Below are positions 1-64,000 of a stretch of DNA of 64,000 nucleotides, one piece after another. The notes under the pieces were generated by a model, which was not told the DNA's origin, did no database searches, and saw only the letters and a list, made by a program, of their open reading frames with translations. Numbering within the stretch: position 1 is the first letter of the stretch; every line of letters starts with the position of its first letter. The stretch comes from Akkermansiaceae bacterium. Its GTDB lineage: Bacteria; Verrucomicrobiota; Verrucomicrobiia; Verrucomicrobiales; Akkermansiaceae. The stretch covers positions 144,551 to 208,550 of the forward strand of contig JBPOGD010000006.1 of NCBI GenBank assembly GCA_051252195.1. The letters are read 5' to 3'. A program made the translations under genes and the position numbers.

Positions 1-145
1 GGATGTCGTAAAACATACCCTCAGCGAGGTCGTCGAAAGTGACGCACTTAAGAAAGCGTGCGGGGATGATGCGGTCGGTATCGATATCGGCTCCTGGGAC
101 GTAGACAGCGGTACCAGATACGTGGGTGATAGCAGAGATAGACAT
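1..145 (-). CDS. leuD: 3-isopropylmalate dehydratase small subunit, N-terminal part (gene continues past window start)
   Basis: Reverse-complement from ATG at 145 reads MSISAITHVSGTAVYVPGADIDTDRIIPARFLK..., a typical LeuD N-terminus. It lies 15 nt downstream of leuC on the same strand. Confidence 0.8.
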   Translation of the reverse strand, partial: MSISAITHVSGTAVYVPGADIDTDRIIPARFLKCVTFDDLAEGMFYDI

Positions 146-160
146 GGTGAAAATGGGGGG

Positions 161-1585
161 TTAGTTGAAATTAGCAGCGAAAACTTCACGGGCATCGGCG
201 ACTTCACCTTTGATGGCAGCGGCTGCGACCATTAGCGGGCTCATGAGTACGGTACGTCCTGTAGGGCTGCCTTGGCGACCTTTGAAGTTTCTGTTTGAGG
301 ATGAGGCACAGAGCTGATCACCCGATAGCTTATCGGGGTTCATTGCGAGACACATGGAGCAGCCCGCAGCCCGCCATTCAAAGCCAGCGTCGATGAATAT
401 TTGATCGATACCTTCTTTTTTACAAATGGCGGCAGTGATTTGTGAGCCAGGGACAGCGAGCGCTTTCACACCCTCTGCGACCTTGTATCCCTTGATATAC
501 TGGGCGACTTCGCGGAAATCTGAGATGCGACCATTGGTGCATGAACCGATAAAGGCAACGTCGACGTGGGTGCCTTTGATCGGTGCGCCAGCTGGAAGTT
601 TCATGTATTCCAGTGCTTCTTCGATGTTAATTTTTTCTGCTTCGGATTGAGCTTTTGCAGGGTCAGGAATATTTTCTGAAATGGCGATACCGTGGTCGGG
701 TGAAATCCCCCATGTCACAGTAGGTTCGATGTCTTCCGCCTTGATGTTGACGACGTCCTCGTAGACAGCGTCTGTATCAGAAGCGTAAGCAGACCAACGC
801 GTCACAGCCTCGTCCCACTCGCTGTCTTTGGCAGAGTATGGGCGGTTTTTTAGATACTCGAAAGTAGTTTCATCAGGATTAACATAGCCACAACGTGCGC
901 CTCCTTCGATCGCCATGTTACAGACCGTCATACGCTCCTCCATGGTGAAATTTTCAAAAATGCTGCCACCGTATTCGTAGGCGTAGCCGATGCCACCGTT
1001 GGCTCCAAGCAGACGAATGATGTGAAGGGCGACATCCTTGGAGTAGACTCCTGGGCGAAGCTCACCGTCGACGTTGATACGGCGGACGTTCAGTTTTTCC
1101 ATCGCGACCGTTTGAGTCGCTAAAACGTCGCGCACCTGTGTGGTGCCGATTCCGAAGGCAATCGCACCGAAGGCACCATGAGTCGCTGTGTGCGAGTCGC
1201 CACAAACGATAGTTGTCCCTGGCTGAGTGATCCCTTGTTCAGGACCTACGATGTGGACGATGCCCTGCATGCCTGATGCGAGATCGAAGTAGGTGATTCC
1301 ATGTTTTTCCACATTGCTGCGAAGCTCGGTGATCATTTTGTCGGCGAGCGGGTCAGAAAACGGACGCTGCTGATTATCTGTGGGCACGATGTGATCAACC
1401 GTAGCAAAAGTACGGTGCGGGTATTTCACCGTGAGATTAAGATCGCGAAGCATGCCGAATGCTTGCGGACTCGTGACTTCGTGAATTAAATGCGTACCGA
1501 TAAACAGCTGAGTACGACCGTCTTCTAAAGTTCCTACCGTGTGCTCGTCCCAAACTTTTTGATATAAATTTTTACCCATGACCAA
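161..1585 (-). CDS. leuC: 3-isopropylmalate dehydratase large subunit
   Basis: 474 aa with aconitase-family Fe-S cysteine motifs (GSCTNGR, CGPC-like region), [17 protein letters not shown] start, and leuD immediately downstream. Confidence 0.95.
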
Positions 1586-1700
1586 TCGTTCTCGCCTCAG
1601 ATTTCATATATGCGGCGTTGGTGGGTTGTAGCGTGATTTTTCAGAAAGGCAAATCTGGAATTATAAAGATACCCGCCAGCTTAATAAGTTTAAGAGGGAC

Positions 1701-1761
1701 AAAAAAAGTGGGACCTAGCCGAAGCTAGATCCCACCACCTTCTCTTTGGGGGAAGAGAAGG
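1701..1761 (-). terminator. Two tandem hairpins on the minus-strand transcript; the 3' one is an intrinsic terminator (12-bp stem, UUCG loop, U7)
   Basis: Hairpin 1738-1761 (ccttctctt/tggggg/aagagaagg, perfect 9 bp). Hairpin 1708-1735 (gtgggacctagc cgaa gctagatcccac, one mismatch) is followed on the minus strand by the A-run 1701-1707, which is U7 in the RNA. Confidence 0.55.
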
Positions 1762-2026
1762 AACAACAACGCACGTTCCTTAACGGAACACACTAATAGA
1801 TTGGTTAGGGAACGAAGAAGTCACATGATTTAGCTTTTTTTTTAAATCCGCCTGTTTTATTTCAGCTTGGATGGCTATGGGGAGCTTATTGAGGACTGTT
1901 TTGAGCTGTTTTCTGAAAACTAAGAATCAAGGGCCAGTCCTCTCAACTGCTCATTTGACTGCCCATTTGACGACCTACTCAACGTGCTTAACCCCATCGG
2001 ACTGAGCAGAAGGGGGGGTGGAGGAA

Positions 2027-2326
2027 TTACTTCCCTTTATTGATGAGTGCAGTGAGTTGACCCGCTTTGTCCAAGATCGCTGTCGTGTCACATCCGTGGG
2101 TGTAATAATTCTTGAGTAGCATCGCCACCATGTTAGGAGTCAGCTTATAGGGCTTCGTGAGGAGAACGTCGCGAAGGCTTTGTTTCTCGTTGTCACGTAA
2201 GATTACAATGGCCTGCTCGTGGGATTCGCTAGGGATCAGTTTTTCGATCTCCTCTTGAAGTCTTTTAGGAGTAGATTTTGGAAATCCGAAAGTTGAAGTA
2301 GGCGAGTTTTGTGGTTCTTCAGGCAT
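2027..2326 (-). CDS. hypothetical protein (99 aa)
   Basis: ORF only; no recognised family. Confidence 0.35.
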   Translation of the reverse strand: MPEEPQNSPTSTFGFPKSTPKRLQEEIEKLIPSESHEQAIVILRDNEKQSLRDVLLTKPYKLTPNMVAMLLKNYYTHGCDTTAILDKAGQLTALINKGK

Positions 2327-2505
2327 AGTGGTTTTGGTGAAAAGTGTTGCGGCTAAGGTTAGATCCTAGGTTAGGAAATGCAGTAGCCCTATGGCATAGG
2401 CTTCAGCCGTATGAAGAGTCAATAACAACAAAAACTACAGACTTGTGAAAGGGTATACTAAACGGGTGAACGCAAGAGGTAAGGTCCAATACGCTCTAGC
2501 AACTT

Positions 2506-5500
2506 CTAAGGTTCTAGTACCTCGACGCGAAGCCTCACAAATCGTCGAGTCTTCGCAGCATCTTGAATGAGCACCATCAGCATGCCATCAGCACTGTTTG
2601 GCAAAGTATCGACCTCAGAGTCATAGAGTGTTTCTGGCCAAATCACGAGATCATCAGAGGCTTCTACGATATACCTGATACTGGATAATGAAGAATTACG
2701 TGGGAATTCAAATTGAAGATTCTCTCCCTCCTTGTTGATGACAGGCTTAATTATTTCCGCGTCAACGGTGGTAGGGTCTCCTCCTAGCGCAAATTCAAGA
2801 AGCTCAGCGAGGCCGTCTCCATCAATATCAGAATTAGCATCAACCAGGTGGTCATCATGATAATCTTTTTTCCATGTTTGAAATTCTGTCAACAGGAGGC
2901 TCTCGTCAGAGCCCAAACCTGATGGCGAGGAGGAACTGGTTTGAATGAGGATTTTATCAATGATGCAGCCTGGCTCTCTCATCCACAAATAAAGGGTGTT
3001 CATTCCTTCGGCTAGATCGACGGTACTTCCAGATTGCTTCCATGTGTTTGCCGTAATATTGATTTGAGCTGCATTAGAGGCATCAGCTACGGTTCCTGCG
3101 AAAATGGAATCGCTGGAGCTATCAGAGCCGCTTCCTAATACGTAAACGTAGTAGCTGCCAGCTGTCGCGATATTGAGAGAATAGGTGACATAGGTTCCTG
3201 CCCCTGCTGTTGTAGAACTACCAGAGTTCGTAAGCGCTTGGATAGCATTGTCAGTGTTAGCCCCACTAGCACCTGATAACGTGACTATTTGCCAACTTTT
3301 ACCACCTACTTCCGTCATTGTTTGAAAGTTTTCTGCTTCTATGCTGACGTAGTTCGACTCTTGGTAAAATGACGTTCCCGTAATTGGTGACGCCACAGCT
3401 TCCTCGTCAATAACGAGGTCAAAGGTAGCGGAATCAGCCTGACTAAGTGAGTCAGATACAACGAGAGTAAAACTGAATGATCCTGCTGCTGTTGGGATGC
3501 CCTGCAGCACACCTTGAGAGGAGATCGTCAGCCCTGTTGGCAGGTTGCCACTTTCTAGTGACCATGAGTAGCTAGGCTCGCCTCCTGTCGCGGTAAAGGT
3601 GTGAGTCAAGGCTTGATTCACTGCTCCATTAGGAATGAGAGAGCCGGCGACGACCAGAGGTTCAGGTGGAGGCTCTTCACCTATGACGAGAGACAACAGC
3701 TGTAAATCGCTTTCCCCCGCACTATCTCTCACTTCAATAATGAAGGATGAATTTCCCAGAGCAGAAGGAGTTCCCGCTAAAGTGCCTTCGCTAGAAACCG
3801 TGATCCCTGCTGGCAGGTTGCCACTGTTGATCGTCCAAGTATAGGGAGCCACGCCACCTGCTGCCGTTAGTGACTCAAAATATGCGGTATTGATTATCCC
3901 TGGGGTAAGCGAAGTTGTGATGACGTTCAGCACACCTCCTTGTGTGGATGGTTCACCTACTACGCTTGTATGATAGAAGATACTATCACTTTGCCCTCCA
4001 GCAGAGGCGGTGATGGTGAATTGGTAAGTTCCTGCCGTCGTAGGTGAGCCCGCGAGCACGCCTCCTAAGCTGAGCGTCATTCCATCAGGAAGTATCCCAG
4101 ATGAGAGAACCCATGTTTTACTCCCAGTGCCTCCTGCCGCGACAAGAGTCTGCGAAAAACCTACCCCAATCTCAAAATCACGAAAATATCGTTGTTGTAT
4201 GACTAATGGAAAGGTGCTGCCACTGGGAGGAGTAAAGCTGCTCGCTGGCCCACCATAGAATGATGGGCCTACCTCATCCCGTTCAAGAGGCGCTGCGAAA
4301 CTAGTTGAGGTGCTATTTACCTCAGAACACCCTGCGTCATAAGGCGCTAAGCGCAGTCGACCACTGATATCTGAGCTGAGACGACTCTCTGCAATATCCA
4401 CATGGTCTACTGCAATACTGCTAGAACTTGGCAGATGAAAGCCCAATGACTCATCACTAGTAAGTTGGGGGTCGGTGCCATAAGTAACTCCAGCGAGACC
4501 ACTGTTACCGTAGCTACCAGCTGCGTGGTAAACGATGTTGTTCTTAAATTCTATTTCAGAGGTGCTGTACTGGATATCGAATATATTTCCGTCTCCAGAG
4601 GCGCTCTGCACGATGTTATTGGAAAACTCCACACCACTAGGTATGACCCCGTCCGACTTATTCTCACCGATGTTGATGGGCTGATGACAGTTGACAAAGG
4701 TATTGTTATAAATTGTTGCCCCATCAGCTGCCTCATAGCCGTTACTGATGTCATCGCTTGGCCAGTCATTATCGCCAGTCATCACAACCAATGCAGAGCG
4801 GAGGCCTGACCCGCCAATACTCTCGAAGTAGTTATTTTTAACCACATGATTTCTCCCGATAATGCGCACTCCTGACTCGCGCGACCCACCGGTTCCAAAG
4901 AAGAAGTTCCCATCGATGGTACAGTCATCACCATGACGCATCGTCATCTGACCATCGCAGTCGCGATAGGTGTTATTCCGATAAAGGTTTCCCCTAGATT
5001 TATTAGAAATCACCTCCATTTCAGAACCAGTATCAGATTTGATAGCTTGATAGAACAGGTTCGACTGCACGATGCATGACATGTTGTAATGCTGCTTCGT
5101 GCTATCCGCGACGCGGACGGACTCGTAACCATTCACACCTATTTCATCACGTGTACCGAAGTAGTTCTTCTCCATGAGGTGGTTCCGCGCAGTCTCTGGA
5201 TCGCCCTCAGAGCTTGGGTTTGGCTTGATAAAGACGGTGGCGTTATACGTCGATTTACCCTCGAAGCTATTATGATCAATTCGGTGGTTGTACCCTTCGA
5301 TAAACAGCCAGTTCGTATCGTCGATTCCTTCATTGAAATCTTTAAATTGACAGTTCGAAACACGGCAATACGTCGAATTCGCTTCAAGCCTAATAATCCC
5401 CTCCTTCTCTCCATTACCACCATTACCATCAAAGCTGAGTCCCGCGATCGTTATGTGACTTCCTTTGACATGAATGCGGGTAGCCCCCTCAAACTTCGCG

Positions 5501-5748
5501 CCTCCTAACTCAAGCGCATAAATATAGACAGGAGAGGTAGCCGTCCCAGCAACATCGATATCGACATCCACATCACTATACACGCCCGATGTAAGCTCAA
5601 CAATATCCCCAGCAGAGAGATCTCCTAGCACCGACTCTAACTCGGCAGTACTACTCACTTGATAGACATCCGCATGAGTATTTGACGGAATAAGGAAGCC
5701 AAGAAACCATGCTATCGAGAGACATGTGTGAAGGGTTATGAATTTCAT
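2506..5748 (-). CDS. secreted right-handed parallel beta-helix polysaccharide-lyase-like protein with tandem Ig-like (GxLPxGxxxxxxGxLxGTP) repeats, a carbohydrate-binding-like module and a C-terminal Ca-binding-type D-rich segment
   Basis: N-terminal signal peptide MKFITLHTCLSIAWFLGFLIPSNTHA. Beta-helix hallmarks (NNTYRDCDGQMTMRHGDDCTIDGNFFFG, repeated N/G-rich rungs). Three to four repeats of ...SGxLPxGMTLSxxGVLAGxPTTAGTY.... A module TGTSFYQESNYVSIEAENFQ.... DANSDIDGDGLAELLEFALGGDP near the C-terminus. Confidence 0.7.
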   Translation of the reverse strand: MKFITLHTCLSIAWFLGFLIPSNTHADVYQVSSTAELESVLGDLSAGDIVELTSGVYSDVDVDIDVAGTATSPVYIYALELGGAKFEGATRIHVKGSHITIAGLSFDGNGGNGEKEGIIRLEANSTYCRVSNCQFKDFNEGIDDTNWLFIEGYNHRIDHNSFEGKSTYNATVFIKPNPSSEGDPETARNHLMEKNYFGTRDEIGVNGYESVRVADSTKQHYNMSCIVQSNLFYQAIKSDTGSEMEVISNKSRGNLYRNNTYRDCDGQMTMRHGDDCTIDGNFFFGTGGSRESGVRIIGRNHVVKNNYFESIGGSGLRSALVVMTGDNDWPSDDISNGYEAADGATIYNNTFVNCHQPINIGENKSDGVIPSGVEFSNNIVQSASGDGNIFDIQYSTSEIEFKNNIVYHAAGSYGNSGLAGVTYGTDPQLTSDESLGFHLPSSSSIAVDHVDIAESRLSSDISGRLRLAPYDAGCSEVNSTSTSFAAPLERDEVGPSFYGGPASSFTPPSGSTFPLVIQQRYFRDFEIGVGFSQTLVAAGGTGSKTWVLSSGILPDGMTLSLGGVLAGSPTTAGTYQFTITASAGGQSDSIFYHTSVVGEPSTQGGVLNVITTSLTPGIINTAYFESLTAAGGVAPYTWTINSGNLPAGITVSSEGTLAGTPSALGNSSFIIEVRDSAGESDLQLLSLVIGEEPPPEPLVVAGSLIPNGAVNQALTHTFTATGGEPSYSWSLESGNLPTGLTISSQGVLQGIPTAAGSFSFTLVVSDSLSQADSATFDLVIDEEAVASPITGTSFYQESNYVSIEAENFQTMTEVGGKSWQIVTLSGASGANTDNAIQALTNSGSSTTAGAGTYVTYSLNIATAGSYYVYVLGSGSDSSSDSIFAGTVADASNAAQINITANTWKQSGSTVDLAEGMNTLYLWMREPGCIIDKILIQTSSSSPSGLGSDESLLLTEFQTWKKDYHDDHLVDANSDIDGDGLAELLEFALGGDPTTVDAEIIKPVINKEGENLQFEFPRNSSLSSIRYIVEASDDLVIWPETLYDSEVDTLPNSADGMLMVLIQDAAKTRRFVRLRVEVLEP

Positions 5749-5940
5749 GAGAGGGGGTTTGAAATACGGTTATCGAATGCGCGCTTATCATGTCTGAAAA
5801 CAGTCCGTTCGATATGGATTTCAATATACTATTTCTTCACTATTGCCTATCAGATTCTCTGAGATAAACCTCAACAGCCAAGGCTTATTCATGACCATAA
5901 AAACTACTCGCCAGTGATAAGAGAGAACAGGCTACTCCTC

Positions 5941-6100
5941 GTTCATTTTCAACCACGGATAGCACGGATTTTCACGAATCGTTGCTTGGCTATTGAGTTC
6001 GTTTTCAACCACGGAAATGACGGAAGGCGCGGAAAGTAGAGCTGAAAGAAATTCACTATTCTACATTCACCATTCTCAATTCCACCACCAGTCTGTGATT
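5941..6100 (+). repeat. Copy C of intergenic repeat family (about 125 bp near-identical to copy A), includes CACGGAT-N-CACGGAT-N-CACGAAT direct repeats
   Basis: 5954-6072 is nearly identical to 7601-7718 with 2-3 mismatches. It flanks the triple-RidA gene on the side opposite copy A. Confidence 0.7.
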
Positions 6101-6157
6101 GGTGCGCTTTGACGTTAGATTTGTAGAGGAATATATACCATGGAAATAAAATGCCAG

Positions 6158-7393
6158 TTATACATGTGGAGGAGTGCCTTCACAGTTAGACACCACGGCA
6201 TCAATTTGCACCAAAGCATTCATAGGGATCGCTGAAACGCCGACGGTTGTCATCGCAGGAAGATCGCTGTTGAAAAATGTCGTGTAAACTTCGTTCACTG
6301 CATCAATATCTGCGACGTTCTTAAGCTGGATATTTATCTTAACGACATCATCAATCACGTGGTCGACGCTTTCTACAATGGCCTTAATATTATTGAGGCA
6401 TTGCTCGGCCTGCTCTTTGACACCACCTGCTACCATTTCACTTGTTGTTGGGTCTAGAGGCAATTGACCTGAAATGTGATTGTAATGAGAAAAAGCAACC
6501 GTGTGTGAGTAGTCAGCCTTAGGAGCATTTTCCGTATTACTTGCCTCTATGACGAGTAAGCTGGTGTCTTCAGGAAGTTGTGGGGGGGTGCCATCTCCAT
6601 GCGACACAGCAGTATCTATTTGCACCAGAGCATCCATAGGTAGAGCTGAAGCGTTGACGATTGTCCGCGCAGGAACATAGCTTGGGAAAAATTCTGCACA
6701 GACTTCGTTGACCGCGTCGATATCTGAGATGTTTTTGAGGAATATCGTGGTTTTAACCACATCGTCCATCACGTGATCGATACTTTCTAGAATTGCCTTA
6801 ATGTTGCTTAAGCACTGTTCAGTTTGTTCTTTGACACCACCCGCTATCAACTCACCCGTTGTTGGATCGATAGGTAATTGAGCTGAAAGATTATTGTAGT
6901 GAGAAAAAGCGACGGTCTGTGAGTAGAGACCTTTGGGTGCCTTTTTCGTGTTTCTGGAAACCTTGATGAGATCGCAGGGATCTTGTGGAGCGGTGCCTTC
7001 ACCGTTTGAAATAAGCGCATCAATTTGCACCAAAGCATCATCTAAAGGTAAGGCCGCAACTGCGACGATCGTCCGTGTAGGAAGCTCGCCGTTGAAAAAT
7101 GCTGTATAAACGGCGTCTACCGCGTCGATATCAGAGATGTTCTTGAGGAAGATCGTGATTTTAACAACATCGTCCATCACATGGTCGATACTTTCTACAA
7201 CGGCTTTGATATTTGCTAAGCACTGTCCAGCCTGCTCTTTGATTCCACCAGCTACCATCTCACCCGTTTTGGGATCGATAGGTAATTGAGCGGAAAGATT
7301 ATTGTAGTGAGAAAAAGCGACCGTTTGTGATGATACAGAACTTACTGGTGCATTCGCCGTGTTTCTTGAGTTTTTGATAATGTTGTCGCTCAT
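6158..7393 (-). CDS. triple-domain RidA/YjgF/TdcF (reactive intermediate deaminase) fusion protein, three tandem RidA domains in one chain
   Basis: The 411-aa protein is three units of about 137 aa, each with the RidA pattern ...YSQTVAFSHYNNLSAQLPIDPTTGELIAGGVKEQTEQCLSNIKAILESIDHVMDDVVKTTIFLKNISDIDAVNEV...PARTIVNASALPMDALVQID.... The DNA shows the matching three-fold periodicity of about 411 bp. Confidence 0.85.
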   Translation of the reverse strand: MSDNIIKNSRNTANAPVSSVSSQTVAFSHYNNLSAQLPIDPKTGEMVAGGIKEQAGQCLANIKAVVESIDHVMDDVVKITIFLKNISDIDAVDAVYTAFFNGELPTRTIVAVAALPLDDALVQIDALISNGEGTAPQDPCDLIKVSRNTKKAPKGLYSQTVAFSHYNNLSAQLPIDPTTGELIAGGVKEQTEQCLSNIKAILESIDHVMDDVVKTTIFLKNISDIDAVNEVCAEFFPSYVPARTIVNASALPMDALVQIDTAVSHGDGTPPQLPEDTSLLVIEASNTENAPKADYSHTVAFSHYNHISGQLPLDPTTSEMVAGGVKEQAEQCLNNIKAIVESVDHVIDDVVKINIQLKNVADIDAVNEVYTTFFNSDLPAMTTVGVSAIPMNALVQIDAVVSNCEGTPPHV

Positions 7394-7415
7394 ATTGATA
7401 TGTCTCGTGTCATAG

Positions 7416-7532
7416 CATGAAGCGCGCCAGAGTGAGATTGATAGGAACCTAGACCACTTTCTGACCGGAGCCAGTTACACCAAAGCACTTCTCTATCTTG
7501 AGACAGGGACACGGAAGTCGAGCGGGGAGTAA
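7416..7532 (+). pseudogene. 3'-terminal fragment, without start, of a gene homologous to the small ORF 10395..10643
   Basis: The plus-frame translation HEARQSEIDRNLDHFLTGASYTKALLYLETGTRKSSGE* aligns with the C-terminus HEAHRSEIDGNLDHFLTGASYQKALLYLKTGTRRPCGE* of ORF 10395..10643, and several differences are synonymous. There is a stop codon directly upstream at 7413-7415. Confidence 0.55.
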
Positions 7533-7960
7533 ACAGCTGCGACTGCTAGATATTTTTGACCACCCTCCTTTGCCGAGGCTTCGGTGGATAAACTGAATCG
7601 CACGGATTTTCACGAATCGTTGCTTGGCTATTGAGTTCGTTTTCAACCATGGAAATGACGGAAGGCATGGAAAGTAGAGCTGAAAGAAATTCACTATTCT
7701 ACATTCACACCATTCCACGAATCTATCCTCTCTATCCCAGCGGGGTAACATCTACTAGCTTGGGGTTACGCAACCCCAAGAAACCGATCCCTCAGAATCT
7801 GCATGCTAGAGGCATGCCATCAGCTCTTGGGAAGTTATGGGGTAAATCGGGAGACCGCTTTGGCTATGACGCTTGGCTAGGCCCCCCCACATATCACTTA
7901 GATGCCACTCCCTCAGGGGTGGGGGAATTGAGCTGGCGCGGGTCTCGGGGTGTTTAACCC
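7416..7960 (+). repeat. Copy A of composite repeat of about 550 bp (gene 3' fragment, CACGRAT direct repeats, hairpins, GCATGC-N5-GCATGC)
   Basis: Collinear similarity to 10565-11000 (copy B) and partial similarity to 5941-6100 (copy C). Hairpin cttggggtt-acg-aaccccaag at 7751-7772. Confidence 0.7.
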
Positions 7961-8130
7961 CGAGCTATCTGATGTTAGCCTTTCAGGGTAGGTGGTGTTG
8001 AAATGTTAAAGATCTATTCGTGATCTCTTTTTTGCGATTACGGAACCAAGAATCAAGGAGCGGCTCGCTTCACGACCTTTTTCTGGTTCATACTTGCATA
8101 AGAAGGGGGCGATAAAGGAGTCGATGAGGC

Positions 8131-8886
8131 TTATGAGATGAGGCGGGCTACGTAGATCCGGTGTTGGGCCTCTTCTGATTCTTCATGGGATTTTGCCGGG
8201 TGCTCGGTCAAATTGAAGCCGGCTTTTTTTAGTGCCATTTCAAGTTTAGGCGATGGGATGGCCATCCAGTAGGCTAGGCAGCCGCCGGGGTTGAGTGATT
8301 CCCGGAGTAATTTCATAAAACTTGGGGTGTAAAGATTGACATTGTCCTCAGTGATCACCGCGTCGGGCGTATCGTCGATATCGATCAAGATGGCATCATA
8401 AGTGTCGCCTTCTCCTAGGCAGTCGAAGAGATCGGCGAGAATGACGTTTGTTCTCGGGTCTTCTAGCAAGGGGCCATTATGCTCAACGAGATAAGTGCGG
8501 TTCCATTCGATGACTTGATTCATCAATTCCGCCACATCGACGGTGGCCGGAGAGCCAACCAATTCCAGAACTCGCTTCAGGGTGAATCCCATGCCCAGTC
8601 CTCCAATTAATACTCGCGGGTGCTCTGGCCGGTTCGTCGCCCCTTCCAGCAGATCGACACAGCCTAAATCAGCAAGCATCTGTTCGGAATATGTCAGGTT
8701 GGTGCTCATCAGCTCTAGCCCATTGTATTCGAGGATGAAATCTGAGCCCTCCTTATACAGGGCGAGCAGGTTGCCATCGGGCAGGCTGGCTTTGTCCAGC
8801 AGTGTGTAGGGCGTCATGGCCTCAAGTATCGATGAATTTGCTCCTTCGACAAGAGCATTGGTCGAGCCATTAAAATTTATCTTCAT
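8131..8886 (-). CDS. spermidine/spermine synthase-family (polyamine aminopropyltransferase-like) protein
   Basis: Motifs VLIGGLGMGFT...DAILIDIDD...GGCLAYW are typical of the PABS/class-I SAM-binding fold. I chose the start at ATG 8886 (MKINFNG...); the ORF track extends upstream to 8946. Confidence 0.65.
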   Translation of the reverse strand: MKINFNGSTNALVEGANSSILEAMTPYTLLDKASLPDGNLLALYKEGSDFILEYNGLELMSTNLTYSEQMLADLGCVDLLEGATNRPEHPRVLIGGLGMGFTLKRVLELVGSPATVDVAELMNQVIEWNRTYLVEHNGPLLEDPRTNVILADLFDCLGEGDTYDAILIDIDDTPDAVITEDNVNLYTPSFMKLLRESLNPGGCLAYWMAIPSPKLEMALKKAGFNLTEHPAKSHEESEEAQHRIYVARLIS

Positions 8887-9056
8887 AAGGAAAGGTGAGG
8901 GCTCGTATTTCCTCGCTGATTTCCTTAATACCATTGAGCACAGCAAAAGTGGTAAATAGCCGAGGTGAAGATAACTTTAGTACTCCAGATCGCTGTCCAG
9001 AAATATCCTTTATCCAGCCTTGCAGATCGGCAAATCTCTCTGACATTTCTACCGCC

Positions 9057-10229
9057 ATGTTTTTCCCTCCTAGTCGCTCAGCCGCTCTCGATCGCTTAGA
9101 GAAATTTCTGCCTCATGCTGCTAAATACGCGGGAACCAGGAATTTTGACCTCGGTTCTGAAAACCACAGCGGCGTCTCGCAGCTCTCGCCTTACATTCGC
9201 ACCCGCCTCATCACTGAGGAGGAAGTCACACGTGCTGTGCTGGAAAAACACAGCGCCAAAGCAGCTGAAAAATACCTTCAAGAAATCGCCTGGCGCACCT
9301 ACTGGAAAGGGTGGATGGAGTCTCGTCCCAGCGTCTGGGATCATTATACATCCAGCCTCGCTGAGCTCTCCCGCCTGACTCATCTGCCAGATTACACCCG
9401 AGCTGTATCAGCTCAGACTGGTATAGAGTGCTTTGACGCATGGGCCACTGAGCTGCGCGATACAGGCTACCTCCATAACCATGCCCGAATGTGGTTCGCC
9501 TCGATCTGGATCTTTACCCTCAGGCTACCATGGCAGCTAGGTGCTGATTTTTTCCTCCATCACCTCCTCGATGCAGATGCAGCCGCTAACACGCTCTCAT
9601 GGCGATGGGTCGCTGGCATTCACACCAAAGGGAAACACTATCTAGCTCGTGCATCAAACATCCAGAAATTCACCCACGGTCGCTTTGATCCCGAGGGATC
9701 GCTCGATGAGCAGGCCATGCCCATCACCGATGAGACAGAATTTGAAAAAGCACCACTTCGCCTACCTCAGAGAATCTCCCCACAAGGGAGAGTAGGTCAC
9801 CTCATGTTCTCCGATGACCTAGCACCTATTCCTGCAGAAAGTATGAAAGTAGCCGCCACCGCAGCCTTTATCCCACCACCATTATTGACATCACCTCTCG
9901 TCACCGAGTTCATTACAGGTGCAGTCTCCGATGCCCTAGAGCGCTCAGAGGGCACGCTCCTCAGTGGATCATTAACCAGTGCTGTTCAAGATTGGATCTT
10001 AGCAGAAAAATTAGACCACATCGTCATTTCCTACCCCACAGTGGGACCCACGAGAGAATTTTTAAAAACCCAGAGACTTTCTATCGAGCCCAATTACTTC
10101 CTCCGTGATTGGGATAGGCAGCTATGGCCACACGCGCATGCAGGATTTTTCAAGCTCAAGAAAGCTCTGCCAAAAATCTTTGCCTCACTCACTTACCCAC
10201 GGGCAGACGACCTTTTTCCTGACTTGTAG
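9057..10229 (+). CDS. photolyase/cryptochrome FAD-binding-domain protein lacking the N-terminal alpha/beta photolyase domain
   Basis: ALDRLEKFLPHAAKYAGTRNFDLGSENHSGVSQLSPYIRTRLITEEEV... and WRTYWKGWM match the start of the photolyase FAD-binding domain. I placed the start at ATG 9057; the upstream extension overlaps the converging gene. Confidence 0.65.
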   Translation: MFFPPSRSAALDRLEKFLPHAAKYAGTRNFDLGSENHSGVSQLSPYIRTRLITEEEVTRAVLEKHSAKAAEKYLQEIAWRTYWKGWMESRPSVWDHYTSSLAELSRLTHLPDYTRAVSAQTGIECFDAWATELRDTGYLHNHARMWFASIWIFTLRLPWQLGADFFLHHLLDADAAANTLSWRWVAGIHTKGKHYLARASNIQKFTHGRFDPEGSLDEQAMPITDETEFEKAPLRLPQRISPQGRVGHLMFSDDLAPIPAESMKVAATAAFIPPPLLTSPLVTEFITGAVSDALERSEGTLLSGSLTSAVQDWILAEKLDHIVISYPTVGPTREFLKTQRLSIEPNYFLRDWDRQLWPHAHAGFFKLKKALPKIFASLTYPRADDLFPDL

Positions 10230-10394
10230 TCAAAAAACCTGCCTGACACTTTGAATCTATAATAAAGCGAGAGAAGAAGGCGTCGCCATCCCAGCATTGT
10301 AGAATGCGAATTTTCAAAGGTATCGGCGTGTTTTTTGTTTGCGAATTCAGTTGCCCGAAGACCGTTTTCACGGAAAACTTTAGCACACACCATC

Positions 10395-10643
10395 ATGATG
10401 TTTTCTGATTTAGCCGATGCCCTCGAAGCCCGAATTGCTGTGATATCCGATCATGAATTCCGTGACAGGGATCCCGAAGCTCACCTCGAAGCCCTTATAA
10501 ATGCGAGCCAAGCGATCACTTCCTGGCACGAAGCGCACCGGAGTGAAATTGATGGGAACCTCGACCACTTTCTCACCGGCGCCAGTTACCAGAAGGCACT
10601 CCTCTATCTTAAGACAGGGACACGGCGGCCGTGCGGGGAGTAA
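10395..10643 (+). CDS. small hypothetical protein (82 aa) whose 3' end is part of the repeat family
   Basis: Its C-terminal 38 codons are conserved, with synonymous changes, in the fragment at 7416-7532. ATG at 10395. Confidence 0.45.
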   Translation: MMFSDLADALEARIAVISDHEFRDRDPEAHLEALINASQAITSWHEAHRSEIDGNLDHFLTGASYQKALLYLKTGTRRPCGE

Positions 10644-11000
10644 GACTCTGCAACTCACTAGGAGTTTTTGACGGAAAGGGCGTTTCACCTCTGTTTTTTA
10701 ATCAATGCCATACGCCTCGTTTTTTTGACCACGAATCGCACGAATTTTCACGAATCTTTGCTTGGCTACTGAGTTCATTTTGAACCACGGAAAGTATGGA
10801 AAGCACGGAAATGTCGAAAAGCTGAACCAAGAAAGCTGAACCATTCAGAACTCTTCGTATTTATCATTCTAAACTCACTCCACTCCACGCATTCACCCTC
10901 TTTATCCCAGAGGGATAACATCACCTAGCACGGGGTTGATACCCCGTGAATAGAAACCTCCCATAAAATAAAGCATGCCGGAGGTATGCCATCGAAAGAG
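10565..11000 (+). repeat. Copy B of composite repeat (includes the 3' end of ORF 10395..10643, CACGAAT x3 direct repeats at 10730-10756, hairpin 10911-10930)
   Basis: About 75-80% identity to copy A over about 430 bp. Hairpin cacgggg-ttgata-ccccgtg replaces the copy-A hairpin at the same relative position. Confidence 0.7.
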
Positions 11001-11088
11001 CCTAAATGTTGGTTTTGCCAATTTCAAGAATCGAGAACTACCTCCTTTCTGCTTACGCGAAATGATGCACATGCCTGCCCCCTTTTAG

Positions 11089-12330
11089 TTACTCCTCGAA
11101 AATACTAATCGCTTGTAGACTTTCGGAATCATACTCGACTTCGCCGCCTTTGAGTTCCTGGTTGAGGATTCCTTCGAATAGAGGTTTTTTCCAATAATCT
11201 GGAGTTTTCACGGTGGAGACTCCCGGTGAGAGGCTAAAGCCCGGCTTATCTTTTGGGCGTGGATCATGATCCTCCGGCCAGACACCAAAGAATGCTTGGC
11301 CTACCTTCCATCTGAAATAGCCACGTCCACCAGGTTCAACCACGGTCATTGCCTCACCCACAAACTGCCACTCAATGCTTAGACCAACGCTTGCTGTTTT
11401 GCTCATGCTCATGATTCTCATGTCGCGTGTTGCCTTGTCCACTGCGGCATGAATGTAGTCGTCCCTGAGTTTCTCTCCAGCTTTCGAAGCGGGAAATAAA
11501 TCACCCGCTGGAATGAGTTCAGGCCTGCTTAGCATCTTTTTCCCCATGGTTTTGGCTAAAATAGCAAACCTCTCTTTCGCAACCTTGGACATACGTTTCT
11601 TTTGAAATGCACCAATGACTGCCTGCCTACCGGTATCACTAAACTGCGCCTTGGCGGGGCTTGGCTTAGCTTTTTTAGATTGCTGAACCTGTTTATGCAG
11701 GATGAGTGCCTCTTTCATGGCCTCTAAAGTCGCTGCAGGTGACTGCAAGGCAGGTAAAATATCCATGACCACACCATCGATATCACAGAAGTAGATGGCG
11801 ATTTCTCCACTGATCGATCCTTTAAAGCTTCTACCCTCGCCTAAATTAAACGTCACCGTCTTCACATCTGCCACACTTTCCCATACGGGCACGAAATCTT
11901 CCTTCAGCATTTTGGTAACCCGACTATCGGAGAACGTCACGGTTCTCGCTAATTTGCCATTGGCTCAGCAAAACTCCTCATCCAGCTTACCAAACAAATG
12001 CAGCATCAGGATCGGTTTCCCCGTCGCTTTTGATTCTTCGATGGCCTCGGCGAGTGAACGTTTCCAGATGACATCCGTCTGTGATCCCCACTGCCCTGTG
12101 ATTCTTCCCAATGCCGTGCGAGCTCTGGCTTTTAATCGAGGATCTTCAGCTCCAGCCCATTTTCTCAGTTTCGGTAGCATGACTTTTCCTTGGCTCACAC
12201 ATGAATCGATGCCCCCGCTAGCGATGCTCTTATCAGCACTCATGAGAGCTTGTTGCACCTTGTCCTCAGCGCAGAAGCTGGGACTCCATGTTCCTGCTAA
12301 TACCAACATCATACAGATTTTATTTTTCAT
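11089..12330 (-). CDS. secreted thioredoxin-fold (DUF255-like) protein interrupted by a single in-frame TGA at 11965-11967; candidate selenoprotein, otherwise a nonsense pseudogene
   Basis: ORFs 11965..12330 and 11089..11940 are in the same frame and only the TGA separates them. Read through, the sequence is ...KPILMLHLFGKLDEEFC-TGA-ANGKLARTVTFSDSRVTKMLKEDFVPVWESV.... That places the stop at the thioredoxin-fold active-site position, between strand beta1 and helix alpha1. A 6-bp hairpin, GAGAAC-CGUGAC-GUUCUC in the RNA, starts 18 nt after the UGA. Confidence 0.5.
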
Positions 12331-12445
12331 ACTTACAAGACTAACATGAATTAAACATATGTATGTAAAGGGTTTGTAAAAAAACTGAAAGTTAGAAAAA
12401 GGAAGATAAATGGCTCATCAAACAGTGGCGACATAAAAGGTCTGT

Positions 12446-12513
12446 CCCTTAGTTCAATCGTCCCTTAGTGCAATCCCTTAGTGCAATCCCTTAGTGCAAT
12501 CCCTTAGTGCATT
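12446..12513. repeat. tandem array of about five 13-bp units (cccttagtgcaat)
   Basis: Direct read: cccttagttcaat cgt cccttagtgcaat x3 cccttagtgcatt. It lies about 120-185 bp upstream of the 12330 start on the minus strand. Confidence 0.85.
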
Positions 12514-12527
12514 CAGGGAGACTGCTT

Positions 12528-12863
12528 TTATTCGGTATATGATTTAGATAGGTTTCTCGTAATGATATACACCTTTCCATCTTCAAATAAAGCGAGGTAT
12601 GGAGTATAGAACCCATACATTCCTATCCTGTTCTTAGCTCGCACATCATAAGTCATTAAATATTGCATGCCTCTACTTCTTTCGCGAAGCTTTGGCCCAG
12701 TCACATTTTTATATTCAGCACTTTTACTATTAACAAGATGATCATCCATCGCGACCTTGATTTGAGCTAAGCCTTCTTTGGGTAATGGCTGTGGTTGCGC
12801 TAATGGATCTACGCATGAAGCTAGTAATATTAAAGGAAGGATGAGTAATGTTTTTAAGTGCAT
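12528..12863 (-). CDS. hypothetical lipoprotein (signal peptide then Cys)
   Basis: MHLKTLLILPLILLASC... is a lipobox-like N-terminus; no family assignment. Confidence 0.45.
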   Translation of the reverse strand: MHLKTLLILPLILLASCVDPLAQPQPLPKEGLAQIKVAMDDHLVNSKSAEYKNVTGPKLRERSRGMQYLMTYDVRAKNRIGMYGFYTPYLALFEDGKVYIITRNLSKSYTE

Positions 12864-12920
12864 TTTAATAAAGGGATGAAGGTTGAGCCTGTTAATGAAT
12901 GGGAATACTATGACTAAAAG

Positions 12921-13020
12921 GGGTCAGGAAGGTGAATTACTCATTAGTGTGGTTACTGGCTTGATATTTTTTGAGTATTTTGCGCTCCTTGGTCAAGGCT
13001 CGGGAGTCGCACTCAGTTTG
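12921..13020 (+). repeat. 100-bp dispersed repeat, copy 1 (second copy at 20961-21062)
   Basis: gggtcagg..ctcattag..ggtt..tgat..ttgagt..cgctcc..caaggctc..agtcgcactcagt is shared with the second copy at about 80% identity. It is non-coding, and indels break the reading frames. Confidence 0.7.
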
Positions 13021-13479
13021 GAATAACTGCTCGGTATCTGAGTCTTTGAAGGAGTGAATCATGGGGAAGGTTGTTGTAAATCAATGCCTGACACCTTTAC
13101 GCAAGGATGATACGGAAACGCTTAGAGAGAGATTGCTGGAGGGGATTATTTCGCAAAATTATAGCTGGTTGAGTTTATCATTCAGTAAACTTGGGTACCA
13201 TTTACACAAGAGCAAATCGAAATAAGATCGTCATCAAATGGTGTCAGGCATGAATGCCCATGATAATAGCAATGCATGTTAAAGATTGCGATATCTTAGC
13301 TGAAATGAAAATGACAGCTATGTTAATCTAGGGAATGTAATTGCTAACTAAGGTTAGCTCAGAGCATTTTCTCGAAAGAGCTAGTGGACGTTGACGGCAC
13401 TCGATTAGCTAAGACAAAAAAACCCACCATTGATTAACAATGGCAGGGACATAAAAATAAACATAATGGGTGATATGGG

Positions 13480-13947
13480 CTATTTCTTCATCATCTCCTC
13501 CTTTTTCATCATTTCATTTTCTTTCATGATGAGCGCTTTCCACTCTCCATCTGCTTTAGCGATGTGTGATGCTGTGTCTTTAGTGAATAGTTTGCCGACT
13601 TTTGCGTTTTTGTTGAGGTAGAGCTTTCCTTCTACTACTGTGAATACTGTAGGGTCGGAAGGGATCTTCTTACCAAAAGACATGCCGTAGGCGCAGTATC
13701 CATCATATTGTGGAAGGAACTTCTTTGGTGCTGCGTTAAATGCTTTTAGTGCGTCTTCACTGACGAATAGGTAAGTTTTACCATTATATTCAGCTTTAAA
13801 TTCTTCCGTTCCTTTGGCTGCTACGTTGCTAGCGATGTAACAAACAGGGCAATAGCCATCGAGTGCTGGAGCTTCCGCTGCAATGGATGTAAAAGTGGAG
13901 AGTAGAGCTGTAGCCGCAACGACGAATAATGATTTAAGGAATTTCAT
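13480..13947 (-). CDS. secreted YHS/TRASH-domain protein (two YHS-like CxxC/Y-rich modules)
   Basis: Signal peptide MKFLKSLFVVAATALLSTFTSIAA. Repeated GYCPVCY..GK..Y.F.S.DA...F and DGYCAYGM..GKK modules. Confidence 0.65.
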   Translation of the reverse strand: MKFLKSLFVVAATALLSTFTSIAAEAPALDGYCPVCYIASNVAAKGTEEFKAEYNGKTYLFVSEDALKAFNAAPKKFLPQYDGYCAYGMSFGKKIPSDPTVFTVVEGKLYLNKNAKVGKLFTKDTASHIAKADGEWKALIMKENEMMKKEEMMKK

Positions 13948-14461
13948 AATAGTTAGTAATGGTTAATAAGAAGCAGTGGCTTCTTGTTCATTAGAGTGAA
14001 GAGTTAGAATTATATTCCTGTAACTCGTAAAAATTAATTGTTTCTATGAATATTAAACAGCCTTGAGGGGCGGGGAGTAACTGTAAATCCGTAGGAATTC
14101 AGCAAACTAAAGATTTGAAATGGACGGCAAGTTTGCATGTTAATTCGGGTCAGGCATACATTGGCATCATATCACCTATCTAAAATCGAATTGATTACGC
14201 AAAATGATGCAAATCAATTCCTGAACTCTTTTGTGACCCCTTTTTGGTCTTTTGGGTGCCCCCTTTTGTAAGTATTGAAATACCTACCCTTTTTTAAAAC
14301 TTATACCAATGAAGTTAAGTTACTGGTAGAAACCGCACAGAGATTTTAGTCTGTATCAAGGCGGACGATTATTGTGATGCCAAAGCATCTCAATAAATTG
14401 ACAACGATCATATCGGCAAAAAGATCAAGTGGGTTTTACCGGTTAATTAAGTGAGTTGGTA

Positions 14462-14839
14462 TTAGACAGCATGTTTCTTCAGGTCCTCTAAATCAACAAA
14501 CTCCAGAGCCATCACCGAGGTAGCTGCTAGGTTGACCTTAGGGGCGCAGCCCTGATCGAAGGCTTCCTTCCAGCGAAGGAGGCAGAGGCACCATGAGTCG
14601 CCAGGCTTAAGACCTGGGAAGGAATACTCAGGCCTGGGTGTGATGAGGTCGTTACCCTGGCTACGACTGAAGTTGAGAAACTCCTCGGTAAGGACGGTGC
14701 AGACACAGTGAAGTCCGTGGTCGCCACCTCCTGTGCGACATGAGCCATCGCGGAAGAACCCAGTGATGGGATCGAGGGAGCAAACAGCAAGGGCTTCACC
14801 GAGGACGTTAAGATTAGGCATGGTCTGATGATAGTGCAT
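14462..14839 (-). CDS. DUF2237-family protein
   Basis: NVLGEALAVCSLDPITGFFRDGSCRTGGGDHGLHCVCTVLTEEFLNFSRSQGNDLITP...FPGLKPGDSWCLC matches the conserved DUF2237 pattern. Confidence 0.65.
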   Translation of the reverse strand: MHYHQTMPNLNVLGEALAVCSLDPITGFFRDGSCRTGGGDHGLHCVCTVLTEEFLNFSRSQGNDLITPRPEYSFPGLKPGDSWCLCLLRWKEAFDQGCAPKVNLAATSVMALEFVDLEDLKKHAV

Positions 14840-15011
14840 GGATGAAAACCTGACAAGCGAGAGCTTGCAGTGTTGCCTTGTTCACGAAGAGTCTTACTGT
14901 GTGGCAAGGACTGTGTGGCACTGTGTGGCGAGAAGTATGATGAAATACGTCTGTCACTTTGCAGTATGCCAGAATCATCTATTATCCTTAGAAACTTTAT
15001 CCTCAGAAGCT

Positions 15012-16298
15012 ATGAGTAACTCTAACCAGACCCCGCTGCCCGTGCTCATTGTAGGAGCTGGATTAAGTGGTCTTACTTGCGCCGTGCGTCTCCATGAGGC
15101 CGGTATTCCTGTGCGCCTCATCGAGGCCAGTGATGGAGTCGGCGGGCGTGTCCGCACCGATCGTATGCAGGGCTTTCTACTAGACCGTGGTTTCCAAGTC
15201 TACCTCAGTGCCTATCCTCAAGCTGGTAAACTACTCGATACAGAAGCTCTCCAGCTCAAGTCCTTTGAACCTGGGGCACTTGTTTTTGATGGGCTGAATC
15301 TGAATCGTGTGATGGATGTCTTCAGAAGGCCGAAATATCTTGTCAGCAGCGCTCTTTCATCGATAGGCGGGCTAGCAGATAAGGTGAGGGTGGCACTGCT
15401 AAGGTTCCAGACCTTGGGCAGTTCAGAAAAAGAAATCAACAGCCGCGAAGACCAATCTACAGAGAGTTTCCTGAGAGGATTCGGTTTCAGTGAAAAAATG
15501 ATCGATGGTTTTTTCAGATGTTTCTACGGAGGCATTTTTCTTGAAACCTCACTGCGCACTTCCAGCCGTATGTTCCAGTTTACCTTCAAGATGTTCACTG
15601 CTGGTAGCGCTACCCTGCCTGCCTATGGAATGGGTAGCATCCCACTGCAGCTTTCAAGTAGACTGCCGCCAGAGACCATCCGATTTAACTCTCCTGTCAC
15701 AGCCGTGACGAGTTCCTCCGTGAACCTTGCCAATGGGAGCATTCTCCAAGGAAGCCATGTAGTCATCGCCACTCATGCGCCACAGACGAGCCTTTTAATT
15801 CCAAGTTTTAACTCACGTGCGCCTCAATGGCGATCCGTGACGAATGTGTATTTCGCTGCACCTAAGTCGCCACTCAATGAGGCGATTATCGCTCTGAATG
15901 GCAGTGGTAAGGGGCTGATTAATAACGTCTGTGTGCCTTCTGACGTCAGCCCTCACTATGCCCCAGCGGGCCAGTCCCTCATCTCTGTTTCCCTGCTAGG
16001 TATACACAAGGACGAGAGTATTCCCGCTCAAGTGAAAACTGAACTCATCGAATGGTTTGGCAGTGATACGGATCGCTGGACGCACCTCAGAACAGACATC
16101 ATTAAACATGCCCTCCCAGAGCAACTTCCCGAGAGTGATTTACAAAACCATCAAGATGCCAACAAGGGATTTCTTGAAATAGACGGCATGATGATTTGTG
16201 GCGATCACACCACCAGCGCATCCATCGAAGGGGCGATCATTTCTGGAAATCAAACAGCGGCCGCACTACTCAAGTCGATGGGGTTAAAAAACACCTAG
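15012..16298 (+). CDS. FAD-dependent amine oxidase/phytoene-desaturase-superfamily oxidoreductase
   Basis: N-terminal dinucleotide-binding motif PVLIVGAGLSGLTCAVRLHEAGIPVRLIEASDGVGGRVRTD. I placed the start at ATG 15012 (MSNSNQTPLPVLIVGAG). Confidence 0.8.
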   Translation: MSNSNQTPLPVLIVGAGLSGLTCAVRLHEAGIPVRLIEASDGVGGRVRTDRMQGFLLDRGFQVYLSAYPQAGKLLDTEALQLKSFEPGALVFDGLNLNRVMDVFRRPKYLVSSALSSIGGLADKVRVALLRFQTLGSSEKEINSREDQSTESFLRGFGFSEKMIDGFFRCFYGGIFLETSLRTSSRMFQFTFKMFTAGSATLPAYGMGSIPLQLSSRLPPETIRFNSPVTAVTSSSVNLANGSILQGSHVVIATHAPQTSLLIPSFNSRAPQWRSVTNVYFAAPKSPLNEAIIALNGSGKGLINNVCVPSDVSPHYAPAGQSLISVSLLGIHKDESIPAQVKTELIEWFGSDTDRWTHLRTDIIKHALPEQLPESDLQNHQDANKGFLEIDGMMICGDHTTSASIEGAIISGNQTAAALLKSMGLKNT

Positions 16299-16588
16299 CC
16301 AGAGAATGCGATAAGGCATTGATCTGTGAGAATACTTATCACAACGAGGTCAAACCACATCAAATGATACAAATCAATTCCTGCCCCCCTTAACCCAATG
16401 TTTTAATGTGAAACCCAGTAAGGAAAGGCGTCGCTCTTTTCATGAAAAAGGCTAAAAAACCCAGTGTTTTTTAACAGGCTCAAATCACTTGATTTGCGGC
16501 TTAACTTAGTGCCATTCATGCCTGACTCCTTTACTTTTTCTTTATGAGCTTTAGAGCCAGCTTTTGTGGTATTTAATAGGTAGATCAA

Positions 16589-16840
16589 TTACTCCGTTGG
16601 AGACTGCTCACCGTGTTTCTGTTGCCGGTGATCACGGTCTCGATTTCTCTGATCCCTGTCATCGTTCGCATTACCTGGTTTACCTTTCTTTGCCAAGTTT
16701 GCATCTCGCTCGTCTAACTCTCTTTGCAATTTATCCTGTGCGTTTTTACCAGGCTGCACTGGACCAGGGACCTTTCCAATGAAGCCGCCACTAACGTTTA
16801 AATCTGGAGACTCATCATTTTTATGTGTTTTATCAGACAT
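16589..16840 (-). CDS. small highly charged hypothetical protein (83 aa)
   Basis: ORF only. It sits between short repeat motifs and is low-complexity K/D/R-rich. Confidence 0.25.
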   Translation of the reverse strand: MSDKTHKNDESPDLNVSGGFIGKVPGPVQPGKNAQDKLQRELDERDANLAKKGKPGNANDDRDQRNRDRDHRQQKHGEQSPTE

Positions 16841-17124
16841 ATGGGTAAGATGTAAAATTCAGATTTTAATGTCAATTTCGAATACGACAAAACATCCACT
16901 AGTCAGGGCGCTTGTTTCAATGCCGCCTCAAGTTCTGTAAACGCAATTTCAGCATACAAATCAATTCCTGACGAAGCCACGTGGCGTTTTTGAGCAGATG
17001 GTTCATAAATCAAATTACAGAAAAATGGCTTAAAGACGTGCCATTCATTCCTGCCCCCTTTTACATTCAGGATCTCCCCCTTTTTGCCTTTTTGATTTTT
17101 TTGCGTTAAACTTCGATTGATTGT

Positions 17125-18885
17125 TTATAAGAGGTTGATTTCCAGTATTTCAGCGAGATTAGTTTTCAGCGTTTTACGCCGCTCACTCCAGAATGTCTCA
17201 AAGTCGCCAAACTCAAGGCTGGTATTCAAGCCGATATGATTTGCTGTTAAGTAAGCATCTTTAGTCTCTTGAGTGACATACTTATCAGCTACCCATTCAG
17301 TAAATTTCTTTCCGCTTTTAGATTGGTTCGCGCTTTTTTCAAGGAGCTGTAAATTGGGCAGTGTATCTCTCTTAGCTATCCACGTTTGTTGAGCGTCCCC
17401 ATCTAGCCCTAATGTGTTCAGATTAGATTTATAGAAGGCTTTTTTAGGATGTATGTGATCTTGATGAAAGTGCATTTGGCTGAATCTGCACCCAGAATAG
17501 AGAAGCGATAATACTAAGAACGTTCCCCCTCCTGAGGTCTCATGATCTAAGAAGTTATCTAGATCATCTTCATTAAGCGATATGGAACGACCACTCGGTA
17601 ATTTGCAGTGTTTTGCAAAGTCGGTCACTGTGAATTCATTTGATTCGGGAAGGCTCTTTTTCAAGTAAGACCGTATGTCAATGAGGGTTTGATCACTATG
17701 TGAGCCAAACAGCCCAGTCATAAGTGCTCTTATAAGATATAGTCTGAGACTTTCTTTAGAACGGTTTATATCGAAACCCAAGTGATGTGCGTATACGATA
17801 AGTATTACGGCATTTGCAGAAGTTAGTTTAGATGCGTCAAATCCCCAATCTACGAGTAGAACCACTGTGTCGGTTATGCTTTCTGTGATTTTTTGCCAAT
17901 TTGATTTGATTGTTTCAACATTAGCTGCGCCAAAGGCAGATACGTTCAGCTTACTGCCGAAATCACATAATATGAGGCAGCTCCTCATGATCCAGTCAGT
18001 CCCAAAGTTGAACCCATCTCCTAGAGAATTAATATCTGCTAGGAAGTTCTCGATTTTCTCTCTGCCATCATCCCAGTGGGCTACGATAGTAGAAAAAAGA
18101 AGGTCTGTTTTAGAGAGCACCTTACCGCCACTATTGACTCGCACAAAAATATCTAAAATCTCATCGAGACTTTGATTTTTAACGGGGAAGTAGTTGATGA
18201 GCTCTTCTGTGGTTAGACGATTATAGAGTCGGTTTAGTAATCGCTTAGCCTTTCTATTTTGATCATGTGTAATCTCGAAGTTTTGAGGGATGTTCTTCAG
18301 GAAGTTTTCCCATAGATCCTCTACATGATCTGATTCACCAGCTGTTAATACCTCTTTAACTGGAAACCAGCACTCAGGCTCGTTGAACCTCTGCGGGCTG
18401 ACGTCACCCTCTGTTTTAAAAGCGAACTGGTATTCTACCTGGTCATATTCTGCGGCTTCAAAAAAAACGTTCACGTAGAAGAGTCTCTTAGGATAGGATT
18501 CCCTGCGGTTCCTGCGCCTTCCTTTGGTGTGGTAGGCGTAAGACCCCTGAAGCGCTACATACATTGAGTTAAGTCTCTGCTGACCATCTAGCACTCCAGT
18601 AATGTTGCCTTCTAAAATTGGTTGAGGGGCAATTTCGTTTTTCCAGTTATCGTATCCGCTGAAGTTTTGTAAGAATTTATAGAAAACATAGTTGTTTTCT
18701 GTTCCGTCATCGACTTCCCAGAAGAGGAATGTCCCTATGGGGTAGCCTCTCATGATGGAGTCAAAAAGTTTTTCAATTTGGTCCGCATTCCAAACGAACT
18801 TACGCTGGAGGGCTGGCAGGAAAATTTTGTCCTGACCAATATTGATCATGACATCTTTGATAGTTTTAGCTGAATAAGCGGGCAT
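17125..18885 (-). CDS. GmrSD-family type IV (modification-dependent) restriction endonuclease, DUF262 + DUF1524
   Basis: N-terminal DUF262 with the DGQQR motif (VLDGQQRLNSMYVALQG). C-terminal His-Me finger of DUF1524 (MHFHQDHIHPKKAF). Confidence 0.85.
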   Translation of the reverse strand: MPAYSAKTIKDVMINIGQDKIFLPALQRKFVWNADQIEKLFDSIMRGYPIGTFLFWEVDDGTENNYVFYKFLQNFSGYDNWKNEIAPQPILEGNITGVLDGQQRLNSMYVALQGSYAYHTKGRRRNRRESYPKRLFYVNVFFEAAEYDQVEYQFAFKTEGDVSPQRFNEPECWFPVKEVLTAGESDHVEDLWENFLKNIPQNFEITHDQNRKAKRLLNRLYNRLTTEELINYFPVKNQSLDEILDIFVRVNSGGKVLSKTDLLFSTIVAHWDDGREKIENFLADINSLGDGFNFGTDWIMRSCLILCDFGSKLNVSAFGAANVETIKSNWQKITESITDTVVLLVDWGFDASKLTSANAVILIVYAHHLGFDINRSKESLRLYLIRALMTGLFGSHSDQTLIDIRSYLKKSLPESNEFTVTDFAKHCKLPSGRSISLNEDDLDNFLDHETSGGGTFLVLSLLYSGCRFSQMHFHQDHIHPKKAFYKSNLNTLGLDGDAQQTWIAKRDTLPNLQLLEKSANQSKSGKKFTEWVADKYVTQETKDAYLTANHIGLNTSLEFGDFETFWSERRKTLKTNLAEILEINLL

Positions 18886-19022
18886 AGTTTTTTAGTGTTA
18901 AATTGTTTATTCCACAGCGTCACCGAGGGCTTGTCAGATTTCAAAATAAAAGATCTGTCCTTTTTTTCATTTCTATTCTTACCCCCTTATGCCGTAAGAA
19001 CGAGAGCCTTTTTCAGGATCGA

Positions 19023-19961
19023 CTAAATAGTTAAATCAACTCCTAATTTAGTATGAAGATGATTTTTTAATATCTTCATTGTCTTAGTCATTAAATTCGA
19101 TTCCTTTTTTAATGTATGACAAGCATAGGCCGATGGGGCAGTCGTTCTATTTCGTATATTTTTAATTTGAACAAGTTCAGTTTTGGAAGCTGAAAGAGAG
19201 GCCGTGATCATGGCCTTTTCAATTAGTCTAAGACGAAAATAGGAACCATCTGATTGCTTTGTTAATGAGTCGAAAGCCTCAGAGATAATAGCTGATCTAG
19301 AAGCTACATTAATTGAGCAGTTAATTGAAAAAGCCCTAGAAATACATTCGCTAACTTGACGTAACTCATCCAAACTTAGTGAAGGTTGTTTAGAACCTTT
19401 TCGATAAAGACTTTTTCCAACCCTGAGCTTAAATAGGTTTTGCTCATCATGCCCCTCAATTAATCCTCTGCGAACAAGCTCATCTATAATGTCTGTAAGA
19501 CTAAACTTGTACACGCCGAGATCAGCTAGAAAAGGGATTGCCATCGTTCTAAATGCGACAAATAGGGCGTCGTTAGCCCACCTGATACCTTCTGCGCAAT
19601 CTGGTGTTTTGTGGAGAAGTGTTGTTAGCCTATATCCGTCCCAAAATTCTTTCTGATAAGAATCCCGTATCTGAAAAGATTTATATAGTAATTGTAATTT
19701 ACCACTGGGATCTGAAAACACTACTGATTCTTCGATTAAATGTTTAATAAACAGAGAGCCAGTCTGCGTTAAATATTCGAGCTTCTTCCAAGTATATGTG
19801 GAACAAGAATAGCCCCTTCTTGTGAAGGTATATTCATTTTCTTGTAGCAAATCTACATCATCTGATACGATCAGAAGATCACGATCACTATGCACGTCAG
19901 TGTCTGTTCGGGCTAGGGACCCAAAAACCGCCATGGATAAGTCTGTATTGGCTCGTTTCAT
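19023..19961 (-). CDS. Pol-beta-superfamily nucleotidyltransferase-domain protein (312 aa)
   Basis: N-terminal NTase motif AVFGSLARTDTDVHSDRDLLIV (the GS...D.D catalytic signature), then a helical region of about 200 aa. It overlaps the upstream gene by 4 nt. Confidence 0.65.
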   Translation of the reverse strand: MKRANTDLSMAVFGSLARTDTDVHSDRDLLIVSDDVDLLQENEYTFTRRGYSCSTYTWKKLEYLTQTGSLFIKHLIEESVVFSDPSGKLQLLYKSFQIRDSYQKEFWDGYRLTTLLHKTPDCAEGIRWANDALFVAFRTMAIPFLADLGVYKFSLTDIIDELVRRGLIEGHDEQNLFKLRVGKSLYRKGSKQPSLSLDELRQVSECISRAFSINCSINVASRSAIISEAFDSLTKQSDGSYFRLRLIEKAMITASLSASKTELVQIKNIRNRTTAPSAYACHTLKKESNLMTKTMKILKNHLHTKLGVDLTI

Positions 19962-20893
19962 CGTTTTACAAGAAATCTAAAGAATATTGATGCTGCAACT
20001 GCAAAAAATAGAACCCCTATGATACTTTGCAAGCCCGCAGTGACTATTCCGAAATTCGAGGTAGCCCAAAAGTTGGAATGCCCCAGTGTAGTGATTAGCG
20101 AAGCTGTATAGTAAAAACTGGTATGAATTTCTCGGTTAACATCGAGCCCTGAAGATGAGTGCTTCATGCCGTAGTATAGCCAAAGTGAGTGGTTCAGAGC
20201 AAAGAGTAGCAAAAAACCAACACACAGACTTCCCGCAACTCGTAAAGGTCGCCAGCCAAATCCTGATGATAGTTGCAGGAAAAAAGCCCATGCATATTTA
20301 GCTAAAAACTTAAATGATCCGATTTTTCTAGTTTCACGGTCTCTGTATAGAGCCAGTCTTTTAAAATAGCTAAACATGAATTCAGCCTCAGCCCGAAATT
20401 CATGTTGATTCTCGCGAAGGCTATTCAAAGAAAGATTTTTGAACAGTCCAACACCTATGTTGGAATATGTTCGGCGATCCAAATTTAGAACCTTTGAAAA
20501 GGATCTAGGGTCAATATAACAAGCATCAAAAGCAGCTTTAAAAAAGTTACAGTTTTCAAAAACACAATGATGAAACTCGCAATTTCGAAACGTGGATCCA
20601 ATAAATAAACAATCAACGAATTTACAATCAGTGAAAGTGAACTGGCTAACCTCTGTCTTACTGAAGCTAACGTTTTTAAAGGTCTTATTCTCTATTTTTG
20701 AGAAGGATTTCGAAGATTTGAGCGTTTCAGGCATATATAGCCTATTTGTCATTTCACCTATTTTATCCATTTCCGATAACTCTTTCTGGAAGTCCTTCTG
20801 CTCGTCAAAATCAGCTACCTCGCCAAGAGTGCGGAAAAAATTCCGCACCTCTGAACCCTGCGTAAGTTTCAGTTCTTTATTTTGAGAAGGCAT
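19958..20893 (-). CDS. pentapeptide-repeat protein fused to a C-terminal two-TM ion-channel pore (Ion_trans_2-like) with non-canonical filter TTLGHSN
   Basis: Pentapeptide run NVSFSKTEVSQFTFTDCKFVDCLFIGSTFRNCEFHHCVFENCNFFKAAFDACYI. The C-terminus has TM1, a pore-helix-like SFYYTASLITTLGHSNF and TM2, collinear with KcsA ALWWSVETATTVGYGD. Confidence 0.65.
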   Translation of the reverse strand: MPSQNKELKLTQGSEVRNFFRTLGEVADFDEQKDFQKELSEMDKIGEMTNRLYMPETLKSSKSFSKIENKTFKNVSFSKTEVSQFTFTDCKFVDCLFIGSTFRNCEFHHCVFENCNFFKAAFDACYIDPRSFSKVLNLDRRTYSNIGVGLFKNLSLNSLRENQHEFRAEAEFMFSYFKRLALYRDRETRKIGSFKFLAKYAWAFFLQLSSGFGWRPLRVAGSLCVGFLLLFALNHSLWLYYGMKHSSSGLDVNREIHTSFYYTASLITTLGHSNFWATSNFGIVTAGLQSIIGVLFFAVAASIFFRFLVKR

Positions 20894-20960
20894 TGAGGTT
20901 TATATAAAACAATTTTATGAATTTTTCTATATTTTTTAAAAAACAAAAATGGAGGAAATA

Positions 20961-21062
20961 GGGTCAGGGAGATAAATGACTCATTAGCTTGGTTGCAGGT
21001 TTGATGTTTTTCTTGAGTGTTATTCGCTCCATCGCCAAGGCTCTGAAGTCGCACTCAGTCTA
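20961..21062 (+). repeat. 100-bp dispersed repeat, copy 2
   Basis: Matches 12921-13020. Confidence 0.7.
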
Positions 21063-21266
21063 GATACCTCGCCAGAAGTTTTCCGACTGACCGAAGAATA
21101 AAACGAAGCGGGTGGACATGATGGGTGTGATACGTTTCCCTAGGACGATTTTATTGATTGCACGGGGTGGGACGTCGATGGCTCGTGCCGTGGCATTTTG
21201 AGAAATACCCATGGGTTGAAGATATTCTTCGAGGAGGATTCCCCCTGCTGTGATTGGCTTTTTCAC
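21060..21266 (-). CDS. higA: HigA-family antitoxin-like HTH protein, C-terminally short and possibly degraded; no intact HigB partner
   Basis: [48 protein letters not shown] matches the HigA/XRE HTH consensus. GTG start. The upstream 190 bp has no intact toxin ORF. Confidence 0.6.
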
Positions 21267-21453
21267 ATATACAACCTGAAGTGTTGTGTGAATGGCGTCA
21301 ATCTAACAGAAGTCATGGTTTTTTATCGTATGAGATTACATACTTCTGGCATGTTTTGTTTCTTGTGGGTTGTGTTCACGGGGTATTCGAACCGCGTGCT
21401 ATGTGATATTATCCCGCTGGGATAGGGGGAGAACTCTAATCTTCCTTCGCAGG

Positions 21454-22008
21454 TTAAGCTTGCTGGTTATTATTCGCTAGGGGGATTTTGTCGGTTGCTT
21501 CAACAAGACCCTTAAGGAAGCGAATGGCTTTTTCGAGTTCATCACGTTTCACTAGGTGGGGTGCACTCTTGGAGTCGTGATTTTTGTTGGCTTGATGCGC
21601 TGCATCACCCCTTTTTGAAATGATGCCGTCTAATACTCGTTTTGCTTGAGGTGTATCGTAGTTATCCCAAGCCCAGCTTTTCGTTATATCTATGTCAAAA
21701 TACTTTATGAAAAGCTGCTTAGCATTCGAGCTGTTGGGGCTATTGAAGCGACGTAAATCTTCTTTTAATTGGCGGAATGCAAAGTTTGCTATGGGGCTTC
21801 CTCGCATGGCGGATAGCCACATACTTATTTCTTCACGCATACGGTCTTTTAAGTATGTGTCCCATGCCGCTGCCGCTATTATATAGCCCGCGCGTTTGAG
21901 CACTTCGGCATTATGATCGGAAGGTGTGATTTTTTCTTCATCAAAGCGCTTGAGTAGTTCCTCGGCGCCTTTGATGGACTGTTGAAATGCGATTGCTGAT
22001 TCTGACAT
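21454..22008 (-). CDS. hypothetical protein with possible HEPN-like Rx4H motif (KRGDAAH)
   Basis: An alpha-helical 184-aa protein; the Rx4-6H motif lies near the C-terminal third. The assignment is weak. Confidence 0.4.
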   Translation of the reverse strand: MSESAIAFQQSIKGAEELLKRFDEEKITPSDHNAEVLKRAGYIIAAAAWDTYLKDRMREEISMWLSAMRGSPIANFAFRQLKEDLRRFNSPNSSNAKQLFIKYFDIDITKSWAWDNYDTPQAKRVLDGIISKRGDAAHQANKNHDSKSAPHLVKRDELEKAIRFLKGLVEATDKIPLANNNQQA

Positions 22009-22162
22009 GAGTTTGTTAAGTTAATCTCCCTGCGGCACATCAACCTTTTCCTTCGCTGATGCTTCGGCAGACGAATTCTGGTTTTGGCGGATTTCAGGAT
22101 CTATGCTGCTAGCGATTGATCTGTGAGGCTGGCTTTGATCAAATTTCTAAATAGTGAGTAGC

Positions 22163-22726
22163 TCAGGCTGATGGCTGTTTATTCTTAGAGCGCATGAGTT
22201 TCACGAGGCCAATGATGGTAAAGATCAGAATAAGGATACCAAAGATGAAAGTGACAACTAAGGCTCCAAGAGCTTTTCCTATTGCGGCCATGAAATTTCC
22301 AGAGGTCTCAATAGCTGAGGCTTGGAAGACTTGTCCTTCAGTCGCACCAGTGGCGGAGACGTTATACGTCTTACCTTTTTCTACATTAAACGAGCCAATG
22401 AGATGCTTGCTGCCGATTGTGGTGATAGGTTCTGGTCTTTGAACGGAGAAGGGCTGTTTCCCTTCTTCAGCGATGATTGCCCGGATGCGGCGTAGATCTA
22501 GGTTAGTATCGTCGCTATTTAGCCAGACAGTGACAGCGCTGTCTTTCTCTGCGGAGTATGTTAGGGACTCGGGGGCTACAAAAACCTCACCATTATTGAA
22601 GTTTTTGACGAAAGTCAGCCCTGTTGGTAAAGCGCTGAGGCCGAGGAGCGTGACGATGCCGCCACCGATGAGGAATAGGATGAGTGCTGCAGTGAGAAAT
22701 CCGCAGCCTTTTTTCTTAGTAGCCAT
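22163..22726 (-). CDS. membrane protein with N- and C-terminal TM helices, unknown function
   Basis: TM segments GFLTAALILFLIGGGIVTLLGL and LGALVVTFIFGILILIFTIIGLV. Confidence 0.45.
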   Translation of the reverse strand: MATKKKGCGFLTAALILFLIGGGIVTLLGLSALPTGLTFVKNFNNGEVFVAPESLTYSAEKDSAVTVWLNSDDTNLDLRRIRAIIAEEGKQPFSVQRPEPITTIGSKHLIGSFNVEKGKTYNVSATGATEGQVFQASAIETSGNFMAAIGKALGALVVTFIFGILILIFTIIGLVKLMRSKNKQPSA

Positions 22727-22917
22727 GTTGTTATTTTAGGTCGAAAGTTTATTTAAGTGTTTTCTAGAAGCTAGGGACGGTGATGATGCTTTCTAGCTGG
22801 GTGATGGTTTCGCGGCTAACTGTAGGTGTCCATGATACCCATACATCGCTTTCTTCAAGGTTTAGAGTAGATGTCTGTGCTGCGACCTGTGATCCCAATA
22901 GTGACACTCTCAGAGTT

Positions 22918-25092
22918 TTATTTAGCAAATCTAAAGAATTTTTTGCCCGCACCTACTGGTATAGTGACGTTTGCTGAGCTTCCTGTAGGTGTCCAGTCAT
23001 CAGTTACTCCTAAGTCGGCACTTTCTTCTAGGCTAAACTCGATAGTTGCGTTGGTTTCGCTTTGGTCAATAGCGATTGTGATACTCCCAGGGCGTAGGTC
23101 GGTGATTTCAGTAAGATCGTATTTGCTTGCAACTTCTGTTTCTAAGTTATCAATGGCTGTATCCTTGTCAGACAACTGAGTCAGGAGGATATTAACGAGA
23201 GCGTTTTCACTGATAAGGCCAGTGAGAGTAGCACCATTGATATTAATTCCATCGAGGTTAGAAAAGCTTAGGTTGGCGTTCGTGAGGTTAGCACCAGATA
23301 GATCAGCATTGCTCAGATCACTATAGCTCAGGTCAGCACCTGTTAAGTTGGCTCCTGGTCCAATGAGGTATCCGTTAACAAGCTGCCACCCCGCAGGTAA
23401 ACTGTCAGGTATACCGTATTGAATACCTCCAGACTGGACACCAGTTAAATTAGCAGTTCCTAGGTTAGCATTCTCAATATAAATGCCGAATAAATTGGCA
23501 TTCGTGAGATCAGCATTGGTGAAATTATTTGATTCTATAAATGCGTTGGTCAGGTTAGCTCCGCTAAGGTTGGCGTTGGTCAGGTTAACATTATGCAGAT
23601 TTACACCGGTAAGGTTATTACCGCTAAGATTGGCCCCACTAAGGTTGGCTTCGTATAGGATGGTATCCGTAAGGTCATTCTGACTAAGGTTAGATCCACT
23701 GAGGTTGGCGTTATTTAGCATGGCACCTTGAAGGTTAGTTGCGCTAAGGTCAGTGTTGGATAAGTTTGCACCTGGCCCAATAAGGAAGCCGTTATCAAGA
23801 ACCCATTCAGGATCCAAGCTTGTTGGGACTCCTGTTATCCCACCAGATGTCACACCCGTCAGGTCTGATTGACTGAAAAAAGCTCCGCTCAAATTAGCAT
23901 TGACTAGGTTGACGTTCGTAAGTGTTGCATTGACTAATAAAGTATTAGTGAGATTTGCACTAGATAAATTACTGTTAGCGAGATTTGCCTGATCGAGGAA
24001 TGCTTCCGTCAGGTCGACTCCAGTTAAATTCAGGCCATCTAAGTCAGCATAAGCTAAATGGGCGCTTGGTCCGATGAGGTAGCCGTTTGTTAACACCCAG
24101 TTTGTCGGTAAATGGCTGGGGGTGCCTGTGATGCCACCAGAAGAAACACCTGTTAATACTGCACCGCTGAAGTTCGCTCCATTTATATTGGTATTCGTAA
24201 ATTGTGTGTATTCAAGATACGCATTGGTAAAGTTGACATCTGTTAAATTAAAACTTTGAAAATCTAGAAAGGTTAAATCGGCATTAGTAAAGTTGACGCT
24301 TATCAAATGAAAGCCTTGTAAATCAATTCCGCTTAAATCGGCATTAGATAAGTTTGCGCTAGGTCCTATAAGGTATCCGTAACTAAATGTCCAATTTGCA
24401 GGGAGACTAGCAGGAGGAGGGCTAAAGATATTGCCAGACTGTACACCGGAAAGGTCAGCACTTCCCATGATAGCCCCATCTATGAAGGCTCCATTGAGAT
24501 TTGCGTTAATGAGGTTAGCGTTAGATAGGTTCGCATAAGATAGGTCTGTATTAGTGAGCTGATTATTATATAGATTAGAACTGCTAAGGTTGGCTCCAAA
24601 TAAGGCAGAATTTGCCAAATTTGTGCCCGTTAAGTCAGTGTTTGATAAGTCAGCGCCTGGACCTAGGAGAAAGCCATTATCAATTTGCCACAAAGGGGGT
24701 AGGCTGAGAGGTGTTCCCACGATGTCGCCTGAACTAATGTTGATTAATGTAGCTCCGCTGAAATCCGTGTTTGTGAGGTCGGCTCCAGAAAAGCTAACCG
24801 TGTTGTGGATGCTGTTTAATAAATTAGCATTTGTTAAGTTCACATTATCGAATGAAACTTCTTCAAATGATGATCCCATAAGATCTGCATTTGCTAAATT
24901 AGCGTTTGTTAAATCAGCGTTATAGAGAGTGATAGAACTAGCTAGATTAGCTCCATTGTATGAATGGAGTACACTTGTATTAATATTGATAATATCTAAG
25001 ACCTGTCCAGATGTGTTGGTATAGGTGGCGGCTTGTGTTAAGGCTGCTAATTTAAGAAAGCACAGTGCTGCAACTTTGTTATAGTGGATCAT
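22918..25092 (-). CDS. large secreted pentapeptide-repeat protein with six periodic non-repeat insertions and a C-terminal beta-rich domain
   Basis: Long A(D/N)LxxAxL pentapeptide runs are interrupted about every 95 aa by GITGxPxxLPxxWxLxNGYLIGPxAxLSxADLSG. Signal-peptide-like VAALCFLKLAALTQAA after Met31, so the start is at 25092. Confidence 0.8.
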   Translation of the reverse strand: MIHYNKVAALCFLKLAALTQAATYTNTSGQVLDIININTSVLHSYNGANLASSITLYNADLTNANLANADLMGSSFEEVSFDNVNLTNANLLNSIHNTVSFSGADLTNTDFSGATLINISSGDIVGTPLSLPPLWQIDNGFLLGPGADLSNTDLTGTNLANSALFGANLSSSNLYNNQLTNTDLSYANLSNANLINANLNGAFIDGAIMGSADLSGVQSGNIFSPPPASLPANWTFSYGYLIGPSANLSNADLSGIDLQGFHLISVNFTNADLTFLDFQSFNLTDVNFTNAYLEYTQFTNTNINGANFSGAVLTGVSSGGITGTPSHLPTNWVLTNGYLIGPSAHLAYADLDGLNLTGVDLTEAFLDQANLANSNLSSANLTNTLLVNATLTNVNLVNANLSGAFFSQSDLTGVTSGGITGVPTSLDPEWVLDNGFLIGPGANLSNTDLSATNLQGAMLNNANLSGSNLSQNDLTDTILYEANLSGANLSGNNLTGVNLHNVNLTNANLSGANLTNAFIESNNFTNADLTNANLFGIYIENANLGTANLTGVQSGGIQYGIPDSLPAGWQLVNGYLIGPGANLTGADLSYSDLSNADLSGANLTNANLSFSNLDGININGATLTGLISENALVNILLTQLSDKDTAIDNLETEVASKYDLTEITDLRPGSITIAIDQSETNATIEFSLEESADLGVTDDWTPTGSSANVTIPVGAGKKFFRFAK

Positions 25093-25325
25093 TACGTGAG
25101 TTTTTATTGGTAGCATACTTGTTATTTTCCTAGTATGTGATGACGATAAATAATTAGTGATCTGATAGATTTTATATAACAAGCCCTAACCATATTAACT
25201 TCGAGCCAAGTATTATTTAAATAAACTTACGGCAGGCAGGGCTACCTCACTATAGGGGGCTAAAGAGTTGGGATTAGACATGTAAGCTACATGCAGTGCC
25301 CTAGCCTTTCTTGAGGCTTCTTGCC

Positions 25326-28300
25326 CTAATCTCCTTGTCTGACATCGGGCTTGATGGTGATGGGGGTTTTCTTCGCCGTTTTCTTCTTACTCGTCTTCTC
25401 CATGTTCTCTACGCCGCTTTGTTGGTCGGCGATGAGGTTGATATCGACTTCTACGGGGACGGCTCTTAGTGCTGAGATGATTTTCTCTAGCTGAGTGACG
25501 GTTTCGTTCGCTAGGCTCTGGGGCTGGGCGTAGCTGCTGCCTGCGGCGGCGATGCCGTCTTTGATGGAGTCGAGGCCGTCATTGAACTGGGTGAGCTGGG
25601 CGACGACGCGGCTGATGGGGTCGTTCTCACCAGCTCCGCCGAGGAGTTTGTTTTTATTGAAATCTTTTTTGATCGATTCCCAGCGTTGGGTGTCGGCCTC
25701 ACTGAGGATGCCTTCCATTTCCTTGAACTTGAGTAAATTTGCCTCGGCTCCGGTGGTGAGGGTCTGCGATTCATTTTCGTAGTGATCGATGATGATGGCG
25801 CGGACTTCATCGTGGGTCATCATGGGAAGAATTTTCTCCGCCATGCGGCTCATGTTTCGGTAAGAGCCTTGCAGTTTAAAGGCGGGTTCGGTGCGGTAGT
25901 TGTCCTCTTGGGCGGCGGATTGAATATACTGCAAGTTTACCTGCAGAATGGTATCGCGCACGGTGTAGAGGTGCTTGACGGTTTGGACAAAATCATCGAT
26001 CTCGGCAGGGGTGTAATTGCCTTCGAAATCGACTCCCTCTGGGCTGCCTGAGGTGGCGATTTGCATCACGGCGTAGACGTCTTTTTGAGAACGAGAAGCG
26101 AGTTTGGAAAGGACGCTATTGGAGGTGAGGCAGTTTTCGATGTACGAGGCTTTGAATGACTCCGCGTGGCCGCCGATGATGTCGCCGAGATTGTAGGTGT
26201 CTGCTCGGTTAGCTAACATGTCGGGGATCTGGAACTTGCCACCGCTCTCGGTATAAGGGTTTCCTGCCATGACGACCGAGACTTTTTTACCACGGAGATC
26301 GTAGGTGCGTGCTCTGCCCTGATAGACGCCTTCAATCTTACGCTGGGCATCACAGAGGGAAATGAACTTCTGGAGAAACTCGGGATGACAGTGCTGGATG
26401 TCATCGAGGTAAAGCATGACATTGTCACCCATTTCTAGAGCGAGGTTAAGCTTTTCAATTTCTTCACGCGCCGAGGCGTTAGGTGCCTCTGCGGGGTCGA
26501 GTGATTTGACGTCATGACCAATGGCGGGACCATTGATTTTCATGAAGGTGAGTCCGAGACGATCTGCCACGTATTCCATCAGCGTCGTTTTTCCGTATCC
26601 CGGAGGAGAAATGAGGAGCAGAAGGCCCATGCGATCGGTGCGGGTATCGACGCCGGCGGTGCCCATCTGTTTGGCGAGATTATCACCGATCATCGGGAGG
26701 TAGACGTCGTTGAGGAGTTTATTGCGCACGAAGGAGGACATGACGCGTGCCTGGAACTCATTGAGACGCATCTCTTGGCGCTTGGCCTCTGTGAGCTTGT
26801 GCTTGATGTTTTGGTAAGCGAGGTAAACGGGGACGATCTCTGTTTCGAAGTGATCCAGCTTGTCCATAAAATCGTTATAGTGCAGCTGGTAGTTAGGCTC
26901 GGTGCCGAGGAGTCCTGTGACGTCAGCGGTAACGACGACGTGGTGGACGTTGAGGGTGCTGTATGTGTCGGCTGCTAGATGGGCTGCGGCTTCAGATAAT
27001 AGTGCCTGATTGCTGAGTTCGCTCGTCGATCTCAGCCAATCGAGAATCGTTTGGTACTTCGCCTTACCTGTGAGGGTGGAAATAGAGTCTTCGTAGTTTT
27101 TCTGCGCGCGTTTGGCGGTGAGGGTTTGGTGGAATTTTTTGAGGATGCTGTCCGCCTCGGGCGAAATAACAAAGTCTGTTCCAGAGCTGAGTTGATCGTA
27201 GAGATAGGCTGCTGTGCTCGTGATCAGTGGGGTGTGACCAGTGCTCGGGGAGTGCTGGGTGAGAGCATTTTCGAGGATCGCAATATAGGGGTTTCCAGCC
27301 GTGTAGGAGGTCTGCTCGAAGCCGCTTTTCCTCATGAGAGCGTGGTTCTGTAGCTGCGTGGCGAGGGTGTTTTTTTCCTCAGACTCCCAGAGACTCCAGA
27401 AGAGGACAGCCATGGCACGCACCTCGGGACTGTACTTAAGTAGTCCGATATTTTGGTGAATGGGCATAATGGCTTGCAGAAAGAGGAAGGCGTCGTGGTC
27501 GTGGACGCCCTTGGTGTAGGACTCTGAGTAGCGTGAGGCGGCGAACTTCTGGATGGATTCTATCGATAGAGAATTTGGGTGTGCGGCTTCGCCATTTGTT
27601 TCATTCACGACCGGAACGGGCATGCTACGGAGGAACTGGTAAGCAAGGTACTCGCCGCGGTAGACGTCCTTGTTTTCAGAAATAAGCTCCTGATCCCAGA
27701 TTGGCTGGGTGGCGAGGAAATCGGGATCCGTGATCGGTTCAAAGAAGTCGGTTCCCGTGAGGTGAAAACACATCGCAGCATCGCGAGGCACGATGGAAAG
27801 CTCAAGCTTCTGGGTGTTAACGGCAAACTTGTGTTTACCTAACTTGATAATATTTGTGCCGTCGACGAAGAGTTCCTTACGGTCTTTGAGCTGTCGTACG
27901 GCATCTTCTTTGAGCGTTTTAAGCTGTGTCTGGATGTCGGCAGATTTAACCGAGTTTCCGAGGTCGTTGAGCTGCTCAATGATGTCGCGGACCTTGGAAA
28001 TCATCAGGTCACCAGCGAAGTAGCCGTTGATTTCGTTAAGTTCCTTAAAGGTAGCGACACGATTTTTAATGCCTGATAGAACGCGTTCGGCAGATTTAAC
28101 AAGGTTGGCTGCGCGTTTATTGCGTTTTTCTGTAAGAGCTGTTTTACGGGAGTCGAAGGCGCTGTAGACCTCCTCGCGCTTGGCTGCGAGATCTTCCGCG
28201 TACTCGTCAAACTCAGCAAATTTTCCTTCTAACTCCTCAATCTGCACCATGACCTTGGTGAGATACTCCTCACACTTTTCAGGGGCGTCACAGAGATCGA

Positions 28301-30392
28301 GAAAATTAACGATAGCTTGTCCTAGCAGCTTCATCTGCGCTCCGAACTGAGCGGAGCCCTCGGACTTCGCGAGTGCTTGGCGTTTGTTTTTAAGCTCAGC
28401 ACGAACAGCATTCAGCACCGAGTATATGTTAGAAATATTATCAATGATCGCCGTCGTCTGCGTGGCGTCTGCGATTTTTAAGTTACTAACTACATCGATA
28501 AGCATTTCTAACTCAGCAGCGCAGGTATCGAGAGCTTCTGATGTAGCATCGGCGTCAGTGACTTTAACAAGTTGTTCGATTTTTACTTTTTGCTCATCGA
28601 CACTACGGCGGTAAGAATCCAGAGCCTCGGGAGTCAGGAGGAAGCGAACTGTTTTCTCAGAAACTGCTTCGGTAGAGCTGACGACTTGCTGCTCGAGCTC
28701 GGTGATAAGATCTGCATCGACGTAACGCAGATCGCGGAGACCGATGATGTCGCCACGCAGCGTGCGGAGCTTCGAAAGCTGGTGAACGTAGCCCTGGATA
28801 TTCTCAGGTGGCGTGTGCTCGATTTCCCTGAGGAGTTTGTCGACAGCTTGCTGTGTTTGCTTGGTCTGCTGTGCAGTGGATTGACGGAGGCGAACGACCT
28901 TATCAAATTCATCGATCGCTGAGTTTGCCGCGGCATTGATTTCGCGGAGCGGTTGTGAAAGCTCAAAGGCTTCCTCGTTAGCTAACCAGAAATAGGTGTC
29001 GTTGATATCGCCTGTTTTTTTGACAAGGTCGAGATAGAGACCGGCGTAGGAATCTTCTTTCGATAGCAGGTTGAGTATTTCACGTGACTCTGCCATGCAG
29101 CGGACGATGTCTGCATTGCCTATTTTAAAGAGTAGTGAGCCATTCTCTGTGGCAGAGGCCGCACTGAAATCGGCGTCGAGATAGGGGGTTTGCCAAACCT
29201 GAATGACGTGGTGTTTCTGCGCCGCTTCATCCGAGCGGAAGTAGAGAAGTTTGCCATCGGGGAAAACGGAATAGCCGCTGCAAATAATCGGCGTGTCCAC
29301 GGCACGTTCGATGAGATTGTAGGAAAGCAGTACGTAGTCGCCGTTGCTGCGATTATAGAAAACAAAGAGCGTGTCCTCACCATTGGCGCTGACGATTCGT
29401 TTCTCAAAGCGCATGTCATCGAGACCGTGGTCGAAAATCTTGACCTCACCACTCAGCAGCAAATAGCCGTTGGCAAAGATCAGTCCTTGATCATCTGGTA
29501 GCAAAACGCATGAGTGCCCGATGGCATCGAGCCTGTGAACCTGCTGGGTTTTTTCATTATAAACGAGGTAACGGTAATCCTCCTCACGATAGGGGAGAAT
29601 CTTCAAAAGAACCAAGGGGCCTACGATGGCGTAGAGCACCTCTGCGTCATCAAGCGTCTGGTCTTTATCGGTGACGTCTTCTTGGTAAATACCTTTGCCT
29701 GAGCTGGTGTTATCCTCGATTTTGATGGTGAGATCACCGCCTACGGTTTCGACAAATATTTTATCCTCGATCGAAATATGAGGGTGCTCACCAGGCCGCT
29801 GCATGTCGCGATGGGCGCGCAGCCACTCGAACTCCTGCTGGGCGGGAAACTTGTACTCGTGATCAAAGCGATTACCGAGATACTCCATCGTACCGTCGCC
29901 ATTGAGTCGCCACTTAAAGGTTTTTAAATCATCGAGCCCTTTGCCAATGCGCACCGCCATGTGGAGGTGGGGGCCATTGAGCATGAATTTTACAAAAGTC
30001 GCCTGTTTGTAGTATTTATAAACGGAGTGGAAATCGTCGTGGAAATCACGGCCAAATATTTCTGAAGCATCAACCCGGGTGAGCGCGTGCGATTCGATAT
30101 CGTAATCGTAGATTGAAAACACATCGGCTGGCTCCATGGTTTGTTTGAGTCCAAACTGGATGTTGTAGCCAAAGAGGAAGCGACTTTTACCGATGGGCGT
30201 GATATCGCGCGCCACACAGTTATGCTCGGTGCTGATGCGCTCCGTGGCGATGAGTGCGGGGTCGATCGCACCAAAGATCTCTTTACGTGCGGTATTGAGT
30301 TGCTCAATACGCTCCCGCAAGACAGAGCCATGCTTCTCCATACGCCCGCGGATAACCTCATAGGAACCGCCTTCTAGTTGTTGATCTGACAT
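25326..30392 (-). CDS. giant (1688 aa) protein with a single MoxR/dynein-like (AAA_5-type) AAA+ module near the C-terminus, a long central coiled coil and a beta-rich N-terminal region
   Basis: Walker A ISPPGYGKTTLMEY. Walker B and the MoxR-like helix LYLDDIQHCHPEFLQKFISLCD. Sensor-1 VSVVMAGNP. A coiled-coil-rich region of about 400 aa. Confidence 0.8.
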   Translation of the reverse strand: MSDQQLEGGSYEVIRGRMEKHGSVLRERIEQLNTARKEIFGAIDPALIATERISTEHNCVARDITPIGKSRFLFGYNIQFGLKQTMEPADVFSIYDYDIESHALTRVDASEIFGRDFHDDFHSVYKYYKQATFVKFMLNGPHLHMAVRIGKGLDDLKTFKWRLNGDGTMEYLGNRFDHEYKFPAQQEFEWLRAHRDMQRPGEHPHISIEDKIFVETVGGDLTIKIEDNTSSGKGIYQEDVTDKDQTLDDAEVLYAIVGPLVLLKILPYREEDYRYLVYNEKTQQVHRLDAIGHSCVLLPDDQGLIFANGYLLLSGEVKIFDHGLDDMRFEKRIVSANGEDTLFVFYNRSNGDYVLLSYNLIERAVDTPIICSGYSVFPDGKLLYFRSDEAAQKHHVIQVWQTPYLDADFSAASATENGSLLFKIGNADIVRCMAESREILNLLSKEDSYAGLYLDLVKKTGDINDTYFWLANEEAFELSQPLREINAAANSAIDEFDKVVRLRQSTAQQTKQTQQAVDKLLREIEHTPPENIQGYVHQLSKLRTLRGDIIGLRDLRYVDADLITELEQQVVSSTEAVSEKTVRFLLTPEALDSYRRSVDEQKVKIEQLVKVTDADATSEALDTCAAELEMLIDVVSNLKIADATQTTAIIDNISNIYSVLNAVRAELKNKRQALAKSEGSAQFGAQMKLLGQAIVNFLDLCDAPEKCEEYLTKVMVQIEELEGKFAEFDEYAEDLAAKREEVYSAFDSRKTALTEKRNKRAANLVKSAERVLSGIKNRVATFKELNEINGYFAGDLMISKVRDIIEQLNDLGNSVKSADIQTQLKTLKEDAVRQLKDRKELFVDGTNIIKLGKHKFAVNTQKLELSIVPRDAAMCFHLTGTDFFEPITDPDFLATQPIWDQELISENKDVYRGEYLAYQFLRSMPVPVVNETNGEAAHPNSLSIESIQKFAASRYSESYTKGVHDHDAFLFLQAIMPIHQNIGLLKYSPEVRAMAVLFWSLWESEEKNTLATQLQNHALMRKSGFEQTSYTAGNPYIAILENALTQHSPSTGHTPLITSTAAYLYDQLSSGTDFVISPEADSILKKFHQTLTAKRAQKNYEDSISTLTGKAKYQTILDWLRSTSELSNQALLSEAAAHLAADTYSTLNVHHVVVTADVTGLLGTEPNYQLHYNDFMDKLDHFETEIVPVYLAYQNIKHKLTEAKRQEMRLNEFQARVMSSFVRNKLLNDVYLPMIGDNLAKQMGTAGVDTRTDRMGLLLLISPPGYGKTTLMEYVADRLGLTFMKINGPAIGHDVKSLDPAEAPNASAREEIEKLNLALEMGDNVMLYLDDIQHCHPEFLQKFISLCDAQRKIEGVYQGRARTYDLRGKKVSVVMAGNPYTESGGKFQIPDMLANRADTYNLGDIIGGHAESFKASYIENCLTSNSVLSKLASRSQKDVYAVMQIATSGSPEGVDFEGNYTPAEIDDFVQTVKHLYTVRDTILQVNLQYIQSAAQEDNYRTEPAFKLQGSYRNMSRMAEKILPMMTHDEVRAIIIDHYENESQTLTTGAEANLLKFKEMEGILSEADTQRWESIKKDFNKNKLLGGAGENDPISRVVAQLTQFNDGLDSIKDGIAAAGSSYAQPQSLANETVTQLEKIISALRAVPVEVDINLIADQQSGVENMEKTSKKKTAKKTPITIKPDVRQGD

Positions 30393-30468
30393 TGTTGAAA
30401 CTTAAATTTTGAAACCACGAATCTTATGAATCGGACTAATCTTTGCTTGGGTTTGGCTTTTTAGAGAC

Positions 30469-30507
30469 CACGGATTACGCGGATTTCACGGATTTTTATC
30501 ACGAATG
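30469..30507. promoter_or_regulatory. cluster of four direct-repeat half-sites CRCGGAT/CACGAAT with 9-12 bp spacing, 77-115 nt upstream of the giant AAA+ gene start
   Basis: cacggatta cgcggattt cacggattttta tcacgaatg. The same motif occurs at 5954-5980, 7601-7618 and 10730-10756. Confidence 0.4.
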
Positions 30508-30872
30508 ATACGTTCATAGGAGAGTTGTTTAGGATCTCCGAAGTTAACGAGATACCCTAGCTTAAATGACGTAGCTTTTAGATAATTGTGTAACTGAGAA
30601 CGATGGCTGTCATCTATTGCAGAAACAGCTTTGAGTTCGATGATGATTTTTGAATGAGCAACGATGTCTGGCTGGTAGCTTTGTTTTAGCTGTTTTCCTT
30701 TATAGATTATTTCTAGCTTAGGCTGCTGAACAAAAGGGATTTTTCTCTCTTGTAGCTCCATGCATAAAGCCTCTTGATAAACAGCCTCTAAAAACCCTGA
30801 GCCTAATTCGTTATAAACATCATAAAAGGCTCCAACGAGGGGGTAAGTTTCATTTTCATAAAGCAGAGCCAT
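30486..30872 (-). CDS. GxxExxY-family protein (PD-(D/E)XK-like)
   Basis: Signature GSGFLEAVYQEAL and overall match to the GxxExxY family (128 aa). Confidence 0.85.
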   Translation of the reverse strand: MALLYENETYPLVGAFYDVYNELGSGFLEAVYQEALCMELQERKIPFVQQPKLEIIYKGKQLKQSYQPDIVAHSKIIIELKAVSAIDDSHRSQLHNYLKATSFKLGYLVNFGDPKQLSYERIIRDKNP

Positions 30873-30994
30873 AAGATAATAAATTGGGTTTTATAGATTT
30901 TTTAAATTGAATACGCAGCATAAGAAAATCCGTTAAATCTGCATGATCCGTGGTCAAAAAAAGATTTGGCACGGATCAGCGGTTCGGTTGTTTG

Positions 30995-33007
30995 CTATCC
31001 TAAGAAGTCCTTAGCGGGGGTGTCCTTGAGGTTGAATCGTTCGGCGGCGTTGAGGAAACCGACGATTTTATCGCGGTTTTCGCTGTCGGCTTTGACCATG
31101 ATGTTTCCTAATAAGGCTCCTACGGAGAGGTTTTTGATGTCCTCGGTGGCGAAGCCATATTCTTCAATCCATGTTGCGATCTGGCTCTTGTAGTATTCAG
31201 GGTCGGCGTTGAAGAAGGTTTCTTTCACATCGTGCAGCACGCGGCTGTTGTCCACAGTGCGGTCGACGACCTTGCCTGAGGTGATCGCGCTGGTGATGCG
31301 ATCAAAGAACTCAGTTTCGCCACCCACGATGTCGATCTTAGCTGACTTGAGAGCTTCTCCCACGACGATGGCTTGCTGCTCAGCAATCTGACGCTGAACA
31401 TCGATTTCTGCGAGCTCCACGGCTTTTTCCTTATCGAGTTCGAGCTTGAACTCCTCGTGCTCCTGACCAGCTTCTCCGAAGAGTTTCATGGCAGCAGCTT
31501 TCTGCTCAATAGCGTCGGCGTCAGCTTCACCCTTCGCACGCATAACCTGAGCTTCACCCATACCAACAGCGGCGGCTTCTTTCGCAGAAGCGTCAGCTAG
31601 CATGATCTTAGCAGAGGCATTTTTCTCAGCCGCGATTTGATCGGCATCGGCAGCGATGACCACTTCTTCAGCGTGAAGTTCGGCAGCTTGTTTATCACCT
31701 TCAGCAGATTTGACTTTTTCATAGAGTTCTTGATCCGCCTTGAGGATAGCAGCTTCTTTGACCGCTTCGGCACGCTTGATTTGCTCGATGAGGATTTCTT
31801 GTGCTTGCGCTTCTGCGAGGGTGACTTTCACCTGCTTCTCACGATCTGCTCCAGCAAATGCCTCGGTGTCCTTGATTTTCTCCTGTTCGATCACCACGGT
31901 TTTTTCCACGGCGACGCGCTCTTTGATGACATCTTGGATTTCTTTGCGCTGAACTTCTACCGCCTTGTCTTTTTCAATGGCTTTGATCTCTGTGAGACGC
32001 TCGCGTTCGATGGATTCAAGTTGTTGATCACGCTTCACCCGCTCTAGTTCAACGACGTCGGTGCGTTCCTTATTGCGTTGAGCCACGAGGACTTGGCGCT
32101 GTTTGTTTTCCTCAGAAATTTGGATTTCCTCTTCGGCGCTGATGCGTGCCTGCTCAGATTTCTGGCGCTGCTCTTCCTCGACCTTGAGGGTGTCGGCTAC
32201 TTCGCGTGCTTGTGCAACTTTGACTTCTCGCTCCTGCTTGGCCTCTGTTTCTGCGAGCTGGCGTTCGAGCTCAAGGATGGCCTCGCGTGCTTCCACGTCC
32301 TGCTGCTTGAGAACTTTTTCCTTGTCGCGCTGAATGTTGTTAGAAAGCTTCGCCTGTTCGGCGGTAAGGTGGTGGATTTTTTTAATACCCTCGGCATCGA
32401 GAATGTTATCGGGATCGAGCGACTCGAGCGGAGTTTGCTCAAGGTAATCGATCGCTGCATCATCAAGGACGAAGCCGTTAAGGTCAGTACCGATGATTTT
32501 CAGCATTTCGTCGCGGAAGGTATCGCGCTCTTCATAGAGCTGAGTGAAGTCGAACTTTTTACCCACGGTTTTAAGCGCCTCAGAGAACTTAGCATCGAAG
32601 AGAGCGCGGATTTCTGGCTCAGAAGAAGCGCGATCGCAGCCGATGGATTCGGCAACGCGGAGTACATCGTCCTCGACGTTGTTGACGCGGACGAAGAAAG
32701 CGACCTTGATATCGGCGCGCATATTGTCCTTACAGATGAGGCCATTTTTACCTGTGCGGTCGACCTCGATTCGTTTGACGGAAATGTCGATGAGTTCGGC
32801 GCGGTTGATCAGTGGGTAGACAGTGCCACCGTTAAAGATGACCTTTGTCCGTGGAATTCCTGTGACGACTAAAGCAGTGCCTTTTTCCACCTTGCGGTAA
32901 AAGGTGACGATGAGGATGGCGATGCCAATCAGAGCCAGTAGGATGATGACGGCACCCATAATTAAGACATTGGGTGCAAAGGATGTTGCGGCTAACATGT
33001 TGTTCAT
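30995..33007 (-). CDS. flotillin-like SPFH/band-7 protein (YqiK/FloT-type) with long E/K/Q-rich coiled-coil
   Basis: N-terminal TM segment, an SPFH domain (VYPLINRAELIDISVKRIEVDR..., IKVAFFVRVNNVEDDVLRVAES) and an EA/EQ-repeat region. Confidence 0.9.
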   Translation of the reverse strand: MNNMLAATSFAPNVLIMGAVIILLALIGIAILIVTFYRKVEKGTALVVTGIPRTKVIFNGGTVYPLINRAELIDISVKRIEVDRTGKNGLICKDNMRADIKVAFFVRVNNVEDDVLRVAESIGCDRASSEPEIRALFDAKFSEALKTVGKKFDFTQLYEERDTFRDEMLKIIGTDLNGFVLDDAAIDYLEQTPLESLDPDNILDAEGIKKIHHLTAEQAKLSNNIQRDKEKVLKQQDVEAREAILELERQLAETEAKQEREVKVAQAREVADTLKVEEEQRQKSEQARISAEEEIQISEENKQRQVLVAQRNKERTDVVELERVKRDQQLESIERERLTEIKAIEKDKAVEVQRKEIQDVIKERVAVEKTVVIEQEKIKDTEAFAGADREKQVKVTLAEAQAQEILIEQIKRAEAVKEAAILKADQELYEKVKSAEGDKQAAELHAEEVVIAADADQIAAEKNASAKIMLADASAKEAAAVGMGEAQVMRAKGEADADAIEQKAAAMKLFGEAGQEHEEFKLELDKEKAVELAEIDVQRQIAEQQAIVVGEALKSAKIDIVGGETEFFDRITSAITSGKVVDRTVDNSRVLHDVKETFFNADPEYYKSQIATWIEEYGFATEDIKNLSVGALLGNIMVKADSENRDKIVGFLNAAERFNLKDTPAKDFLG

Positions 33008-33051
33008 AGTTTGTGTGTGGTTTTTTGGATAAAAGGGAGGAGGTAGAAGGA

Positions 33052-33675
33052 TTAGATTTTTCGGACAGAGTAGACGCCTTTTTCTTTGTCGTAGGCTACG
33101 ACGGCGACTTCGCTTCCACGGGGGATGGGTGTTTCTTCGCTGGTTTTACAGGTAAGAATGGCAGGTGCTCCACCGACGCGCTGCTGCTCGCACTGGCCGT
33201 ATTTTCCATCGACTTCACGAGAGATAACGACGGCAGTTCCTCCCACCGCAGGCTCTGCGATTTCGTGCTGCTCTAGTTTTTTAAAAAGCGGCACAAGAGG
33301 TGCGGTGGTGAACTTAACCAGGAGAACGGCAAGAATGAAAGAGGCGACAAAGATCCCTATGGCTCGCCACTCGACCTGACCTGCGTTAAGATAATAGTTT
33401 CCCAGCATACTGAGCATCCAGAGGTAAACGGCTAGGAGTGAGCAAACGACCATCATCGGGACATCGGCAGCATTTACGAAGCGCAGCATCGCGCTAATGG
33501 GATTTGGAAAACTGCTATCGCCACCCGTATCCGTATCAACATCTAGATCGATATCAAAAGCGTCGACACCCACGACTCCAAGAATACAAACGATCCAATA
33601 GAGTGCGAAAACGCCAACCAAAATCGTCAAAGGTAGGTTGTAAGGTAAAATTGCTTGTTGCCAGATTTCTATCAC
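33052..33675 (-). CDS. NfeD-like/YqiJ-family membrane protein (partner of flotillin) with C-terminal OB-fold
   Basis: Multi-TM N-terminal region and a C-terminal GTAVVISREVDGKYGQCEQQRVGG...GSEVAVVAYDKEKGVYSVRKI OB-like tail. It sits directly upstream of the flotillin gene. Confidence 0.7.
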   Translation of the reverse strand: MIEIWQQAILPYNLPLTILVGVFALYWIVCILGVVGVDAFDIDLDVDTDTGGDSSFPNPISAMLRFVNAADVPMMVVCSLLAVYLWMLSMLGNYYLNAGQVEWRAIGIFVASFILAVLLVKFTTAPLVPLFKKLEQHEIAEPAVGGTAVVISREVDGKYGQCEQQRVGGAPAILTCKTSEETPIPRGSEVAVVAYDKEKGVYSVRKI

Positions 33676-33734
33676 GACATCATAGAATAGAAAATTGTCA
33701 CATTCTGCGATTATAATTATTCTTAAATTTTAGA

Positions 33735-34568
33735 GTGCAGAGGAGAATGTTCCGTCTTAACTTGATTTATATGGTTGCACGGCTGACTTTCATTCTTCTT
33801 TTGGCGGTCGTCATCCAGTCGTGTTCCTATCGGTCTTCGATTGATGAGCAGGGGAATGTTGTGGAATATGAGACGAGTTCCGTGATGCGGAGTTATGGTG
33901 TGAAGGCCTTTGGGAAATACAAAAAGACAAAGGCGATTTCACAGGAGAAACAATACACCGACTCTGTGGAGCGGGTAGCGGAGCGACTTAAAAAGGTGAT
34001 TAATCTGCCCGATGCCAATTGGGAATTTGTTGTTTTTAAAGATAAATCTCCCAATGCTTTCGCCCTTCCTGGAGGAAAAGTGGGGGTGCATACAGGTTTA
34101 TTTGATCTGATCAAGGACAAGGATCATAGACGGAGTGATGCGCTGTTAGCTGCTGTGATGGGACATGAGATTTCACACGCCACGTCAAAGCATGCTGAGT
34201 TTCGCATGTATAGGGGTTGGGCGCTGGCGGCTATTACGGCGGGAATCTGGTATGGCATGGATCAGAATGATGAAGATCACGCTGGTGGCTCGGCGGCGGC
34301 TTTTGCTGTGGGAGCGTATTTATTAGATAGTTTGCCGCTGTCGCGGTGGCAGGAGTACGAGAGCGATCGGATAGGAGCTGTCTACATGGCGAAGGCGGGG
34401 TATGACCCACGGGAGTCGCTGGAGCTTTGGCGAAGGCTGGAGCGTATCCATTCTTTATCTCCGGCGCCCAAAGCTGCTTTTTTGCGAACTCACCCACCTG
34501 ATCGCGCAAGGATAGAGCGCTTGGAGGAGTTCATGCCTGTAGCACTCAAGTTTTATCGAAAAGAATGA
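33735..34568 (+). CDS. M48-family Zn metallopeptidase
   Basis: HEISH zinc motif (AVMGHEISHATSKHAEF), an N-terminal TM/signal segment and a downstream E. Confidence 0.85.
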   Translation: MQRRMFRLNLIYMVARLTFILLLAVVIQSCSYRSSIDEQGNVVEYETSSVMRSYGVKAFGKYKKTKAISQEKQYTDSVERVAERLKKVINLPDANWEFVVFKDKSPNAFALPGGKVGVHTGLFDLIKDKDHRRSDALLAAVMGHEISHATSKHAEFRMYRGWALAAITAGIWYGMDQNDEDHAGGSAAAFAVGAYLLDSLPLSRWQEYESDRIGAVYMAKAGYDPRESLELWRRLERIHSLSPAPKAAFLRTHPPDRARIERLEEFMPVALKFYRKE

Positions 34569-35269
34569 AGGGAATAGATACCGCTCATTTGACTCTTATG
34601 AATAAGCCCATAAACTACACTATGAAACGATTATTGAATGTAACGGTACCCATCGCCTGTCTAGGCATCATGCTTGCCTTTTTAGCGGTTTTACAAACCA
34701 CCCACGCAAAAGAAACTATGAATGATAAAAAACCTACCAGTGCCAATGATGTTCCCGATGGATTTGAGAAAGCAACTTTTGCCGCTGGGTGCTACTGGTG
34801 CGTAGAAGCGGTTTTCCAGAGACTAGATGGTGTGCACTCTGCGACCTCAGGCTTTATCGATGGTCATGTGGAAAACCCTAGCTATGAGGCTGTATGTGCG
34901 GGTGTGACTGGTCATACAGAGGCCGTCGAGGTGATTTTTGATCCTAAGGAGATTTCTTTTGAAACATTGCTCGATTGGTTCTGGCGATTACACGATCCCA
35001 CACAGCTGAACCGTCAGGGGGCCGACGTCGGAACCCAGTACCGGTCAGGAGTTTACTACCATAACTTAGAGCAGAAAAAGATGACTGAGGCTTCCAAACT
35101 CGCAGCGCAGGATAATTTTCCAAAACCTATCGTGACGGAAGTGAAAGAGGCGACGACATTTTATCCCGCTAAAATATCACATCAGGATTATTACAAAATC
35201 AATGGAAGTACTAACGGTTACTGCAGAGCGGTGATTGCGCCGAAATTGAAGAAGCTGAAGCTTGAATAA
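34565..35269 (+). CDS. msrA: peptide-methionine (S)-S-oxide reductase
   Basis: GCYWCVEAVFQRLDGVHSATSGFIDG...YEAVCAGVTGHTEAVEVIFDP. It overlaps the M48 gene by 4 nt. The true start may be at the internal MKRLLN..., giving a signal peptide. Confidence 0.9.
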   Translation: MKGIDTAHLTLMNKPINYTMKRLLNVTVPIACLGIMLAFLAVLQTTHAKETMNDKKPTSANDVPDGFEKATFAAGCYWCVEAVFQRLDGVHSATSGFIDGHVENPSYEAVCAGVTGHTEAVEVIFDPKEISFETLLDWFWRLHDPTQLNRQGADVGTQYRSGVYYHNLEQKKMTEASKLAAQDNFPKPIVTEVKEATTFYPAKISHQDYYKINGSTNGYCRAVIAPKLKKLKLE

Positions 35270-35381
35270 GCCTGTTTATATCTTAGCCGTATTTGACAGA
35301 GGTGTTTCTGTTTTCAGTAAACTTAAAAATGATGTTGTTCATAAAAGAGACAGTCATGCCACAGCAGAATATCATCGCTTA

Positions 35382-35900
35382 CTACTCGGCAGTGAGCCAA
35401 TCGACAGTGGCGGCATCATCGAGCTGAACATCGAGCCATTGAATTTTTTCTATTTCGAAAACGAATCGGCCGAGAAACTTGTGTCCCTTGAGCATGTGCG
35501 GCAGCCAGTATTTGTCGTCCTCCCACATTTTTCCCCAAGGGATTTCAGCGAGCGGTGTCCACAGTGGGATGGCTTCATCAGTGGCTGTCGGTTCACCAGT
35601 GAACTCTGATGCCATGTAGACGTGGCAGTGAATATCTGGAATGTCTGACATTGCGAACCATAGCTCGCCCATTTTGATAGCATTCAGCGGTGTGATGTGG
35701 AGCTCTTCTTGGCATTCGCGGATGACGCACTCGGCAGGAGTTTCACCGGGATCGATTTTTCCACCAGGGCCATTAATTTTCCCCATACCAATGCCGCGGA
35801 GTTTTTTAATCAGGAGAACCTTTCCATCCTGTACGACAAACATTAAGGTGGCTGGCATCTCAGCCTGCCAGTTTGACCAATCGACGCTGCATTCATCCAT
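35382..35900 (-). CDS. NUDIX hydrolase (MutT-like)
   Basis: Nudix box GKINGPGGKIDPGETPAECVIRECQEELHI. Confidence 0.85.
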   Translation of the reverse strand: MDECSVDWSNWQAEMPATLMFVVQDGKVLLIKKLRGIGMGKINGPGGKIDPGETPAECVIRECQEELHITPLNAIKMGELWFAMSDIPDIHCHVYMASEFTGEPTATDEAIPLWTPLAEIPWGKMWEDDKYWLPHMLKGHKFLGRFVFEIEKIQWLDVQLDDAATVDWLTAE

Positions 35901-35960
35901 GCGCGTGTTCTATGTGTTTCTCTGAGAATATAAAGGATAATTCGCTAAACTCTCCATCCC

Positions 35961-37178
35961 ATTCTGAAAACTAAATCACATATCGCCGTTATAGGTGGAG
36001 GACCTGCCGGGCTACGTGCGGCGGAAGTCATGGCTGAGGCTGGGCTCAGTGTAACGGTGTATGATGCGATGCGGTCAGTGGGGCGGAAGTTTTTGGTGGC
36101 GGGCAAGAGTGGGTTGAATCTAACTAACGGCGAAGATATTACTGGGTTTTTCTCTAAATACAGTGGTGATGATTTGCCTGAGGGCTTATGGCAGGAGGTG
36201 ATCCGAAATTTTGATAATACCGATCTGCGGAACTGGGCTGCTGGGCTTGGCATTGAGACCTTTGTCGCTAGTAGTGGTAAGGTGTTTCCTTCGCCAGTGA
36301 ATGGCGCAATCAAGGCGGCGCCACTGCTGCGGCGGTGGATTGAGCATTTGCGTGAGCTGGGTGTAGTTTTTAAGGTGAAGCACCGCTGGGTGGGTTTTGA
36401 TGACGACGGACAGCCTGTTTTTGATGTTGATGACGAGCGAATGGCCTTCGCGCACGAGGCCTCGGTTTTAGCGCTTGGTGGGGCATCGTGGCCGCAGACG
36501 GGCTCTGATGGTCACTGGACGAAAATTTTGCATAGCTTGGGGGTGGTAACAGTGCCGCTGAGTTCTGCGAACTGTGGTTGGGAAACTGATTGGCCAGATA
36601 ATCTACTCGAAGAAGCGGAAGGTTTGCCGCTTAAAAATCTTTGTCTCTCCGCTGGTGAAAGTGCAAGAAAAGGCGAGTTGGTCATTACTCGATATGGATT
36701 AGAAGGCGGGCCGATTTACCGACTCGGGCCAGCAATTAGAAAATTATCTGAGCCACACGTAATCATCGATTTCAAACCAGAGATGAGCCATGCGGAGCTG
36801 GTGCAGCGTATGGGAGCTGTGAAGAGAAACTTCGTACGTGAGGCGGGTCGACGCTGGAAGTTGGATGCTGCCGCTTGTGCCTTACTGAAATATTTGCCAG
36901 ATCGTGGCCCATGGAAATCCTCCGATCAGCTTGCTCGTGAGGTGAAACGGTGCCGAATCCCTCTGACACAGCCGCGCCCTATTGCGGAGGCAATTTCATC
37001 AGCAGGTGGTATTTCGTGGAATGAACTTGATAAAAACCTGATGTTAAAAAAGATTCCTCGTGTATACATCGCAGGTGAAATGATAGACTGGGAAGCCCCT
37101 ACGGGTGGCTACTTACTTCAAGCTTGTTTCGCCACAGGAACTCATGCTGCTCGAGCAGTGATTCATTCAAATCGATAA
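35961..37178 (+). CDS. HI0933/BaiN-like NAD(P)/FAD-dependent oxidoreductase; start codon probably non-ATG
   Basis: The GxGxxG motif HIAVIGGGPAGLRAAEV lies upstream of the first ATG/GTG/TTG (36030), in frame and after the stop at 35946-48. The true start is therefore ATT/CTG/ATC near 35961-35982, or there is a sequencing error. Confidence 0.7.
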   Translation: MLKTKSHIAVIGGGPAGLRAAEVMAEAGLSVTVYDAMRSVGRKFLVAGKSGLNLTNGEDITGFFSKYSGDDLPEGLWQEVIRNFDNTDLRNWAAGLGIETFVASSGKVFPSPVNGAIKAAPLLRRWIEHLRELGVVFKVKHRWVGFDDDGQPVFDVDDERMAFAHEASVLALGGASWPQTGSDGHWTKILHSLGVVTVPLSSANCGWETDWPDNLLEEAEGLPLKNLCLSAGESARKGELVITRYGLEGGPIYRLGPAIRKLSEPHVIIDFKPEMSHAELVQRMGAVKRNFVREAGRRWKLDAAACALLKYLPDRGPWKSSDQLAREVKRCRIPLTQPRPIAEAISSAGGISWNELDKNLMLKKIPRVYIAGEMIDWEAPTGGYLLQACFATGTHAARAVIHSNR

Positions 37179-37210
37179 TCTCATTTAATCCCCCTTAAAT
37201 TACCCCACTC

Positions 37211-38761
37211 ATGTACTGGATATTCGCAATCTTAGGTGTCATCGTCCTCTTTCTCATGGCCGTCGTCGTGTATGATCTGACACAGAAAAATCATGCGATT
37301 TTAAGAAATTTCCCCCTATTAGGCCATATTCGCTATTTCTTAGAAGCGATTGGTCCCGAGCTGCGTCAATATATCGTGGCAAGAAATGACGAGGAGCGCC
37401 CATTTTCAAGAGATCAAAGACGCTGGGTCTACGCTTCGGCGAAGAAGCAAAATAACTACTTCGGCTTCGGTACCGATAACGATATCGAGCATGCAGCGAA
37501 TTATGTTATTTTAAAACAAAACGCCTTTCCTCACCCCGAGATTAAACTTGGAGACAAGGACTACGACCCTCTTCACCCGATTCCTTGTGCTAAGGTTTTA
37601 GGTGGAGCCCGCGGTAGGGCGAAGGCGTTTCGTCCGCGTTCAGCAGTGAATATCTCGGCGATGAGCTACGGCTCGTTGGGTAGTGCTGCCACGGAAGCAA
37701 TCAATCGCGGCTCTGCCATTGCTGACTGCTTACACAATACTGGTGAGGGCGGCGTATCCATTCACCACCAGCATGGTGGCGAGTTGATGCTTCAAATTGG
37801 GACAGGTTATTTTGGCAGTAGAGATGCTGAGGGGAACTTCTCCATGGAGGCACTGATTAAGACCGTTACCGCAAATCCTCAGGTTAAATGTATCGAAATT
37901 AAATTGAGCCAAGGGGCGAAGCCTGGGCTGGGTGGGATGCTTCCTAAAGAGAAAATTACTCGGGAAATCTCTGATGCGCGTGGTATTCCTATGGGCGTCG
38001 ACTGCGCTAGCCCTTCAGGGCATAGTGCTTTTCATGATGTTGACTCAATGCTCGAATTCGTCGAACTCATCGCAGAAAAAACAGGGCTCCCCGTGGGGAT
38101 TAAGTCGGCGGTGGGGCAATTAGCCTTTTGGCGTGAACTGGCAGAAAAGATGAAGGATGGCACGCGAGGCGTGGATTTTATTACAATCGACGGCGGTGAG
38201 GGAGGCACGGGTGCGGCTCCCTTAGCCTTCTCAGATCACGTATCACTCCCTTTCAAGTTAGGCTTTACCCGCGTTTACTCCATTTTCCATCAGGCTGCTA
38301 TTTGCGACAAAGTCGTGTTCATTGGTTCGGCAAAACTAGGTTTTCCCCTCGATGCGCTGTTCGCCTTTGGGCTCGGGTGCGACATGATTTCGGTAGCGCG
38401 GGAAGCGATGCTATCCATCGGCTGTATTCAGGCTCAGCTCTGCCATACGGGGCACTGTCCATCGGGTGTTGCAACGCATAACAAGTGGCTCATGCGTGGT
38501 CTCGACCCGACCTTGAAATCAGCCCGACTGGCGAACTATATGGTTACCTTACGTCACGAAATTTTAAAATTATGCCAAGCTGCCGGCGTCTGTCATCCTG
38601 CCTTCATCACTACTGATCAGTTTGAAATTCTCGATGGTCAGCTGGGGTCGACGACTTTTAAGGAAGCCTTTGGTTACGAGCTCGTGCGTCAGTGTCCTTG
38701 TGATAAAGACTGTAGCAGAATCAAAGAAATCATGAAAACGGAGAAAAGGGTGAGCGCTTAG
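37211..38761 (+). CDS. glutamate-synthase-related FMN-binding domain protein (GltB domain-2 family)
   Basis: An N-terminal TM anchor, then ISAMSYGSLGSAATEAINRGSAIADCLHNTGEGG...GGEGGTGAAP, characteristic of the GltS FMN-binding domain. Confidence 0.85.
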   Translation: MYWIFAILGVIVLFLMAVVVYDLTQKNHAILRNFPLLGHIRYFLEAIGPELRQYIVARNDEERPFSRDQRRWVYASAKKQNNYFGFGTDNDIEHAANYVILKQNAFPHPEIKLGDKDYDPLHPIPCAKVLGGARGRAKAFRPRSAVNISAMSYGSLGSAATEAINRGSAIADCLHNTGEGGVSIHHQHGGELMLQIGTGYFGSRDAEGNFSMEALIKTVTANPQVKCIEIKLSQGAKPGLGGMLPKEKITREISDARGIPMGVDCASPSGHSAFHDVDSMLEFVELIAEKTGLPVGIKSAVGQLAFWRELAEKMKDGTRGVDFITIDGGEGGTGAAPLAFSDHVSLPFKLGFTRVYSIFHQAAICDKVVFIGSAKLGFPLDALFAFGLGCDMISVAREAMLSIGCIQAQLCHTGHCPSGVATHNKWLMRGLDPTLKSARLANYMVTLRHEILKLCQAAGVCHPAFITTDQFEILDGQLGSTTFKEAFGYELVRQCPCDKDCSRIKEIMKTEKRVSA

Positions 38762-39006
38762 CAAGGAAGAAAGAATCGAGATTACAGCTTGACTCTAGTC
38801 CTAGCTTGCCCCACATCGCCCTTGTCTGGGTGTGGTAACCTTGGCGCGCCGCCTTCACAGCGGCATGTCTTATCTTGTTTCGCAATGAGGTAAGGCAACA
38901 AATGGTCGTCTTTTTTATCTGATAAGAGAGGCGGCTTTTTTGTGCCTGCCTATCTCAAATTTAAACGTTTCAGTTCTCCTAGGCACTTGCATATTAAGCA
39001 CGACTA

Positions 39007-40314
39007 GTGCACATGCAGTGCATGCATTCATTTCAATATCAGAACGGCTCCTTGCACTGTGAAGGTGTAGATCTTAATCAGCTGGCGGACGAATATGGCA
39101 CACCTGCCTATGTTTACAGCGCAGCAACGTTCCGTGACCACTACCGTAAATTAGACCAAGCCTTATCAGGCCTTGATCACGGCATTGAGTATGCGGTAAA
39201 GGCAAACTCGAATCTCTCGGTACTGAAGCTCCTCGTGGCTGAAGGTAGTGGCTTCGATATTGTATCTGGTGGTGAACTTCAGCGTGTAATCGCAGCAGGC
39301 GGTGACCCTGGGAAATGTACTTTTGCTGGTGTCGGCAAGACTCGCGAGGAGATTGAATACGCGCTCAATCAAGGAATCTATTGTTTTAATGCCGAGAGTG
39401 AAGAAGAAGTTGCTTTTATCAGTCAAGTCGCTGGCGAGGTCGGTAAAGTTGCTCCCGTGGCGTTCCGCGTTAATCCCAACGTCGATGCTAAGACACACAA
39501 ATACATCTCAACTGGAAAATCTGAGAACAAGTTCGGCGTTGATTTCTCATCGATAGATGACGCCTATACACGTGCAGCAGCATTGCCCAACATCACTCTC
39601 CGTGGTCTCCAGATGCACATTGGTTCACAGCTCACATCACTGAAGCCATTTATGGAGGCGGTTGAGAAAGTGGCTCCTTTGGCGATTCGCTTGAAGGAAA
39701 CTTACGGTATCGAGTTCTTCTCCATCGGTGGTGGTGTCGGCATTGTCTATGAAGATTCGCTCGCATCGGGTCAGCCAGAATGGTGGGCGAACAAGAGCGA
39801 TGAAGATCGCCCTCTGACGATTGAAGAATACGCGACTGGTGTAACTCCTGTTTTAAAAGAAACGGGGCTTAAAATCCTCGTTGAGCCAGGCCGCTACATA
39901 GCTGGTAATGCAGGGGCGCTTCTGACCCGCTGTCTCTATGAAAAAAAGGGATCGGCAAAGACTTTCCGCATTGTTGATGCAGGCATGAACGATCTCATCC
40001 GACCTGCTCTCTATGAGGGCCACCACGAAATTGCGCCACTCAATGAACCTCGCTCAAGCTCAACTAGCGTCGATGTCGTAGGCCCAGTTTGTGAAACAGG
40101 CGATTTCTTCTGTCAGAGCCGTGAGCTGCCCGACTTCGCGCCAGGTGAGGCTATCGCGCTACTCAGTGCAGGTGCCTATGGCTACGTCATGGCATCAAAT
40201 TACAACACCCGTGGTTTGCCAGTGGAAATCCTCGTCGATGGCGATGAAGCCAAGGTCATTCGCCCGAGACAGACCGTCGATGACATCCTTACGGCTGAGA
40301 TAGCAGCTCTGTAG
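39007..40314 (+). CDS. lysA: diaminopimelate decarboxylase
   Basis: PLP-fold type III motifs YAVKANSNLSVLKLLVAEGSGFDIVSGGEL and CETGD...E. Confidence 0.9.
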   Translation: MHMQCMHSFQYQNGSLHCEGVDLNQLADEYGTPAYVYSAATFRDHYRKLDQALSGLDHGIEYAVKANSNLSVLKLLVAEGSGFDIVSGGELQRVIAAGGDPGKCTFAGVGKTREEIEYALNQGIYCFNAESEEEVAFISQVAGEVGKVAPVAFRVNPNVDAKTHKYISTGKSENKFGVDFSSIDDAYTRAAALPNITLRGLQMHIGSQLTSLKPFMEAVEKVAPLAIRLKETYGIEFFSIGGGVGIVYEDSLASGQPEWWANKSDEDRPLTIEEYATGVTPVLKETGLKILVEPGRYIAGNAGALLTRCLYEKKGSAKTFRIVDAGMNDLIRPALYEGHHEIAPLNEPRSSSTSVDVVGPVCETGDFFCQSRELPDFAPGEAIALLSAGAYGYVMASNYNTRGLPVEILVDGDEAKVIRPRQTVDDILTAEIAAL

Positions 40315-40366
40315 CCGCTGGATTTTCCAGATTTTTAGAAGGCTCTTTTGTATAGAATAGAGAATA

Positions 40367-41305
40367 ATGCAAGAGAGCCTCCTCGTCCTGATCGCCGTTT
40401 TTCCTGTGTACGTCGTCGTCGCACTGGGAGTTGGCTTGCGTTATAAAAAAATCCTCAATCCGGAAATGGATAAGGGGATTATTTTTGTGGCGGTCCACAT
40501 CTGCTTTCCGTGCTTGATTTTGGATAAAATGCTCGGTGCTGAGGTGTTGCAGGGGTCCTCTGTCGCCTTCTCATCGGCGGCGATGGGTTTGGGTTTAATT
40601 CTTGCAGGAATGCTGCTAGCATGGGTAACCAGTGCTTTGCTAGGGCTGAGTGTTGGTGCTGGACGCCGTACTTTTACGGTGAGTACGGGTATTCAAAATT
40701 ACGGTTACTTCGCTATCCCGCTGATTGCGCATTTGTTTCCAGATGACAATGTCATGGCGGTGCTCTTTACCCATAATCTTGGCGTGGAAATAGCGATGTG
40801 GATCGTCGGCGTGATGATTCTATCAGGTGACACGCGTCCCACGTGGAGGGTGTTTATCAAAGGGCCGATCATGGCGATGGTTTTAGGGATTCTGCTCACG
40901 ACGACTCGCACCGACCATCTCGTGCCGAGCTTTCTGTTTCCTATCTTCGAAATGCTGGGTCAGTGCGCTGTGCCACTTTCTATTCTGATGGTGGGGACGA
41001 CTTGGTATGACCTCTTCGGCAAGGCAAAGCTGAGCTGGAAAGTGAGTACAGCGGGTATTCTACTCAGGCTTTTTCTTATCCCGGCGCTCTTTCTCATTGC
41101 GGCGAAGTATTTGCCGCTCGCCATCGAGTTAAAGCAGGTGCTCATCGTTCAGGCGGCACTTCCAGCAGCCATGTTTCCCATTGTACTTGCCCGTCATTAT
41201 GGTGGAAGAACGGAGGTCGCCATTCAGGTTGTTCTGGCGACGACCATCGCAAGCATTGTGACAATGCCTTTTGTGATTAGTTTTGGAAGTTGGTGGATTC
41301 TTTAA
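40367..41305 (+). CDS. AEC-family (auxin efflux carrier-like) transporter
   Basis: A 10-TM membrane protein; the N-terminus MQESLLVLIAVFPVYVVVALGVGLRY is typical of the family. Confidence 0.75.
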   Translation: MQESLLVLIAVFPVYVVVALGVGLRYKKILNPEMDKGIIFVAVHICFPCLILDKMLGAEVLQGSSVAFSSAAMGLGLILAGMLLAWVTSALLGLSVGAGRRTFTVSTGIQNYGYFAIPLIAHLFPDDNVMAVLFTHNLGVEIAMWIVGVMILSGDTRPTWRVFIKGPIMAMVLGILLTTTRTDHLVPSFLFPIFEMLGQCAVPLSILMVGTTWYDLFGKAKLSWKVSTAGILLRLFLIPALFLIAAKYLPLAIELKQVLIVQAALPAAMFPIVLARHYGGRTEVAIQVVLATTIASIVTMPFVISFGSWWIL

Positions 41306-41366
41306 ATGGGTTGGATTCAGAGGGATTGCATTGACGGTAGTGTGTGAGCTGATTTACTGCAAGAAG

Positions 41367-42437
41367 ATGAGCGATATTGAAATTCAAGGGCAGAAGGTGA
41401 AGTTGGGTGAGAAAAAACTAGTAAGCCTGCAGATTGGATTTTTGACGACACATGAGCCAGTAACAATTCGAGCTTGGGTTATCCGTGGCAAAGAAGATGG
41501 GCCAACCTTACTTGTGACCGGCTGCGTTCACGGTGATGAGATTAACGGAGCTGAGGTGATTAGAAGGCTGATCAAATCGCCTAGTTTAACCAGAAAACTC
41601 AAGGGGACGCTGATAGCAGTGCCTATCGTCAACGTGCCTGCTTTTTCAAATCGATCCCGCTATTTGCCTGACCGCCGCGACCTGAATCGCTTATTCCCTG
41701 GTTCACCCACTGGTTCCTTGGGCGGACGTTTGGCGCATGTCGTGATGAGTGAGCTGGTAGCACATGCTGACGCTATTATCGACCTGCACACTGGTGCGGT
41801 AAATCGTGCTAATTTACCACAACTTCGCGTAACGCGTGGTGACGATGCTTCGATCGCACTTGCTACGGCATTCAAGCCACCTGTCATCTTGCACGGATCA
41901 GCCGCGCAAGGAACCTTCCGTGCGGCATGTAACGCGGTGGGGGTACCTACAATTCTTTATGAGAGCGGCGAGGCCTTGCGTTTAGATACCGCGTCGATTC
42001 GCTTTGCCAAACGTGGTGTCATCGCTGTGATGCGCCATCTGGGCATGCGGATGAATCGTACAAATTCCCCGAAGAAATCGATTAAACACACTGTAATTTG
42101 CGATAAAAGTTACTGGGAAAGAGCGCAGGTTGGTGGGTTATTTACTCCTTTTATGGGCTTGGGCAAGGCTGTTAAGAAAGGCGAGGTTCTGGGTTTTATT
42201 GCAGATCCCTTGGGCGATGCTGAACAGGAGGTGCTAGCGAGCAATGCTGGTATCGTTATCGGTAGAACGAATGAAGGCCTGGCCGATGAAGGCGACGGCT
42301 TGTTCCATATCGCCTTTTCAAAAAATCCAGACAATGCCGAGAAGCGTATTGTAAAGTCGGGCGAAGAACTCCCGGACATTCCTGATGCAGATGATGATCA
42401 TCCTGTACCTGGTAATCCTTACACGGATATTGTTTAA
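41367..42437 (+). CDS. succinylglutamate desuccinylase/aspartoacylase (AstE/AspA) family protein
   Basis: The Zn site GCVHGDEINGAEVIRRL and DLHTG. I placed the start at ATG 41367, after the end of the AEC gene. Confidence 0.8.
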   Translation: MSDIEIQGQKVKLGEKKLVSLQIGFLTTHEPVTIRAWVIRGKEDGPTLLVTGCVHGDEINGAEVIRRLIKSPSLTRKLKGTLIAVPIVNVPAFSNRSRYLPDRRDLNRLFPGSPTGSLGGRLAHVVMSELVAHADAIIDLHTGAVNRANLPQLRVTRGDDASIALATAFKPPVILHGSAAQGTFRAACNAVGVPTILYESGEALRLDTASIRFAKRGVIAVMRHLGMRMNRTNSPKKSIKHTVICDKSYWERAQVGGLFTPFMGLGKAVKKGEVLGFIADPLGDAEQEVLASNAGIVIGRTNEGLADEGDGLFHIAFSKNPDNAEKRIVKSGEELPDIPDADDDHPVPGNPYTDIV

Positions 42438-42599
42438 GCGTCTTCAGTTTGCGGGCTTGCGCAGCAGGCTAGGGCTCCGTGGTTTTAGAAAAGATCACGG
42501 AGCATAGTTCAGGAATTGTATTATCCGTAAGGCTCGAGCTTTGGAATTGAACACAAAGAATGAACAGGGTTCCTGAGGCCCTTGAGATACGCATGCACT

Positions 42600-42635
42600 A
42601 AAAAGCGACAGGTCGTAATGACGCTGCCGCTTTTT
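42600..42635. terminator. bidirectional intrinsic terminator (A5-stem-loop-T5) downstream of rpmB (minus) and of the AstE-like gene (plus)
   Basis: aaaaa GCGACAGgtcgtaatgacgCTGCCGC ttttt. Confidence 0.5.
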
Positions 42636-42654
42636 GAAAATGGTATATCTAAGT

Positions 42655-42918
42655 TTAGATAAGGCCTGCCTTAAGAAGGGTAGGGTAAGCGCCATTCTTG
42701 TTGATGGTCTTAATTGCCTTGGCACTAAGCTTAAGCTTGATGAAACGTCCGAGTTCTGGAACCCAAATACGCTTTGTGTGAAGGTTGGGAGATACTGAAC
42801 GCTTCACGACTTTAGTGACGTGACGTCCGATACCACCTTTTTTCTTGGCAAGACCTGAACGGTGAATTCTTCCTCCCATACGGACTTTGGAACCTCTAAT
42901 GCTGCATACTTTGGACAT
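42655..42918 (-). CDS. rpmB: 50S ribosomal protein L28
   Basis: MSKVCSIRGSKVRMGGRIHRSGLAKKKGGIGRHVTKVVKR is canonical L28. Confidence 0.9.
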   Translation of the reverse strand: MSKVCSIRGSKVRMGGRIHRSGLAKKKGGIGRHVTKVVKRSVSPNLHTKRIWVPELGRFIKLKLSAKAIKTINKNGAYPTLLKAGLI

Positions 42919-43026
42919 ATCTAAAAATTGGTTTGATCTGAAAATTGATAAACGCTTATTGATAAAGCGTTACTTGCGGGGCGTGGAGAAATACATTCTC
43001 TGAGATCCCAGTCAAGAGAATTTGCG

Positions 43027-43494
43027 CTAATTTCTGACTTTAATGCTGTTTTCTGCTGCTTTAGCGCGATTCGAAGAAATCTGAGCGAGCCGAGGTAGAA
43101 TGAGAAAAATAATCAAAGCGCATCCTGCAGCTGTTCCTAGCGTGTCAGCCAACCAGTCGCCTGTGTCATTGCCGGATCGTCCAGGGGTGAATGTCTGGTG
43201 ATACTCATCGAGCCTCCCGATGATTGACCCTATGATAAGCACGGTGGAAAAGAGCAGCAAGTGAGAGATTTTCTGCCACTGGAGTTTAATTACCATGGTG
43301 AGCAGGATGCCACCGGCGAGGAAGTAGCAGAAGTGGTAGGCTTTATCGATATGGGTGATTTGAGGGCCAGTGTCTGGACCAGAACTCTTCGCAGAGAGAA
43401 ACCACAAGGTAGTTACCCAAGTAATCAATAGAAAAAAATACGCCGCAGGTCTCCTCGGGAAACGTGCGACGATTTGATTGAGGGTCTCGGTCAA
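43027..43494 (-). CDS. VanZ-like family membrane protein
   Basis: Four TM helices and the VanZ-like motifs DKAYHFCYF and DEYHQ...GR..D..D. Confidence 0.55.
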   Translation of the reverse strand: MTETLNQIVARFPRRPAAYFFLLITWVTTLWFLSAKSSGPDTGPQITHIDKAYHFCYFLAGGILLTMVIKLQWQKISHLLLFSTVLIIGSIIGRLDEYHQTFTPGRSGNDTGDWLADTLGTAAGCALIIFLILPRLAQISSNRAKAAENSIKVRN

Positions 43495-43496
43495 AG

Positions 43497-43817
43497 TTAT
43501 GCGAGAGCTTCGAGTTTACTCTTGAGTTGGTCGAGAGTGACGTTGGCACCTGTGATGGTTTCTTTCACCTCACCGTCCTTAAAGAAAAGAAGACATGGGA
43601 TAGAGCGGACACCGTATTTAGCAGCAAGTGCCTGATTAGTATCAACTTCAACCTTACCTACATTGGCGACACCGTCCACTGCGGTAGCGAGCTGATCAAT
43701 GAGAGGTGAGATCATTTTGCAAGGGCCACACCATTCTGCCCAGAAGTCTACGAGGACAGGTTTGTCTGATTTGATTACTTCAGCTTCAAAATTTGTTTCA
43801 TTGTATGCATTTGCCAT
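43497..43817 (-). CDS. trxA: thioredoxin
   Basis: WAEWCGPCK active site; 106 aa. Confidence 0.92.
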   Translation of the reverse strand: MANAYNETNFEAEVIKSDKPVLVDFWAEWCGPCKMISPLIDQLATAVDGVANVGKVEVDTNQALAAKYGVRSIPCLLFFKDGEVKETITGANVTLDQLKSKLEALA

Positions 43818-43930
43818 AGATGCGAATATGTACAGTGTTTTGATTACGTCAAGTGGGTATAGAAAAAAGCCTCCTGAAGAGTTAGTTTCGAGGAGGCTTT
43901 GGAAATTGTATCGCTATGTGGAGCTAAAAT

Positions 43931-44581
43931 TTATTCAAACAGTTTGCCCCATTCGCCGTCGACCCAGATGCTCGCGGTCATGAGCTGCAAACTAAGTACG
44001 ATAACTGCTAACACAATGGCTGCGATGGATAGAACGTTGATTAGCCCAGCTCCACCAGTGGATTCTGCCTCTTCTTGTTCTAGTGTTCCTACATTGGCTC
44101 TCTGAGCAGGAGAGCTCATTGGCTGCGTCTGCTGAAGTTGTACAGTAGCTCTTGGGAGAGGTTGGCTAGCTGCGCCGCCCATTGCCATCGGTGCTGCACC
44201 TAATGTGTTTGTCTTCAGTTGAATAGTAGGTGCTGGTGCTGGCGTTGATCCTGGGTTTGCTCGGACAGCAGCAGCTGGTGGGGCAGGAACAGCTCTTGGT
44301 GCAGGAGGTGCGGCGGCAGGTGCAGGAGGCGCGGCGGCAGGTGCTGCTGATGCTTGAAGCGGTACTGAAGTAGTACTTGGCTCTTTGATCGGCACTGCAG
44401 GAGCAGGTGGGGTGCTTGGCGGGGGACTAATCGCAGCAGGTGCTGCCATAGGAGCTGCAGGAGCTACGGGCGCTGTACCTGTTGTGGGAGGTGTTGATTT
44501 TAGGGTGACACGAACAGTTTCCTTGCGGAGTGGTACTGCTGATGTTTTTTTCATTTCATTGGGATCGAACTCTTCACTCAT
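43931..44581 (-). CDS. Pro/Ala-rich low-complexity protein with C-terminal TM helix
   Basis: Long PAAPAAP repeats and the C-terminal LINVLSIAAIVLAVIVLSL. Confidence 0.45.
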   Translation of the reverse strand: MSEEFDPNEMKKTSAVPLRKETVRVTLKSTPPTTGTAPVAPAAPMAAPAAISPPPSTPPAPAVPIKEPSTTSVPLQASAAPAAAPPAPAAAPPAPRAVPAPPAAAVRANPGSTPAPAPTIQLKTNTLGAAPMAMGGAASQPLPRATVQLQQTQPMSSPAQRANVGTLEQEEAESTGGAGLINVLSIAAIVLAVIVLSLQLMTASIWVDGEWGKLFE

Positions 44582-44805
44582 AAATAGATATTATTTTAAT
44601 TATTGTTTGGTGTACAAAATGTTTTTTAAGCTCTTAACAATTAGAAAAGAGACAATGCTCATTTCATTTAAGCCTTTAAAGAGATGGGATGTCAAACCTT
44701 CAGCTGTTTTTTCTGAAATGTGGAGTATTTGGGCTCAGGATTTCAGCTGTCAACGTAGGGGGCTCAGCTCTCTCGCCAGATTCTTAGGCTTAGTGCTTAG
44801 AGAGG

Positions 44806-44849
44806 GTGAAAAAAGAAGGGCATTAGGTGAAATGAATCACCCAATGCCC
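44806..44849 (-). terminator. intrinsic terminator of the LysM gene (12-bp stem, U-rich tail on the minus strand)
   Basis: gggcattaggtg-aaatgaat-cacccaatgccc, preceded on the plus strand by gaaaaaagaa, which reads UUCUUUUUUC after the stem in the RNA. Confidence 0.6.
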
Positions 44850-44921
44850 AGCCCTTAGTTGTTGTTATGTTTTCCGAGGGAAAATGAGACGGTCCTCATT
44901 CCTGAGGTTGTTTCGTTCAAA

Positions 44922-45782
44922 TTAGTACTGTGGAACATAAAGTTCAGACCCTTTGGCGAGCATGGTGTTGCTGCTGAGGCTAAGTCCATTGAGTGAATTA
45001 AGCTGTTTTGTGCTAGCACCATGCTTGCTTGCAAACTGGCTGTATGTCATTTGCTCGTTGACCGTGATAGTTCGGATGTTGGAGCTAGATTTCTGTACAG
45101 GTTCTTTCTTGGCTACTTCCTTGGTTTTAGGAGCGGGTGCAGCAGCTTTCTTTGGTGCAGTGTTATTAGAAACGACGGCGTTTTTTGCGTTGCCATCAAT
45201 CACAAGTGCTTGACCTTCACGTAGTTTGGATGGGCTGATGCTCGGGTTAGCTGCAATGACGCTTCTTAGGCTCACTTTGTGCTCACGAGCGATCGAGTAG
45301 AAAGTCTCTCCTTTTTTAACCACGTGTTTTGTAGTTGTTGTTGGGCTTGTCGTAGCTTTGGCGATAGGCTCAGCTTTAGCTGGAGTCTTCTTAGCCATTG
45401 ATGAGGGGATGCTGAGTTTTTGACCGATGTTGATGCGGTCGCTCTTCAGCGTGTTAGTTTTCATGATGGCTGTCACGCTGGTGCTGTGATTTTTAGCGAT
45501 ACGGCTAAGAGTGTCACCTTTTTTAACCGTGTAGCTGGAAAGTGATGTGCTGCTGACTGTTTGCTCATTGTGAGTAGCTGCGAGCTTGGCAACTTGGCTC
45601 TGTGGAGCTTGCTTCGCTTTAAGTTGAGCGAGCTGGACTTCGAGCTGATTGATTTTGGCTTCTGTCAGGCTGACTCTGGCAGCAAGTGTTTCGAAATCGC
45701 TGTGGTTCTGGGTGGAGCTTTGCGCAAATACACCAGTGGTGGCGAGGACTAGGATGTTTGTAACAAGGGCAATATTTTTCAT
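44922..45782 (-). CDS. secreted protein with three LysM peptidoglycan-binding domains and N-terminal coiled coil
   Basis: Three units of YTVKKGDTLSRIAKNH...type LysM and a signal peptide. Confidence 0.8.
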   Translation of the reverse strand: MKNIALVTNILVLATTGVFAQSSTQNHSDFETLAARVSLTEAKINQLEVQLAQLKAKQAPQSQVAKLAATHNEQTVSSTSLSSYTVKKGDTLSRIAKNHSTSVTAIMKTNTLKSDRINIGQKLSIPSSMAKKTPAKAEPIAKATTSPTTTTKHVVKKGETFYSIAREHKVSLRSVIAANPSISPSKLREGQALVIDGNAKNAVVSNNTAPKKAAAPAPKTKEVAKKEPVQKSSSNIRTITVNEQMTYSQFASKHGASTKQLNSLNGLSLSSNTMLAKGSELYVPQY

Positions 45783-45974
45783 AACGGGGATAGGTATTAT
45801 AAAATTTTAATGGTTTGGCAATATAAAAATTAAACTTTTCTTAATCTTTTTTCAAAAAATAAAGATTTTTTATAAATATTAAAGTGTTCCGCGTTATTTT
45901 TGAGGTTTTTATAAAAGTGATGAAAGGAGTAATTGTGACTTTCAATCTGGTACATTTCCTCTTCAATTAAAGTT

Positions 45975-48398
45975 ATGAGTATTCAATCAGGTGATTATGA
46001 AAAATTAGGATCTTTCTATCTCGGTCGATCATATGATTTAAAAAAGAGCGAAGTCCAAGACGACTTGGTTCTTTATGATTCAAAGGACCTTGTCACACAT
46101 GGTGTCGTATTAGGGATGACAGGCTCTGGTAAGACAGGTCTGTGTCTGTCTATTTTAGAGGAGGCGGCAATGGATAATATACCAGCTATCATTATTGACC
46201 CTAAAGGTGATATTGCTAACTTGATGCTGACTTTTCCTGATTTTCAAGGTTCTGATTTTAGACCCTGGATCAATGAGGATGATGCCTTAAAAAAAGGCGC
46301 CACACCGGATGAATATGCGCAGAAAACTGCGAGCATGTGGAAAGAGGGTATTGCTTCTTGGGGGCAGAAACCAGAGCGTGTGAGGAACTTTAAACAGAAA
46401 TGTGATATCAATATTTTCACGCCAGGTAGTAAGGCGGGAATCCCGGTCTCGATTTTGAGTTCGCTCGATGTACCACCATTTGAAGTGCTCGATGACGGGG
46501 AACTTCTCGGCGACCGGATTGAGAGTACCGTAAGCTCTCTGCTGTCGTTGATTGGAGTGGACTCAGATCCCATTCAGAGTCCTGAGGCAGTCGTGTTAAG
46601 TACGATTTTTAACCATTGTTGGCAGGCAGGTCAGAATTTGACTTTAGAAACTTTGATCAGGCATCTGCAGAAGCCTCCATTTGGTAAAGTGGGAGTAATC
46701 GATGTTGAATCTTTTATGAATGCTAAAGAGCGGCAGAAGTTAGCTCTGAAGTTTAATGCCTTGATTGCATCTCCTGGCTTCTCAACATGGATGGAGGGAC
46801 CCGCTCTCGATATTGATACCATGCTGCATGCACCTGATGGTAAACCGCGAATATCTATTTTTTCGATCGCCCACTTGAGTGACTCGGAGCGGATGTTTTT
46901 TGTCAGTTTGCTTCTTAATCAGATGCTGGGCTGGATGAGAACGCAGAGTGGTACTACGAGCCTCCGTGCGATGCTTTACATGGATGAAATCTATGGTTTC
47001 TTGCCGCCGTCGCAGAATCCACCGAGTAAGAAACCGATGATGACAATGCTGAAGCAGGGGAGAGCATTTGGTTTAGGTTGTCTTTTAGCTACGCAAAACC
47101 CAGTGGATCTCGACTATAAAGCGCTGTCTAATATTGGAACTTGGTGGCTGGGCCGACTCCAGACGGAGCGTGATAAAGCGCGTGTACTAGATGGGCTTGA
47201 AGGGGCCGCGGCATCTCAGGAAGGTGGCTTTGATCGCCAGAGGATGGAAGAGCTTCTTGCTGGTTTGGGCTCCCGGGTTTTTCTAATGAACAATGTCCAT
47301 GAGGATGCTCCCGTAGTGTTTCATGTGCGCTGGGTGATGAGCTATCTTTGCGGTCCACTTACGCGGAGAAAAATTAAGAAGTTGATGGATCCGCTGCGTA
47401 TTAAGTTTCCTTATGGTAACGAGAAGTCGGCAGTTGCAGAGCAGTCGTCTAACCCTATGGCGATGCCAAGCGCGTCTTCCGTTGCGCCAGTGGGCGAGCG
47501 GCCTATAGTAGGTGCGGGTGTGGAGGAGTACTTTGTTCCCTTCGCTGGTGAAAGTGACGACGTCACATACAAGCCGGCATTACTGCGGGAAGCGAATGTG
47601 CATTTTTCCTCATCGAAATGCGGGATCGATGGCTCACGTTTAATGCGCTTTAGCAATGCGCTTACCGAGCAAGGTATTGACTGGGAGAAGGATGCTGGCT
47701 GCACCACTCCGGTCAAATCTCTCAAGTCAAAGCCCCGCAGCGGCTGTGGATTTGATGAGCTGCCAGGTTTTGCGATGCAGGCGTCCAATTACAAGCAGGT
47801 GAAAAAAGATTTTACCGATTACATTTATCGCAACGAGCGCGTTGAGATTTTCTTTTGTCCTCTATTAAAAGCGTATTCTAATCTTGGCGAAAGCGAAGGA
47901 GCGTTCCGAGGGCGTCTTGCTACCAAAGCCCGTGAGGTGCGAGACGTGGCAGTGGAGAAACTACGCGATAAATATGAGGCGAAAATAAAGACAAAGATGG
48001 GCCAGCTGGATCGTGCGGAAAATATGCTCTCAAAAGAAGAGGCTGAATCAAGTTCAGCGAACTGGCAGGTGGGAGCCAAGGTTTTGGGCGGACTGCTCGG
48101 TGGACTTTTTGGCGGACGTAAAAGTTCAGCCTCTACTACAATTACTGGAGCTACTCGTGCCTACAAACAGCGCAGCGATGTGAAGCTGGCTGAGAGGAAA
48201 GTCGAAACCATCGAGGCAGATATTGCTGAATTAGAAGCTGAGCTTCGAGAGGAAATCTTAGAGCTGGGTGAACAGTTTGATCCCGCGACGGTGAGTCTGG
48301 AAAATGAGGTGATTAAGCCATTGAAGAAAAATATCGATGTGACGAGTGTCGCCCTCATCTGGCTACCCTATGATCGCGATGGGGAGAAGGTTTGGTAA
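45975..48398 (+). CDS. HerA/DUF87-like P-loop ATPase with C-terminal coiled-coil domain
   Basis: Walker A GMTGSGKTGLCLSILEEAA, IIDPKGD, and ATQNPVDLDYKALSNIGTWWLGRLQTERD (HerA/FtsK-like). Confidence 0.7.
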   Translation: MSIQSGDYEKLGSFYLGRSYDLKKSEVQDDLVLYDSKDLVTHGVVLGMTGSGKTGLCLSILEEAAMDNIPAIIIDPKGDIANLMLTFPDFQGSDFRPWINEDDALKKGATPDEYAQKTASMWKEGIASWGQKPERVRNFKQKCDINIFTPGSKAGIPVSILSSLDVPPFEVLDDGELLGDRIESTVSSLLSLIGVDSDPIQSPEAVVLSTIFNHCWQAGQNLTLETLIRHLQKPPFGKVGVIDVESFMNAKERQKLALKFNALIASPGFSTWMEGPALDIDTMLHAPDGKPRISIFSIAHLSDSERMFFVSLLLNQMLGWMRTQSGTTSLRAMLYMDEIYGFLPPSQNPPSKKPMMTMLKQGRAFGLGCLLATQNPVDLDYKALSNIGTWWLGRLQTERDKARVLDGLEGAAASQEGGFDRQRMEELLAGLGSRVFLMNNVHEDAPVVFHVRWVMSYLCGPLTRRKIKKLMDPLRIKFPYGNEKSAVAEQSSNPMAMPSASSVAPVGERPIVGAGVEEYFVPFAGESDDVTYKPALLREANVHFSSSKCGIDGSRLMRFSNALTEQGIDWEKDAGCTTPVKSLKSKPRSGCGFDELPGFAMQASNYKQVKKDFTDYIYRNERVEIFFCPLLKAYSNLGESEGAFRGRLATKAREVRDVAVEKLRDKYEAKIKTKMGQLDRAENMLSKEEAESSSANWQVGAKVLGGLLGGLFGGRKSSASTTITGATRAYKQRSDVKLAERKVETIEADIAELEAELREEILELGEQFDPATVSLENEVIKPLKKNIDVTSVALIWLPYDRDGEKVW

Positions 48399-48608
48399 GT
48401 AATCCCTCGACACTTTTATCGCAAGCACAGGTTGGTCTTTTATCGCTGGAAACGTTCATTAGGTCTGTGGAATACGACGAGTAAATAGGAAAGCGTAAGG
48501 TGAGAAAAAATTTGCAGGATTGTTGGTTTCCAATAATTCGGCTTGCTCCTCATCCTAGCTCCGTTTAGATCATGGATTCCGTTCAACCTATTTGACGGTT
48601 TATCTATT

Positions 48609-50153
48609 ATGGCTATCCAACGTGCTCTTCTGTCTGTCTCCGATAAATCTGGCCTCATCGAATTCGCCCAAGGCCTTCATAAACACGGTGTCGAACTCCT
48701 ATCTACAGGTGGTACATCTAAAGCTCTCCGTGAGGCAGGCTTACCCGTTATTGATGTATCTGACTACACGGGAGCTCCTGAGCTTTTTGAAGGGCGTGTT
48801 AAGACGCTTCACCCATTGGTACACGGTGGCCTTCTCTATAAACGCGAAGATGAACTACACCTCAAACAAGCGGCTGATAATGACGTAGCACCTATCGATC
48901 TCGTTGTTGTCAACCTCTACCCCTTCGAAGAAACAGTGGCAAAAGAGGGCGTCACTCTGGAAGAAGCGATTGAAAATATCGATATCGGCGGTCCGTCCAT
49001 GCTGCGCAGTGCCGCTAAAAACTACAAGAGCGTCACGGTTGTCACCGACCCTGCCGATTACGCACGTGTTCTTACTGAGATGGAAGAAAACAGCGGAGAT
49101 ACAACACCAGAACTTCGCGAAGAGCTATCGGTCAAAGTTTTTCTCCGTACCTCTACCTACGACACTGCGATCCATAGTTTCCTAGCAAAGACCAATGAGG
49201 CGTCGCGTGACCGTTTCACCGTCAGCCTGCCTCTCGAGCGCGAACTCCGTTATGGCGATAATCCGCACCAAGCAACCACACTTTATGGAAACTTTGGTGA
49301 TATTTTCGCTCAACTTCAGGGCAAAGAGCTTAGTTACACCAATATTCTCGATATCGAAGCAGCCGCTGATCTTATCACCGACTTTAAACGCCCTACTCTA
49401 GGTATTCTTAAACACACCAATCCCTGTGGTGTAGGTCAAGATGACGCAGACCTGCGCGAGGCATGGCAGCGTGCTTTTGAGACTGATACTCAAGCACCAT
49501 TTGGCGGTGTGATTGTGATCAACCGGCCGATGACTGAAGGTCTAGCTCGTATTATTTCGACTATTTTCACCGATGTTATCATCGCTCCTAGCTTTGAGCC
49601 TGAAGCTCGTGCGATTCTTCAGAAGAAGAAAAACCTTCGCCTTATCAAACTCAATACCACTGCTTGGGAAGATATTCGTAAGGACCCCGTTGTGCGTTCT
49701 GCTCCAGGAGGATTGATGGTGATGGGTCGTGATCACACCACGCTTGGTCTCGATAATTTAGAAAGTAAAGTTGTCACTAAACGTCCACCTTCTGAAGAGG
49801 AAATGCGCGCCATGCGCTTTGCGTGGAAGGTGGTAAAGCATGTGAAGTCAAATGCTATTGTTTATTCAGCAGCTGATCGCACACTTGGTATAGGCGCAGG
49901 TCAGATGAGTCGCGTGGATTCATCACGTATAGCAGTCTGGAAGTCTCAGGAAGCTGGGTTATCACTCAAAGGTAGCGTAATGGCATCTGATGCGATGCTT
50001 CCCTTCGCGGATGGTCTCGATGCGGCTATAGCAGCTGGTGCCACCGCTTGCATTCAGCCAGGAGGTTCAATCCGTGATGAAGAAGTTATTGCTGCTGCTG
50101 ATGCTGCAGGCATCGCCATGGTGTTTACAGGGCACAGGCACTTCAGGCATTAA
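48609..50153 (+). CDS. purH: bifunctional AICAR transformylase / IMP cyclohydrolase
   Basis: [36 protein letters not shown] (the MGS-like domain) and the AICARFT domain. I placed the start at ATG 48609. Confidence 0.95.
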
Positions 50154-50336
50154 TTGTTGAAGGAGGGTTCCTTTTACAGGATCTCAGGATGTATGAGAGA
50201 AGGTTTAGAAAAGAAATGCTGAGGTGGGGGGCGCCTCTGGTTTAGTTTTCAAAGAACTTGAAAAGCTTTACTACGGCTGGCGGGCTTTCTTGTGCTCTGT
50301 TCTATCTTCTGTAAGAGGCTCGGATAACCGCTTTTG

Positions 50337-51818
50337 TTATGGTGGTGTCAGATTATATTTTTTTTCTCCAACACGTTTGATTTCTACGAAGAAGGCTCCT
50401 AGCTCGCGTTCGAGAGGGAGCTGGCCTGTGAACCAGCATTCGAGATCGGTGACGCCAGCCTCTGCATCGATATTGATGCTGATGCTGGAGGTGTTAGTGG
50501 GTATGGCGAGCTCGACTTTGCTCTGTCCCAGTTTAATGAAAGCGCGTCCTGCTGCTAACTTGGCGAGGTCACTTTTCTGATTTGGGGGAAGTTTTCCCAT
50601 GGTGACTTGGTAACGGCCTGCTTGCAGGATATCGACCGCCCAGCTACCGCAGTAGGCAGGGAATGTTTCTCTGTAGGATTCGTTTTTGAGTCCTTCAAGG
50701 ATTGTTTTTAAATCATGTTCGTAAACGAGCGGTTTGGATGAAGGCGAGGAGTCATCAGGGTGAATAATATTGGAGGGTCGCCAGTCAAGTGCTGTCAGTT
50801 TAGTGACCATGCCGTTTTCCTGTCCTACGGGGAATGCTCGCTTATTGGTGAGAGCTTCTCTTGCTACTTGCCACCATTGGTTGTGCCGCGTGAGAAGCTC
50901 GCTGTGTCGTCGCGTGTGTCGAGAAATATCGAGAGGTTGACTGAGATCGGGCTCTAGGTCTGGGGTGGCTGGATAGAGCTCAAGACCATCAACGAGAGCA
51001 TAGCCATCACTGATGACAAGTGAATCACGGTGACGGTACTTTTCTGAAGATTCCTGTGGAGGCCAATTAGCCCGGTGAAAAAAGTGGTGTTTAGGCTCTT
51101 GAATGACGATTTTTTTTTCTCCTTTGAGGATATCTGTAAGTAGTTGGTTGAGTTGGAAATCAATAAGGTGACCACTGACTTCAAAATGGACTCCTTGTTG
51201 AAAAAAACTCCACTTTGCTGGATAATGGTATTTCTCAGGTATAAAACCTCGTTTTGAGTCGATGGTTGGGTTCATGAGGCTCAAGGCTCCTACGACCATA
51301 GGGCGTGATGAATTTTCTACTATTTGCTGCAGACTAGTCGAAATGAAATCGGCATCATAGCAGCCGCCTTGTTGAATGATAATAAATAGAGGTTTATTAT
51401 GATGTTCGCCGATTTTCTGTGGCAGGGTCTCTTGGGTATTACTTGTTATCAGCTGAGACGCATGAGCAGGATCAGAGAAATACCGCGTTTCATAGCCTGC
51501 AGTTTGGTATTGTTGGAAGATGCTAGTGCTAGTTACAGGATGCCTTCTCCAGTCGAAATCAGACACTACGCCAGATTGCAAAGCAGGGAGCCCATAGATA
51601 ATGGCTGCCATTGTAGCAGCCTTGCTAGGCGAAACTCGACACTGGTTGTGCGAGCGATCCCACTCTGCTGGTAAACTGACCTGATAGGGCTCAACTAGAT
51701 CTGCAACAATCACTACGACGTGAGGTTTCTCAGAAGCATAGCTTACAGCAATGGCCATCCACATTGCTATAGCTACTTTCACGAACTTGGATGATATTTG
51801 AGAATCTCTAAGCATCAT
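50337..51818 (-). CDS. secreted hypothetical protein, possibly alkaline-phosphatase-superfamily (sulfatase-like) fold
   Basis: Signal peptide from MMLRDSQISSKFVKVAIAMWMAIAVSYA, then PHVVVIVADL resembling a sulfatase N-terminus. The assignment is weak. Confidence 0.4.
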   Translation of the reverse strand: MMLRDSQISSKFVKVAIAMWMAIAVSYASEKPHVVVIVADLVEPYQVSLPAEWDRSHNQCRVSPSKAATMAAIIYGLPALQSGVVSDFDWRRHPVTSTSIFQQYQTAGYETRYFSDPAHASQLITSNTQETLPQKIGEHHNKPLFIIIQQGGCYDADFISTSLQQIVENSSRPMVVGALSLMNPTIDSKRGFIPEKYHYPAKWSFFQQGVHFEVSGHLIDFQLNQLLTDILKGEKKIVIQEPKHHFFHRANWPPQESSEKYRHRDSLVISDGYALVDGLELYPATPDLEPDLSQPLDISRHTRRHSELLTRHNQWWQVAREALTNKRAFPVGQENGMVTKLTALDWRPSNIIHPDDSSPSSKPLVYEHDLKTILEGLKNESYRETFPAYCGSWAVDILQAGRYQVTMGKLPPNQKSDLAKLAAGRAFIKLGQSKVELAIPTNTSSISINIDAEAGVTDLECWFTGQLPLERELGAFFVEIKRVGEKKYNLTPP

Positions 51819-52205
51819 GATTATAATGCCATACAATCTAGTTTTTGTCTGCTTGAAAGGCATGTGCAAATCTAGCGATACTAATGAAATTATTGAGGAT
51901 AAAACCACCATGGTAGGTTCGTAGAGATGGCTTTGCTTTTTTCGAGATATGTGAGTGTCGCTTCGATGATGTGTGATCTTTCGATGAGAGATTGGCTGAG
52001 AAAAATCTATCATACTGATAAGATTCTTTATAAGAATAGAATAGGTTAATATGGAGTTATTTATTCACAGAAGTTAGGGTGATTGGTTGTATGATTAAAC
52101 TCTATAATTAAAATCAGATTTCCCACCTTGAGATTGGCTATTTTTTGATCTCATTAAATATTTTTTTGACCTGATTGATTACATTTATTAAGTTTTTATT
52201 ACTTT

Positions 52206-52538
52206 TTGACGGTTTTGGTATTACTTTGGCTTGACAAAAATAAAGCTTTCATAAACATGATCACGTCTACTTTTATCAAAAAGAGATATATTGAATTTTG
52301 TATATTACTTAAAATTTCAAACCCCAAGATGATGAATTATAAAAACTTAGCAATCAACAAAATGATTCTAATGAATCAAGTATATGAAGACTCAATGGCG
52401 CTTCATGACAAAGATAAATGGATGCTTATTACAAGGCTACTTGAAGGTCTTAACGTGGGCTTAGAGTCTGACCCAAGTGAGTTGGAAGAAATTAAAAATC
52501 TATTGATAAAATTGAATCTAAACAAACTTGCTGATTAA
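52206..52538 (+). CDS. small hypothetical protein in an AT-rich segment
   Basis: ORF only. The local GC content of 51.9-52.5 kb is clearly lower than the surroundings. Confidence 0.25.
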   Translation: MTVLVLLWLDKNKAFINMITSTFIKKRYIEFCILLKISNPKMMNYKNLAINKMILMNQVYEDSMALHDKDKWMLITRLLEGLNVGLESDPSELEEIKNLLIKLNLNKLAD

Positions 52539-52984
52539 GCGCAAATCATGAGGGGTGTTTTTTCGGTGACCTCATCGAAAAGTTCCATAATATCCTTATT
52601 TGCCATTCGAATGCAGCCACAGCTTCGAGGTTTTCCAAGTAGCTCCTCTTGATTGGTTCCGTGGATATAAATGTATCTACTCATACTATTTGCATTTTTA
52701 ATATCCAAGCCATTGAGGCGTAATATCCTGGTGAGAATCATATCTTCATCCGATGGCGTGTTATCCCATAGACCTATGGTTTTTCTAGACTGGAAAATAG
52801 TGCCCAGTGGTTCATTATATCCGATTTTTTCACTGATTTCAAAGCGTCCTGTAGGTGTGCAGTGACTGCCTTCTTCGTAACCTACTCCATTTTTTGAGCT
52901 AGAGATCGAATACTCTTTGAGTATTTTCCCGTTATCGTAAAGTCTGAGCCGTTGTTCGCTAATAGAAATATGAAGATGTCTCAT
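52535..52984 (-). CDS. L,D-transpeptidase (YkuD-domain) protein
   Basis: Catalytic motif IHGTNQEELLGKPRSCGCIRM (His...Cys). Confidence 0.85.
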   Translation of the reverse strand: MRHLHISISEQRLRLYDNGKILKEYSISSSKNGVGYEEGSHCTPTGRFEISEKIGYNEPLGTIFQSRKTIGLWDNTPSDEDMILTRILRLNGLDIKNANSMSRYIYIHGTNQEELLGKPRSCGCIRMANKDIMELFDEVTEKTPLMICA

Positions 52985-53000
52985 GTTCGTTAGTTTTGGG

Positions 53001-54167
53001 CTAGGTGAGCTTGGGTGATTTAAGGGAGATGATGGAGTTGTGCCCTCCCATGCCGACGGCTATTTTTAAAACCGTTGAACCTTCGGGTGATAGCTGAGAA
53101 GGAAGCATGGTGAATGGTTTTGCGAAGTTGGTGCTATTTTTAAGGTTTGGAGGAAGGGTGCCATTTTTCATCCATAAGGCAAGCAGGGCGGTGTCTAAGA
53201 CCCCACTGGCTCCGACAGTGTGTCCTGTAAAAGGTTTAAGCGGGTGCAATGAGATGGGTTTGCTGGTTTTGATCACAGCCTGAAGCGCAGTGAGCTCAGC
53301 TCTTCCATGTAGGAGTGTGCCACTAGCATGTGGACAAATAGCTGCAATAGTAGGCTCGTTTTTGAGAGCATCCACCGCCATTTGTAAGCAATCTCTCAAA
53401 CCAGAGCCATCAGCAGGCATACCTATGGGAGTGTGAGCGTCTGAGTTACACCAGTAGCCGGTGAAATGAGTGTGTGAAAAATCATCTTCAGAAACAGCTT
53501 CAAGTACTACTGCCGCGCCGGCTTCACCGGGAAAAAACCCCTTGGTTTCGGGCGAGTAGGGGTCGTTGAGATCATTTTGAGCTAAGACACCTGTTTTTTG
53601 ATAGGCTTCTAAGACATCGGGAATCAGTGGCAGCTCGACGCCTACAACGATCGCACGTTGAACGAGGCCTTGCTTAATCATCATCATGGCCATGCCTAGA
53701 GCGTCGAGACTTGCAGCGCAGCCACTGGAAATTACTTGCCACGGACCACGAATACCTAGCTCGATACTGATGATGGAAGCGAGCTCACCATGCATTGAGT
53801 TACTTGCTGCCATCAATGGGAATGGTCGCCTTTTTGGCCACGATGAAATCCAGCCAGCGATGTTCCCACGGCTACTGCCCACAATGACTGCTGCTGATGC
53901 GAGATCGGACTGACGGAGTCCAGCATCTTGTATGGCTTGTTTGGCAACATGGAGAGAGAGCATCGATGCTGGTGCCCACTTACGTGAGTGCATAATCGAG
54001 CGATCTTCGATCCAGCCAGCTTTTAGTGAAGCAAAACTGGAATCCTCTCCCAGTAATCCCGATAGTGGTTTTAAGCCATGCTGTTTAGCTTCTATTTTTT
54101 GAGCGTGTGCAGCTGTACCATCGCCGAGACCGCTGGTAATGCCAATACCTGTAATCGCGATATTCAT
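53001..54167 (-). CDS. beta-ketoacyl-ACP synthase (KAS I/II, FabB/FabF-like)
   Basis: Active-site region SSGCAASLDALGMA and the His-His region HASGT..H. I placed the start at MNIAITGIGI (54167). Confidence 0.8.
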   Translation of the reverse strand: MNIAITGIGITSGLGDGTAAHAQKIEAKQHGLKPLSGLLGEDSSFASLKAGWIEDRSIMHSRKWAPASMLSLHVAKQAIQDAGLRQSDLASAAVIVGSSRGNIAGWISSWPKRRPFPLMAASNSMHGELASIISIELGIRGPWQVISSGCAASLDALGMAMMMIKQGLVQRAIVVGVELPLIPDVLEAYQKTGVLAQNDLNDPYSPETKGFFPGEAGAAVVLEAVSEDDFSHTHFTGYWCNSDAHTPIGMPADGSGLRDCLQMAVDALKNEPTIAAICPHASGTLLHGRAELTALQAVIKTSKPISLHPLKPFTGHTVGASGVLDTALLALWMKNGTLPPNLKNSTNFAKPFTMLPSQLSPEGSTVLKIAVGMGGHNSIISLKSPKLT

Positions 54168-54270
54168 GGTGGGTGAGGGGCGAAAAATAGATTTTACATG
54201 ACTGACCTGTCCTGAGATAAAAGAGGGGCGTTTTGGATCATTTTTTATTAAATGACTCAAGCTTTATGCC

Positions 54271-55290
54271 TTACTCAGAGCAGCAGGGCTGACATGCTGC
54301 ATTAGCAGGGGATAGCTCTTTGTTGTCATCCGCTTTTGGAGCCTCCATGGATGGATTGGGTGCTTGTGTCTCAAGGCCCAATTTTGCAATCAGGTCGAGG
54401 TCTTGTTTGATAGCAGGGTTTTGAGCTGTTAGTAATTTGTCTCCGTAGAAAATTGAGTTTGCCCCAGCAAAGAAGCACATCGCCTGCCCTTCTTCGCTCA
54501 TGCAGGTGCGGCCTGCAGAGAGGCGAACTTTGGCTTTCGGGCAGGCAATTCGTGCGATGGCAATCATTCTGACTACGTCAAAAATGTCGACTTTGCCAGA
54601 GTCGGCAAGCGGTGTGCCTGGCATGGGCATCAAGGAGTTTATTGGAACACTCTCAGGCTGTGGATTGAACTCAGAGATAACCTCAATCATTTTTAAGCGA
54701 TCTTCTGAGTTTTCACCGAGTCCTAGAATGCCACCGCAGCAAATACTCATGCCTGCGTTTTGAGCATGGCGAATGGTGTTGAGGCGGTCATCGTAAGTGT
54801 GAGTGGTAACGATGTTTGGGTAATGCTCACGTGAGGTGTCGAGATTGTGATTATAGGCGGTGACACCTGCATCCTTCAGTGTAACCGCTTCTTTTTCACC
54901 GAGTTCACCGAGGGTGACACAGACCTCCATCCCTAGCTCAGAGACGGATTCAATAATCTCGACGACCTGGTCAAAGCGTTTGGTGCCAGAACGAACACCC
55001 TTCCAGGCTGCTCCCATGCAGAAGCGAGTCGAGCCACTTGCTTTGGCTGCCTGAGCGCGTTCCATGACGGCGTCTTTCTCCATGAGTCGCTCGATCTGAA
55101 TACCCGTACTGTTTTTTGCAGACTGCGAGCAGTAGCTACAATCTTCTGAACAGCCGCCAGTTTTAATAGATAAAAGTGTGCAGAGCTGGATTTCGTTTTT
55201 CTCCCAGTTCGCCTCATGGACGTCACGAGCTTTTCTAAGGAGTTCAAAAAGTGGGAGTTGAAAGAGGTTGTGTAATTCTTCGTATTTCAT
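54271..55290 (-). CDS. bioB: biotin synthase with Cys-rich C-terminal extension
   Basis: The radical-SAM motif CSEDCSYCSQ, plus YNHNLDTS and the 2Fe-2S ligand region. There is an extra C-terminal tail ...NAACQPCCSE. Confidence 0.9.
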   Translation of the reverse strand: MKYEELHNLFQLPLFELLRKARDVHEANWEKNEIQLCTLLSIKTGGCSEDCSYCSQSAKNSTGIQIERLMEKDAVMERAQAAKASGSTRFCMGAAWKGVRSGTKRFDQVVEIIESVSELGMEVCVTLGELGEKEAVTLKDAGVTAYNHNLDTSREHYPNIVTTHTYDDRLNTIRHAQNAGMSICCGGILGLGENSEDRLKMIEVISEFNPQPESVPINSLMPMPGTPLADSGKVDIFDVVRMIAIARIACPKAKVRLSAGRTCMSEEGQAMCFFAGANSIFYGDKLLTAQNPAIKQDLDLIAKLGLETQAPNPSMEAPKADDNKELSPANAACQPCCSE

Positions 55291-55332
55291 TCGGTTTAAA
55301 TTCTTAAGTTTTTGATTAATAAAAACGATGCA

Positions 55333-56043
55333 CTAGCGCACCCATTGGCCAGAGACTGTGGGCATGATACCTTTTCCCACGACCGTATAGTCAGTTTTAC
55401 CTTTGGCTCCTATCAGTGTGTGACCAGTCGCTTTTTTCCAGAAAGTATGCATGCTTTCGCCTGTGTGGCAGCCCCAGCTTTGACAATGGGCATTGTTAGC
55501 AAAGACACTGCCTTTGATAGCACCTAGCTCGTCTTGGTGTAGCCACGCCTTGCTTGAGCCGATGATTTCTGCGCTGTAGTCGAGAAGGAAGCAGTGTTTA
55601 TTAGAATGGCCAAAAAAATCGAAACGAAGAATAGATTGTCTAGGTTGGCTGTTTAAAATTCGAATCACATCGTCGCCACTGTTCACCCAGACCAAACTGG
55701 CGTTTCTCTTGCTCGCCTGTTCTTGAATCCACTTGATATAGGGTTTCCCGTCTTCTCTGCCTCTACTTTCGTATGCTTTACGATAGACCATCCAGACGAT
55801 TTTAGAGTCCTCATTTGTCGAACGAACCTTATCCATATGGATAGTAGCAGCACGAATGAAATTCGCCCACCAGCGATCATGTTGATCGCGCTTGATTCGA
55901 AGATCCTCCCACTTCCGCAAGGCAGGGCCTCCCGAAAGAATGACATGGCTCCCACCAGCATGGACAGTGTCCGTGAAGCTGGAACACGTGATGAGTAAGA
56001 GGATCACAGTGATGAAACGCATTGGAGTAGAATATCGTTTCAT
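55333..56043 (-). CDS. secreted hypothetical protein
   Basis: Signal peptide MRFITVILLLITCSSFTDTVHA; no family. Confidence 0.45.
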   Translation of the reverse strand: MKRYSTPMRFITVILLLITCSSFTDTVHAGGSHVILSGGPALRKWEDLRIKRDQHDRWWANFIRAATIHMDKVRSTNEDSKIVWMVYRKAYESRGREDGKPYIKWIQEQASKRNASLVWVNSGDDVIRILNSQPRQSILRFDFFGHSNKHCFLLDYSAEIIGSSKAWLHQDELGAIKGSVFANNAHCQSWGCHTGESMHTFWKKATGHTLIGAKGKTDYTVVGKGIMPTVSGQWVR

Positions 56044-56145
56044 ATGCTAAGTGTGTCGAGGGTAAAGTCGCTAAAGCTCAGGTGATATTTGCCTATCTAG
56101 CATTGTGCTGAAAGTATTTCAATTACAGTAGGTGACGAGTCGGCA

Positions 56146-57324
56146 CTATTTTAGTTTTGCCATGATTTTTCGTGAAGCTTCGTGGGCTTTTTCAACGTTT
56201 TCTTTGAGCACACAAAAGTGGCCCATTTTTCTGCCTGCTCGGGCGGATGTTTTGCCGTAGAGGTGGAGGTGTGCGGATTGATCATGGACTAGAGCTGACC
56301 AGTCAGGATGTTGGTTGGGGCTTGGCCAGATATCGCCGAGGAGATTGACCATGGCGACGGGACTCAGTAGCTTGGGTGATTCTAGGTGCTGCTCTGTAAT
56401 CGCACGAAGTTGCATGCCAAACTGGCTGATATCGCAGGCATCAATGGTGAAATGCCCTGAGTTATGTGGGCGTGGCGCGACTTCATTGACGATAAATTCG
56501 TCATTGTCTAAGAGGAAAAGCTCAACGGCGAAGACGCCGCAGTAGTCGATAGCATTACCTATTTTTTCAGCAATTCGAATCGCCTTTTCTGCCGCTTCAT
56601 CGCTGATGCGGGCAGGAACGAGGGTGGTGTCGAGAATGTGATTGGTATGGATGTTTTCAGCTACTGGGAATGCGGCAAAAGTTCCGTCTTTTCCTCGGGT
56701 AGCAACCACAGAGATCTCACAGCGGTAGCTGACCCAGCCTTCTAGGACTCCTCGAGGCGCTTCAAGCTCTTGCCAGATGGAGTAGATTTCCTCCTCATTA
56801 CAAGGTTTTGAAATCTTAATTTGTCCTTTACCGTCGTAGCCAAAAGCCGCTGTTTTTAAAACGCAGGGAGTACCGATAATGTCCAGTGCAGCCTTAAGGC
56901 TTTGTGCAGAATCGATAACCTCAAAAGGGGCACAAGGGATGTCGTTGTTTTTCAGGAATAGCTTTTCGCGTTCCCTGTGTTGGAAGGTTTCCAGGGCGAG
57001 CTTACTGGGGTAAACTGGCTTGTGCGCTTCTATTGCCTCGATAAAAGAAGACGGGATATTCTCAAATTCATAAGTGCAGACGTCTACTTTACTGAGAAAA
57101 TTGTTCTTTGCGGTCTGATCATCGAATGGGGCATTGATCTCTTCGTGAGCTAGTTGACCAGCAGGTGAACCCGCGGGCTCATCAGTAAAAACAATGGTTT
57201 GGAAACCCATGCGACGGGCTTCATTAATCAGCATCCGACCAAGCTGGCCACCACCAATGATCCCTATTGTTGCGGGAGGTAGAATCGACATAGAGTTTTT
57301 AAAAAAAATAGAGGGTGAGGACAA
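56146..57324 (-). CDS. purK: N5-carboxyaminoimidazole ribonucleotide synthase
   Basis: ATP-grasp fold; TIGIIGGGQLGRM at the N-terminus. Confidence 0.9.
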   Translation of the reverse strand: MSSPSIFFKNSMSILPPATIGIIGGGQLGRMLINEARRMGFQTIVFTDEPAGSPAGQLAHEEINAPFDDQTAKNNFLSKVDVCTYEFENIPSSFIEAIEAHKPVYPSKLALETFQHREREKLFLKNNDIPCAPFEVIDSAQSLKAALDIIGTPCVLKTAAFGYDGKGQIKISKPCNEEEIYSIWQELEAPRGVLEGWVSYRCEISVVATRGKDGTFAAFPVAENIHTNHILDTTLVPARISDEAAEKAIRIAEKIGNAIDYCGVFAVELFLLDNDEFIVNEVAPRPHNSGHFTIDACDISQFGMQLRAITEQHLESPKLLSPVAMVNLLGDIWPSPNQHPDWSALVHDQSAHLHLYGKTSARAGRKMGHFCVLKENVEKAHEASRKIMAKLK

Positions 57325-57326
57325 GA

Positions 57327-57896
57327 TTAAAGGGGCAGATCAGCAGCTCCAGTATCAGGGAGTTGATTCTGACTTTCGTGTACAGCATTAGTTTGATCTG
57401 CACGGAATTGCTCTAATTTCTGTGAGAGGCTCGAGCTGTTGATAGCTAGGATAGAAACGGCTGAAAGGGCGGCGTTTTTAGCACCTGCATTCCCGATGGC
57501 AAAGGTGGCCACTGGGATGCCTCCTGGCATTTGGACAATGGAAAGTAGTGAGTCTTCACCGTTGAGAGCTTTGGACTGCACGGGGACACCGAGCACTGGG
57601 AGAATAGTCATTGCGGCTGTCATACCAGGTAAGTGGGCGGCCCCGCCAGCTCCTGCGATGATGATCTTAATACCGCGTGCTGCTGCTTTTTTCGCATATT
57701 CTACGAGGAGTTCAGGAGTGCGGTGAGCACTTACAACCTTGTTTTCGTAGGCAACTCCGAAATCTTGTAAGACACGAGCTGCATGCTCCATTGTCGGCCA
57801 GTCTGAGGTGCTCCCCATGATAATACCTACAGCAGGTTTGTCACCAGATTGATATTCTATGTCGCTCGTCATGGAGTCACTTCTGATATAAAACAA
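57327..57896 (-). CDS. purE: N5-CAIR mutase
   Basis: [22 protein letters not shown]...[18 protein letters not shown]. Confidence 0.9.
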
Positions 57897-57917
57897 CGGC
57901 GAATGAAATCAAAAACT

Positions 57918-59777
57918 TCACTTCAAAGAACGCATTGAGCTTTCCTCGTTTTCGTAAAGTGACTTCTCAGCGTTTTTCCAGCTGAGTGCAGCTTCAAGAA
58001 TCATCCAGGTTTCTAATATAAGCGCAGCTATACCAATACCCGCTAAGAGCCATCTTTCTTGCTCTATCCAGCTCTGGTCAGAACCCAGAGCTTGTACAAA
58101 TATTTGGTATGCCATTGCCCAAGCAGGAAGGATTAGCATGAAAATGGTGGGCAAAACGACAAACCAAAAGGGCATTTTTTGACGCCGCATCCAGAAGATG
58201 ATAACGAGGAATGCCAAGCCTCCGAGTAGCTGATTTGTTGCCCCAAAGAGTGGCCAGAGGATCATGCCTCCTGTGCCTGCAGGTTTTCCGATGGCTGCTG
58301 GGAGAGACGCCATCCACCAAGCAATGCCTACGGCAAAGAGGGTGGCTACATGTTTATTAGTAAGCCAGCTGATGGGGTTGAGGTTGATCTTTACTGTGGT
58401 GTCATTTTTTCTGAGGAGAGTAGCAGCAAGCTCTTGGACAACATAACGTTGAAGACGACAAGCTGTATCGAGTGTAGTCGATGCAAAGGAGGCGACGAAA
58501 ACACCCATCAGCGCCGTCGCAAAGGTAGCTGGCACTCCCAAAGACTTGATGAAGTTTGCTGCGCCATCGACGAAGGCGCCAACTTTAGCACCTAGACCAC
58601 TCATTGACGCCCAGCCTGAATAGCGAGCATCCCAGGCATCACTGCCCATTAGCATGCCACCAGCGCCATCATTAATGCCAAGCCCTAGTCCTGCAACACA
58701 GGCTAGGATGACCAAGACGGCGAGAAATCCTTCCGTGAGCATTGACCCAAACCCGACCAGTTTAGCATCCGTTTCACAGCGTAGTTGCTTTGAGGATGTG
58801 CCAGATGAAACTAAGCAGTGAAATCCAGAAATGGCACCGCAGGCAATAGTAGTAAATAAGAAGGGGAAGATGAGAGGTAGCTGTTTAGCGCTCAAACTCG
58901 ACTCAATGTTGGGAGCTGCTATTTTCAATGCTGGTCGCAAGCCATCTACCTCAGCACCACCAAAAACACCTGATATTAGCAGCCCGATCATGATAAGAGC
59001 AAGAGTACTCAACAATTGAAGCGAGTTAATATAATCGCGTGGCTGTAATAATATCCACACAGGGAGTACGGATGCTACGTAGGAATAGAGCAGCAGTAAA
59101 GTGACCCAGGTCATGAGCGGGAGGTCTTTTAAAAAAAAGTTGATCTGCCCTAGCCATCCCGTATCGCCCCAGAGCACCGAGCAGTACATGATTACCAATG
59201 AGATAATGGATGCCACCAGAATGTTGCCTCCCTTACGGTGAATAAAAAATCCAATAACCATAGCGAGCGGGATTTGAATGAGGCAAGGGGTGATCGATTG
59301 TGGGTAAGCCTGAAATACAGCGGCGATGACGAGGCCAAATATCGCGAGCACGATGGTAAGTGCCATCAGTAGAATCAAGAGGAATAGTAGCCTGACCCGT
59401 GGGGCAATAACGCGTCCTGCAATATCTCCCACAGTTTGACCTTTATTGCGCATCGACACCACCAGTGAGCCGAAGTCATGAACAGCGCCGATAAAGACAG
59501 AGCCTACGAGAACCCATAGTAGAGCGGGCACCCAGCCCCACATCACGGCAAGCGCAGGTCCCACTATAGGGCCGGTGCCAGCGATGGAGGTGAAATGATG
59601 TCCAAATACAATTCCCTTACTAGTCGGTACATAGTCGTGACCATCCTCTAGTTCGATGGCTGGAACATTGGCGGAGGAGTCGAGCTTGAAGATTTTCTGC
59701 CCGAGCCATTTTCCATACGTATTATAGGCTATAATATAGAAAAAGAACGCTCCGAGTGCAATGAGCAGTGTGATCAT
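57918..59777 (-). CDS. cstA: carbon starvation protein A family transporter
   Basis: A 619-aa polytopic protein with CstA N-terminal signatures (HHFTSIAGTGPIVGPALA). Confidence 0.9.
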   Translation of the reverse strand: MITLLIALGAFFFYIIAYNTYGKWLGQKIFKLDSSANVPAIELEDGHDYVPTSKGIVFGHHFTSIAGTGPIVGPALAVMWGWVPALLWVLVGSVFIGAVHDFGSLVVSMRNKGQTVGDIAGRVIAPRVRLLFLLILLMALTIVLAIFGLVIAAVFQAYPQSITPCLIQIPLAMVIGFFIHRKGGNILVASIISLVIMYCSVLWGDTGWLGQINFFLKDLPLMTWVTLLLLYSYVASVLPVWILLQPRDYINSLQLLSTLALIMIGLLISGVFGGAEVDGLRPALKIAAPNIESSLSAKQLPLIFPFLFTTIACGAISGFHCLVSSGTSSKQLRCETDAKLVGFGSMLTEGFLAVLVILACVAGLGLGINDGAGGMLMGSDAWDARYSGWASMSGLGAKVGAFVDGAANFIKSLGVPATFATALMGVFVASFASTTLDTACRLQRYVVQELAATLLRKNDTTVKINLNPISWLTNKHVATLFAVGIAWWMASLPAAIGKPAGTGGMILWPLFGATNQLLGGLAFLVIIFWMRRQKMPFWFVVLPTIFMLILPAWAMAYQIFVQALGSDQSWIEQERWLLAGIGIAALILETWMILEAALSWKNAEKSLYENEESSMRSLK

Positions 59778-60250
59778 GCTAGATAGCTTAAGTTTTGTGG
59801 AGCATTTTGATCAACATCAATATTTTTACTTTGAGGGTTAATTTTAACGTTTGTAGAATGGGGTATTATATCTGAGTTAAAGTGTTGTTACGAAATGTCT
59901 TGTATATCATTACTGGTGGTAATTAGAGATAGAGGTTTTTGACAATGAGTTAAATTTACTTTTTTATTATTAATATCTAGATCTGATAGTTCTAAATATA
60001 TAAGGTTCTATCAGAAAGATGGATTGTTTTACCATCGAAGGTTTAAGCTCAAGCCACCCCCTATAGTAATAACAAATCTTAAAAGGTGTAGATTCAAGAT
60101 ACATTAACCTAATTACACGTTTTTTTTAAATGTTGCAGTAAATATGAATTGCTTTTATCGTTCGATTTGATAAATTCGCATCAAGCAAGTGAGAAATTTG
60201 GTTTAACTAAAAATTTTAAAGCGAGTAAACAAACTAACAAAAAATAAATA

Positions 60251-60787
60251 ATGAACAAAAATATCCTTAAACTAGCAGTTGTGGTATCAATGGCGGCAGG
60301 TTCCGTTATGGCTCAACAAAACAGTCTGAGTTCTCAGGCGGACATCGAAAGATGTAATAGTATTGCTTTACATGTAGCGAATCACATTAAGAGTGATCCT
60401 GATCGAGTTCTTGCGCACGTCAGAAGACACGTTGCTGAAAATGAAGATTGCGCAGGGGAAATTACACAAGCAGCTATTCAGGCATCAGGTGCTGAAGGCA
60501 ATAATGTTATCGCTATTATAGATGCAGCTGTCGCAGGAGCACCTGGACAAGCAGATGTTATTGTAAAGGCTGCTGTTCCAGTAGCTGGTAACGAGATTAG
60601 TCTCATTGAAGCAGCAGCTGCAAAATATGGTGTTGAACTCAATATCGACGAAAACCCACTCGATCCTGCGGGCAGTGCTCCTGGAAATGGTCCCTCCACA
60701 GATGTTGCTAATTCTGAGATTGATCCTTTACAAGAACACCAAGTGCCTTCAATTGTTCCTGGAGATGCTACTGTAGAAGCAAACTAA
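60251..60787 (+). CDS. secreted Ala-rich hypothetical protein
   Basis: Signal peptide MNKNILKLAVVVSMAAGSVMAQQ. Confidence 0.5.
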   Translation: MNKNILKLAVVVSMAAGSVMAQQNSLSSQADIERCNSIALHVANHIKSDPDRVLAHVRRHVAENEDCAGEITQAAIQASGAEGNNVIAIIDAAVAGAPGQADVIVKAAVPVAGNEISLIEAAAAKYGVELNIDENPLDPAGSAPGNGPSTDVANSEIDPLQEHQVPSIVPGDATVEAN

Positions 60788-60877
60788 AACTTTTTAAGTC
60801 TAGTGCTTATATCATATGAAGAGATAGCAAGTACTAGTCCACCATCCTTACATTAAAGGAAGTAATAGATCAACTAT

Positions 60878-60911
60878 AAAGCCTATGACCATCATGGTCA
60901 TAGGCTTTTTT
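60878..60911 (+). terminator. intrinsic terminator (13-bp stem, T6)
   Basis: aagcctatgacca-tca-tggtcataggctt followed by tttttt. Confidence 0.7.
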
Positions 60912-60929
60912 ACGTTCTGATCTAATGTG

Positions 60930-62141
60930 TTAGCGAGAGGGCACCACTTGGAGGACAAACCCCTTAAGGTACTCCGTTTCGGGAATGGCGGGGATCACGG
61001 GGTGATCAAGTCGCTGTCCATGGCTAGCGAGCATACGGAGCGTTTTCTTAGCATCGACGGAGGCGTCGACTATATTTTCCAAGAAAAGCTCCCTTGTTGC
61101 GTGGTGGGAGCAGCAATAAGTAGCGAGAATTCCAGTGCGCGATAGTAGCTTGATGCCACGGAGGTGAATCTCTTTGTAGCCACGCATGGCGTTCATCAGC
61201 GTCTTTTTGTTTTTAGTGAATGAAGGAGGGTCAAGAATGACGATGTCATACTCTTCCTCGCAGTGCTTGAGGTAATCGAAAGCGTTATGTTTAACGGCGT
61301 TGATCGTTACGCCATTGAGTTCAGCATTTCTAAGTGTGGCTTCGATCGCTAATTCTGAAGAATCGACAGCTGTAACACTAGCGGCTCCAGCTTTGGCACA
61401 GGCAAGTGCGAAACCTCCTTGATTACAAAAACAGTCGAGTACGCGCTTACCCTTTGCCATTTTAGCAATCGCGGCGTGTGCATCAAGTTGATCGAGATAA
61501 AGTCCTGTTTTTTGGCCATCAAGGAGGTCGATCTCAAATTTTACTCCGCCCTCCGCTGTCGGTGCCTCTAGGACGAAAGGTGCAGGCTTCTCACCATGCA
61601 ACATGGTGGTTTCTTCCTCGATTCCTTCTGCAGCCAGCATCGGTGAATCATTGCGGAGAATAATGGACTCTGGCTTAATAAGCTCAATGAGTGAGTCAAC
61701 GATGATCTGACGGTTTAGATACATCGCAAGTGTGAGTGTTTGAAGAACGAGGTGGTCGCCATAGCGATCGACCACGACACCTGGCATACCGTCGGACTCA
61801 CTCCAGATGAGTCGGCAAAGTCGAATATCGATGCCTGAGTTTTCTCGCATATTAATCGCCTGCCCAATGCGTCTATCAAAAAATTCTCTATCGAGCTTCT
61901 GCCCACGACGCGAAATGCGGCGAGCGACAATCTGTGAATTGGGGTTGAAAATCGCCGTGCCTAATGGGCGGTCACGATAATCCTTCAAGGTAATCACATC
62001 TCCAGGCTGTGGGTCTCCAAAGGTTTTACGGATTTCCGTCGCATAGACCCAGTCGTGGCCGTGAAAGATACGCGCGCGTGGTTTAACAATGATTCCTGGC
62101 ATGGTGGAGACGGTTGAACCATGATTTGGGCTCAGATGCAA
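60930..62141 (-). CDS. rlmI: 23S rRNA m5C methyltransferase RlmI-like (PUA + class I SAM MTase)
   Basis: An N-terminal PUA-like region, the MTase motif VLDCFCNQGGFALA and DIVILDPPSF. Confidence 0.8.
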   Translation of the reverse strand: MHLSPNHGSTVSTMPGIIVKPRARIFHGHDWVYATEIRKTFGDPQPGDVITLKDYRDRPLGTAIFNPNSQIVARRISRRGQKLDREFFDRRIGQAINMRENSGIDIRLCRLIWSESDGMPGVVVDRYGDHLVLQTLTLAMYLNRQIIVDSLIELIKPESIILRNDSPMLAAEGIEEETTMLHGEKPAPFVLEAPTAEGGVKFEIDLLDGQKTGLYLDQLDAHAAIAKMAKGKRVLDCFCNQGGFALACAKAGAASVTAVDSSELAIEATLRNAELNGVTINAVKHNAFDYLKHCEEEYDIVILDPPSFTKNKKTLMNAMRGYKEIHLRGIKLLSRTGILATYCCSHHATRELFLENIVDASVDAKKTLRMLASHGQRLDHPVIPAIPETEYLKGFVLQVVPSR

Positions 62142-62221
62142 GCTTGCAGCGACCCTTCATATCTGACAATTTCTCCCGTACACACTGATCACTGTAAGTT
62201 GATTACTTCACACTATTTACT

Positions 62222-64000
62222 ATGCACCGCCTTTTTCTACTCGATGGTATGGCTCTCGTCTACCGAGCTCACTTTGCCTTTTTTCGCAATCCTATCCTTA
62301 CCAGCGCTGGGCTCAATACCTCTGCTGTCTATGGCTTTCTCAATACCTTACTCGATATCACAGAAAAACAAGGAGCCTCTCATGTAGGGGTTGCTTTTGA
62401 TACCTCCGCACCTACCTCTCGGCATACCCTTTATCCACTTTATAAGGCGCAGCGTGAAGCCATGCCTGAGGAGCTAGCCATTGCGATCCCTTATGTAAAA
62501 CGCCTCTGCAAAACACTGGGGATTCCCGTGCTGGAGCTTGATGGCTTTGAGGCGGATGATATCATCGGTACTATTGCACATCGTGCCGATCTCGAAGGTG
62601 GCATCCACACCTACATGGTTACACCGGATAAAGACTTTGCGCAGCTAGTCAGCCCCACGACCACGATGTGGAAACCAGGCCGTAAGGGTAGTGATGTGGA
62701 AATGCTCGATGAAGCAGCAGTTCTTAAAAACTGGGAAATTGAGACGCCAAAACAAGTCATTGATATCCTTGGTCTCTGGGGCGACGCCTCGGATAATATC
62801 CCTGGGATTCCTGGCATCGGTGAAAAAACGGCCAAGAAGCTCATCGCGGAGTTCGGCTCTATAGAAAACATTATCGCCTCTGCGGATAAGCTTAAGGGGA
62901 AGCAGAAGGAAAATGTCATCGCTTTTGCTGAGCAGGGACTACTTTCTAAAAAACTCGCTACCATCATTCTCGATGTCCCCATTGACGTCTCATGGAAGGA
63001 CCTCACTATTGGTGGGAGAGACGATGACGAAGTGAAGGCTATCCTAGGAGAGCTGGAATTTAACACCATGGGTAAACGCATCTTTGGTAAAGACTTCACT
63101 GCAGGAAGAGGACATGAAGGCACGGGTTATAAATCAGAGGCCGCTACGGGGGACGATCTTTTTTCATCAGAAGCTTTTTCATCAGAAGCCGCTTCGGAGG
63201 CTCCACCAGCCGTTCTCAAAACTATCGCAGATATCGATCATAGTTACGCTATGGTAGACAACTTTGCCAAGCTCGATGACCTCACGAAGAAACTCTCACT
63301 TTCGAGTGAAATCTGCTTCGACCTCGAAACCACCTCACTTGATCCTCGTAGCTGCGATATACTCGGTATCGCCTTTTCCATAGCTGCACATGAGGGATAC
63401 TTCGTTCACACAGGTGCAGGAAGCAGTTTGAAAATTAAAACAGTTCTCGATAAACTCAGCTATATTTTTCACTCTAAAATCAAAAAGATAGGCCACAATC
63501 TGAAATTTGATCTCTCCGTCCTCCTTGCTCACGACTACACTGTCAGCGGTCCTTTCTTCGATACCATGCTCGTGCACGCCCTCGTTTCTCCTGAGCAGCG
63601 TCATAGCATGGACTTTATAGCGGAATCACTACTCGGTTACAGCCCTGTTAAACTCATTGATCTTGCAGAAAAAGCTATTGAACCTGAGGCGGATTTGTTT
63701 GGAGCTACAGACCAGGCGAAGAAGCCTAAAAAGGGAAAGAAAAAGACCCTCAAAATGGAAATGATTCCTGTGGAAGACCTTGCAGAGTATGCAGCGGAAG
63801 ACGCGGATGTGACCTTTCAGCTCGCGACAATCCTGAAACAACAGCTTGAGGATTCAGGGCAGAGTGATGTTTACCAAAATATCGAGGCTCCACTGCTACC
63901 CGTGCTCACCGCTATTGAAAATGAAGGTATCTCACTCGATGTGCTCGCACTCAAAGATATCGGTGATGGCTTGGCAAAACGTATTAAAAACCTTCACACA
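62222..64000 (+). CDS. polA: DNA polymerase I, N-terminal 5'-3' exonuclease and start of 3'-5' exo domains (runs off window)
   Basis: MHRLFLLDGMALVYRAHFAFFRNPILTSAGLNTSAVYGF...GIPGIGEKTAKKLIAEFGSIENI. ATG at 62222; no stop before 64000. Confidence 0.9.
   Translation, partial: MHRLFLLDGMALVYRAHFAFFRNPILTSAGLNTSAVYGFLNTLLDITEKQGASHVGVAFDTSAPTSRHTLYPLYKAQREAMPEELAIAIPYVKRLCKTLGIPVLELDGFEADDIIGTIAHRADLEGGIHTYMVTPDKDFAQLVSPTTTMWKPGRKGSDVEMLDEAAVLKNWEIETPKQVIDILGLWGDASDNIPGIPGIGEKTAKKLIAEFGSIENIIASADKLKGKQKENVIAFAEQGLLSKKLATIILDVPIDVSWKDLTIGGRDDDEVKAILGELEFNTMGKRIFGKDFTAGRGHEGTGYKSEAATGDDLFSSEAFSSEAASEAPPAVLKTIADIDHSYAMVDNFAKLDDLTKKLSLSSEICFDLETTSLDPRSCDILGIAFSIAAHEGYFVHTGAGSSLKIKTVLDKLSYIFHSKIKKIGHNLKFDLSVLLAHDYTVSGPFFDTMLVHALVSPEQRHSMDFIAESLLGYSPVKLIDLAEKAIEPEADLFGATDQAKKPKKGKKKTLKMEMIPVEDLAEYAAEDADVTFQLATILKQQLEDSGQSDVYQNIEAPLLPVLTAIENEGISLDVLALKDIGDGLAKRIKNLHT

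Follow-up and report, generated by a model that had tools for sequence, protein, structure and literature searches.

What is the repeat that recurs between positions 7416 and 11000 of this Akkermansiaceae contig: one composite unit, a gene cassette, the structured 3' end of a gene, or an assemblage of smaller elements? Most of what is known of marine Akkermansiaceae comes from MAGs, and a literature search limited to the array sequence described below plus "Verrucomicrobia" found no paper on their repeat content. The present analysis covers a stretch of 64 kb (the window) and ~7 kb to its left, on a contig with a total of 293 kb. An initial annotation described a composite repeat of about 550 bp in three copies. 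The repeat is real and far beyond chance, but it is not a single composite unit: it is a mosaic, because its modules also occur alone. The patchwork consists of the 3' remnant of a small gene, a core module built from CACGRAT motifs, and a tail module of three hairpins. Taken as a whole, it is best explained, with better than even probability, as a mosaic of a gene remnant and REP/BIME/BOX-like modules, in which the three pieces are unrelated to one another and which arose by an old duplication followed by truncation.

Copies A (7410-7822) and B (10521-10994) align collinearly with 72-84% identity and have in common the last 37 codons of an 82-aa gene, the ~140-nt core, and the ~95-nt tail. 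Their collinearity spans only ~415 nt in A and ~475 nt in B, short of the length first given; beyond 7822, A shares nothing with B and holds an inverted fourth tail copy, F (7901-7995). The three copies originally listed (A, B, and C) all exist but form an incomplete list. The proposed check for further copies, run within the window, located core D and tails E and F, which brings the tails to four (A, B, E, and F) and the cores to three, besides a degenerate one. Core and tail are combined in A and B, the core stands alone in C and D, and the tail stands alone in E and F. Protein-level searches with the spurious ORFs found no further copies; the antisense ORFs, suspected to be artefacts of the repeat, indeed have no Pfam match and are located on repeat DNA or opposite a real gene. 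The four tails are spread over no more than 14 kb, so that they may be of local rather than genome-wide origin. A single segmental duplication and nothing more, with the hairpins and motifs as incidental passengers of the gene, would fit the collinearity of A and B, which includes spacers outside any module. It is contradicted by copies C, E, and F, which exist without the gene fragment, and it also sits badly with a core in another MAG, with arrays in many other contigs, and with the preservation of all three hairpins by compensatory changes; we give it almost no credence.

The gene whose end is repeated is intact at 10395-10643 (+) and encodes an all-helical protein of 82 aa without a known family. 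Pfam and NCBIfam scans gave no match, and the product (AF2 pLDDT 92) matched nothing in the PDB, whether by sequence or by fold. It is nevertheless a genuine gene, as its 84 homologues in marine Akkermansiaceae/Verrucomicrobiales indicate. A second copy is represented by a start-less 3' remnant at 7410-7532 (+) comprising codons 46-82, with its stop at 7530-7532, which is probably a pseudogene piece of this conserved helical-protein gene. The remnant is in frame at 7419-7532 with neither a frameshift nor a premature stop; the fragment reported as the last 38 codons thus does recur in frame, but its extent is 37 codons plus the stop. Its nucleotide identity to 10521-10646 is 81-84%, and the repeat search aligned 7410-7544 with 10521-10655 at 81%. 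The coding changes had been called mostly synonymous or conservative, a description at odds with the count of 6 synonymous and 8 non-synonymous differences in 37 codons. At the LYLETG motif the remnant keeps the family-consensus E, while the intact copy (B) has K. In 33 distinct contexts, conservation of the small gene begins 60 nt before its start and goes no further than the stop codon. Core and tail are both missing at 80 loci with homologues of the small gene; the composite is therefore not a conserved 3'UTR of this gene, which removes the 3'-UTR-borne layout proposed earlier in that sense.

The core is a module of ~140 nt with a canonical triple array, TTT-RAC-[CACGRAT-N2-3]x3, followed by a TTGCTTGG spacer and a degenerate ACGGAA x3 array. 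Core A occupies 7576-7713 (+; nhmmer E=8e-44) and core B 10710-10859 (+; E=3e-42), where the canonical array reads tttttttGAC-CACGAAT-CG-CACGAAT-TTT-CACGAAT (10730-10755). Core C, at 5932-6075 (+; E=4e-47), has the core module only and is bordered by a triple RidA gene (3' end) on one side and a 1080-aa gene (5' end) on the other; its array is CCACGGAT-AG-CACGGAT-TTT-CACGAAT (5953-5979), and the TTGCTTGG spacer and the degenerate ACGGAA x3 (~6009-6036) follow. Core A is 72-79% identical to core B and 86-90% identical to core C, with 96% identity to the latter over 112 nt in the repeat search (5959-6070 vs 7597-7708). The degenerate, core-like array D (30408-30506, +; nhmmer E=0.006) abuts and overlaps the 3' end of a GxxExxY/PDDEXK_3 gene at 30486-30872 (-; PF13366, E=4e-40; TIGR04256), and an inverted array unit (~30929-30976) lies on the other side of this gene. 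A 32-nt core pattern has 3 matches in the window vs 0 expected. The CACGRAT direct repeats noted at the outset are borne out by 28 sites, clustered, against 13.9 expected. No array in this window precedes a co-oriented gene. Logan assemblies break within the cores, at 5991 in the case of core C.

The tail, ~95 nt long, is made of three short hairpins. H1 is TATCCC-AGN-GGGATA; H2 is a GC-rich stem of variable sequence (8-9 bp, loop 4-6 nt) that forms a 20-22-nt imperfect palindrome directly preceded by [C/A]TAG-C, with CTAG in A and B and ATAG in E and F; H3 is GCATGCC-NGA-GGYATGC, followed by CATC. Tail A (7728-7821, +; nhmmer E=1e-24) contains H1 at 7733-7747, the linker ACATCTACTAG, H2 at 7759-7780, H3 at 7801-7817, and CATC. 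Tail B (10898-10993, +; CM 95.8 bits, fold z=-4.2) has H1 at 10903-10917, H2 at 10929-10948, H3 at 10973-10989, and CATC. Tail E is found at 21334-21429 (-; nhmmer E=5e-12 and 4e-20, CM 88.7 bits), and tail F at 7901-7995 (-; nhmmer E=8e-20, pattern match, CM 84.6 bits), inverted with respect to A. Identities among the four copies range from 61 to 80% (B/E 77-80%, A/B 72-80%). The initial annotation had recognized a variable hairpin with covariation, and both the hairpin and its compensatory changes exist, although at 7759-7780 and 10929-10948 and not at 7751-7772 and 10911-10930. The conserved GCATGC-N5-GYATGC element it described occurs twice against 0.02 expected and is itself the third conserved hairpin. 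When the pairing test was extended to the additional copies, E and F were found to keep all three hairpins, in F with different stem sequences.

All four tails keep the three hairpins through compensatory changes. Pairing is retained in 96.4% of the cells (81/84, sense strand) vs ~40% when the 3' partner is slid. Both sides have changed in 6 of 21 pairs, against 2.7 in shuffles, of which 3/500 reach 6, and the covariation score is 0.381 vs 0.168, a value that 0/500 shuffles reach, for four sequences aligned by hand to the structure. The antisense strand pairs in 78/84 cells by our own count, vs 81/84 for the sense strand.

Each of the four tails follows a gene on its 3' side and reads in sense to it; for three of the tails, the genes on either side are convergent. 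Tail F is 136 nt downstream of, and in sense to, a SpeE-like gene (8131-8946, -). Tail E begins 25 nt past the stop of a HEPN_RiboL-PSP gene (21454-22008, -), again in sense, and upstream of HigA (21060-21263, -). Together with G-U wobbles on the sense strand, sense-strand fold z-scores that are better in three of the four tails, and conserved loops and linkers (ACATC-NNN-TAG, NGA loops, CATC), this placement would suit a family of structured 3'UTR RNAs that act in cis, such as processed small RNAs or regulatory/stability elements, and not mobile DNA. To judge from the sequence, such a family is unlikely. Rfam gave no match at gathering thresholds over the window and none relevant even at E<=5 over 5800-11200, and ARAGORN detected no tRNA or tmRNA. 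The modules are absent not only after the homologues of the small gene but also downstream of the two SpeE-like homologues checked; moreover, the small gene, the SpeE-like gene, and the HEPN gene are unrelated, so no common regulatory logic is visible. Canonical intrinsic terminators resemble the tails in having a GC-rich hairpin (H2) downstream of genes, but they differ in their U-tract: no T-rich tract follows H1, H2, or H3 in any tail copy, and a terminator scan of 5700-11200 detected no intrinsic terminator at tails A, B, and F. Canonical hairpin-plus-U terminators are enriched elsewhere in the window (37 vs 20). Under the mosaic reading, the tail would most likely act as co-transcribed 3' stem-loops, as RNA or as one DNA strand, that are tolerated or useful at gene ends, for instance in mRNA 3'-end protection.

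The layout had also been likened to gene cassettes. In an integron-like or other cassette organisation the tails would be attC-like sites that close cassettes, and they do resemble attC as structured, sequence-variable elements, each placed in sense at the 3' end of one of four genes, with structure more conserved than sequence; a low-GC 12-22 kb block with accessory/defence-type genes adjoins. Among 40 window ORFs scanned with Pfam or NCBIfam (coordinates 161-54260), however, there was no integrase, recombinase, or transposase, and the tail ends have no R''/R' core sites (GTTRRRY / RYYYAAC). In place of the single long imperfect, bulged hairpin of attC there are three separate hairpins with stems of 6-9 bp. 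The genes are not co-oriented: those that have a tail lie on both strands. In the 5.7-22 kb region, the majority of genes are without one. The composite is not a gene-cassette system: an integron is contradicted by the features tested (integrase among the ORFs at 161-54260, attC, and gene co-orientation), and a cassette organisation of any kind is highly improbable.

The composite does resemble known bacterial intergenic repeats. One end of a REP stem-loop is marked by a conserved tetranucleotide, GTAG (or CGTC), and REPs with the GTAG tag have been reported from the PVC group, a verrucomicrobium among them (PMC3733652). Like the REP/BIME/REPIN elements of Proteobacteria, the tails are short extragenic stem-loops whose stem adjoins a conserved tag; they are set in a mosaic with other short motifs, with an occasional inverted doublet, and lie behind genes and where two genes converge, in a genome with a RAYT-like gene. 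H2 in itself is an imperfect extragenic palindrome within the 20-40 nt typical of REPs, and four of four copies are intergenic. The tails, and especially H2 with its NTAG tag, might accordingly be REP-like single-strand hairpins mobilised by a RAYT (Y1) transposase, with A and F as a REPIN-like inverted doublet. These two tails, the one inverted pair among the four copies within 64 kb plus ~7 kb, can form one long imperfect palindrome when folded together (-49.2 kcal/mol, z=-2.25), and a RAYT-like Y1 transposase domain, with an HVH motif and a YDH tyrosine visible, is encoded ~7 kb left of the window. The domain, however, scores 76.3 bits against the cut-off of 80 for NF047646, is embedded in frame inside metH, and has no tail-like hairpins beside it. 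The unit of ~95 nt with three hairpins departs from a single palindrome; the CTAG/ATAG + C before H2 is similar but not identical to the canonical GTAG, and is not CGTC; the H2 stems differ and covary among copies, whereas amplifying REP populations are typically near-identical; and ~160 nt between the H2 hairpins of A and F is long for a REPIN. Mobilisation by a RAYT thus seems a minor possibility, and should the tails be substrates of the RAYT-like domain, its location inside metH would make it an unusual partner.

BOX (boxA-boxB-boxC of Streptococcus pneumoniae) and ERIC-type repeats are modular and intergenic, with ~50-150 nt per module; the modules occur in varied combinations, form predicted stable stem-loops, and are co-transcribed with neighbouring genes. 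Core and tail are likewise short intergenic modules in differing combinations, as in BIME and BOX elements. They differ in that there is no sequence relationship, the phylum is another one, and one module is a phased 7-mer array and not a palindrome. The features cited for a layout "more than simple REP" in fact fit mosaic REP/BIME/BOX-type intergenic repeats well, and modules of this kind are probably the best reading.

The history of the locus can be reconstructed in outline. A and B would be one diverged duplication, because their homology is collinear through gene end, spacer, core, linker, and tail, and because the remnant shows mixed synonymous and non-synonymous change without a frameshift or premature stop; what was duplicated long ago would be the small gene together with its downstream mosaic. 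Copy A would later have lost its 5' part, when a rearrangement put the triple RidA gene and core C beside it, likely by recombination or conversion between cores. The product of this gene (6158-7393, -) is a single chain in which the RidA domain occurs three times (Pfam Ribonuc_L-PSP x3, E=3.6e-77; TIGR00004 x3), and the gene contains internal 414/408-nt repeats. It is flanked by cores C and A in direct repeat, and ~17 nt separate its start codon from the left breakpoint of copy A. The modules themselves appear to be independent, because C is core-only, E and F are tail-only, and the tails of B and E are as alike as those of A and B; they may be non-autonomous elements of the REP/BIME/BOX kind that spread or persist separately. 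No terminal inverted repeats occur at the ends of core C, none are conserved around the tails, and no target-site duplication was seen on reading the flanks, which speaks against a MITE; mobility is accordingly no more than an inference. Marine Akkermansiaceae genomes thus carry modular, structure-conserving intergenic repeats that break assemblies, lead to spurious ORF calls (annotated ACSHX0_08680 is one), and indicate where gene order has changed.

The two modules differ in their distribution outside the window. The tail was found only in this organism, while a contig end of a different Akkermansiaceae MAG carries the core (L088, E=4e-11), and the array was seen also in contigs L100 and L053/L055. 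At least 120 IMG/VR viral-contig stretches contain the triple CACGRAT array, vs ~1 expected by our own estimate. To our knowledge, this array has no description. Its abundance in viral contigs and its bias to positions upstream of start codons, together with the lack of a known description, make it a concrete candidate for a host/phage regulatory signal, most likely a phased binding site (predicted) for a host or phage factor. A more far-reaching proposal holds that the array is a recognition signal common to Verrucomicrobia-type hosts and phages (a promoter/operator or start-associated element with a conserved factor) and the tail a new structured 3' element, the two being portable gene-start and gene-end modules; these would accompany accessory genes as they move and cause local rearrangements, the truncation of copy A among them. 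We regard this as unlikely. Mycobacteriophage start-associated sequences and stoperators are short conserved motifs in one orientation, with many copies per phage genome, often upstream of the RBS or start. The array alone shares with them a repeated short motif near starts in phage contigs; it differs as a triple direct repeat of another sequence that is common in bacterial chromosomes, occurs also as inverted pairs in other contigs, and in the window has no co-oriented gene after it. In the viral contigs the arrays mostly precede genes (28 vs 6), often just upstream of start codons, as exemplified by the Mu-like contig L103.

The repeat claimed in the initial annotation is borne out by a repeat search of the window, a three-way alignment, and motif counts beyond chance, and the repeat unit is a mosaic of modules. 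The repeat search pairs 7410-7544 with 10521-10655 at 81% identity, 5959-6070 with 7597-7708 at 96% identity, and 5959-6070 with 10735-10846 at 64% identity. In the alignment, copies A and B are collinear from the end of a small gene to the GCATGC element, and copy C (5932-6075) aligns with their central part only. What A and B share amounts to 7410-7822 (~415 nt) and 10521-10994 (~475 nt), less than the unit of ~550 bp first described. A 32-nt pattern of the core, the module that carries the CACGRAT arrays, has three matches in the window with none expected, CACGRAT sites number 28 versus 13.9 expected and are clustered, and the GCATGC-N5-GYATGC element occurs twice versus 0.02 expected. Copies A, B, and C of the initial annotation stand, but its list was incomplete, and the search for further copies that it suggested was productive within the window. 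An HMM trained on the A and B tails, the hairpin-bearing module, recovers tails E (21334-21429, minus strand) and F (7901-7995, minus strand), and a degenerate core-like array, D, at 30408-30506 abuts a GxxExxY/PDDEXK_3 gene. A degenerate 32-nt tail pattern has exactly four sites in the window, the four tails, with none expected, and a four-sequence HMM scores these tails at E=1e-24 to 8e-20, the next best window match being 0.57.

The two modules also occur apart: tails E and F are without core and gene fragment, and copy C is a core lacking a tail. Pairwise tail identity is 61-80%, and B is as similar to E as to A. The A/B homology extends through spacers outside any module, which argues for one old duplication of a region already holding both modules; the view that a single duplication is all there is to the repeat is contradicted by the features tested. 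The stretch of genome read is ~71 kb, and copy counts and putative mobility refer to that stretch. The 7 kb added to the left of the window holds no further tail or core copy, an exact search with the tail pattern across 185,579 species genomes and IMG/VR yields nothing, and seven of the eight matches to the core pattern in the genome collection are judged chance from their sequence context. Three protein searches with spurious ORFs bring up nothing beyond the locus and one unrelated array ORF. ACSHX0_08680 (7649-7957, plus strand), an NCBI hypothetical protein of 102 aa, is read wholly from core, tail, and spacer DNA, and a search of 1.84 billion representative proteins gives no homologue; the gene call is therefore almost certainly spurious.

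The tail is ~95 nt long. A pyrimidine-rich lead-in is followed by hairpin H1 (TATCCC-AGN-GGGATA; 6-bp stem, 3-nt loop), a linker ACATC-NNN-TAG, and hairpin H2, whose GC-rich stem of 8-9 bp closes a loop of 4-6 nt. A spacer of 20-24 nt then leads to H3 (GCATGCC-NGA-GGYATGC; 7-bp stem, NGA loop), and the module ends in CATC or AATC. The GCATGC-N5-GYATGC motif was rightly recognized as a conserved element in the initial annotation, which missed that the element is itself a hairpin; the variable hairpin that it described lies at 7759-7780 and 10929-10948 rather than at the positions first assigned. MAFFT alignments of the tails put the 3' arm of H2 out of register, and an N-padded structure-register alignment was used instead. 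In this alignment of four tails, which is fitted to the structure and biases pair counts towards it, 96.4% of 84 cells are paired versus 30-46% with the 3' partner slid, 6 of 21 pairs are changed on both sides versus 2.7 in shuffles (3 of 500 shuffles reach 6), and the covariation score is 0.381 versus 0.168, a value reached by none of 500 shuffles. These figures uphold the earlier claim of pairing retained under changed sequence. Extra copies lacking that pairing had been named as the counter-evidence, and copy F keeps H1, H2, and H3 with stem sequences that are largely different.

All four G-U or U-G wobbles fall on the sense strand, and fold z-scores are better for the sense strand in three of the four tail copies, which hints that the tail functions on that strand. 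No Rfam or tRNA match is found. A tRNA-like T-arm in copy E (GGTTCGAAT) was dismissed, being absent from the other copies and unseen by ARAGORN, and a sequence-free triple-hairpin descriptor proved too unspecific for searching (18 matches versus ~9 in shuffles).

Every tail follows a gene in sense orientation. Tail A follows the small-gene remnant, tail B follows the small gene, tail F lies 136 nt after a SpeE-like gene (8131-8946, minus strand), and tail E lies 25 nt after an HEPN_RiboL-PSP gene (21454-22008, minus strand). Tails A and F face each other with convergent genes on either side and can be folded as one long imperfect palindrome (-49.2 kcal/mol, z=-2.25). None of the tail hairpins is followed by a U-tract, while canonical hairpin-plus-U terminators are used in the same genome (37 versus 20 expected in 30-50 kb); thus, the tails are not ordinary intrinsic terminators. 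Given this placement, the tail might be read as a purely RNA-level 3'UTR element, which we regard as quite improbable. We favor, with moderate confidence, the reading that core and tail are both non-autonomous intergenic repeats of the REP/BIME/BOX kind. In that case the tail, a set of three stem-loops at gene 3' ends, would persist by doing no harm or by being of slight use, for instance in protecting an mRNA 3' end, and the array of the core would be a putative phased binding site.

A low-GC block at 12000-22700 (40-42% versus ~48%) carries defence or accessory genes, namely GmrSD_N, NTP_transf_2, pentapeptide-repeat proteins, HigA, and HEPN_RiboL-PSP. At 12461-12512, between genes, a 13-nt unit, TCCCTTAGTGCAA, is repeated perfectly in tandem about four times. 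A 56-nt direct repeat (12967-13022 and 21009-21064, 80% identity), the second copy of which directly adjoins HigA (21060-21263, minus strand) at its 3' end, may represent toxin-gene remnants.

A specific REP-RAYT mechanism seems unlikely. In its favor are the NTAG tag of H2, the report of GTAG-type REPs in the PVC group (PMC3733652), and a RAYT-like domain encoded in the same genome. The tag, the unit size, and the divergence of the copies fit this mechanism poorly, and no hairpins flank the RAYT-like domain. The domain is an in-frame insert of ~170-200 aa in a methionine synthase, MetH (1490 aa; 6536-11008, minus strand, of L096, the contig that extends to the left). The insert (~7094-7591 of L096) lies inside the activation domain, ~7 kb left of the window start. 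Its similarity is to a REP-associated tyrosine transposase (NF047646, 76 bits with a cut-off of 80; Y1_Tnp, E=7e-9); the insert sequence includes an HVH motif and a YDH tyrosine, and at 40% GC it lies below the remainder of the gene (49%). A cassette or attC organization, suggested by the resemblance to gene cassettes seen in the initial annotation, is contradicted by the features tested, including the check for a nearby integrase: no integrase or transposase is present among the 40 window ORFs scanned (161-54260). The repeat is lineage-restricted and of a bacterial repeat kind already known, and it is accompanied by a pseudogene remnant.

The intact small gene (10395-10643, plus strand) has 84 homologues, mostly of exactly 82 aa, which come from marine samples and are named Akkermansiaceae, Verrucomicrobiales, or Roseibacillus. 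The protein belongs to no Pfam or NCBIfam family and has no PDB relative by sequence or by fold; its AlphaFold model (pLDDT 92) is all-helical with five helices. In a comparison of 33 distinct contexts, sequence is conserved only between a point 60 nt before the start codon and the stop codon, and the flanks are unrelated, with several gene neighborhoods among marine Akkermansiaceae. Across loci L003-L082, window 10333-10650, the gene with its 60-nt leader, stands out as a sharply bounded conserved block. The homologues encoded at 80 metagenomic loci are 41-88% identical. BLAST, nhmmer, and regex searches find neither core nor tail at these loci, the single exception being L053/L055, where a weak core-like array lies 3 kb from the homologue; a tail covariance model run on 45 of the 80 loci gives no match either. 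A conserved 3'UTR of the small gene is ruled out by these 80 loci, which lack both modules.

The remnant in copy A (7419-7532) is in frame, keeps its stop codon, and holds the family-consensus E at a site where B has K. It therefore stems from an older second gene copy rather than from recent copying of B. Its differences from B, previously described as mostly synonymous or conservative, comprise 6 synonymous and 8 non-synonymous changes in 37 codons. A recurrent site-specific (attB-like) breakpoint in the small gene was rejected: homologue P0080 is an intact gene with a wrongly called start, and P0084 is a separate, degenerate pseudogene. The A/B layout is echoed in a related metagenomic contig, L019, where the small-gene 3' end with ~110 nt downstream occurs twice, nearly identical (1-190 and 896-1085; 96% identity over 28 aligned codons), with a minus-strand ORF between. 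Because the contig begins with the first of these copies, that copy may or may not be a fragment.

A triple RidA gene and the small-gene remnant are bracketed by cores C and A, which form a direct repeat at a distance of 1,638 bp and share 96% identity over 112 nt. About 17 nt separate the left breakpoint of A from the RidA start codon, and the core 5' end is kept in C as in B and has diverged in A. On the simplest account, recombination or conversion between cores would have brought in the RidA gene and cost the second small-gene copy its 5' part. Short-read assemblies of this population are interrupted within the cores, with the end of L096 at 5991 and the beginning of L001 at 7679, as expected of near-identical repeats. 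The bracketed gene (6158-7393, minus strand) encodes one polypeptide with three tandem RidA/L-PSP domains, its internal repeats of 414/408 nt being 64-73% identical, and its product is in effect a covalently fused equivalent of the usual RidA trimer. The HEPN_RiboL-PSP gene, 14 kb from it, likewise adjoins a tail copy.

The core is ~140 nt long, has no terminal inverted repeats, and consists of a canonical array, TTTT..(G/C)AAC-CACGRAT-NN-CACGRAT-TTT-CACGAAT, a spacer containing TTGCTTGG, and a second, degenerate array of ACGGAA units with a 9-nt period. Its whole architecture recurs at the contig end of another Akkermansiaceae MAG (L088, E=4e-11). The triple array TTT-RAC-[CACGRAT-N2-3]x3 (window 5953-5979 and 10729-10755) is found without the rest of the core at L053/L055 and L100, and in at least 120 IMG/VR stretches (L101-L183 among them), where ~1 is expected by chance according to our own calculation. 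It is widespread, and no description of it was found; a literature search returned no paper pairing the array sequence with 'Verrucomicrobia'. We consider it the most interesting lead of this work. Among 103 non-tandem arrays, exactly three units are the rule, the units stand 2-3 nt apart, and TTT-R-A-C is the consensus upstream of them. An RBS-like motif and start codon follow within 40 nt in 28 arrays in sense versus 6 in antisense orientation (94 scorable arrays), and 12 of these 94 have an inverted partner within 90 nt, giving a hairpin with a ~27-bp stem. In L103, a Mu-like early region with GemA, a MuB-like AAA_22 protein, and HTH_17, eight arrays are sense-oriented and most span from a stop codon to the RBS of the next gene. 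In contrast to the viral contigs, none of the window arrays precedes a co-oriented gene.

Three other readings of the array were set aside. A CsrA-type GGA sponge is at odds with the R of CACGRAT, which is A in all units of copy B and in 41 of the 103 arrays. On inspection of the consensus, an ECF/sigma-70 promoter suffers from unfit AAC...CGT spacing and a poor -10 match. A link to GxxExxY or RAYT genes fails in that tblastn finds no homologue of either in 84 viral/array loci. Within the window, at 30408-30976, the GxxExxY/PDDEXK_3 gene (30486-30872, minus strand) sits between inverted ACCACGGAT-type array units, and its final codons are encoded by the array.

Follow-up and report, generated by a model that had tools for sequence, protein, structure and literature searches.

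A small GmrSD and Hailong-like defence cluster in an Akkermansiaceae (Verrucomicrobiota) chromosome

Gene content of the locus

The window analysed here, a 64,000-nucleotide stretch of an Akkermansiaceae (Verrucomicrobiota) chromosome, features five minus-strand sets of open reading frames that an earlier sequence-only reading had described as a defence island bounded by short repeats. ORF and motif checks of the window recovered both the ORF sets and the repeats where that reading had listed them (Table 1), and the gene identities that it had proposed, namely a GmrSD enzyme, a nucleotidyltransferase and channel pair, a HigA protein and an Rx4H protein, were largely right. The island reading itself held in part: the locus is a genuine but ordinary small defence cluster with low-GC GmrSD and HalAB genes, whereas the repeat borders and the 2-TM protein were not upheld as parts of it, and integrase, transposase and tRNA genes are lacking. 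Three genes at the locus belong to known immunity families (GmrSD, halA-like and halB-like). The earlier description lacked a second dispersed repeat (21339-21424) as well as an unassigned 83-aa ORF (16589-16840).

Table 1. Features of the locus and of its repeat families, in window positions
Feature	Position	Strand	Evidence or remark
MITE-like repeat 'E' in its longest copy (182 bp; inverted termini AAAGGGGTCAGGAA ... TGCCTGACACCTTT)	12917..13098	+	
Motif copy	14204..14231	+	Between YHS-domain gene and DUF2237 gene
Motif copy	16364..16391	+	66 nt past amine-oxidase stop
Motif copy GTGCCATTCATGCCTGACTCCTTT	16509..16532	+	
Charged low-complexity ORF, 83 aa	16589..16840	-	ORF scan; absent from recorded gene calls
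Motif copy, CAAATCAATTCCTG variant	16951..16970	+	
Motif copy GTGCCATTCATTCCTGCCCCCTTT, left bracket of low-GC block	17038..17061	+	64 nt past GmrSD stop
BrxU-type GmrSD-family type IV (modification-dependent) restriction enzyme, 586 aa (predicted)	17125..18885	-	Pfam, PADLOC, PDB
HalB-like Pol-beta nucleotidyltransferase, 312 aa	19023..19961	-	NCBIfam, PDB, Foldseek
HalA-like effector, 311 aa	19958..20893	-	4-nt overlap with halB-like
AT-rich spacer upstream of halA-like, candidate promoter	20894..20957	-	Sigma-70-like sites, weak
Partial copy of repeat 'E' (~105 nt)	20958..21066	+	Right end is the higA truncation point
C-terminally truncated HigA-family HTH antitoxin remnant, 68 aa, GTG start	21060..21266	-	TIGR02607, Pfam HTH_3
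Repeat 'F' copy (~95 nt) with two internal palindromes able to form hairpins, lying between the HEPN gene and the higA remnant	21339..21424	-	
RiboL-PSP-type HEPN protein, 184 aa, R133-x4-H138	21454..22008	-	Pfam PF18735, 2.6e-20
2-TM protein, 187 aa, hydrophobic helices at N- and C-termini	22163..22726	-	GC 0.482

A BrxU-type restriction enzyme and the minor genes of the cluster

The GmrSD product matched Pfam GmrSD_N (6.4e-30) and, with full-length coverage, the PADLOC model HEC-05 (1.5e-178, 593 bits), which is BrxU. Alignment with the BrxU structure (PDB 7P9K) placed residues 7-578 on 6-575 with an E value of 1.7e-89, and the DGQQR (NTPase) and DHIHP (His-Me nuclease) motifs are both conserved. 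The earlier call of a type IV enzyme was upheld by Pfam, PADLOC and the 7P9K alignment, and the product is, as judged from its sequence, a full-length BrxU-type GmrSD: it equals BrxU in length, has the same order of DUF262, linker and DUF1524, and keeps the DGQQR and DH-I-x-P motifs. By homology, it would be a dimeric type IV nuclease whose cleavage of DNA with modified cytosines depends on NTP. BrxU often lies inside a BREX, Hma or type I R-M locus, whereas the window enzyme adjoins a Hailong-like gene pair.

The HigA product exceeded the cut-off of TIGR02607 (8.3e-16, 57.6 bits; cut-off 47.7), but aligned only with positions 1-66 of the 81 in the profile, and its reading frame stops at 21060-21062, within the repeat 'E' copy. 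All frames of the upstream interval 21267-21453 are closed and contain no HigB ORF, which bears out the description of this gene as a truncated HigA that lacks its toxin. The product resembles that of a HigBA type II module in passing the HigA equivalog cut-off and in its HTH_3 fold signature, yet differs in having neither the last ~15 model positions, which were cut off by the dispersed repeat, nor HigB. The gene has lost its 3' end to the ~105-nt MITE-like repeat, with its toxin partner absent, and is a remnant, or at most an orphan HTH regulator.

The Rx4H protein was identified by Pfam as a RiboL-PSP-type HEPN protein with a full-domain match, and is a predicted RNase whose role is unproven. 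This family (PF18735) was described by Anantharaman et al. (2013, PMC3710099), with the AbiF/AbiD HEPN domains named as distant relatives; we found no experimental evidence that it acts in defence. Unlike the RiboL-PSP-HEPN systems described, the window gene has neither an L-PSP fusion nor an adjacent ParB or DUF262 gene, as the DUF262 domain of GmrSD lies 2.5 kb away with genes in between. Homologues are common (466 across phyla, at ~55-62% identity), and the gene was solitary in 3/3 other genomic contexts; a copy with 90% nucleotide identity in the relative L057 does not adjoin GmrSD or HalAB. PADLOC, NCBIfam and PDB searches returned no match, and with the gene solitary elsewhere and absent from PADLOC its listing among immunity genes was not sustained. 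The same fate befell the 2-TM protein, which had no match in Pfam, PADLOC, NCBIfam or PHROGs and has a GC content typical of the genome.

A gene pair distantly related to Hailong

For the two overlapping genes upstream of GmrSD, the top matches in both sequence and predicted-fold searches were the solved structures of HalA and HalB. The HalB-like protein comprises a nucleotidyltransferase (NTase) core (G14-S15, D26-x-D28), a helical domain and a clade-specific C-terminal helical extension of ~110 aa. It matched the NCBIfam HalB model at 1e-24 (87 bits, under the equivalog cut-off of 190), and the only PDB entries matched by the NTase family profile were those of HalB (9dbh, 9dbj and 9dbi; E 7e-15). 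An AF2 model (pLDDT 85) retrieved HalB at ranks 1-13 in Foldseek, with TM scores of 0.69-0.70 on the target, and the first non-HalB fold followed at an E value of 3e-2. D26 and D28 line up with the DxD motif mutated in the PDB entry 'HalB D21A/D23A'. The HalA-like protein is laid out as an N-terminal alpha/beta part, a pentapeptide beta-helix (~65-135), a helical linker and a 2-TM P-loop pore of the K-channel type, whose selectivity filter is degenerate (TTLGHSN; many relatives have the canonical TTLGYGD or TTLGFGD). This protein scored 38 bits with NCBIfam HalA against an equivalog cut-off of 250; the model was matched by 43/43 family members, and HalA was the only solved protein to match both halves of the channel. 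Sequence similarity between the pore domain and that of HalA was not detectable. Sigma-70-like sites occur at 20940-20912 in front of the halA-like gene, although the region has no more such sites than expected from shuffling.

The two genes are found in A-then-B order, abutting and on the same strand, in every one of the 43 metagenome loci that extend 300 bp or more downstream, and the order also holds in 4/4 homologues looked up, although in L056 the genes are now split by IS elements. The homology, architecture and strict gene pairing of this module are shown by these data, and confirm the earlier call of an NTase and pentapeptide-channel pair. Judging from sequence and modelled fold, the pair is a distant Hailong homologue and a strictly conserved two-gene module. 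Hailong was described by Tan et al. (2025, Nature 643:794; PDB 9nyi, 9dbh, 9dbi, 9dbj), and in its canonical form combines a pentapeptide and IRK K-channel protein with an NTase and HEPN-like protein (PMC13586616). Both systems are two-gene operons with halA preceding halB, and both NTases are Pol-beta enzymes with a conserved DxD and a helical domain. The window pair has only 13-23% identity to the solved Hailong proteins, lies far below the NCBIfam equivalog cut-offs and belongs to a separate clade of ~208 clusters. HalA is 371 aa in Hailong and 311 aa here, while HalB is 229 aa in Hailong and 312 aa here, with an extra conserved C-terminal helical domain that features Y241, R245 and E248. 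Because of this additional domain, signal chemistry or gating could differ from Hailong.

By analogy with Hailong, as its mechanism is summarised in PMC13434031 and PMC13276650, the HalB-like enzyme would constitutively make a protein-primed oligo-deoxyadenylate, which would bind the cytoplasmic pentapeptide 'crown' of a tetrameric HalA-like channel and keep it closed. Phage DNA exonucleases would destroy the oligonucleotide, and the channel would then open, depolarising the membrane and stopping growth before phage release. For the window pair, a DNA signal, its gating of the channel and the triggering by phage are inferred from the solved system.

Alternatively, the pair could serve normal physiology, as a cation or K+ channel with its own dedicated regulatory NTase, or act as an addiction module resembling type VII toxin-antitoxin systems, but we regard these non-phage readings as rather unlikely. 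In the type VII-like version, the NTase would modify the channel protein and make no DNA ligand. The family profile does match K-channel pore domains strongly (1e-11), with a TTLGYGD or TTLGFGD filter in many members; however, among solved structures only HalA matches both channel halves and only HalB matches the NTase profile. In other genomes, housekeeping genes make up many of the pair's neighbours (MutL, UvrC, SAICAR synthase, Dus and S1 in several genomes), while its contexts are otherwise unrelated and 2/10 sampled neighbours are restriction enzymes (type I and type III). The sparse, patchy spread of the family, with ~208 clusters at 50% identity among 1.84 billion representatives in unrelated contexts, resembles that of a mobile accessory module; low GC and the adjacent type IV enzyme in the window likewise argue against the non-phage readings. 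The absence of relatives from IMG/VR viral contigs and the missing PADLOC match for the channel would be compatible with a function unrelated to phage, and 2/10 NTase partners weakly matched the MntA antitoxin model. As Hailong itself behaves in a toxin-antitoxin-like manner, the addiction reading is not truly exclusive of a Hailong-like one.

Composition, repeats and origin of the locus

Foreign composition within the cluster is limited to GmrSD and HalAB, which have GC of 0.377-0.416 and GC3 of 0.30-0.43 (GmrSD, GC 0.416; HalB-like, GC 0.377 and GC3 0.304). The medians over genes are 0.489 and 0.488, which places GmrSD, HalB and HalA ~1 to 2.4 SD under the gene median. Codon-usage likelihood, in contrast, was unremarkable and did not separate these genes from others. 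The GmrSD-HalB-HalA block (~17.06-20.96 kb) was probably acquired horizontally. The best non-self homologues in any database share 45% (HalA-like) and 39% (HalB-like) identity, and the nearest genomes in the collection have no synteny in common with the locus.

The region was found to lack integrase, transposase and tRNA genes as well as flanking direct repeats, and each of the five sequencing runs in which it occurs shows the same arrangement. Both observations would suit a stable ancestral neighbourhood in which accessory-type genes lie together by chance and the repeats are intergenic debris of no relevance, as would the codon-usage result, the typical GC of the HigA and 2-TM genes and the spread of one motif family across 10.2-21.0 kb, where it also surrounds metabolic genes. 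We consider this very unlikely in view of the low GC and GC3 of the block, the lack of a close database homologue for HalA or HalB, the 90%-identical HEPN copy in a different context and the truncation of a gene by repeat insertion, which points to recent local turnover. It is likely that the minus-strand immunity-type cluster comprises two credible independent defence units plus debris, with the GmrSD-HalB-HalA block probably acquired.

The repeats themselves are real. The aYgatRcaaatcaattcctg repeat is exact at 14204 and 16364 and has two mismatches at 16951 (the core from 16956 is exact), giving three matches where 0.00 were expected, and gtgccattcatKcctg occurs at 16509 and 17038 (two matches, 0.06 expected). 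Both are sub-variants of one intergenic motif, ATKCCTGMCNCCTTT, with 11 copies from 10242 to 20972 that sit on the left flank and inside the region, as well as around metabolic genes. At the right-hand edge, around 22.7 kb, no copy was found, and the short repeats therefore do not enclose the region, contrary to what had been proposed. The ~100-bp dispersed repeat was also confirmed, as 20958-21066 matches 12917-13025 (repeat 'E', ~80% identity), and repeat 'F' at 21339-21424 aligns with 10898-10998 and with two copies in L057. The short repeats are best described as genome-wide-looking, genome-specific intergenic families and not as island borders of the attachment-site type. The Logan contig L048 ends at ~16961, within the CAAATCAATTCCTG variant copy.

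Gene content and the BrxU-type enzyme

The region holds a genuine small defence cluster of known kinds, namely a BrxU-type type IV restriction enzyme and a divergent Hailong-like system, accompanied by a solitary HEPN gene and an antitoxin gene in decay. All open reading frames (ORFs) named in the sequence-only reading were found on the minus strand at the positions tabulated here, and its calls of a GmrSD enzyme, a nucleotidyltransferase (NTase) paired with a pentapeptide-channel protein, a truncated HigA and a HEPN-like protein were good. The search with defence-system models that it proposed succeeded in part: PADLOC recognised the GmrSD protein (model HEC-05), while the HalA-like, HEPN and 2-TM proteins gave no match.

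Features of the defence cluster and copies of repeat F (window coordinates, except for contig L057)
Feature	Coordinates	Strand	Details
GmrSD	17125-18885	-	586 aa
HalB-like	19023-19961	-	312 aa
HalA-like	19958-20893	-	311 aa; stop codon shares 4 nt with HalB-like start codon
HigA' (truncated HigA)	21060-21266	-	68 aa, GTG start
Repeat F	21339-21424	-	between higA' and HEPN gene; ~95-nt core
HEPN	21454-22008	-	184 aa, R133-GDAA-H138
2-TM protein	22163-22726	-	187 aa, both termini hydrophobic
Repeat F, further window copies	10716-11040, 5938-6082, 7595-7822		
Repeat F in L057	660-770, 4255-4350		

Assignment of the first of these proteins to the GmrSD/BrxU family is secure. An N-terminal DUF262 domain was identified by the Pfam model GmrSD_N (6.4e-30), and the Pfam model GmrSD_C on its own scored 18.9 bits, below its gathering cut-off of 23. 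HEC-05 covered the whole protein (1.5e-178), and the solved BrxU structure 7P9K aligned with it from end to end (E = 1.7e-89). This alignment places the sequence LDGQQRLNSM in register with the DGQQR NTPase motif of BrxU, and DHIHPK, a DUF1524 His-Me finger motif, in register with DHIYPK of 7P9K. HEC-05 corresponds to BrxU; this type IV enzyme of the GmrSD family has been validated and acts against phage DNA that carries modifications (bioRxiv 10.1101/2024.01.29.577857). A specificity for modified DNA (e.g. glucosyl-hmC) is predicted for the window enzyme.

The Hailong-like pair and its clade

The HalA-like and HalB-like genes are adjacent and co-oriented, in the order halA then halB, with a 4-nt overlap. 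Judged by NCBIfam scores, the pair is a homologue of Hailong and not an equivalog-level member, since the HalA-like protein reached 37.7 bits (1.4e-9) against an equivalog cut-off of 250, and the HalB-like protein 87.4 bits (1e-24) against a cut-off of 190. No member of the HalB-like family alignment bettered that 1e-24, the members being compared by E-value only.

In the PDB, the sequence matches of the HalB-like protein were three HalB entries only (E = 2e-5 with the single sequence), and HalB entries were also the sole matches of a ten-member family profile (E = 7e-15). The Pol-beta signature FGS...SD26-R-D28-LL is invariant in the family, including G14-S15 and D26-x-D28, and D26 and D28 align with the DxD (D21/D23 of the solved protein) that was changed in the PDB entry 'HalB D21A/D23A'. 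An invariant tyrosine (Y102) likewise aligns with a tyrosine in HalB. When the AlphaFold model (pLDDT 85) was searched with Foldseek, ranks 1-13 were all HalB chains (E ~6e-7, TM 0.69-0.70 on target), and the next fold, ANT(4''), reached only 3e-2. The protein is therefore a Pol-beta NTase with the catalytic DxD and the HalB fold. Hailong HalB has 229 aa and lacks a further helical region at the C-terminus of this protein (residues ~197-305, including Y241/R245/E248), which is conserved in the HalB-like proteins of the clade and occurs in every aligned NTase above ~250 aa in length.

The predicted structure of the HalA-like protein (pLDDT 91.6) had HalA 9nyi_A as its top Foldseek match (6.7e-9). 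It combines a cytoplasmic pentapeptide domain with a transmembrane pore of the tetrameric-channel type, which is the architecture of Hailong HalA; no sequence similarity was detected between its pore and that of HalA. The selectivity filter reads TTLGHSN in the window protein and TTLGFGD or TTLGYGD in many relatives, while TALGFSS, ATLGASG and TTLGPMG also occur across the family alignment, and ion selectivity may vary between members of the clade. As a speculation, the degenerate filter of the window protein would suggest a non-selective cation pore.

We found 45 homologues of the HalA-like protein, which share 26-45% identity with it and have lengths of about 270-330 aa. NCBIfam HalA matched all 43 aligned members (best E = 2e-16), as judged for the others by E-values without bit scores and with the window protein itself under the cut-off, and K-channel models also matched 17 of the 43. 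An exhaustive HMM search among 1.84 billion sequences returned 208 representatives (50% clusters) at E < 1e-30; a scan of IMG/VR viral contigs for relatives returned none. Coupling of the two genes was strict. The next gene after the HalA-like gene encoded a HalB-like NTase of ~295-340 aa in all four homologues looked up, with IS elements between the two genes in one. A full-length HalA-like gene was present at 47 metagenome loci; the 43 of these that had at least 300 bp downstream all carried, in the same orientation, an abutting or overlapping HalB-like ORF. The genomic contexts of the pair were mutually unrelated, the neighbours sampled including type I HsdR, type III Res and also housekeeping genes. 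In Desulfolutivibrio sulfoxidireducens (CP045506.1), the HalA-like protein is without its pore end (268 aa), and DDE_Tnp_1 and ISL3 IS elements lie between its gene and that of its HalB-like partner; this pair is an example of an inactivated module.

For the window pair, this analysis establishes homology and fold, the catalytic residues and the coupling of the two genes; the product of the HalB-like enzyme, the gating of the HalA-like channel and the phage trigger are proposed by analogy to Hailong, whose mechanism is outlined after Tan et al. 2025 in the reviews PMC13434031 and PMC13276650. On this analogy, the HalB-like protein would constitutively make tyrosine-primed oligo-dA, which would sit between the subunits of the cytoplasmic crown of a tetrameric HalA-like protein and lock its pore. 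Phage 5'-3' exonucleases would use up the oligo-dA, upon which the pore would open, the membrane would be depolarised and the infection would be aborted. A further reading, held to be improbable, is that the clade, in which HalB has gained a domain and the filter is of the K-channel type, would use another nucleic-acid signal or another ion selectivity than Hailong.

These results extend the DNA-gated-channel defence of Hailong to Verrucomicrobia and define a sizeable, strictly operonic Hailong-like sister clade (~208 clusters at 50% identity); this definition is the most useful by-product of the analysis. The clade is not called by the NCBIfam equivalog models or by PADLOC v2.0.0, as run, and a 2026 paper reports that Hailong goes undetected by DefenseFinder and PADLOC (PMC13586616). 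The canonical K+ filters of many members and the extra NTase domain provide natural variants for the evolution of oligo-DNA gating and ion selectivity. Apart from this clade, the cluster represents ordinary co-localisation of defence genes, and the biology of the window is unsurprising.

The antitoxin remnant, the HEPN gene and the 2-TM protein

HigA' scored 57.6 bits with the HigA equivalog model (cut-off 47.7), but over model positions 1-66 of 81 only. It falls short of a complete HigA, as its frame ends (...NFWRGI*) precisely at the start of repeat E, a dispersed repeat of ~105 nt, with the stop inside the repeat; higA' is thus a remnant cut by repeat insertion. No HigB toxin gene lies beside it: neither 21267-21453 nor the downstream sequence contains an open frame. 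A HigB remnant upstream of higA' was considered and set aside, as every frame is closed and the fragments are too short for scoring.

The HEPN protein gave a full match to Pfam PF18735 (73.6 bits, cut-off 28.4) and carries the Rx4-6H motif. The PF18735 family is distantly related to AbiF/AbiD (Anantharaman et al., PMC3710099). The window protein has 466 homologues, 55-62% identical, which are spread over many phyla. From its sequence, the protein is a candidate RNase and not an established defence gene. A module of the HEPN and 2-TM genes was rejected in view of the three other genomic contexts examined, in all of which the HEPN gene is solitary. The 2-TM protein had been counted as a member of the cluster, a placement we do not retain: it matched no family in four libraries (Pfam, PADLOC, NCBIfam and PHROGs), its GC content is typical of the genome, and nothing links it to defence.

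Composition, repeats and genomic context

A deviant base composition, proposed as a mark of acquisition, was confirmed for three genes, GmrSD (GC/GC3 0.416/0.431), HalB-like (0.377/0.304) and HalA-like (0.388/0.359), against gene medians of 0.489/0.488 and a GC3 SD of 0.078. It was not seen in higA' or the 2-TM gene, which are near typical, and the HEPN gene deviates mildly; codon-usage likelihood does not discriminate the cluster genes. The closest homologues in 5.8 billion clusters were 45% (HalA-like) and 39% (HalB-like) identical. None of the usual signs of an island (integrase or transposase, tRNA target, flanking direct repeats) was found: the scanned ORFs contained no integrase or transposase domain, and the window no tRNA and no Rfam family.

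The short repeats that had been described as borders are real and non-random, with three matches to aYgatRcaaatcaattcctg (14204, 16364 and 16951; 0.00 expected) and two to gtgccattcatKcctg (16509 and 17038; 0.06 expected). Both are variants of a single intergenic motif, ATKCCTGMCNCCTTT, which with up to two mismatches has 17 matches in the 64-kb window (6.1 expected). Its 11 convincing copies all fall within 10242-20972, or 10.8 kb of the window, and occur at most gene-block boundaries, those of metabolic genes included. Copies were found to the left of and inside the cluster, with none near 22.7 kb, and the description of the region as bounded by repeats is not supported. Thus, the repeats do not delimit the region as attachment sites would. 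Two inward-facing copies, 17050(+) and 20972(-), do flank the low-GC GmrSD-HalB-HalA block. A very improbable idea is that Akkermansiaceae have an undescribed variable region of the cassette type, that the motif copies are its sites of recombination or insertion, and that the defence block is one captured cassette. None of 117 loci from other organisms contained the motif, and no recombinase lies near its copies. An attC/integron-like reading of the motif, for which neither an integrase nor a paired imperfect palindrome was seen, is kept only at low probability. A sigma-54 promoter in GTGCCATTCAT (reverse strand TGGCAC-N4-TTAAGC) was rejected, because its GG and GC elements are a base too far apart and one copy would have no gene to drive.

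An inverted motif copy forms the start of repeat E, whose own copies at 20958-21066 and 12917-13025 are ~80% identical. The stretch 12917-13098 looks like a MITE-like unit of 182 bp with inverted termini. A structured RNA was discounted for repeat E, with fold z-scores of -1.8 and +0.85 and no structure common to the copies. Nearby, five tandem units of 13-16 nt (GTCCCTTAGTGCAATC) occupy an intergenic, low-GC stretch at 12444-12514. Repeat F, a second dispersed repeat, contains two internal palindromes, TATCCCAGCGGGATA and CACGGGGTTCGAATACCCCGTG, matches no Rfam family at gathering threshold and may represent either a MITE or a structured RNA of small size.

Outside ~12-33 kb, the genes are ordinary metabolic ones (aconitase, chondroitinase-B-like, NUDIX, glutamate-synthase domain, decarboxylase, M48 peptidase and MsrA). 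The flanking amine oxidase returned 46 loci, of which the closest, at 77-80% aa identity in Oceaniferula/Akkermansiaceae MAGs, have no neighbouring gene in common with the window. In exact-protein look-ups all matches came from one run set (SRR34144889-93) with an identical arrangement, and the amine oxidase and an 83-aa ORF were not on record. The HEPN locus is 90% identical in nucleotide sequence over 755 bp to contig L057 (JBPOGJ010000038.1, GCA_051251935.1), which was assembled in a MAG labelled Bacteroidota. As L057 also carries several of the dispersed repeats of the window genome, it is probably from an Akkermansiaceae relative, and probably either the MAG label is wrong or the contig was mis-binned. 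On this short contig, repeat F and kinase genes come after the HEPN gene, in place of HigA, HalAB and GmrSD. Short of proof, this suggests that the 17.06-20.96 kb block was acquired, and its horizontal acquisition is plausible. The region of a 54-aa ORF at 13061-13225 (+), with inverted motif copies on either side (13085 and 13237), is 80% identical in nucleotide sequence to L057 5397-5524; it may represent a small gene that has been conserved, or a further mobile unit.

Adjoining the cluster, 22918-25182 (-) encodes a 754-aa protein in which pentapeptide repeats take up nearly the whole length (12 stretches; Pfam Pentapeptide 4.9e-88). Its N-terminus is hydrophobic, and the GC3 of the gene is 0.377. 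Beyond it, 25326-33675 (-) encodes a 1688-aa DUF3686/DUF7902/AAA+ protein, a low-GC PDDEXK_3 nuclease-fold gene (0.385), a 207-aa ORF and a 670-aa protein with a faint match to the flotillin FloT. These genes had no meaningful PADLOC matches, and a literature search for DUF3686 returned nothing. Among the Logan contigs extending to this area, L048 and L049 both start at ~30475, beside the PDDEXK_3 gene, which suggests a branch in the assembly graph at that point. Finally, the 411-aa protein encoded at 6158-7393 (-) contains endoribonuclease L-PSP (RidA) domains in a tandem array of three; the DNA shows a corresponding internal repeat (3 x ~410 nt, 64-73% identity), and copies of repeat F lie on both sides of the gene.

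Follow-up and report, generated by a model that had tools for sequence, protein, structure and literature searches.

A probable Hailong-type anti-phage gene pair of a divergent, unnamed clade in an Akkermansiaceae bacterium

What role is played by a gene pair that joins a minimal polymerase-beta (Pol-beta) nucleotidyltransferase (NTase) to a pentapeptide-repeat ion channel in an Akkermansiaceae bacterium, and does it belong to a described system? Both genes lie on the minus strand of the 64,000-nucleotide stretch of DNA that we analyzed (hereafter the window), where a halA-like effector gene (19958..20893; 311 aa, with an N-terminal lead, a pentapeptide beta-solenoid, a helical linker and a 2-TM pore module) stands upstream of a halB-like NTase gene (19023..19961; 312 aa), and both are intact in the ORF list. 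As an initial annotation of this DNA had proposed, the two genes overlap: they share the four stop/start nucleotides ATGA at 19958..19961 of the minus strand (junction AAA CGA TGA / ATG AAA), an arrangement which, judging from the sequence, couples halA-like to halB-like translation, and an identical 4-nt overlap of called genes occurs in loci L001-L006. Both genes are real, with matches to their relatives at E 1e-40 to 1e-70. The effector gene may have an alternative GTG start at 20848 (V16; 20846..20848, minus strand), because channel homologues begin M-L-x-x-F-F, aligned with R17-N-F-F of the halA-like protein, and pLDDT is below 50 at aa 7-13 of the AlphaFold2 model. In a consensus scan, promoter-like hexamers fell within the AT-rich leader that immediately precedes the effector start (20912..20940, minus strand); the promoter and terminator scan returned a number of sites not above the shuffled expectation, and it is the position alone of these hexamers that is suggestive.

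The combination recalls Hailong, which Tan et al. in Nature in 2025 reportedly described as a HalA channel effector with a HalB NTase. While the initial annotation held that such a domain combination was not a described system, NTase and channel together are already known as Hailong, HalA plus HalB (PMC13434031, PMC13276650), and a pentapeptide/K-channel and NTase pair has been independently validated as antiviral Hailong (PMC13586616); P4-satellite Hailong features in a NAR paper. Our references for Hailong were PDB entries 9nyi, 9dbh, 9dbi and 9dbj and the NCBIfam models NF051894/NF051895, with details of mechanism drawn from reviews and PDB titles.

The two genes travel together. Both families are present at all 60 related loci, from seven phyla, wherever flanking DNA is present, so that the database search for co-conservation suggested by the initial annotation comes out in its favor. 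The channel gene is directly upstream in four of four NTase relatives looked up, and an NTase lies within 3 kb in five of five channel relatives looked up. Similarly, 50 reference-genome loci found by a scan with the NTase alignment, again covering seven phyla, have the channel gene immediately upstream wherever that DNA exists. The adjacent, co-oriented arrangement of effector then NTase that characterizes Hailong is kept at every locus with usable flanks, and the order in the window is also that of the canonical Sulfitobacter locus (L062). Across the related loci there is no third conserved gene and the flanking genes vary. Some of these loci have IS disruption or apparently split genes, several lie among housekeeping genes (UvrC, MutL, purine synthesis), and one (L008) adjoins a real CBASS operon, yet as a separate unit. 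No NTase relatives were found on plasmid or phage records (tblastn) or on viral contigs (scan).

The catalytic signature that the initial annotation had recognized in the NTase holds: the motif FGSLARTDTDVHSDRDLLIV occupies aa 13-32, and G14, S15, D26 and D28 are kept in 56 of 57 aligned relatives. The catalytic D26-R-D28 (19878..19886, minus strand) aligns with the 'SDVDLL' motif of HalB, and D26/D28 are the counterparts of HalB D21/D23, the pair mutated in PDB 9dbi (title 'HalB D21A/D23A'). Pairwise alignment places the equivalent of HalB R164 at the non-conserved I168 of the NTase, not at its invariant R180. The NCBIfam HalB model matches the NTase at E 1e-24 over aa 10-164, a HalB-homologous core that comprises the Pol-beta NTase fold and the first helices (19470..19934, minus strand), and canonical HalBs align with positions 6-164 of the NTase family profile (E 2e-26 and 2e-23); hhalign gives a 98.8% probability for the NTase against canonical HalB. 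HalB was the sole match in a single-sequence PDB search (E 2e-5), and a family-profile search of the PDB returned HalB at E 4.7e-13 and nothing else at E<=0.1. Moreover, in the Foldseek ranking for the AlphaFold2 model of the NTase (pLDDT 91.7), HalB chains take all of the first 13 places (E 6e-8 to 1e-6, TM up to 0.71). The NTase is thus HalB-homologous with a GS / DxD Pol-beta active site, as in Hailong, and at 87.4 bits it does not reach the 190-bit equivalog cut-off of the NCBIfam HalB model, on which its relatives score 51-74 bits and the canonical control (L061) 220.8 bits.

The likeness to CD-NTase, AbiEii and ANT enzymes drawn by the initial annotation does not survive these comparisons, in which no solved protein but HalB is a sequence relative, and ANT(4') comes a distant second by structure. 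Identities with CD-NTase/CBASS, AbiEii, ANT and MntA proteins were rejected by family scans, the PDB profile search and the fold search. AbiE (AbiEi/AbiEii) was likewise rejected: neither Pfam nor PADLOC gave an AbiEii/DUF1814 match for the NTase, and instead of an AbiEi-type transcriptional antitoxin it has a channel as its partner. An ANT-type antibiotic-modifying NTase that lies beside an unrelated channel gene by chance has a negligible probability; ANT(4') is the nearest structural neighbor apart from HalB and comes next in the Foldseek ranking, five logs behind (E 5e-3 vs 6e-8 for HalB), and one relative has a weak ANT(4')-I match (E 4e-5, 23 bits vs a cut-off of 350), but the NCBIfam ANT family models gave no match to the NTase, no ANT appears at E<=0.1 in the profile search, the similarity to HalB is far stronger, and the NTase gene is invariably paired with, and translationally coupled to, the channel gene. 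Because the two genes co-occur, this reading is effectively refuted, and the grouping with ANT enzymes that the initial annotation had named as evidence against its own proposal is not what we found.

Beyond the core, the NTase carries a clade-specific helical C-terminal region (aa 165-312; 19026..19469, minus strand; AlphaFold2 helices at aa 170-305). Over these ~150 aa there is no sequence similarity to canonical HalB, a protein shorter by about 90 aa, whose alignment stops at profile position 164; most members of the family are 290-340 aa long. This region contains P276-S-A-Y279 (19125..19136, minus strand), a P-x-x-Y motif that is invariant in 34 of 34 NTase-family sequences and found in 52 of 57 NTase relatives, 24-57 aa ahead of the variable C-terminus, with a local pLDDT of ~70. 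The protein ends ...DLTI, 33 residues beyond the invariant Y279, and has a second invariant tyrosine, Y241; a tyrosine is the very last residue of both canonical HalBs that we examined (...FDY*, ...FSY*). By analogy, Y279 is a candidate protein-priming tyrosine.

The partner protein combines the pentapeptide solenoid and the TM1, pore-helix and TM2 unit that the initial annotation had described, an architecture backed by Pfam and by an AlphaFold2 model with pLDDT 91.4 and pTM 0.83. Pfam detects pentapeptide repeats at aa 66-133 (Pentapeptide_4, Pentapeptide), and together with DSSP strands at aa 47-123 and the invariant columns these delimit a cytoplasmic beta-solenoid of aa 47-128 (20510..20755, minus strand), in which a Cys ladder (C90, C95, C110) is conserved and an S76-F-S-K79-T motif is present. 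The solenoid is colinear with canonical HalA aa 53-126 and is probably equivalent to the HalA 'crown'. A helical linker of aa 129-210 (20264..20509, minus strand; AlphaFold2 helices 144-160, 164-187 and 193-210) leads from the solenoid to the membrane, followed by a modeled pore module with TM1 at aa 216-236, a pore helix at 256-268, the filter, and TM2 at 280-310 (19961..20263, minus strand). The channel family profile matches K2P, Kv and KirBac pore domains (E 1e-11 to 1e-9), and the Ion_trans_2 match of the protein itself (aa 255-309) is sub-threshold, at 19.7 bits vs a cut-off of 22.5. The filter position reads TTLGHSN (aa 268-274; 20072..20092, minus strand), degenerate against T-x-G-Y/F-G-D, and is unique to this protein among 51 channel-family members, 23 of which (~45%) have a canonical T/S/N-x-G-[YF]-G-D filter. 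The pore fold itself is present, with neither the T-x-G-Y/F-G-D filter nor the Pfam gathering score expected of a K+-selective channel; the suggestion of the initial annotation that such a filter hints at a non-selective pore is reasonable, and TTLGHSN probably gives a non-selective cation pore.

HalA is the best solved relative of the channel protein and its only full-length structural relative (Foldseek TM of 0.36 to 9nyi), and both domains match bona fide HalA colinearly, making the protein a HalA-homologous effector with a cytoplasmic crown and an ion-channel TM domain, as in Hailong. The NCBIfam HalA model is matched by 45 of 45 channel-family members (best E 2e-16); the protein of the window scores 37.7 bits, below the equivalog cut-off of 250 bits, and the canonical control L062 scores 266.6 bits.

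The pair sits in a low-GC defence island, where GC drops to 0.38-0.41 in the window GC scan and defence genes lie on either side; the neighbors are a GmrSD/HEC-05 nuclease, a HEPN protein, a HigA remnant and a PD-(D/E)XK protein. No tRNA that could mark an integration-site boundary is present in the window. PADLOC 2023 gave no useful match for the pair, a null that is uninformative because a bona fide canonical Hailong pair is likewise invisible to PADLOC 2023; Hailong is described as not detected at all by DefenseFinder and PADLOC (PMC13586616). This setting also bears on whether the protein could serve housekeeping or osmoregulation as a K+ channel, with a regulatory enzyme as its accessory and no immune role. 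The K+ filters kept by about 45% of the channel family, the loci among housekeeping genes and the missing phage, plasmid and viral-contig relatives would suit such a role, which is nevertheless highly improbable in view of the patchy spread over seven phyla with variable flanks, the disrupted or split genes at some loci, the defence genes flanking the low-GC island, and the specific homology that links both proteins to a defence system proven by experiment. The neighbor is not one of the housekeeping K+ channels whose presence the initial annotation had said would count against it. An abortive-infection-type anti-phage module, as that annotation proposed, is the best reading of a co-conserved pair in a low-GC defence island.

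How such a module would work is suggested by canonical Hailong, in which oligo/poly-dA made by HalB binds and closes the HalA tetramer (PMC13434031; PDB titles); the nucleotide product constitutively inhibits the channel, and phage nuclease activity removes that product (PMC13434031, PMC13276650, PMC13275509). For the pair in the window, we propose chemical product, priming residue, inhibitory polarity, trigger and ion selectivity by analogy. The HalB-like NTase would constitutively make a signal of short single-stranded DNA (in canonical Hailong, oligo-dA), priming the synthesis on a tyrosine of its own, for which Y279 of the P-x-x-Y motif is the candidate. The signal would bind the cytoplasmic pentapeptide-solenoid crown of a tetrameric HalA-like channel and keep the pore shut; degradation of the signal by a phage DNA exonuclease would then open the channel, depolarize the membrane and stop growth before the phage cycle is complete.

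The initial annotation had instead favored signaling of the CBASS type, in which infection switches the NTase on and a nucleotide second messenger opens the channel. The pairing of an NTase with a membrane effector is superficially alike, and the relative at L008, a unit of its own, has a genuine CBASS operon next to it. However, Pfam, NCBIfam, PADLOC, the PDB profile search and the Foldseek matches listed gave no CD-NTase, SMODS or DncV match, the channel protein is without a SAVED, STING or CARF-type sensor domain, and HalA, its only full-length structural relative, is DNA-inhibited (PMC13434031). CBASS-like activation is thus very unlikely, and the signal is probably of the reverse polarity, a constitutive inhibitory DNA rather than an activating messenger, if the pair behaves as canonical Hailong does. 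Somewhat less remote, and still unlikely, is a type VII toxin-antitoxin logic (MntA/HepT-like), in which the NTase nucleotidylates the channel 'toxin' directly and no diffusible or protein-linked DNA ligand exists. The genetics would look alike, with the NTase as antidote and the channel as toxin; MntA structures appear in the NTase Foldseek list at E about 1e-2, and the NTase and its relatives have weak MntA_antitoxin matches (E 0.08 down to 1e-5), none of which reaches the cut-off of 60 bits, the NTase itself scoring 12.9 bits. Against this, HalB matches at least five logs better than MntA, Pfam finds no HEPN domain in the channel protein, so that the partner is not a HEPN toxin, and an invariant P-x-x-Y in the NTase's own tail suits self-priming better than modification of a target.

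Collectively, these results make it likely that the pair is a Hailong-type anti-phage guard system, with function assigned by homology: the proteins are homologous to HalA and HalB, architecture and gene order are shared, the two genes co-occur at nearly every locus, the catalytic residues are intact and the context is a defence island. It belongs to a distinct, unnamed clade, the long-HalB clade, which has at least 324 clusters at 50% identity and relatives in seven phyla. Loci L057, L058 and L060 were rejected as canonical Hailong; they too score below threshold and make up a third type, with a short NTase. That the long-HalB clade is a distinct, uncharacterized Hailong subtype, defined by ~310-aa NTases with a helical C-terminal domain and an internal invariant P-x-x-Y, and by short HalA-like channels with S-F-S-K-T and often a true K+ filter, has in our view somewhat less than an even chance. 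The extra NTase domain and the moved tyrosine might change priming, the product (not necessarily oligo-dA) or the phage cue, and the effectors of this clade might kill via K+ efflux, not Na+ influx. The pair reveals no new principle; the locus extends the Hailong strategy of an inhibitory DNA signal guarding an ion channel to Verrucomicrobiota, and exposes a large clade that the curated NCBIfam models and PADLOC 2023 leave unnamed. With its moved candidate priming tyrosine, extra NTase domain and filters that range from canonical to degenerate K+ types, this clade offers natural variation in Hailong that bears on priming, ligand recognition and ion selectivity.

Among known systems, prokaryotic 2-TM K+ channels (KcsA, KirBac, MthK, GsuK, NaK) differ from the protein here, which has a pentapeptide solenoid rather than an RCK or Kir domain on the cytoplasmic side, whose filter, TTLGHSN, is without the G-Y-G motif and whose gene is always paired with an NTase. 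MntA/HepT shares a minimal Pol-beta NTase that protects against a toxic partner, and the NTase cores are weakly similar in sequence and structure, whereas here the toxin is a channel, not a HEPN RNase, and the enzyme includes a large helical domain and a tyrosine that is conserved in its tail. CBASS with transmembrane or ion-channel effectors likewise combines an NTase with a membrane-disrupting effector and an abortive-infection outcome, but the pair lacks CD-NTase fold or family membership and a cyclic-nucleotide sensor domain, and its signal polarity would be inverted if the Hailong homology holds. The closest likeness is to Hailong itself: a two-gene operon of effector then NTase in a defence-island setting, an effector with a cytoplasmic pentapeptide-type solenoid and a C-terminal 2-TM pore-loop channel, and an NTase with GS...DxD and the same core fold. 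Both proteins nevertheless have only 13-24% identity to the solved ones and score far below the curated cut-offs; the NTase is ~310 aa long against ~225 aa for HalB, its 150-aa C-terminal region is unrelated, and an internal, invariant P-x-x-Y stands in place of the terminal tyrosine of the two canonical HalBs, and the effectors of the clade are shorter (~290-310 aa) than canonical ones (340-371 aa). The clade pore is nearer to true K+ channels (consensus TTLGYGD/TTLGFGD) than the canonical HalA examined ('FLFGYTNH'), and the solenoid S-F-S-K-T of the clade is absent from that HalA; for this reason, the clade may differ from canonical HalA in its ligand or in the site that binds it.

Two intact ORFs on the minus strand form the pair, a halA-like channel gene upstream (19958..20893, 311 aa) and a halB-like nucleotidyltransferase (NTase) gene downstream (19023..19961, 312 aa), and an ATGA stop/start overlap links the channel ORF to the NTase ORF. 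The anatomy that the initial annotation described for both proteins is correct, because Pfam, the AlphaFold2 models and a pore-domain profile agree; strand and gene order are made explicit here. The NTase carries the GS...DxD Pol-beta signature, matches Pfam NTP_transf_2 at a borderline 21.3 bits, and is modeled (pLDDT 91.7) with a long helical region C-terminal to the NTase core. The channel protein has pentapeptide repeats and a below-threshold Pfam match to Ion_trans_2, and its model (pLDDT 91.4, pTM 0.83) runs from beta strands (aa 47-123) through linker helices to TM1, a pore helix and TM2; TTLGHSN occupies the filter position. A profile of 45 channel homologues matches the pore domains of K2P, Kv and KirBac channels (E 1e-11 to 1e-9).

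Sequence and fold comparisons make it quite probable that the pair is of the Hailong type, the anti-phage system composed of the NTase HalB and the channel effector HalA. NCBI names the window proteins merely "hypothetical protein" and "pentapeptide repeat-containing protein," and identity to the solved HalA and HalB proteins is 13-24%. The NTase matches the NCBIfam model for the anti-phage Hailong system nucleotidyltransferase HalB (E 1e-24, 87 bits; cut-off 190), and the channel matches that for the Hailong system effector HalA (E 1.4e-9, 38 bits; cut-off 250). HalB (9dbh, 9dbi, 9dbj) is the only significant solved sequence relative of the NTase, at E 2e-5 with the single sequence and E 4.7e-13 with a 10-sequence profile, which returned no other solved structure at E ≤ 0.1. 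Similarly, HalB chains occupy Foldseek ranks 1-13 for the NTase model (E 6e-8 to 1e-6, TM up to 0.71), ANT(4'), GlnE and MntA come five logs below, and CD-NTases are absent among the matches listed. For the channel model, Foldseek ranks first the structure titled "HalA in complex with oligodeoxyadenylate" (9nyi; E 6.8e-9, probability 1.0, full-length alignment), the sole significant match besides a pentapeptide-domain protein (SV2A). The domain combination, initially regarded as undescribed, is thus that of an experimentally characterized system.

Conserved co-occurrence of the two genes, proposed as a check in the initial annotation, is borne out at all loci with usable flanking DNA. Each of the four NTase relatives whose loci were inspected is immediately preceded, with a 4-nt overlap, by a gene for a 289-305-aa pentapeptide protein (one of these proteins additionally contains Ion_trans_2). 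For each of the five channel relatives inspected, a HalB-like gene lies no more than 3 kb away: directly downstream in three, beyond two IS transposases in one (L007) and on the upstream side in one (L008). A scan that took a single genome for each species yielded 50 loci spanning Dehalococcoidia, Alpha-, Beta- and Gammaproteobacteria, Acidobacteriota, Bacteroidia, Latescibacterota and Desulfobacula, with a channel-family gene immediately upstream on the same strand wherever upstream DNA was present. No other family occurs at more than four of the loci, and the unit therefore comprises two genes. Searched exhaustively, a set of 1.84 billion representative proteins yielded 324 NTase relatives at E ≤ 1e-30; most of the best 150 are 290-340 aa long and match most of the profile.

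Several loci depart from this arrangement. In Desulfolutivibrio sulfoxidireducens (CP045506; L007, 4001-8553), two IS transposases lie between the NTase gene and a channel gene of only 268 aa, and P-x-x-Y has been lost from the NTase; the locus appears to be a degenerating copy of the system. In a rearranged locus (L008, 2012-8374), the NTase gene precedes the channel gene and is separated from it by a small GIY-YIG ORF on the opposite strand; this unit adjoins a CBASS operon (DncV-like NTase and patatin). Among metagenome-assembled genomes (MAGs), the channel gene is split into two ORFs at L027, L037, L038, L043 and L044 and the NTase gene at L053 and L055, which could reflect either true pseudogenization, the effector being toxic, or indels introduced by MAG assembly. 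A third pair type (L057, L058, L060) combines a 226-255-aa NTase without P-x-x-Y and a 298-337-aa pentapeptide/channel protein, both also under the HalA/HalB cut-offs, with a common 122-aa ORF that in L057 lies directly downstream of the NTase.

Reviews describe canonical HalB as a tetrameric NTase whose template-independent synthesis of poly/oligo-dA is primed on its own tyrosine hydroxyl, and the HalA tetramer as kept closed by five-nucleotide oligo-dA at the subunit interfaces of its cytoplasmic crown; a phage 5'-3' DNA exonuclease degrades this signal, and HalA opening leads to Na+ entry, membrane depolarization and growth arrest (PMC13434031, PMC13276650; also PMC13275509). By homology, the window pair would follow the same guard logic. 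The initial proposal of an abortive-infection module was right in kind, but its CBASS-like signaling polarity is inverted by the Hailong homology. Across the NTase family, G14, S15, D26 and D28 are conserved and H74 is invariant, while E78 is conservatively replaced in one and D84 in three of 57 sequences. The conserved basic residues R138, R180, K183, R187 and R245 could grip a polyanionic product. P-x-x-Y, invariant in 34/34 and present in 52/57 NTase sequences, sits in an otherwise variable, lower-confidence C-terminal tail, and its tyrosine is a candidate for priming. These active-site residues, basic residues and motif fit the Hailong guard reading; the priming tyrosine, product, trigger and ion selectivity proposed for the window pair are inferences.

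The pair region has a GC content of 0.38-0.41, versus roughly 0.45-0.52 in most of the window, and further candidate defense genes lie on the same strand. A GmrSD-type (DUF262/DUF1524) nuclease of 586 aa (17125-18885; PADLOC candidate HEC-05, E 1.5e-178) lies downstream of the NTase gene at a distance of 137 nt, and is regarded as a separate defense gene of the same island because it is not conserved beside the pair elsewhere. On the other side, a 68-aa HigA-family antitoxin ORF (21060-21266; TIGR02607, E 8e-16), apparently C-terminally truncated and without a HigB-sized ORF upstream, is probably a toxin-antitoxin remnant. A 184-aa RiboL-PSP-type HEPN protein (21454-22008; Pfam E 2.6e-20) may be a stand-alone defense or toxin gene; neither it nor a 754-aa protein made nearly entirely of pentapeptide repeats (22918-25182; Pfam E 5e-88) has a PADLOC match. 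A 1688-aa DUF3686, DUF7902 and AAA ATPase protein (25326-30392) has as neighbors a PD-(D/E)XK_3 protein and one of 670 aa that matches no family (30486-30872 and 30995-33007), and the three may form a further uncharacterized defense-island module.

As canonical controls we used a Hailong pair from a Sulfitobacter plasmid and a HalB from a Rhizobium plasmid; the Sulfitobacter HalA (266.6 bits) and the Rhizobium HalB (220.8 bits) exceed the NCBIfam cut-offs. PADLOC 2023 left the canonical pair undetected, in line with the report in PMC13586616 that neither DefenseFinder nor PADLOC picked up Hailong. The Rhizobium leguminosarum HalB (plasmid pCC283b_5; L061, 2038-3669) is bona fide, with a terminal Tyr, and is partnered by a soluble WYL-domain protein, not HalA. 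A HalB-like protein also accompanies DUF1883 and WYL-domain genes on 5.4-kb Klebsiella ColRNAI plasmids (L063). Both associations suggest that WYL-domain partners may also read HalB-made DNA signals.

The channel family profile aligns colinearly with both domains of canonical HalA; searched with the NTase family profile, canonical HalBs score E 2e-26 and 2e-23, the alignments covering profile positions 6-164. In contrast to canonical Hailong, both window proteins fall under the curated equivalog thresholds. The window NTase is ~90 aa longer than canonical HalB, its last ~150 residues having no canonical sequence counterpart, and the clade's invariant Tyr lies 24-57 residues ahead of a variable C-terminus, whereas the two canonical HalBs examined finish in a terminal Tyr (...FDY, ...FSY). 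The window effector is shorter than canonical HalA, and its solenoid has an S-F-S-K-T motif, with S76 and K79 invariant, that is absent from the canonical HalA examined. At the filter position, the latter has FLFGYTNH and the window channel TTLGHSN, shared with no other of the 51 family members. Over these columns (window aa 268-274) the family varies widely, including TVLGFSS, STFGTAD and TQLVDSQ, and effector function may not require ion selectivity; K+ signatures of the TTLGYGD/TTLGFGD type make up ~45%, and with T/S/N-x-G-[YF]-G-D in 23/51 members the clade pore is nearer to true K+ channels than canonical HalA is. The window locus belongs to a large, divergent clade of Hailong relatives that is unnamed in annotation, and which the family census of the primary paper may include.

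Follow-up and report, generated by a model that had tools for sequence, protein, structure and literature searches.

A probable, highly divergent Hailong-type channel and nucleotidyltransferase gene pair in a Verrucomicrobiota genome

The stretch of Akkermansiaceae DNA analyzed here (the window, 64,000 nucleotides) carries on its minus strand an overlapping gene pair that is probably a divergent Hailong-type abortive-infection module and would act by the same mechanism as the published system. Underlying this assignment are the obligate pairing of the two genes, the anatomy of the channel protein, the homology of the gene products, and the intact catalytic motif of the nucleotidyltransferase (NTase). 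The architecture and logic of Hailong are already known; what the window contributes is a very divergent member from Verrucomicrobiota. We take the references for Hailong to be Tan et al., Nature 2025, PDB entries 9nyi and 9dbh/9dbi/9dbj, and NCBIfam models NF051894/NF051895.

In the published system, poly-dA is synthesized by the NTase HalB without a template and from a tyrosine primer (Tan et al. 2025, as relayed in passages of PMC13434031, PMC13276650, and PMC13275509); one passage of PMC13275509 describes the ligand as poly-dA adducts of HalB. Five-nucleotide stretches of oligo-dA bind each subunit interface of the crown of the tetrameric channel HalA, and the channel is kept closed (passages of PMC13434031). 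Removal of this DNA by a phage 5'-3' exonuclease lets HalA open, and the cell is depolarized (Tan et al. 2025, via passages of PMC13434031, PMC13276650, and PMC13275509).

The gene pair and the channel protein

The genes and a promoter-like site lie as follows.

19958..20893, minus strand: halA-like gene, encoding the 311-aa channel protein from an ATG start (whole ORF, including the stop)
19023..19961, minus strand: halB-like gene, encoding a 312-aa NTase, its start overlapping the halA-like stop
20912..20940, minus strand: promoter-like site TTTAAA-17-TAAAAT, 19 nt upstream of the ATG (consensus match only, weak)

The 311-aa ORF exists exactly where the initial annotation had placed it. Its stop overlaps the halB-like start by 4 bp (ATGA, 19958-19961), in the order channel to NTase. 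Because a protein identical to the 311-aa channel was found on four independently assembled contigs, the ORF is not an assembly artifact. The NCBI record of the identical protein comes from an Akkermansiaceae MAG and reads "pentapeptide repeat-containing protein," and the halB-like protein is labeled "hypothetical protein." Since homologs begin at an aligned MLxDFFKL at the position of V16, the true start of the channel gene may be the GTG at 20848, 15 codons inside the annotated ATG. A promoter and terminator scan of the region gave counts that were not above the shuffled expectation.

The channel monomer was modeled with AlphaFold2 (pLDDT, 92.3), and secondary structure was assigned by DSSP. 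The resulting anatomy is listed below.

20699..20818, minus strand: N-terminal strand-helix-strand cap, residues 26-65 (DSSP and pLDDT of the model)
20495..20698, minus strand: pentapeptide-repeat beta-helix, residues 66-133, with about 13 xFxxC units (residues 66-130)
20255..20464, minus strand: helical linker, residues 144-213 (DSSP), ending in an amphipathic interfacial helix (193-213) and a G211/G213 turn
20171..20248, minus strand: outer helix TM1, residues 216-241 (Kyte-Doolittle window above 1.4 for 215-241; model helix 216-236)
20057..20128, minus strand: pore helix and filter loop, residues 256-279 (model helix 256-269, then loop; Ion_trans_2 match 255-309)
20072..20092, minus strand: degenerate filter TTLGHSN, residues 268-274 (sequence read directly)
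19964..20056, minus strand: inner helix TM2, residues 280-310 (hydropathy 279-311; model helix 280-310)

The N-terminal region, earlier described as about 90 residues of coiled or helical sequence, is in fact about 65 residues long and consists of a low-confidence, disordered segment (residues 1-25) followed by the strand/helix cap. The Cys/Phe-rich pentapeptide repeats proposed for the next segment were confirmed: PF00805 matched residues 66-133 above its cut-off (23.0 versus 20.2 bits), and Pentapeptide_4 matched with an E value of 1.8e-7. The repeats are tandem pentapeptides of the A(D/N)LXX type and correspond to a right-handed quadrilateral beta-helix. Two motifs within the solenoid are invariant in the family, NVSFSKT (residues 74-80) and CLFIG (residues 95-99). 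The solenoid is presumed to be the cytoplasmic crown and ligand receptor of the channel. Other pentapeptide-repeat proteins (MfpA, Qnr, AlbG, and the SV2 luminal domain) differ from the window protein, in which the repeats form only about three coils, are Cys/Phe rich, and are fused to a channel. A gyrase-protecting role of the Qnr/MfpA kind was considered and rejected, as the Qnr models scored 11 to 24 bits against cut-offs of 240 to 500 and the repeats are joined to a membrane pore in one protein.

Between solenoid and pore lies the 70-aa helical linker, which was missing from the initial annotation, as was a role in defense; its account of the solenoid and the pore held. The terminal helix of the linker (193-213) has a hydrophobic moment of 0.94 and a mean hydropathy of 0.67, and in the family alignment G213 is invariant and G211 nearly so. 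Only two segments of the protein are strongly hydrophobic (approximately 215-241 and 279-311), and these flank the amphipathic helix 256-269 and the TTLGHSN sequence. From the model and hydropathy together, the fold TM1, pore helix, filter loop, and TM2 is present. G293 in TM2 is near-invariant (at least 90% conserved in the family).

A Pfam search with pentapeptide and Ion_trans_2 models had been proposed as a check. The first was positive, as described above, and the second was negative for the single protein, which scored below the Ion_trans_2 gathering threshold (19.7 versus 22.5 bits; E value, 7.9e-4; residues 255-309). To describe the family, an alignment (A1) of 45 sequences was used, comprising the window channel and 44 relatives at 25 to 45% identity. 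As a profile against the PDB, A1 matched K2P, Kv4, and KirBac3.1 pores with E values of 5e-11 to 1e-8 over TM1, the P-loop, and TM2, and two relatives passed the Ion_trans_2 threshold by themselves (P0020, 58.6 bits; P0005, 49.8 bits). The proposed two-TM, K+ channel-like pore with a degenerate filter is thus upheld at the family level. What had been named as counting against it, a lack of pore-model matches and of a re-entrant pore helix, was looked for, and both the matches and the helix were found.

The selectivity filter was then surveyed in the 172 family sequences that cover its columns. The canonical form [TS]x[LVI]G[YF]GD occurs in 80 of them, a further 12 lack the Asp but still have G[YFL]G, and the remainder are degenerate (GFST, GASG, VDSQ, and others). 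The window channel does not have the T-x-G-[YF]-G-D signature, and its exact TTLGHSN had no second occurrence among the 172 apart from P0001, the identical database copy of the protein; its nearest relatives are likewise degenerate, with TTLGPGA and TTLGPMG. NaK (filter TVGDGN) and CNG channels pass monovalent cations nonselectively. Because the window filter retains only the T-x-G half and has lost the GYG sites, as in NaK and CNG channels, it should, by analogy, also pass monovalent cations nonselectively, and such a flux would suit a depolarizing effector.

Compared with the K+-selective channels KcsA, MthK, and KirBac and the nonselective NaK and CNG channels, the window channel has a degenerate filter, is partnered with an NTase, and is putatively gated through an N-terminal pentapeptide crown rather than through RCK, CNBD, or Kir cytoplasmic domains. 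The pore matches of its clade would also add sequence-level support, beyond the fold match, for placing HalA-type effectors with the tetrameric K+ channels.

Relation to HalA and HalB

The top fold match of the channel model, by two methods, was 9nyi_A, which is HalA with oligodeoxyadenylate (Foldseek E value, 1.2e-8, full length), and the predicted structure has the HalA fold along the whole protein, from crown through linker to transmembrane pore. Alignment of A1 with canonical HalA gave an hhalign probability of 97.2% (E value, 3.7e-11) across 252 columns that begin at the cap and reach the end of TM2. The protein had been called unusual when taken alone; its architecture is instead that of the HalA of published Hailong. 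For the NTase, the best structural match was HalB, which is covered almost entirely; the Pol-beta active site of the window NTase is intact. Sequence identity to the solved HalA and HalB is only 13% and 22%, respectively.

This distance is also apparent from the NCBIfam models. HalA was the best model for the window channel, at 37.7 bits against a cut-off of 250 and aligned over residues 28-127 only, and it was also the top match for all five of the channel relatives tested. The NTase matched the HalB model at 87.4 bits (E value, 1e-24) against a cut-off of 190. For comparison, a canonical Hailong locus (L013) was taken from IMG/VR; its proteins match the 9nyi and 9dbh chains exactly and pass both cut-offs (HalA, 435 bits; HalB, 271.8 bits). 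Canonical HalA scores 22.9 bits on an HMM of the clade to which the window channel belongs, versus more than 250 bits for clade members. Because both window proteins fall far below the NCBIfam cut-offs and canonical HalA so far below the clade members, the clade is, on these scores, a distinct and divergent sister group of canonical Hailong.

The two groups share the same gene arrangement, since the canonical locus has an identical 4-bp overlap (at 3989-3992 of that locus) and the same channel-to-NTase order, and canonical HalA also bears pentapeptide repeats. They differ in several respects. Canonical HalA has 359 residues and a longer linker, versus 311 residues in the window channel; its filter position reads FLFGYTN rather than TTLGHSN; it has no Pfam ion-channel match, whereas many clade members have one; and the clade crown motif NVSFSKT aligns by hhalign with an unrelated QDCDFQGT. 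Canonical HalB, at 227 residues, is about 85 residues shorter than the window NTase (312 residues). A "Hailong" described on an enterobacterial P4 satellite (passages of PMC13586616, NAR 2026) has the same domain composition as the window pair, the sole basis on which the two are likened; the window pair is chromosomal and comes from a Verrucomicrobiota MAG. According to the same passages of PMC13586616, DefenseFinder and PADLOC miss the P4-satellite system.

The NTase is divided into two parts.

19362..19937, minus strand: HalB-homologous core, residues 9-200, a Pol-beta NTase fold followed by a HEPN-like helical domain
19026..19361, minus strand: C-terminal helical extension, residues 201-312, about 110 extra residues that are absent from the 227-aa canonical HalB

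The core carries G14-S15, D26-x-D28, and E78/D84, followed by R138 (invariant) and R180 (near-invariant), so that the catalytic GS...DxD motif is intact. In an alignment of 27 NTase sequences that included canonical HalB, G14, S15, S25, D26, D28, L70, F71, H74, and R138 were invariant, and R180 and Y241 were at least 90% conserved. Window residues D26/D28 correspond to D21/D23, which are replaced in PDB 9dbi, and R180 corresponds to R164, which is replaced in 9dbj; thus, the residues mutated in the structural study of HalB are all conserved in the clade. Several tyrosines conserved in the clade are candidates for priming: Y102 (HalB Y92), Y241, and Y279, which lies in a PxxY motif and aligns with HalB Y197. 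A C-terminal Tyr is present in canonical HalB (Y227) and two plasmid homologs and is absent from the window NTase. Within the extension, Y241/R245 are near-invariant and the PxxY motif is conserved.

Since about half of the clade keeps TxG[YF]GD, the NTase has an extra domain, and the crown site NVSFSKT differs, it is possible, though we regard it as doubtful, that the clade represents a Hailong type of its own that still belongs to the K+ channel family, with a different ligand, a tethered complex, or a different trigger, and with a transition from K+-selective to nonselective channels. If so, the recurrent filter losses (TTLGHSN in the window channel; GFST, GASG, and VDSQ in others) would record a switch from K+-selective to nonselective killing channels.

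A related reading concerns the signal itself: the pair would form a separate, Hailong-like type in which the NTase makes a different oligonucleotide or stays tethered to the channel and in which the cue is something other than a phage 5'-3' exonuclease. Consistent with this are the crown motif NVSFSKT and further invariant residues (K79, C95, C110, and N145), which are specific to the clade and not shared by canonical HalA; the extension with its conserved Y241/R245 and PxxY, which HalB does not have; the scores far under the NCBIfam equivalog cut-offs; and the behavior of HalB homologs elsewhere, which, in a search with canonical HalB, adjoined WYL or DUF1883 genes on plasmids rather than HalA and so point to a versatile NTase module. 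However, the catalytic core and R180 are conserved, the fold match extends over nearly all of HalB, and nothing positive points to another product; we therefore consider a variant signal unlikely.

The NTase also gave weak MntA matches and has a HEPN-like fold, features that would fit a type VII toxin-antitoxin pair of the MntA/HepT style, in which the NTase would nucleotidylylate the channel protein directly and no DNA ligand would be involved. This is very unlikely. HalB is a far better match to the NTase in both sequence and fold, the HEPN-like domain of HalB is part of the enzyme rather than a separate toxin, and published Hailong acts through a DNA ligand (passages of PMC13434031). Moreover, the HEPN motif Rx4-6H is absent from the window NTase, in which R138 is followed by TMAIPF, and from most members; an active HEPN RNase in the helical domain was rejected for the same reason.

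Conservation and genomic context of the pair

To examine the pairing, 24 loci were compared: the window, four loci found through protein identity (L005, L006, L007, and L008), and 19 from a scan of genome contigs. As the scan used only the FxNVSFSKT pattern, drawn from a 20-sequence subset, these 19 loci are a biased sample. The channel and NTase genes are adjacent in 23 of the 24 loci, which represent at least eight phyla, with members in Armatimonadota, Acidobacteriota, Latescibacterota, Desulfobacterota, Alphaproteobacteria, Bacteroidota, Verrucomicrobiota, and Chloroflexota. In the window and 22 other loci (L005, L006, L008, and the 19 from the scan), the channel gene is followed immediately, on the same strand, by the NTase gene; in L007, the NTase gene lies 1.1 kb upstream of the channel gene, beside a CBASS operon. 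The link to the neighboring NTase that had been drawn earlier is thus well founded, as the pairing of the two genes is conserved.

Three loci contain a broken gene, and in all three it is the channel gene. An IS630-like insertion splits it in L032, and frameshifts interrupt it in L021 and L031. Its NTase partner is full-length in L032 and L021; in L031, the only truncation of the partner is at the contig end. The pattern fits a pair in which the channel is the toxic member, with the qualification that the numbers are small and that errors in the MAGs are possible.

An exhaustive profile search of 1.8 billion representative proteins placed the clade at approximately 207 clusters at 50% identity (E value below 1e-30), with a patchy distribution. 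A scan of viral contigs for the clade found no members, PHROG matches were weak, and canonical Hailong, sought with the HalB sequence in a phage GenBank collection, gave no match there.

In the window, the pair sits in a stretch of lower GC content (0.40 to 0.42, versus 0.45 to 0.53). The pair is flanked on one side by a GmrSD-type nuclease (PADLOC HEC-05, 593 bits) and on the opposite side by an HTH gene together with a RiboL-PSP HEPN gene. Given the low GC content and the GmrSD/HEC-05 and RiboL-PSP HEPN flanks, the pair and its neighbors look like a small defense island, an argument drawn from two flanking genes. The PADLOC library used (2023) predates Hailong; it contained no model matching the channel and gave weak PDC-M05A/PDC-S09 matches to the NTase. 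No tRNA genes were found in the 64-kb window. Farther out are an amine-oxidase gene and genes for a 754-aa pentapeptide-repeat protein and a 1688-aa DUF3686/AAA protein.

That the channel is instead a housekeeping ligand-regulated cation or K+ channel beside an unrelated NTase, with no defense role, is scarcely credible: the canonical K+ filter in about half of the family, the score of P0020 well over the Ion_trans_2 threshold, and the position of L005, L006, and L008 among ordinary metabolic or repair genes, with no obvious defense islands, would fit it, but the pair is adjacent across phyla with overlapping start and stop codons, is patchily distributed (about 207 clusters), has Hailong proteins as the best structural matches of both products, and in the window occupies a low-GC locus flanked by defense genes.

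Proposed mechanism and significance

We therefore return to the Hailong-type module as the preferred reading. If the pair works as published Hailong does, the NTase would constitutively make a tyrosine-primed, template-independent oligodeoxyadenylate, and short stretches of this oligo-dA would bind between the subunits of the cytoplasmic crown of the tetrameric channel and lock the pore shut. During infection, a phage DNA exonuclease would destroy the oligo-dA and release the lock; the channel would then open, the membrane would depolarize, and the infected cell would stop growing before phage are released. The initial annotation had offered the solenoid as either a gate or a docking surface for the NTase. 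The first proposal comes close, given that the Hailong crown closes the channel, and the second would be better put, by analogy, as a receptor for the DNA product of the NTase. Panoptes/MISS (2'3'-c-di-AMP) and Clover (p3diT) follow a common logic, in which a constitutive nucleotide signal restrains an effector and its removal by phage triggers immunity (PMC12265719); their enzymes, signals, and effectors differ from those of the window pair, and the proteins are not homologous.

For the window, the outcome is a confident functional annotation of two previously unannotated genes and a putative small defense island. The clade as a whole is missed by current annotation: its NCBIfam scores are below the cut-offs, PADLOC has no match to the channel, and the NCBI labels are generic. 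Its recognition would extend Hailong DNA-gated channel defense to Verrucomicrobiota and at least seven other phyla. With canonical and degenerate filters inside one clade, these channels form a natural series in which ion selectivity may be set against killing in abortive infection.

Channel gene start and the low-GC islet

The annotated start of the window's channel gene, a halA-like ORF, was compared with those of its homologues. The homologues start at the residue aligned with V16, and the real start may be the GTG at 20848-20846, which is preceded 8 nt upstream by AGGG.

20846-20893 (-), 5' end of the channel ORF, whose first 15 codons are without counterpart in the homologues

The Hailong-like pair, comprising the channel gene and its HalB-like NTase gene, is flanked by defence-type genes. 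Pair and flanking genes make up an islet in which GC is low, at 0.40-0.42 (16-22 kb of the window). The 68-aa HTH_3 protein looks like a short HigA-type antitoxin.

17125-18885 (-), GmrSD/PADLOC HEC-05 nuclease (593 bits)
21060-21266 (-), HTH_3 protein, 68 aa
21454-22008 (-), RiboL-PSP HEPN protein (73.6 bits)

Two large genes lie further out.

22918-25182 (-), pentapeptide-repeat protein, 754 aa (PF00805, 288 bits, 11 stretches)
25326-30392 (-), 1688-aa protein with an AAA domain at its C-terminus in addition to DUF3686 (597 bits) and DUF7902

Repeats make up nearly the whole of the 754-aa protein, in which the spacer GGITG.P..LP..W.L.NGYLIGP.ANL recurs; it is unrelated to the channel, whose gene lies 2 kb away, and is thus a second pentapeptide protein in its own right. 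The DUF3686 model is described as "ATPase involved in DNA repair," and the 1688-aa protein may represent another conflict or repair system beside the islet.

Variation among HalA-like and HalB-like genes

In three HalB-like proteins from other loci, the stretch at the invariant Arg reads RNAC[IV][LF]H, an Rx5H motif that is HEPN-nuclease-like. The His is missing from the window HalB-like protein, canonical HalB, and most members.

L007 3012-3884, L018 4911-5774, L020 4801-5652, HalB-like proteins with RNAC[IV][LF]H
L007 3012-9374, HalA-like and HalB-like genes in a CBASS neighbourhood
L032 3992-5886, HalA-like gene of Candidatus Electronema halotolerans interrupted by a ~1-kb insertion

At L007, the HalB-like gene lies 1.1 kb upstream of the HalA-like gene, with an opposite-strand GIY-YIG gene in between; the HalA-like protein has a canonical filter (TTLGFGD), and its gene is immediately adjoined by a CBASS operon (DncV-like NTase and patatin/DUF7002). 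The L032 insertion carries two IS630/Tc1-like transposase ORFs (4624-5061 and 5156-5626), and the HalB-like gene (5883-6719) is intact. HalA-like genes are also broken at L021 and L031.

HalB homologues on plasmids

Homologues with 33-42% identity to canonical HalB are carried on plasmids of Rhizobium, Agrobacterium, Klebsiella, and Yersinia.

L009 2038-3669, L010 2035-3669, L011 1312-3654, L012 1307-3654, plasmid-borne canonical-HalB homologues

At these four loci no HalA adjoins the HalB homologue, and the neighbour is instead a gene for a WYL-domain or a DUF1883 protein. This points to NTases of the HalB type working with other partners, whether effectors or regulators.
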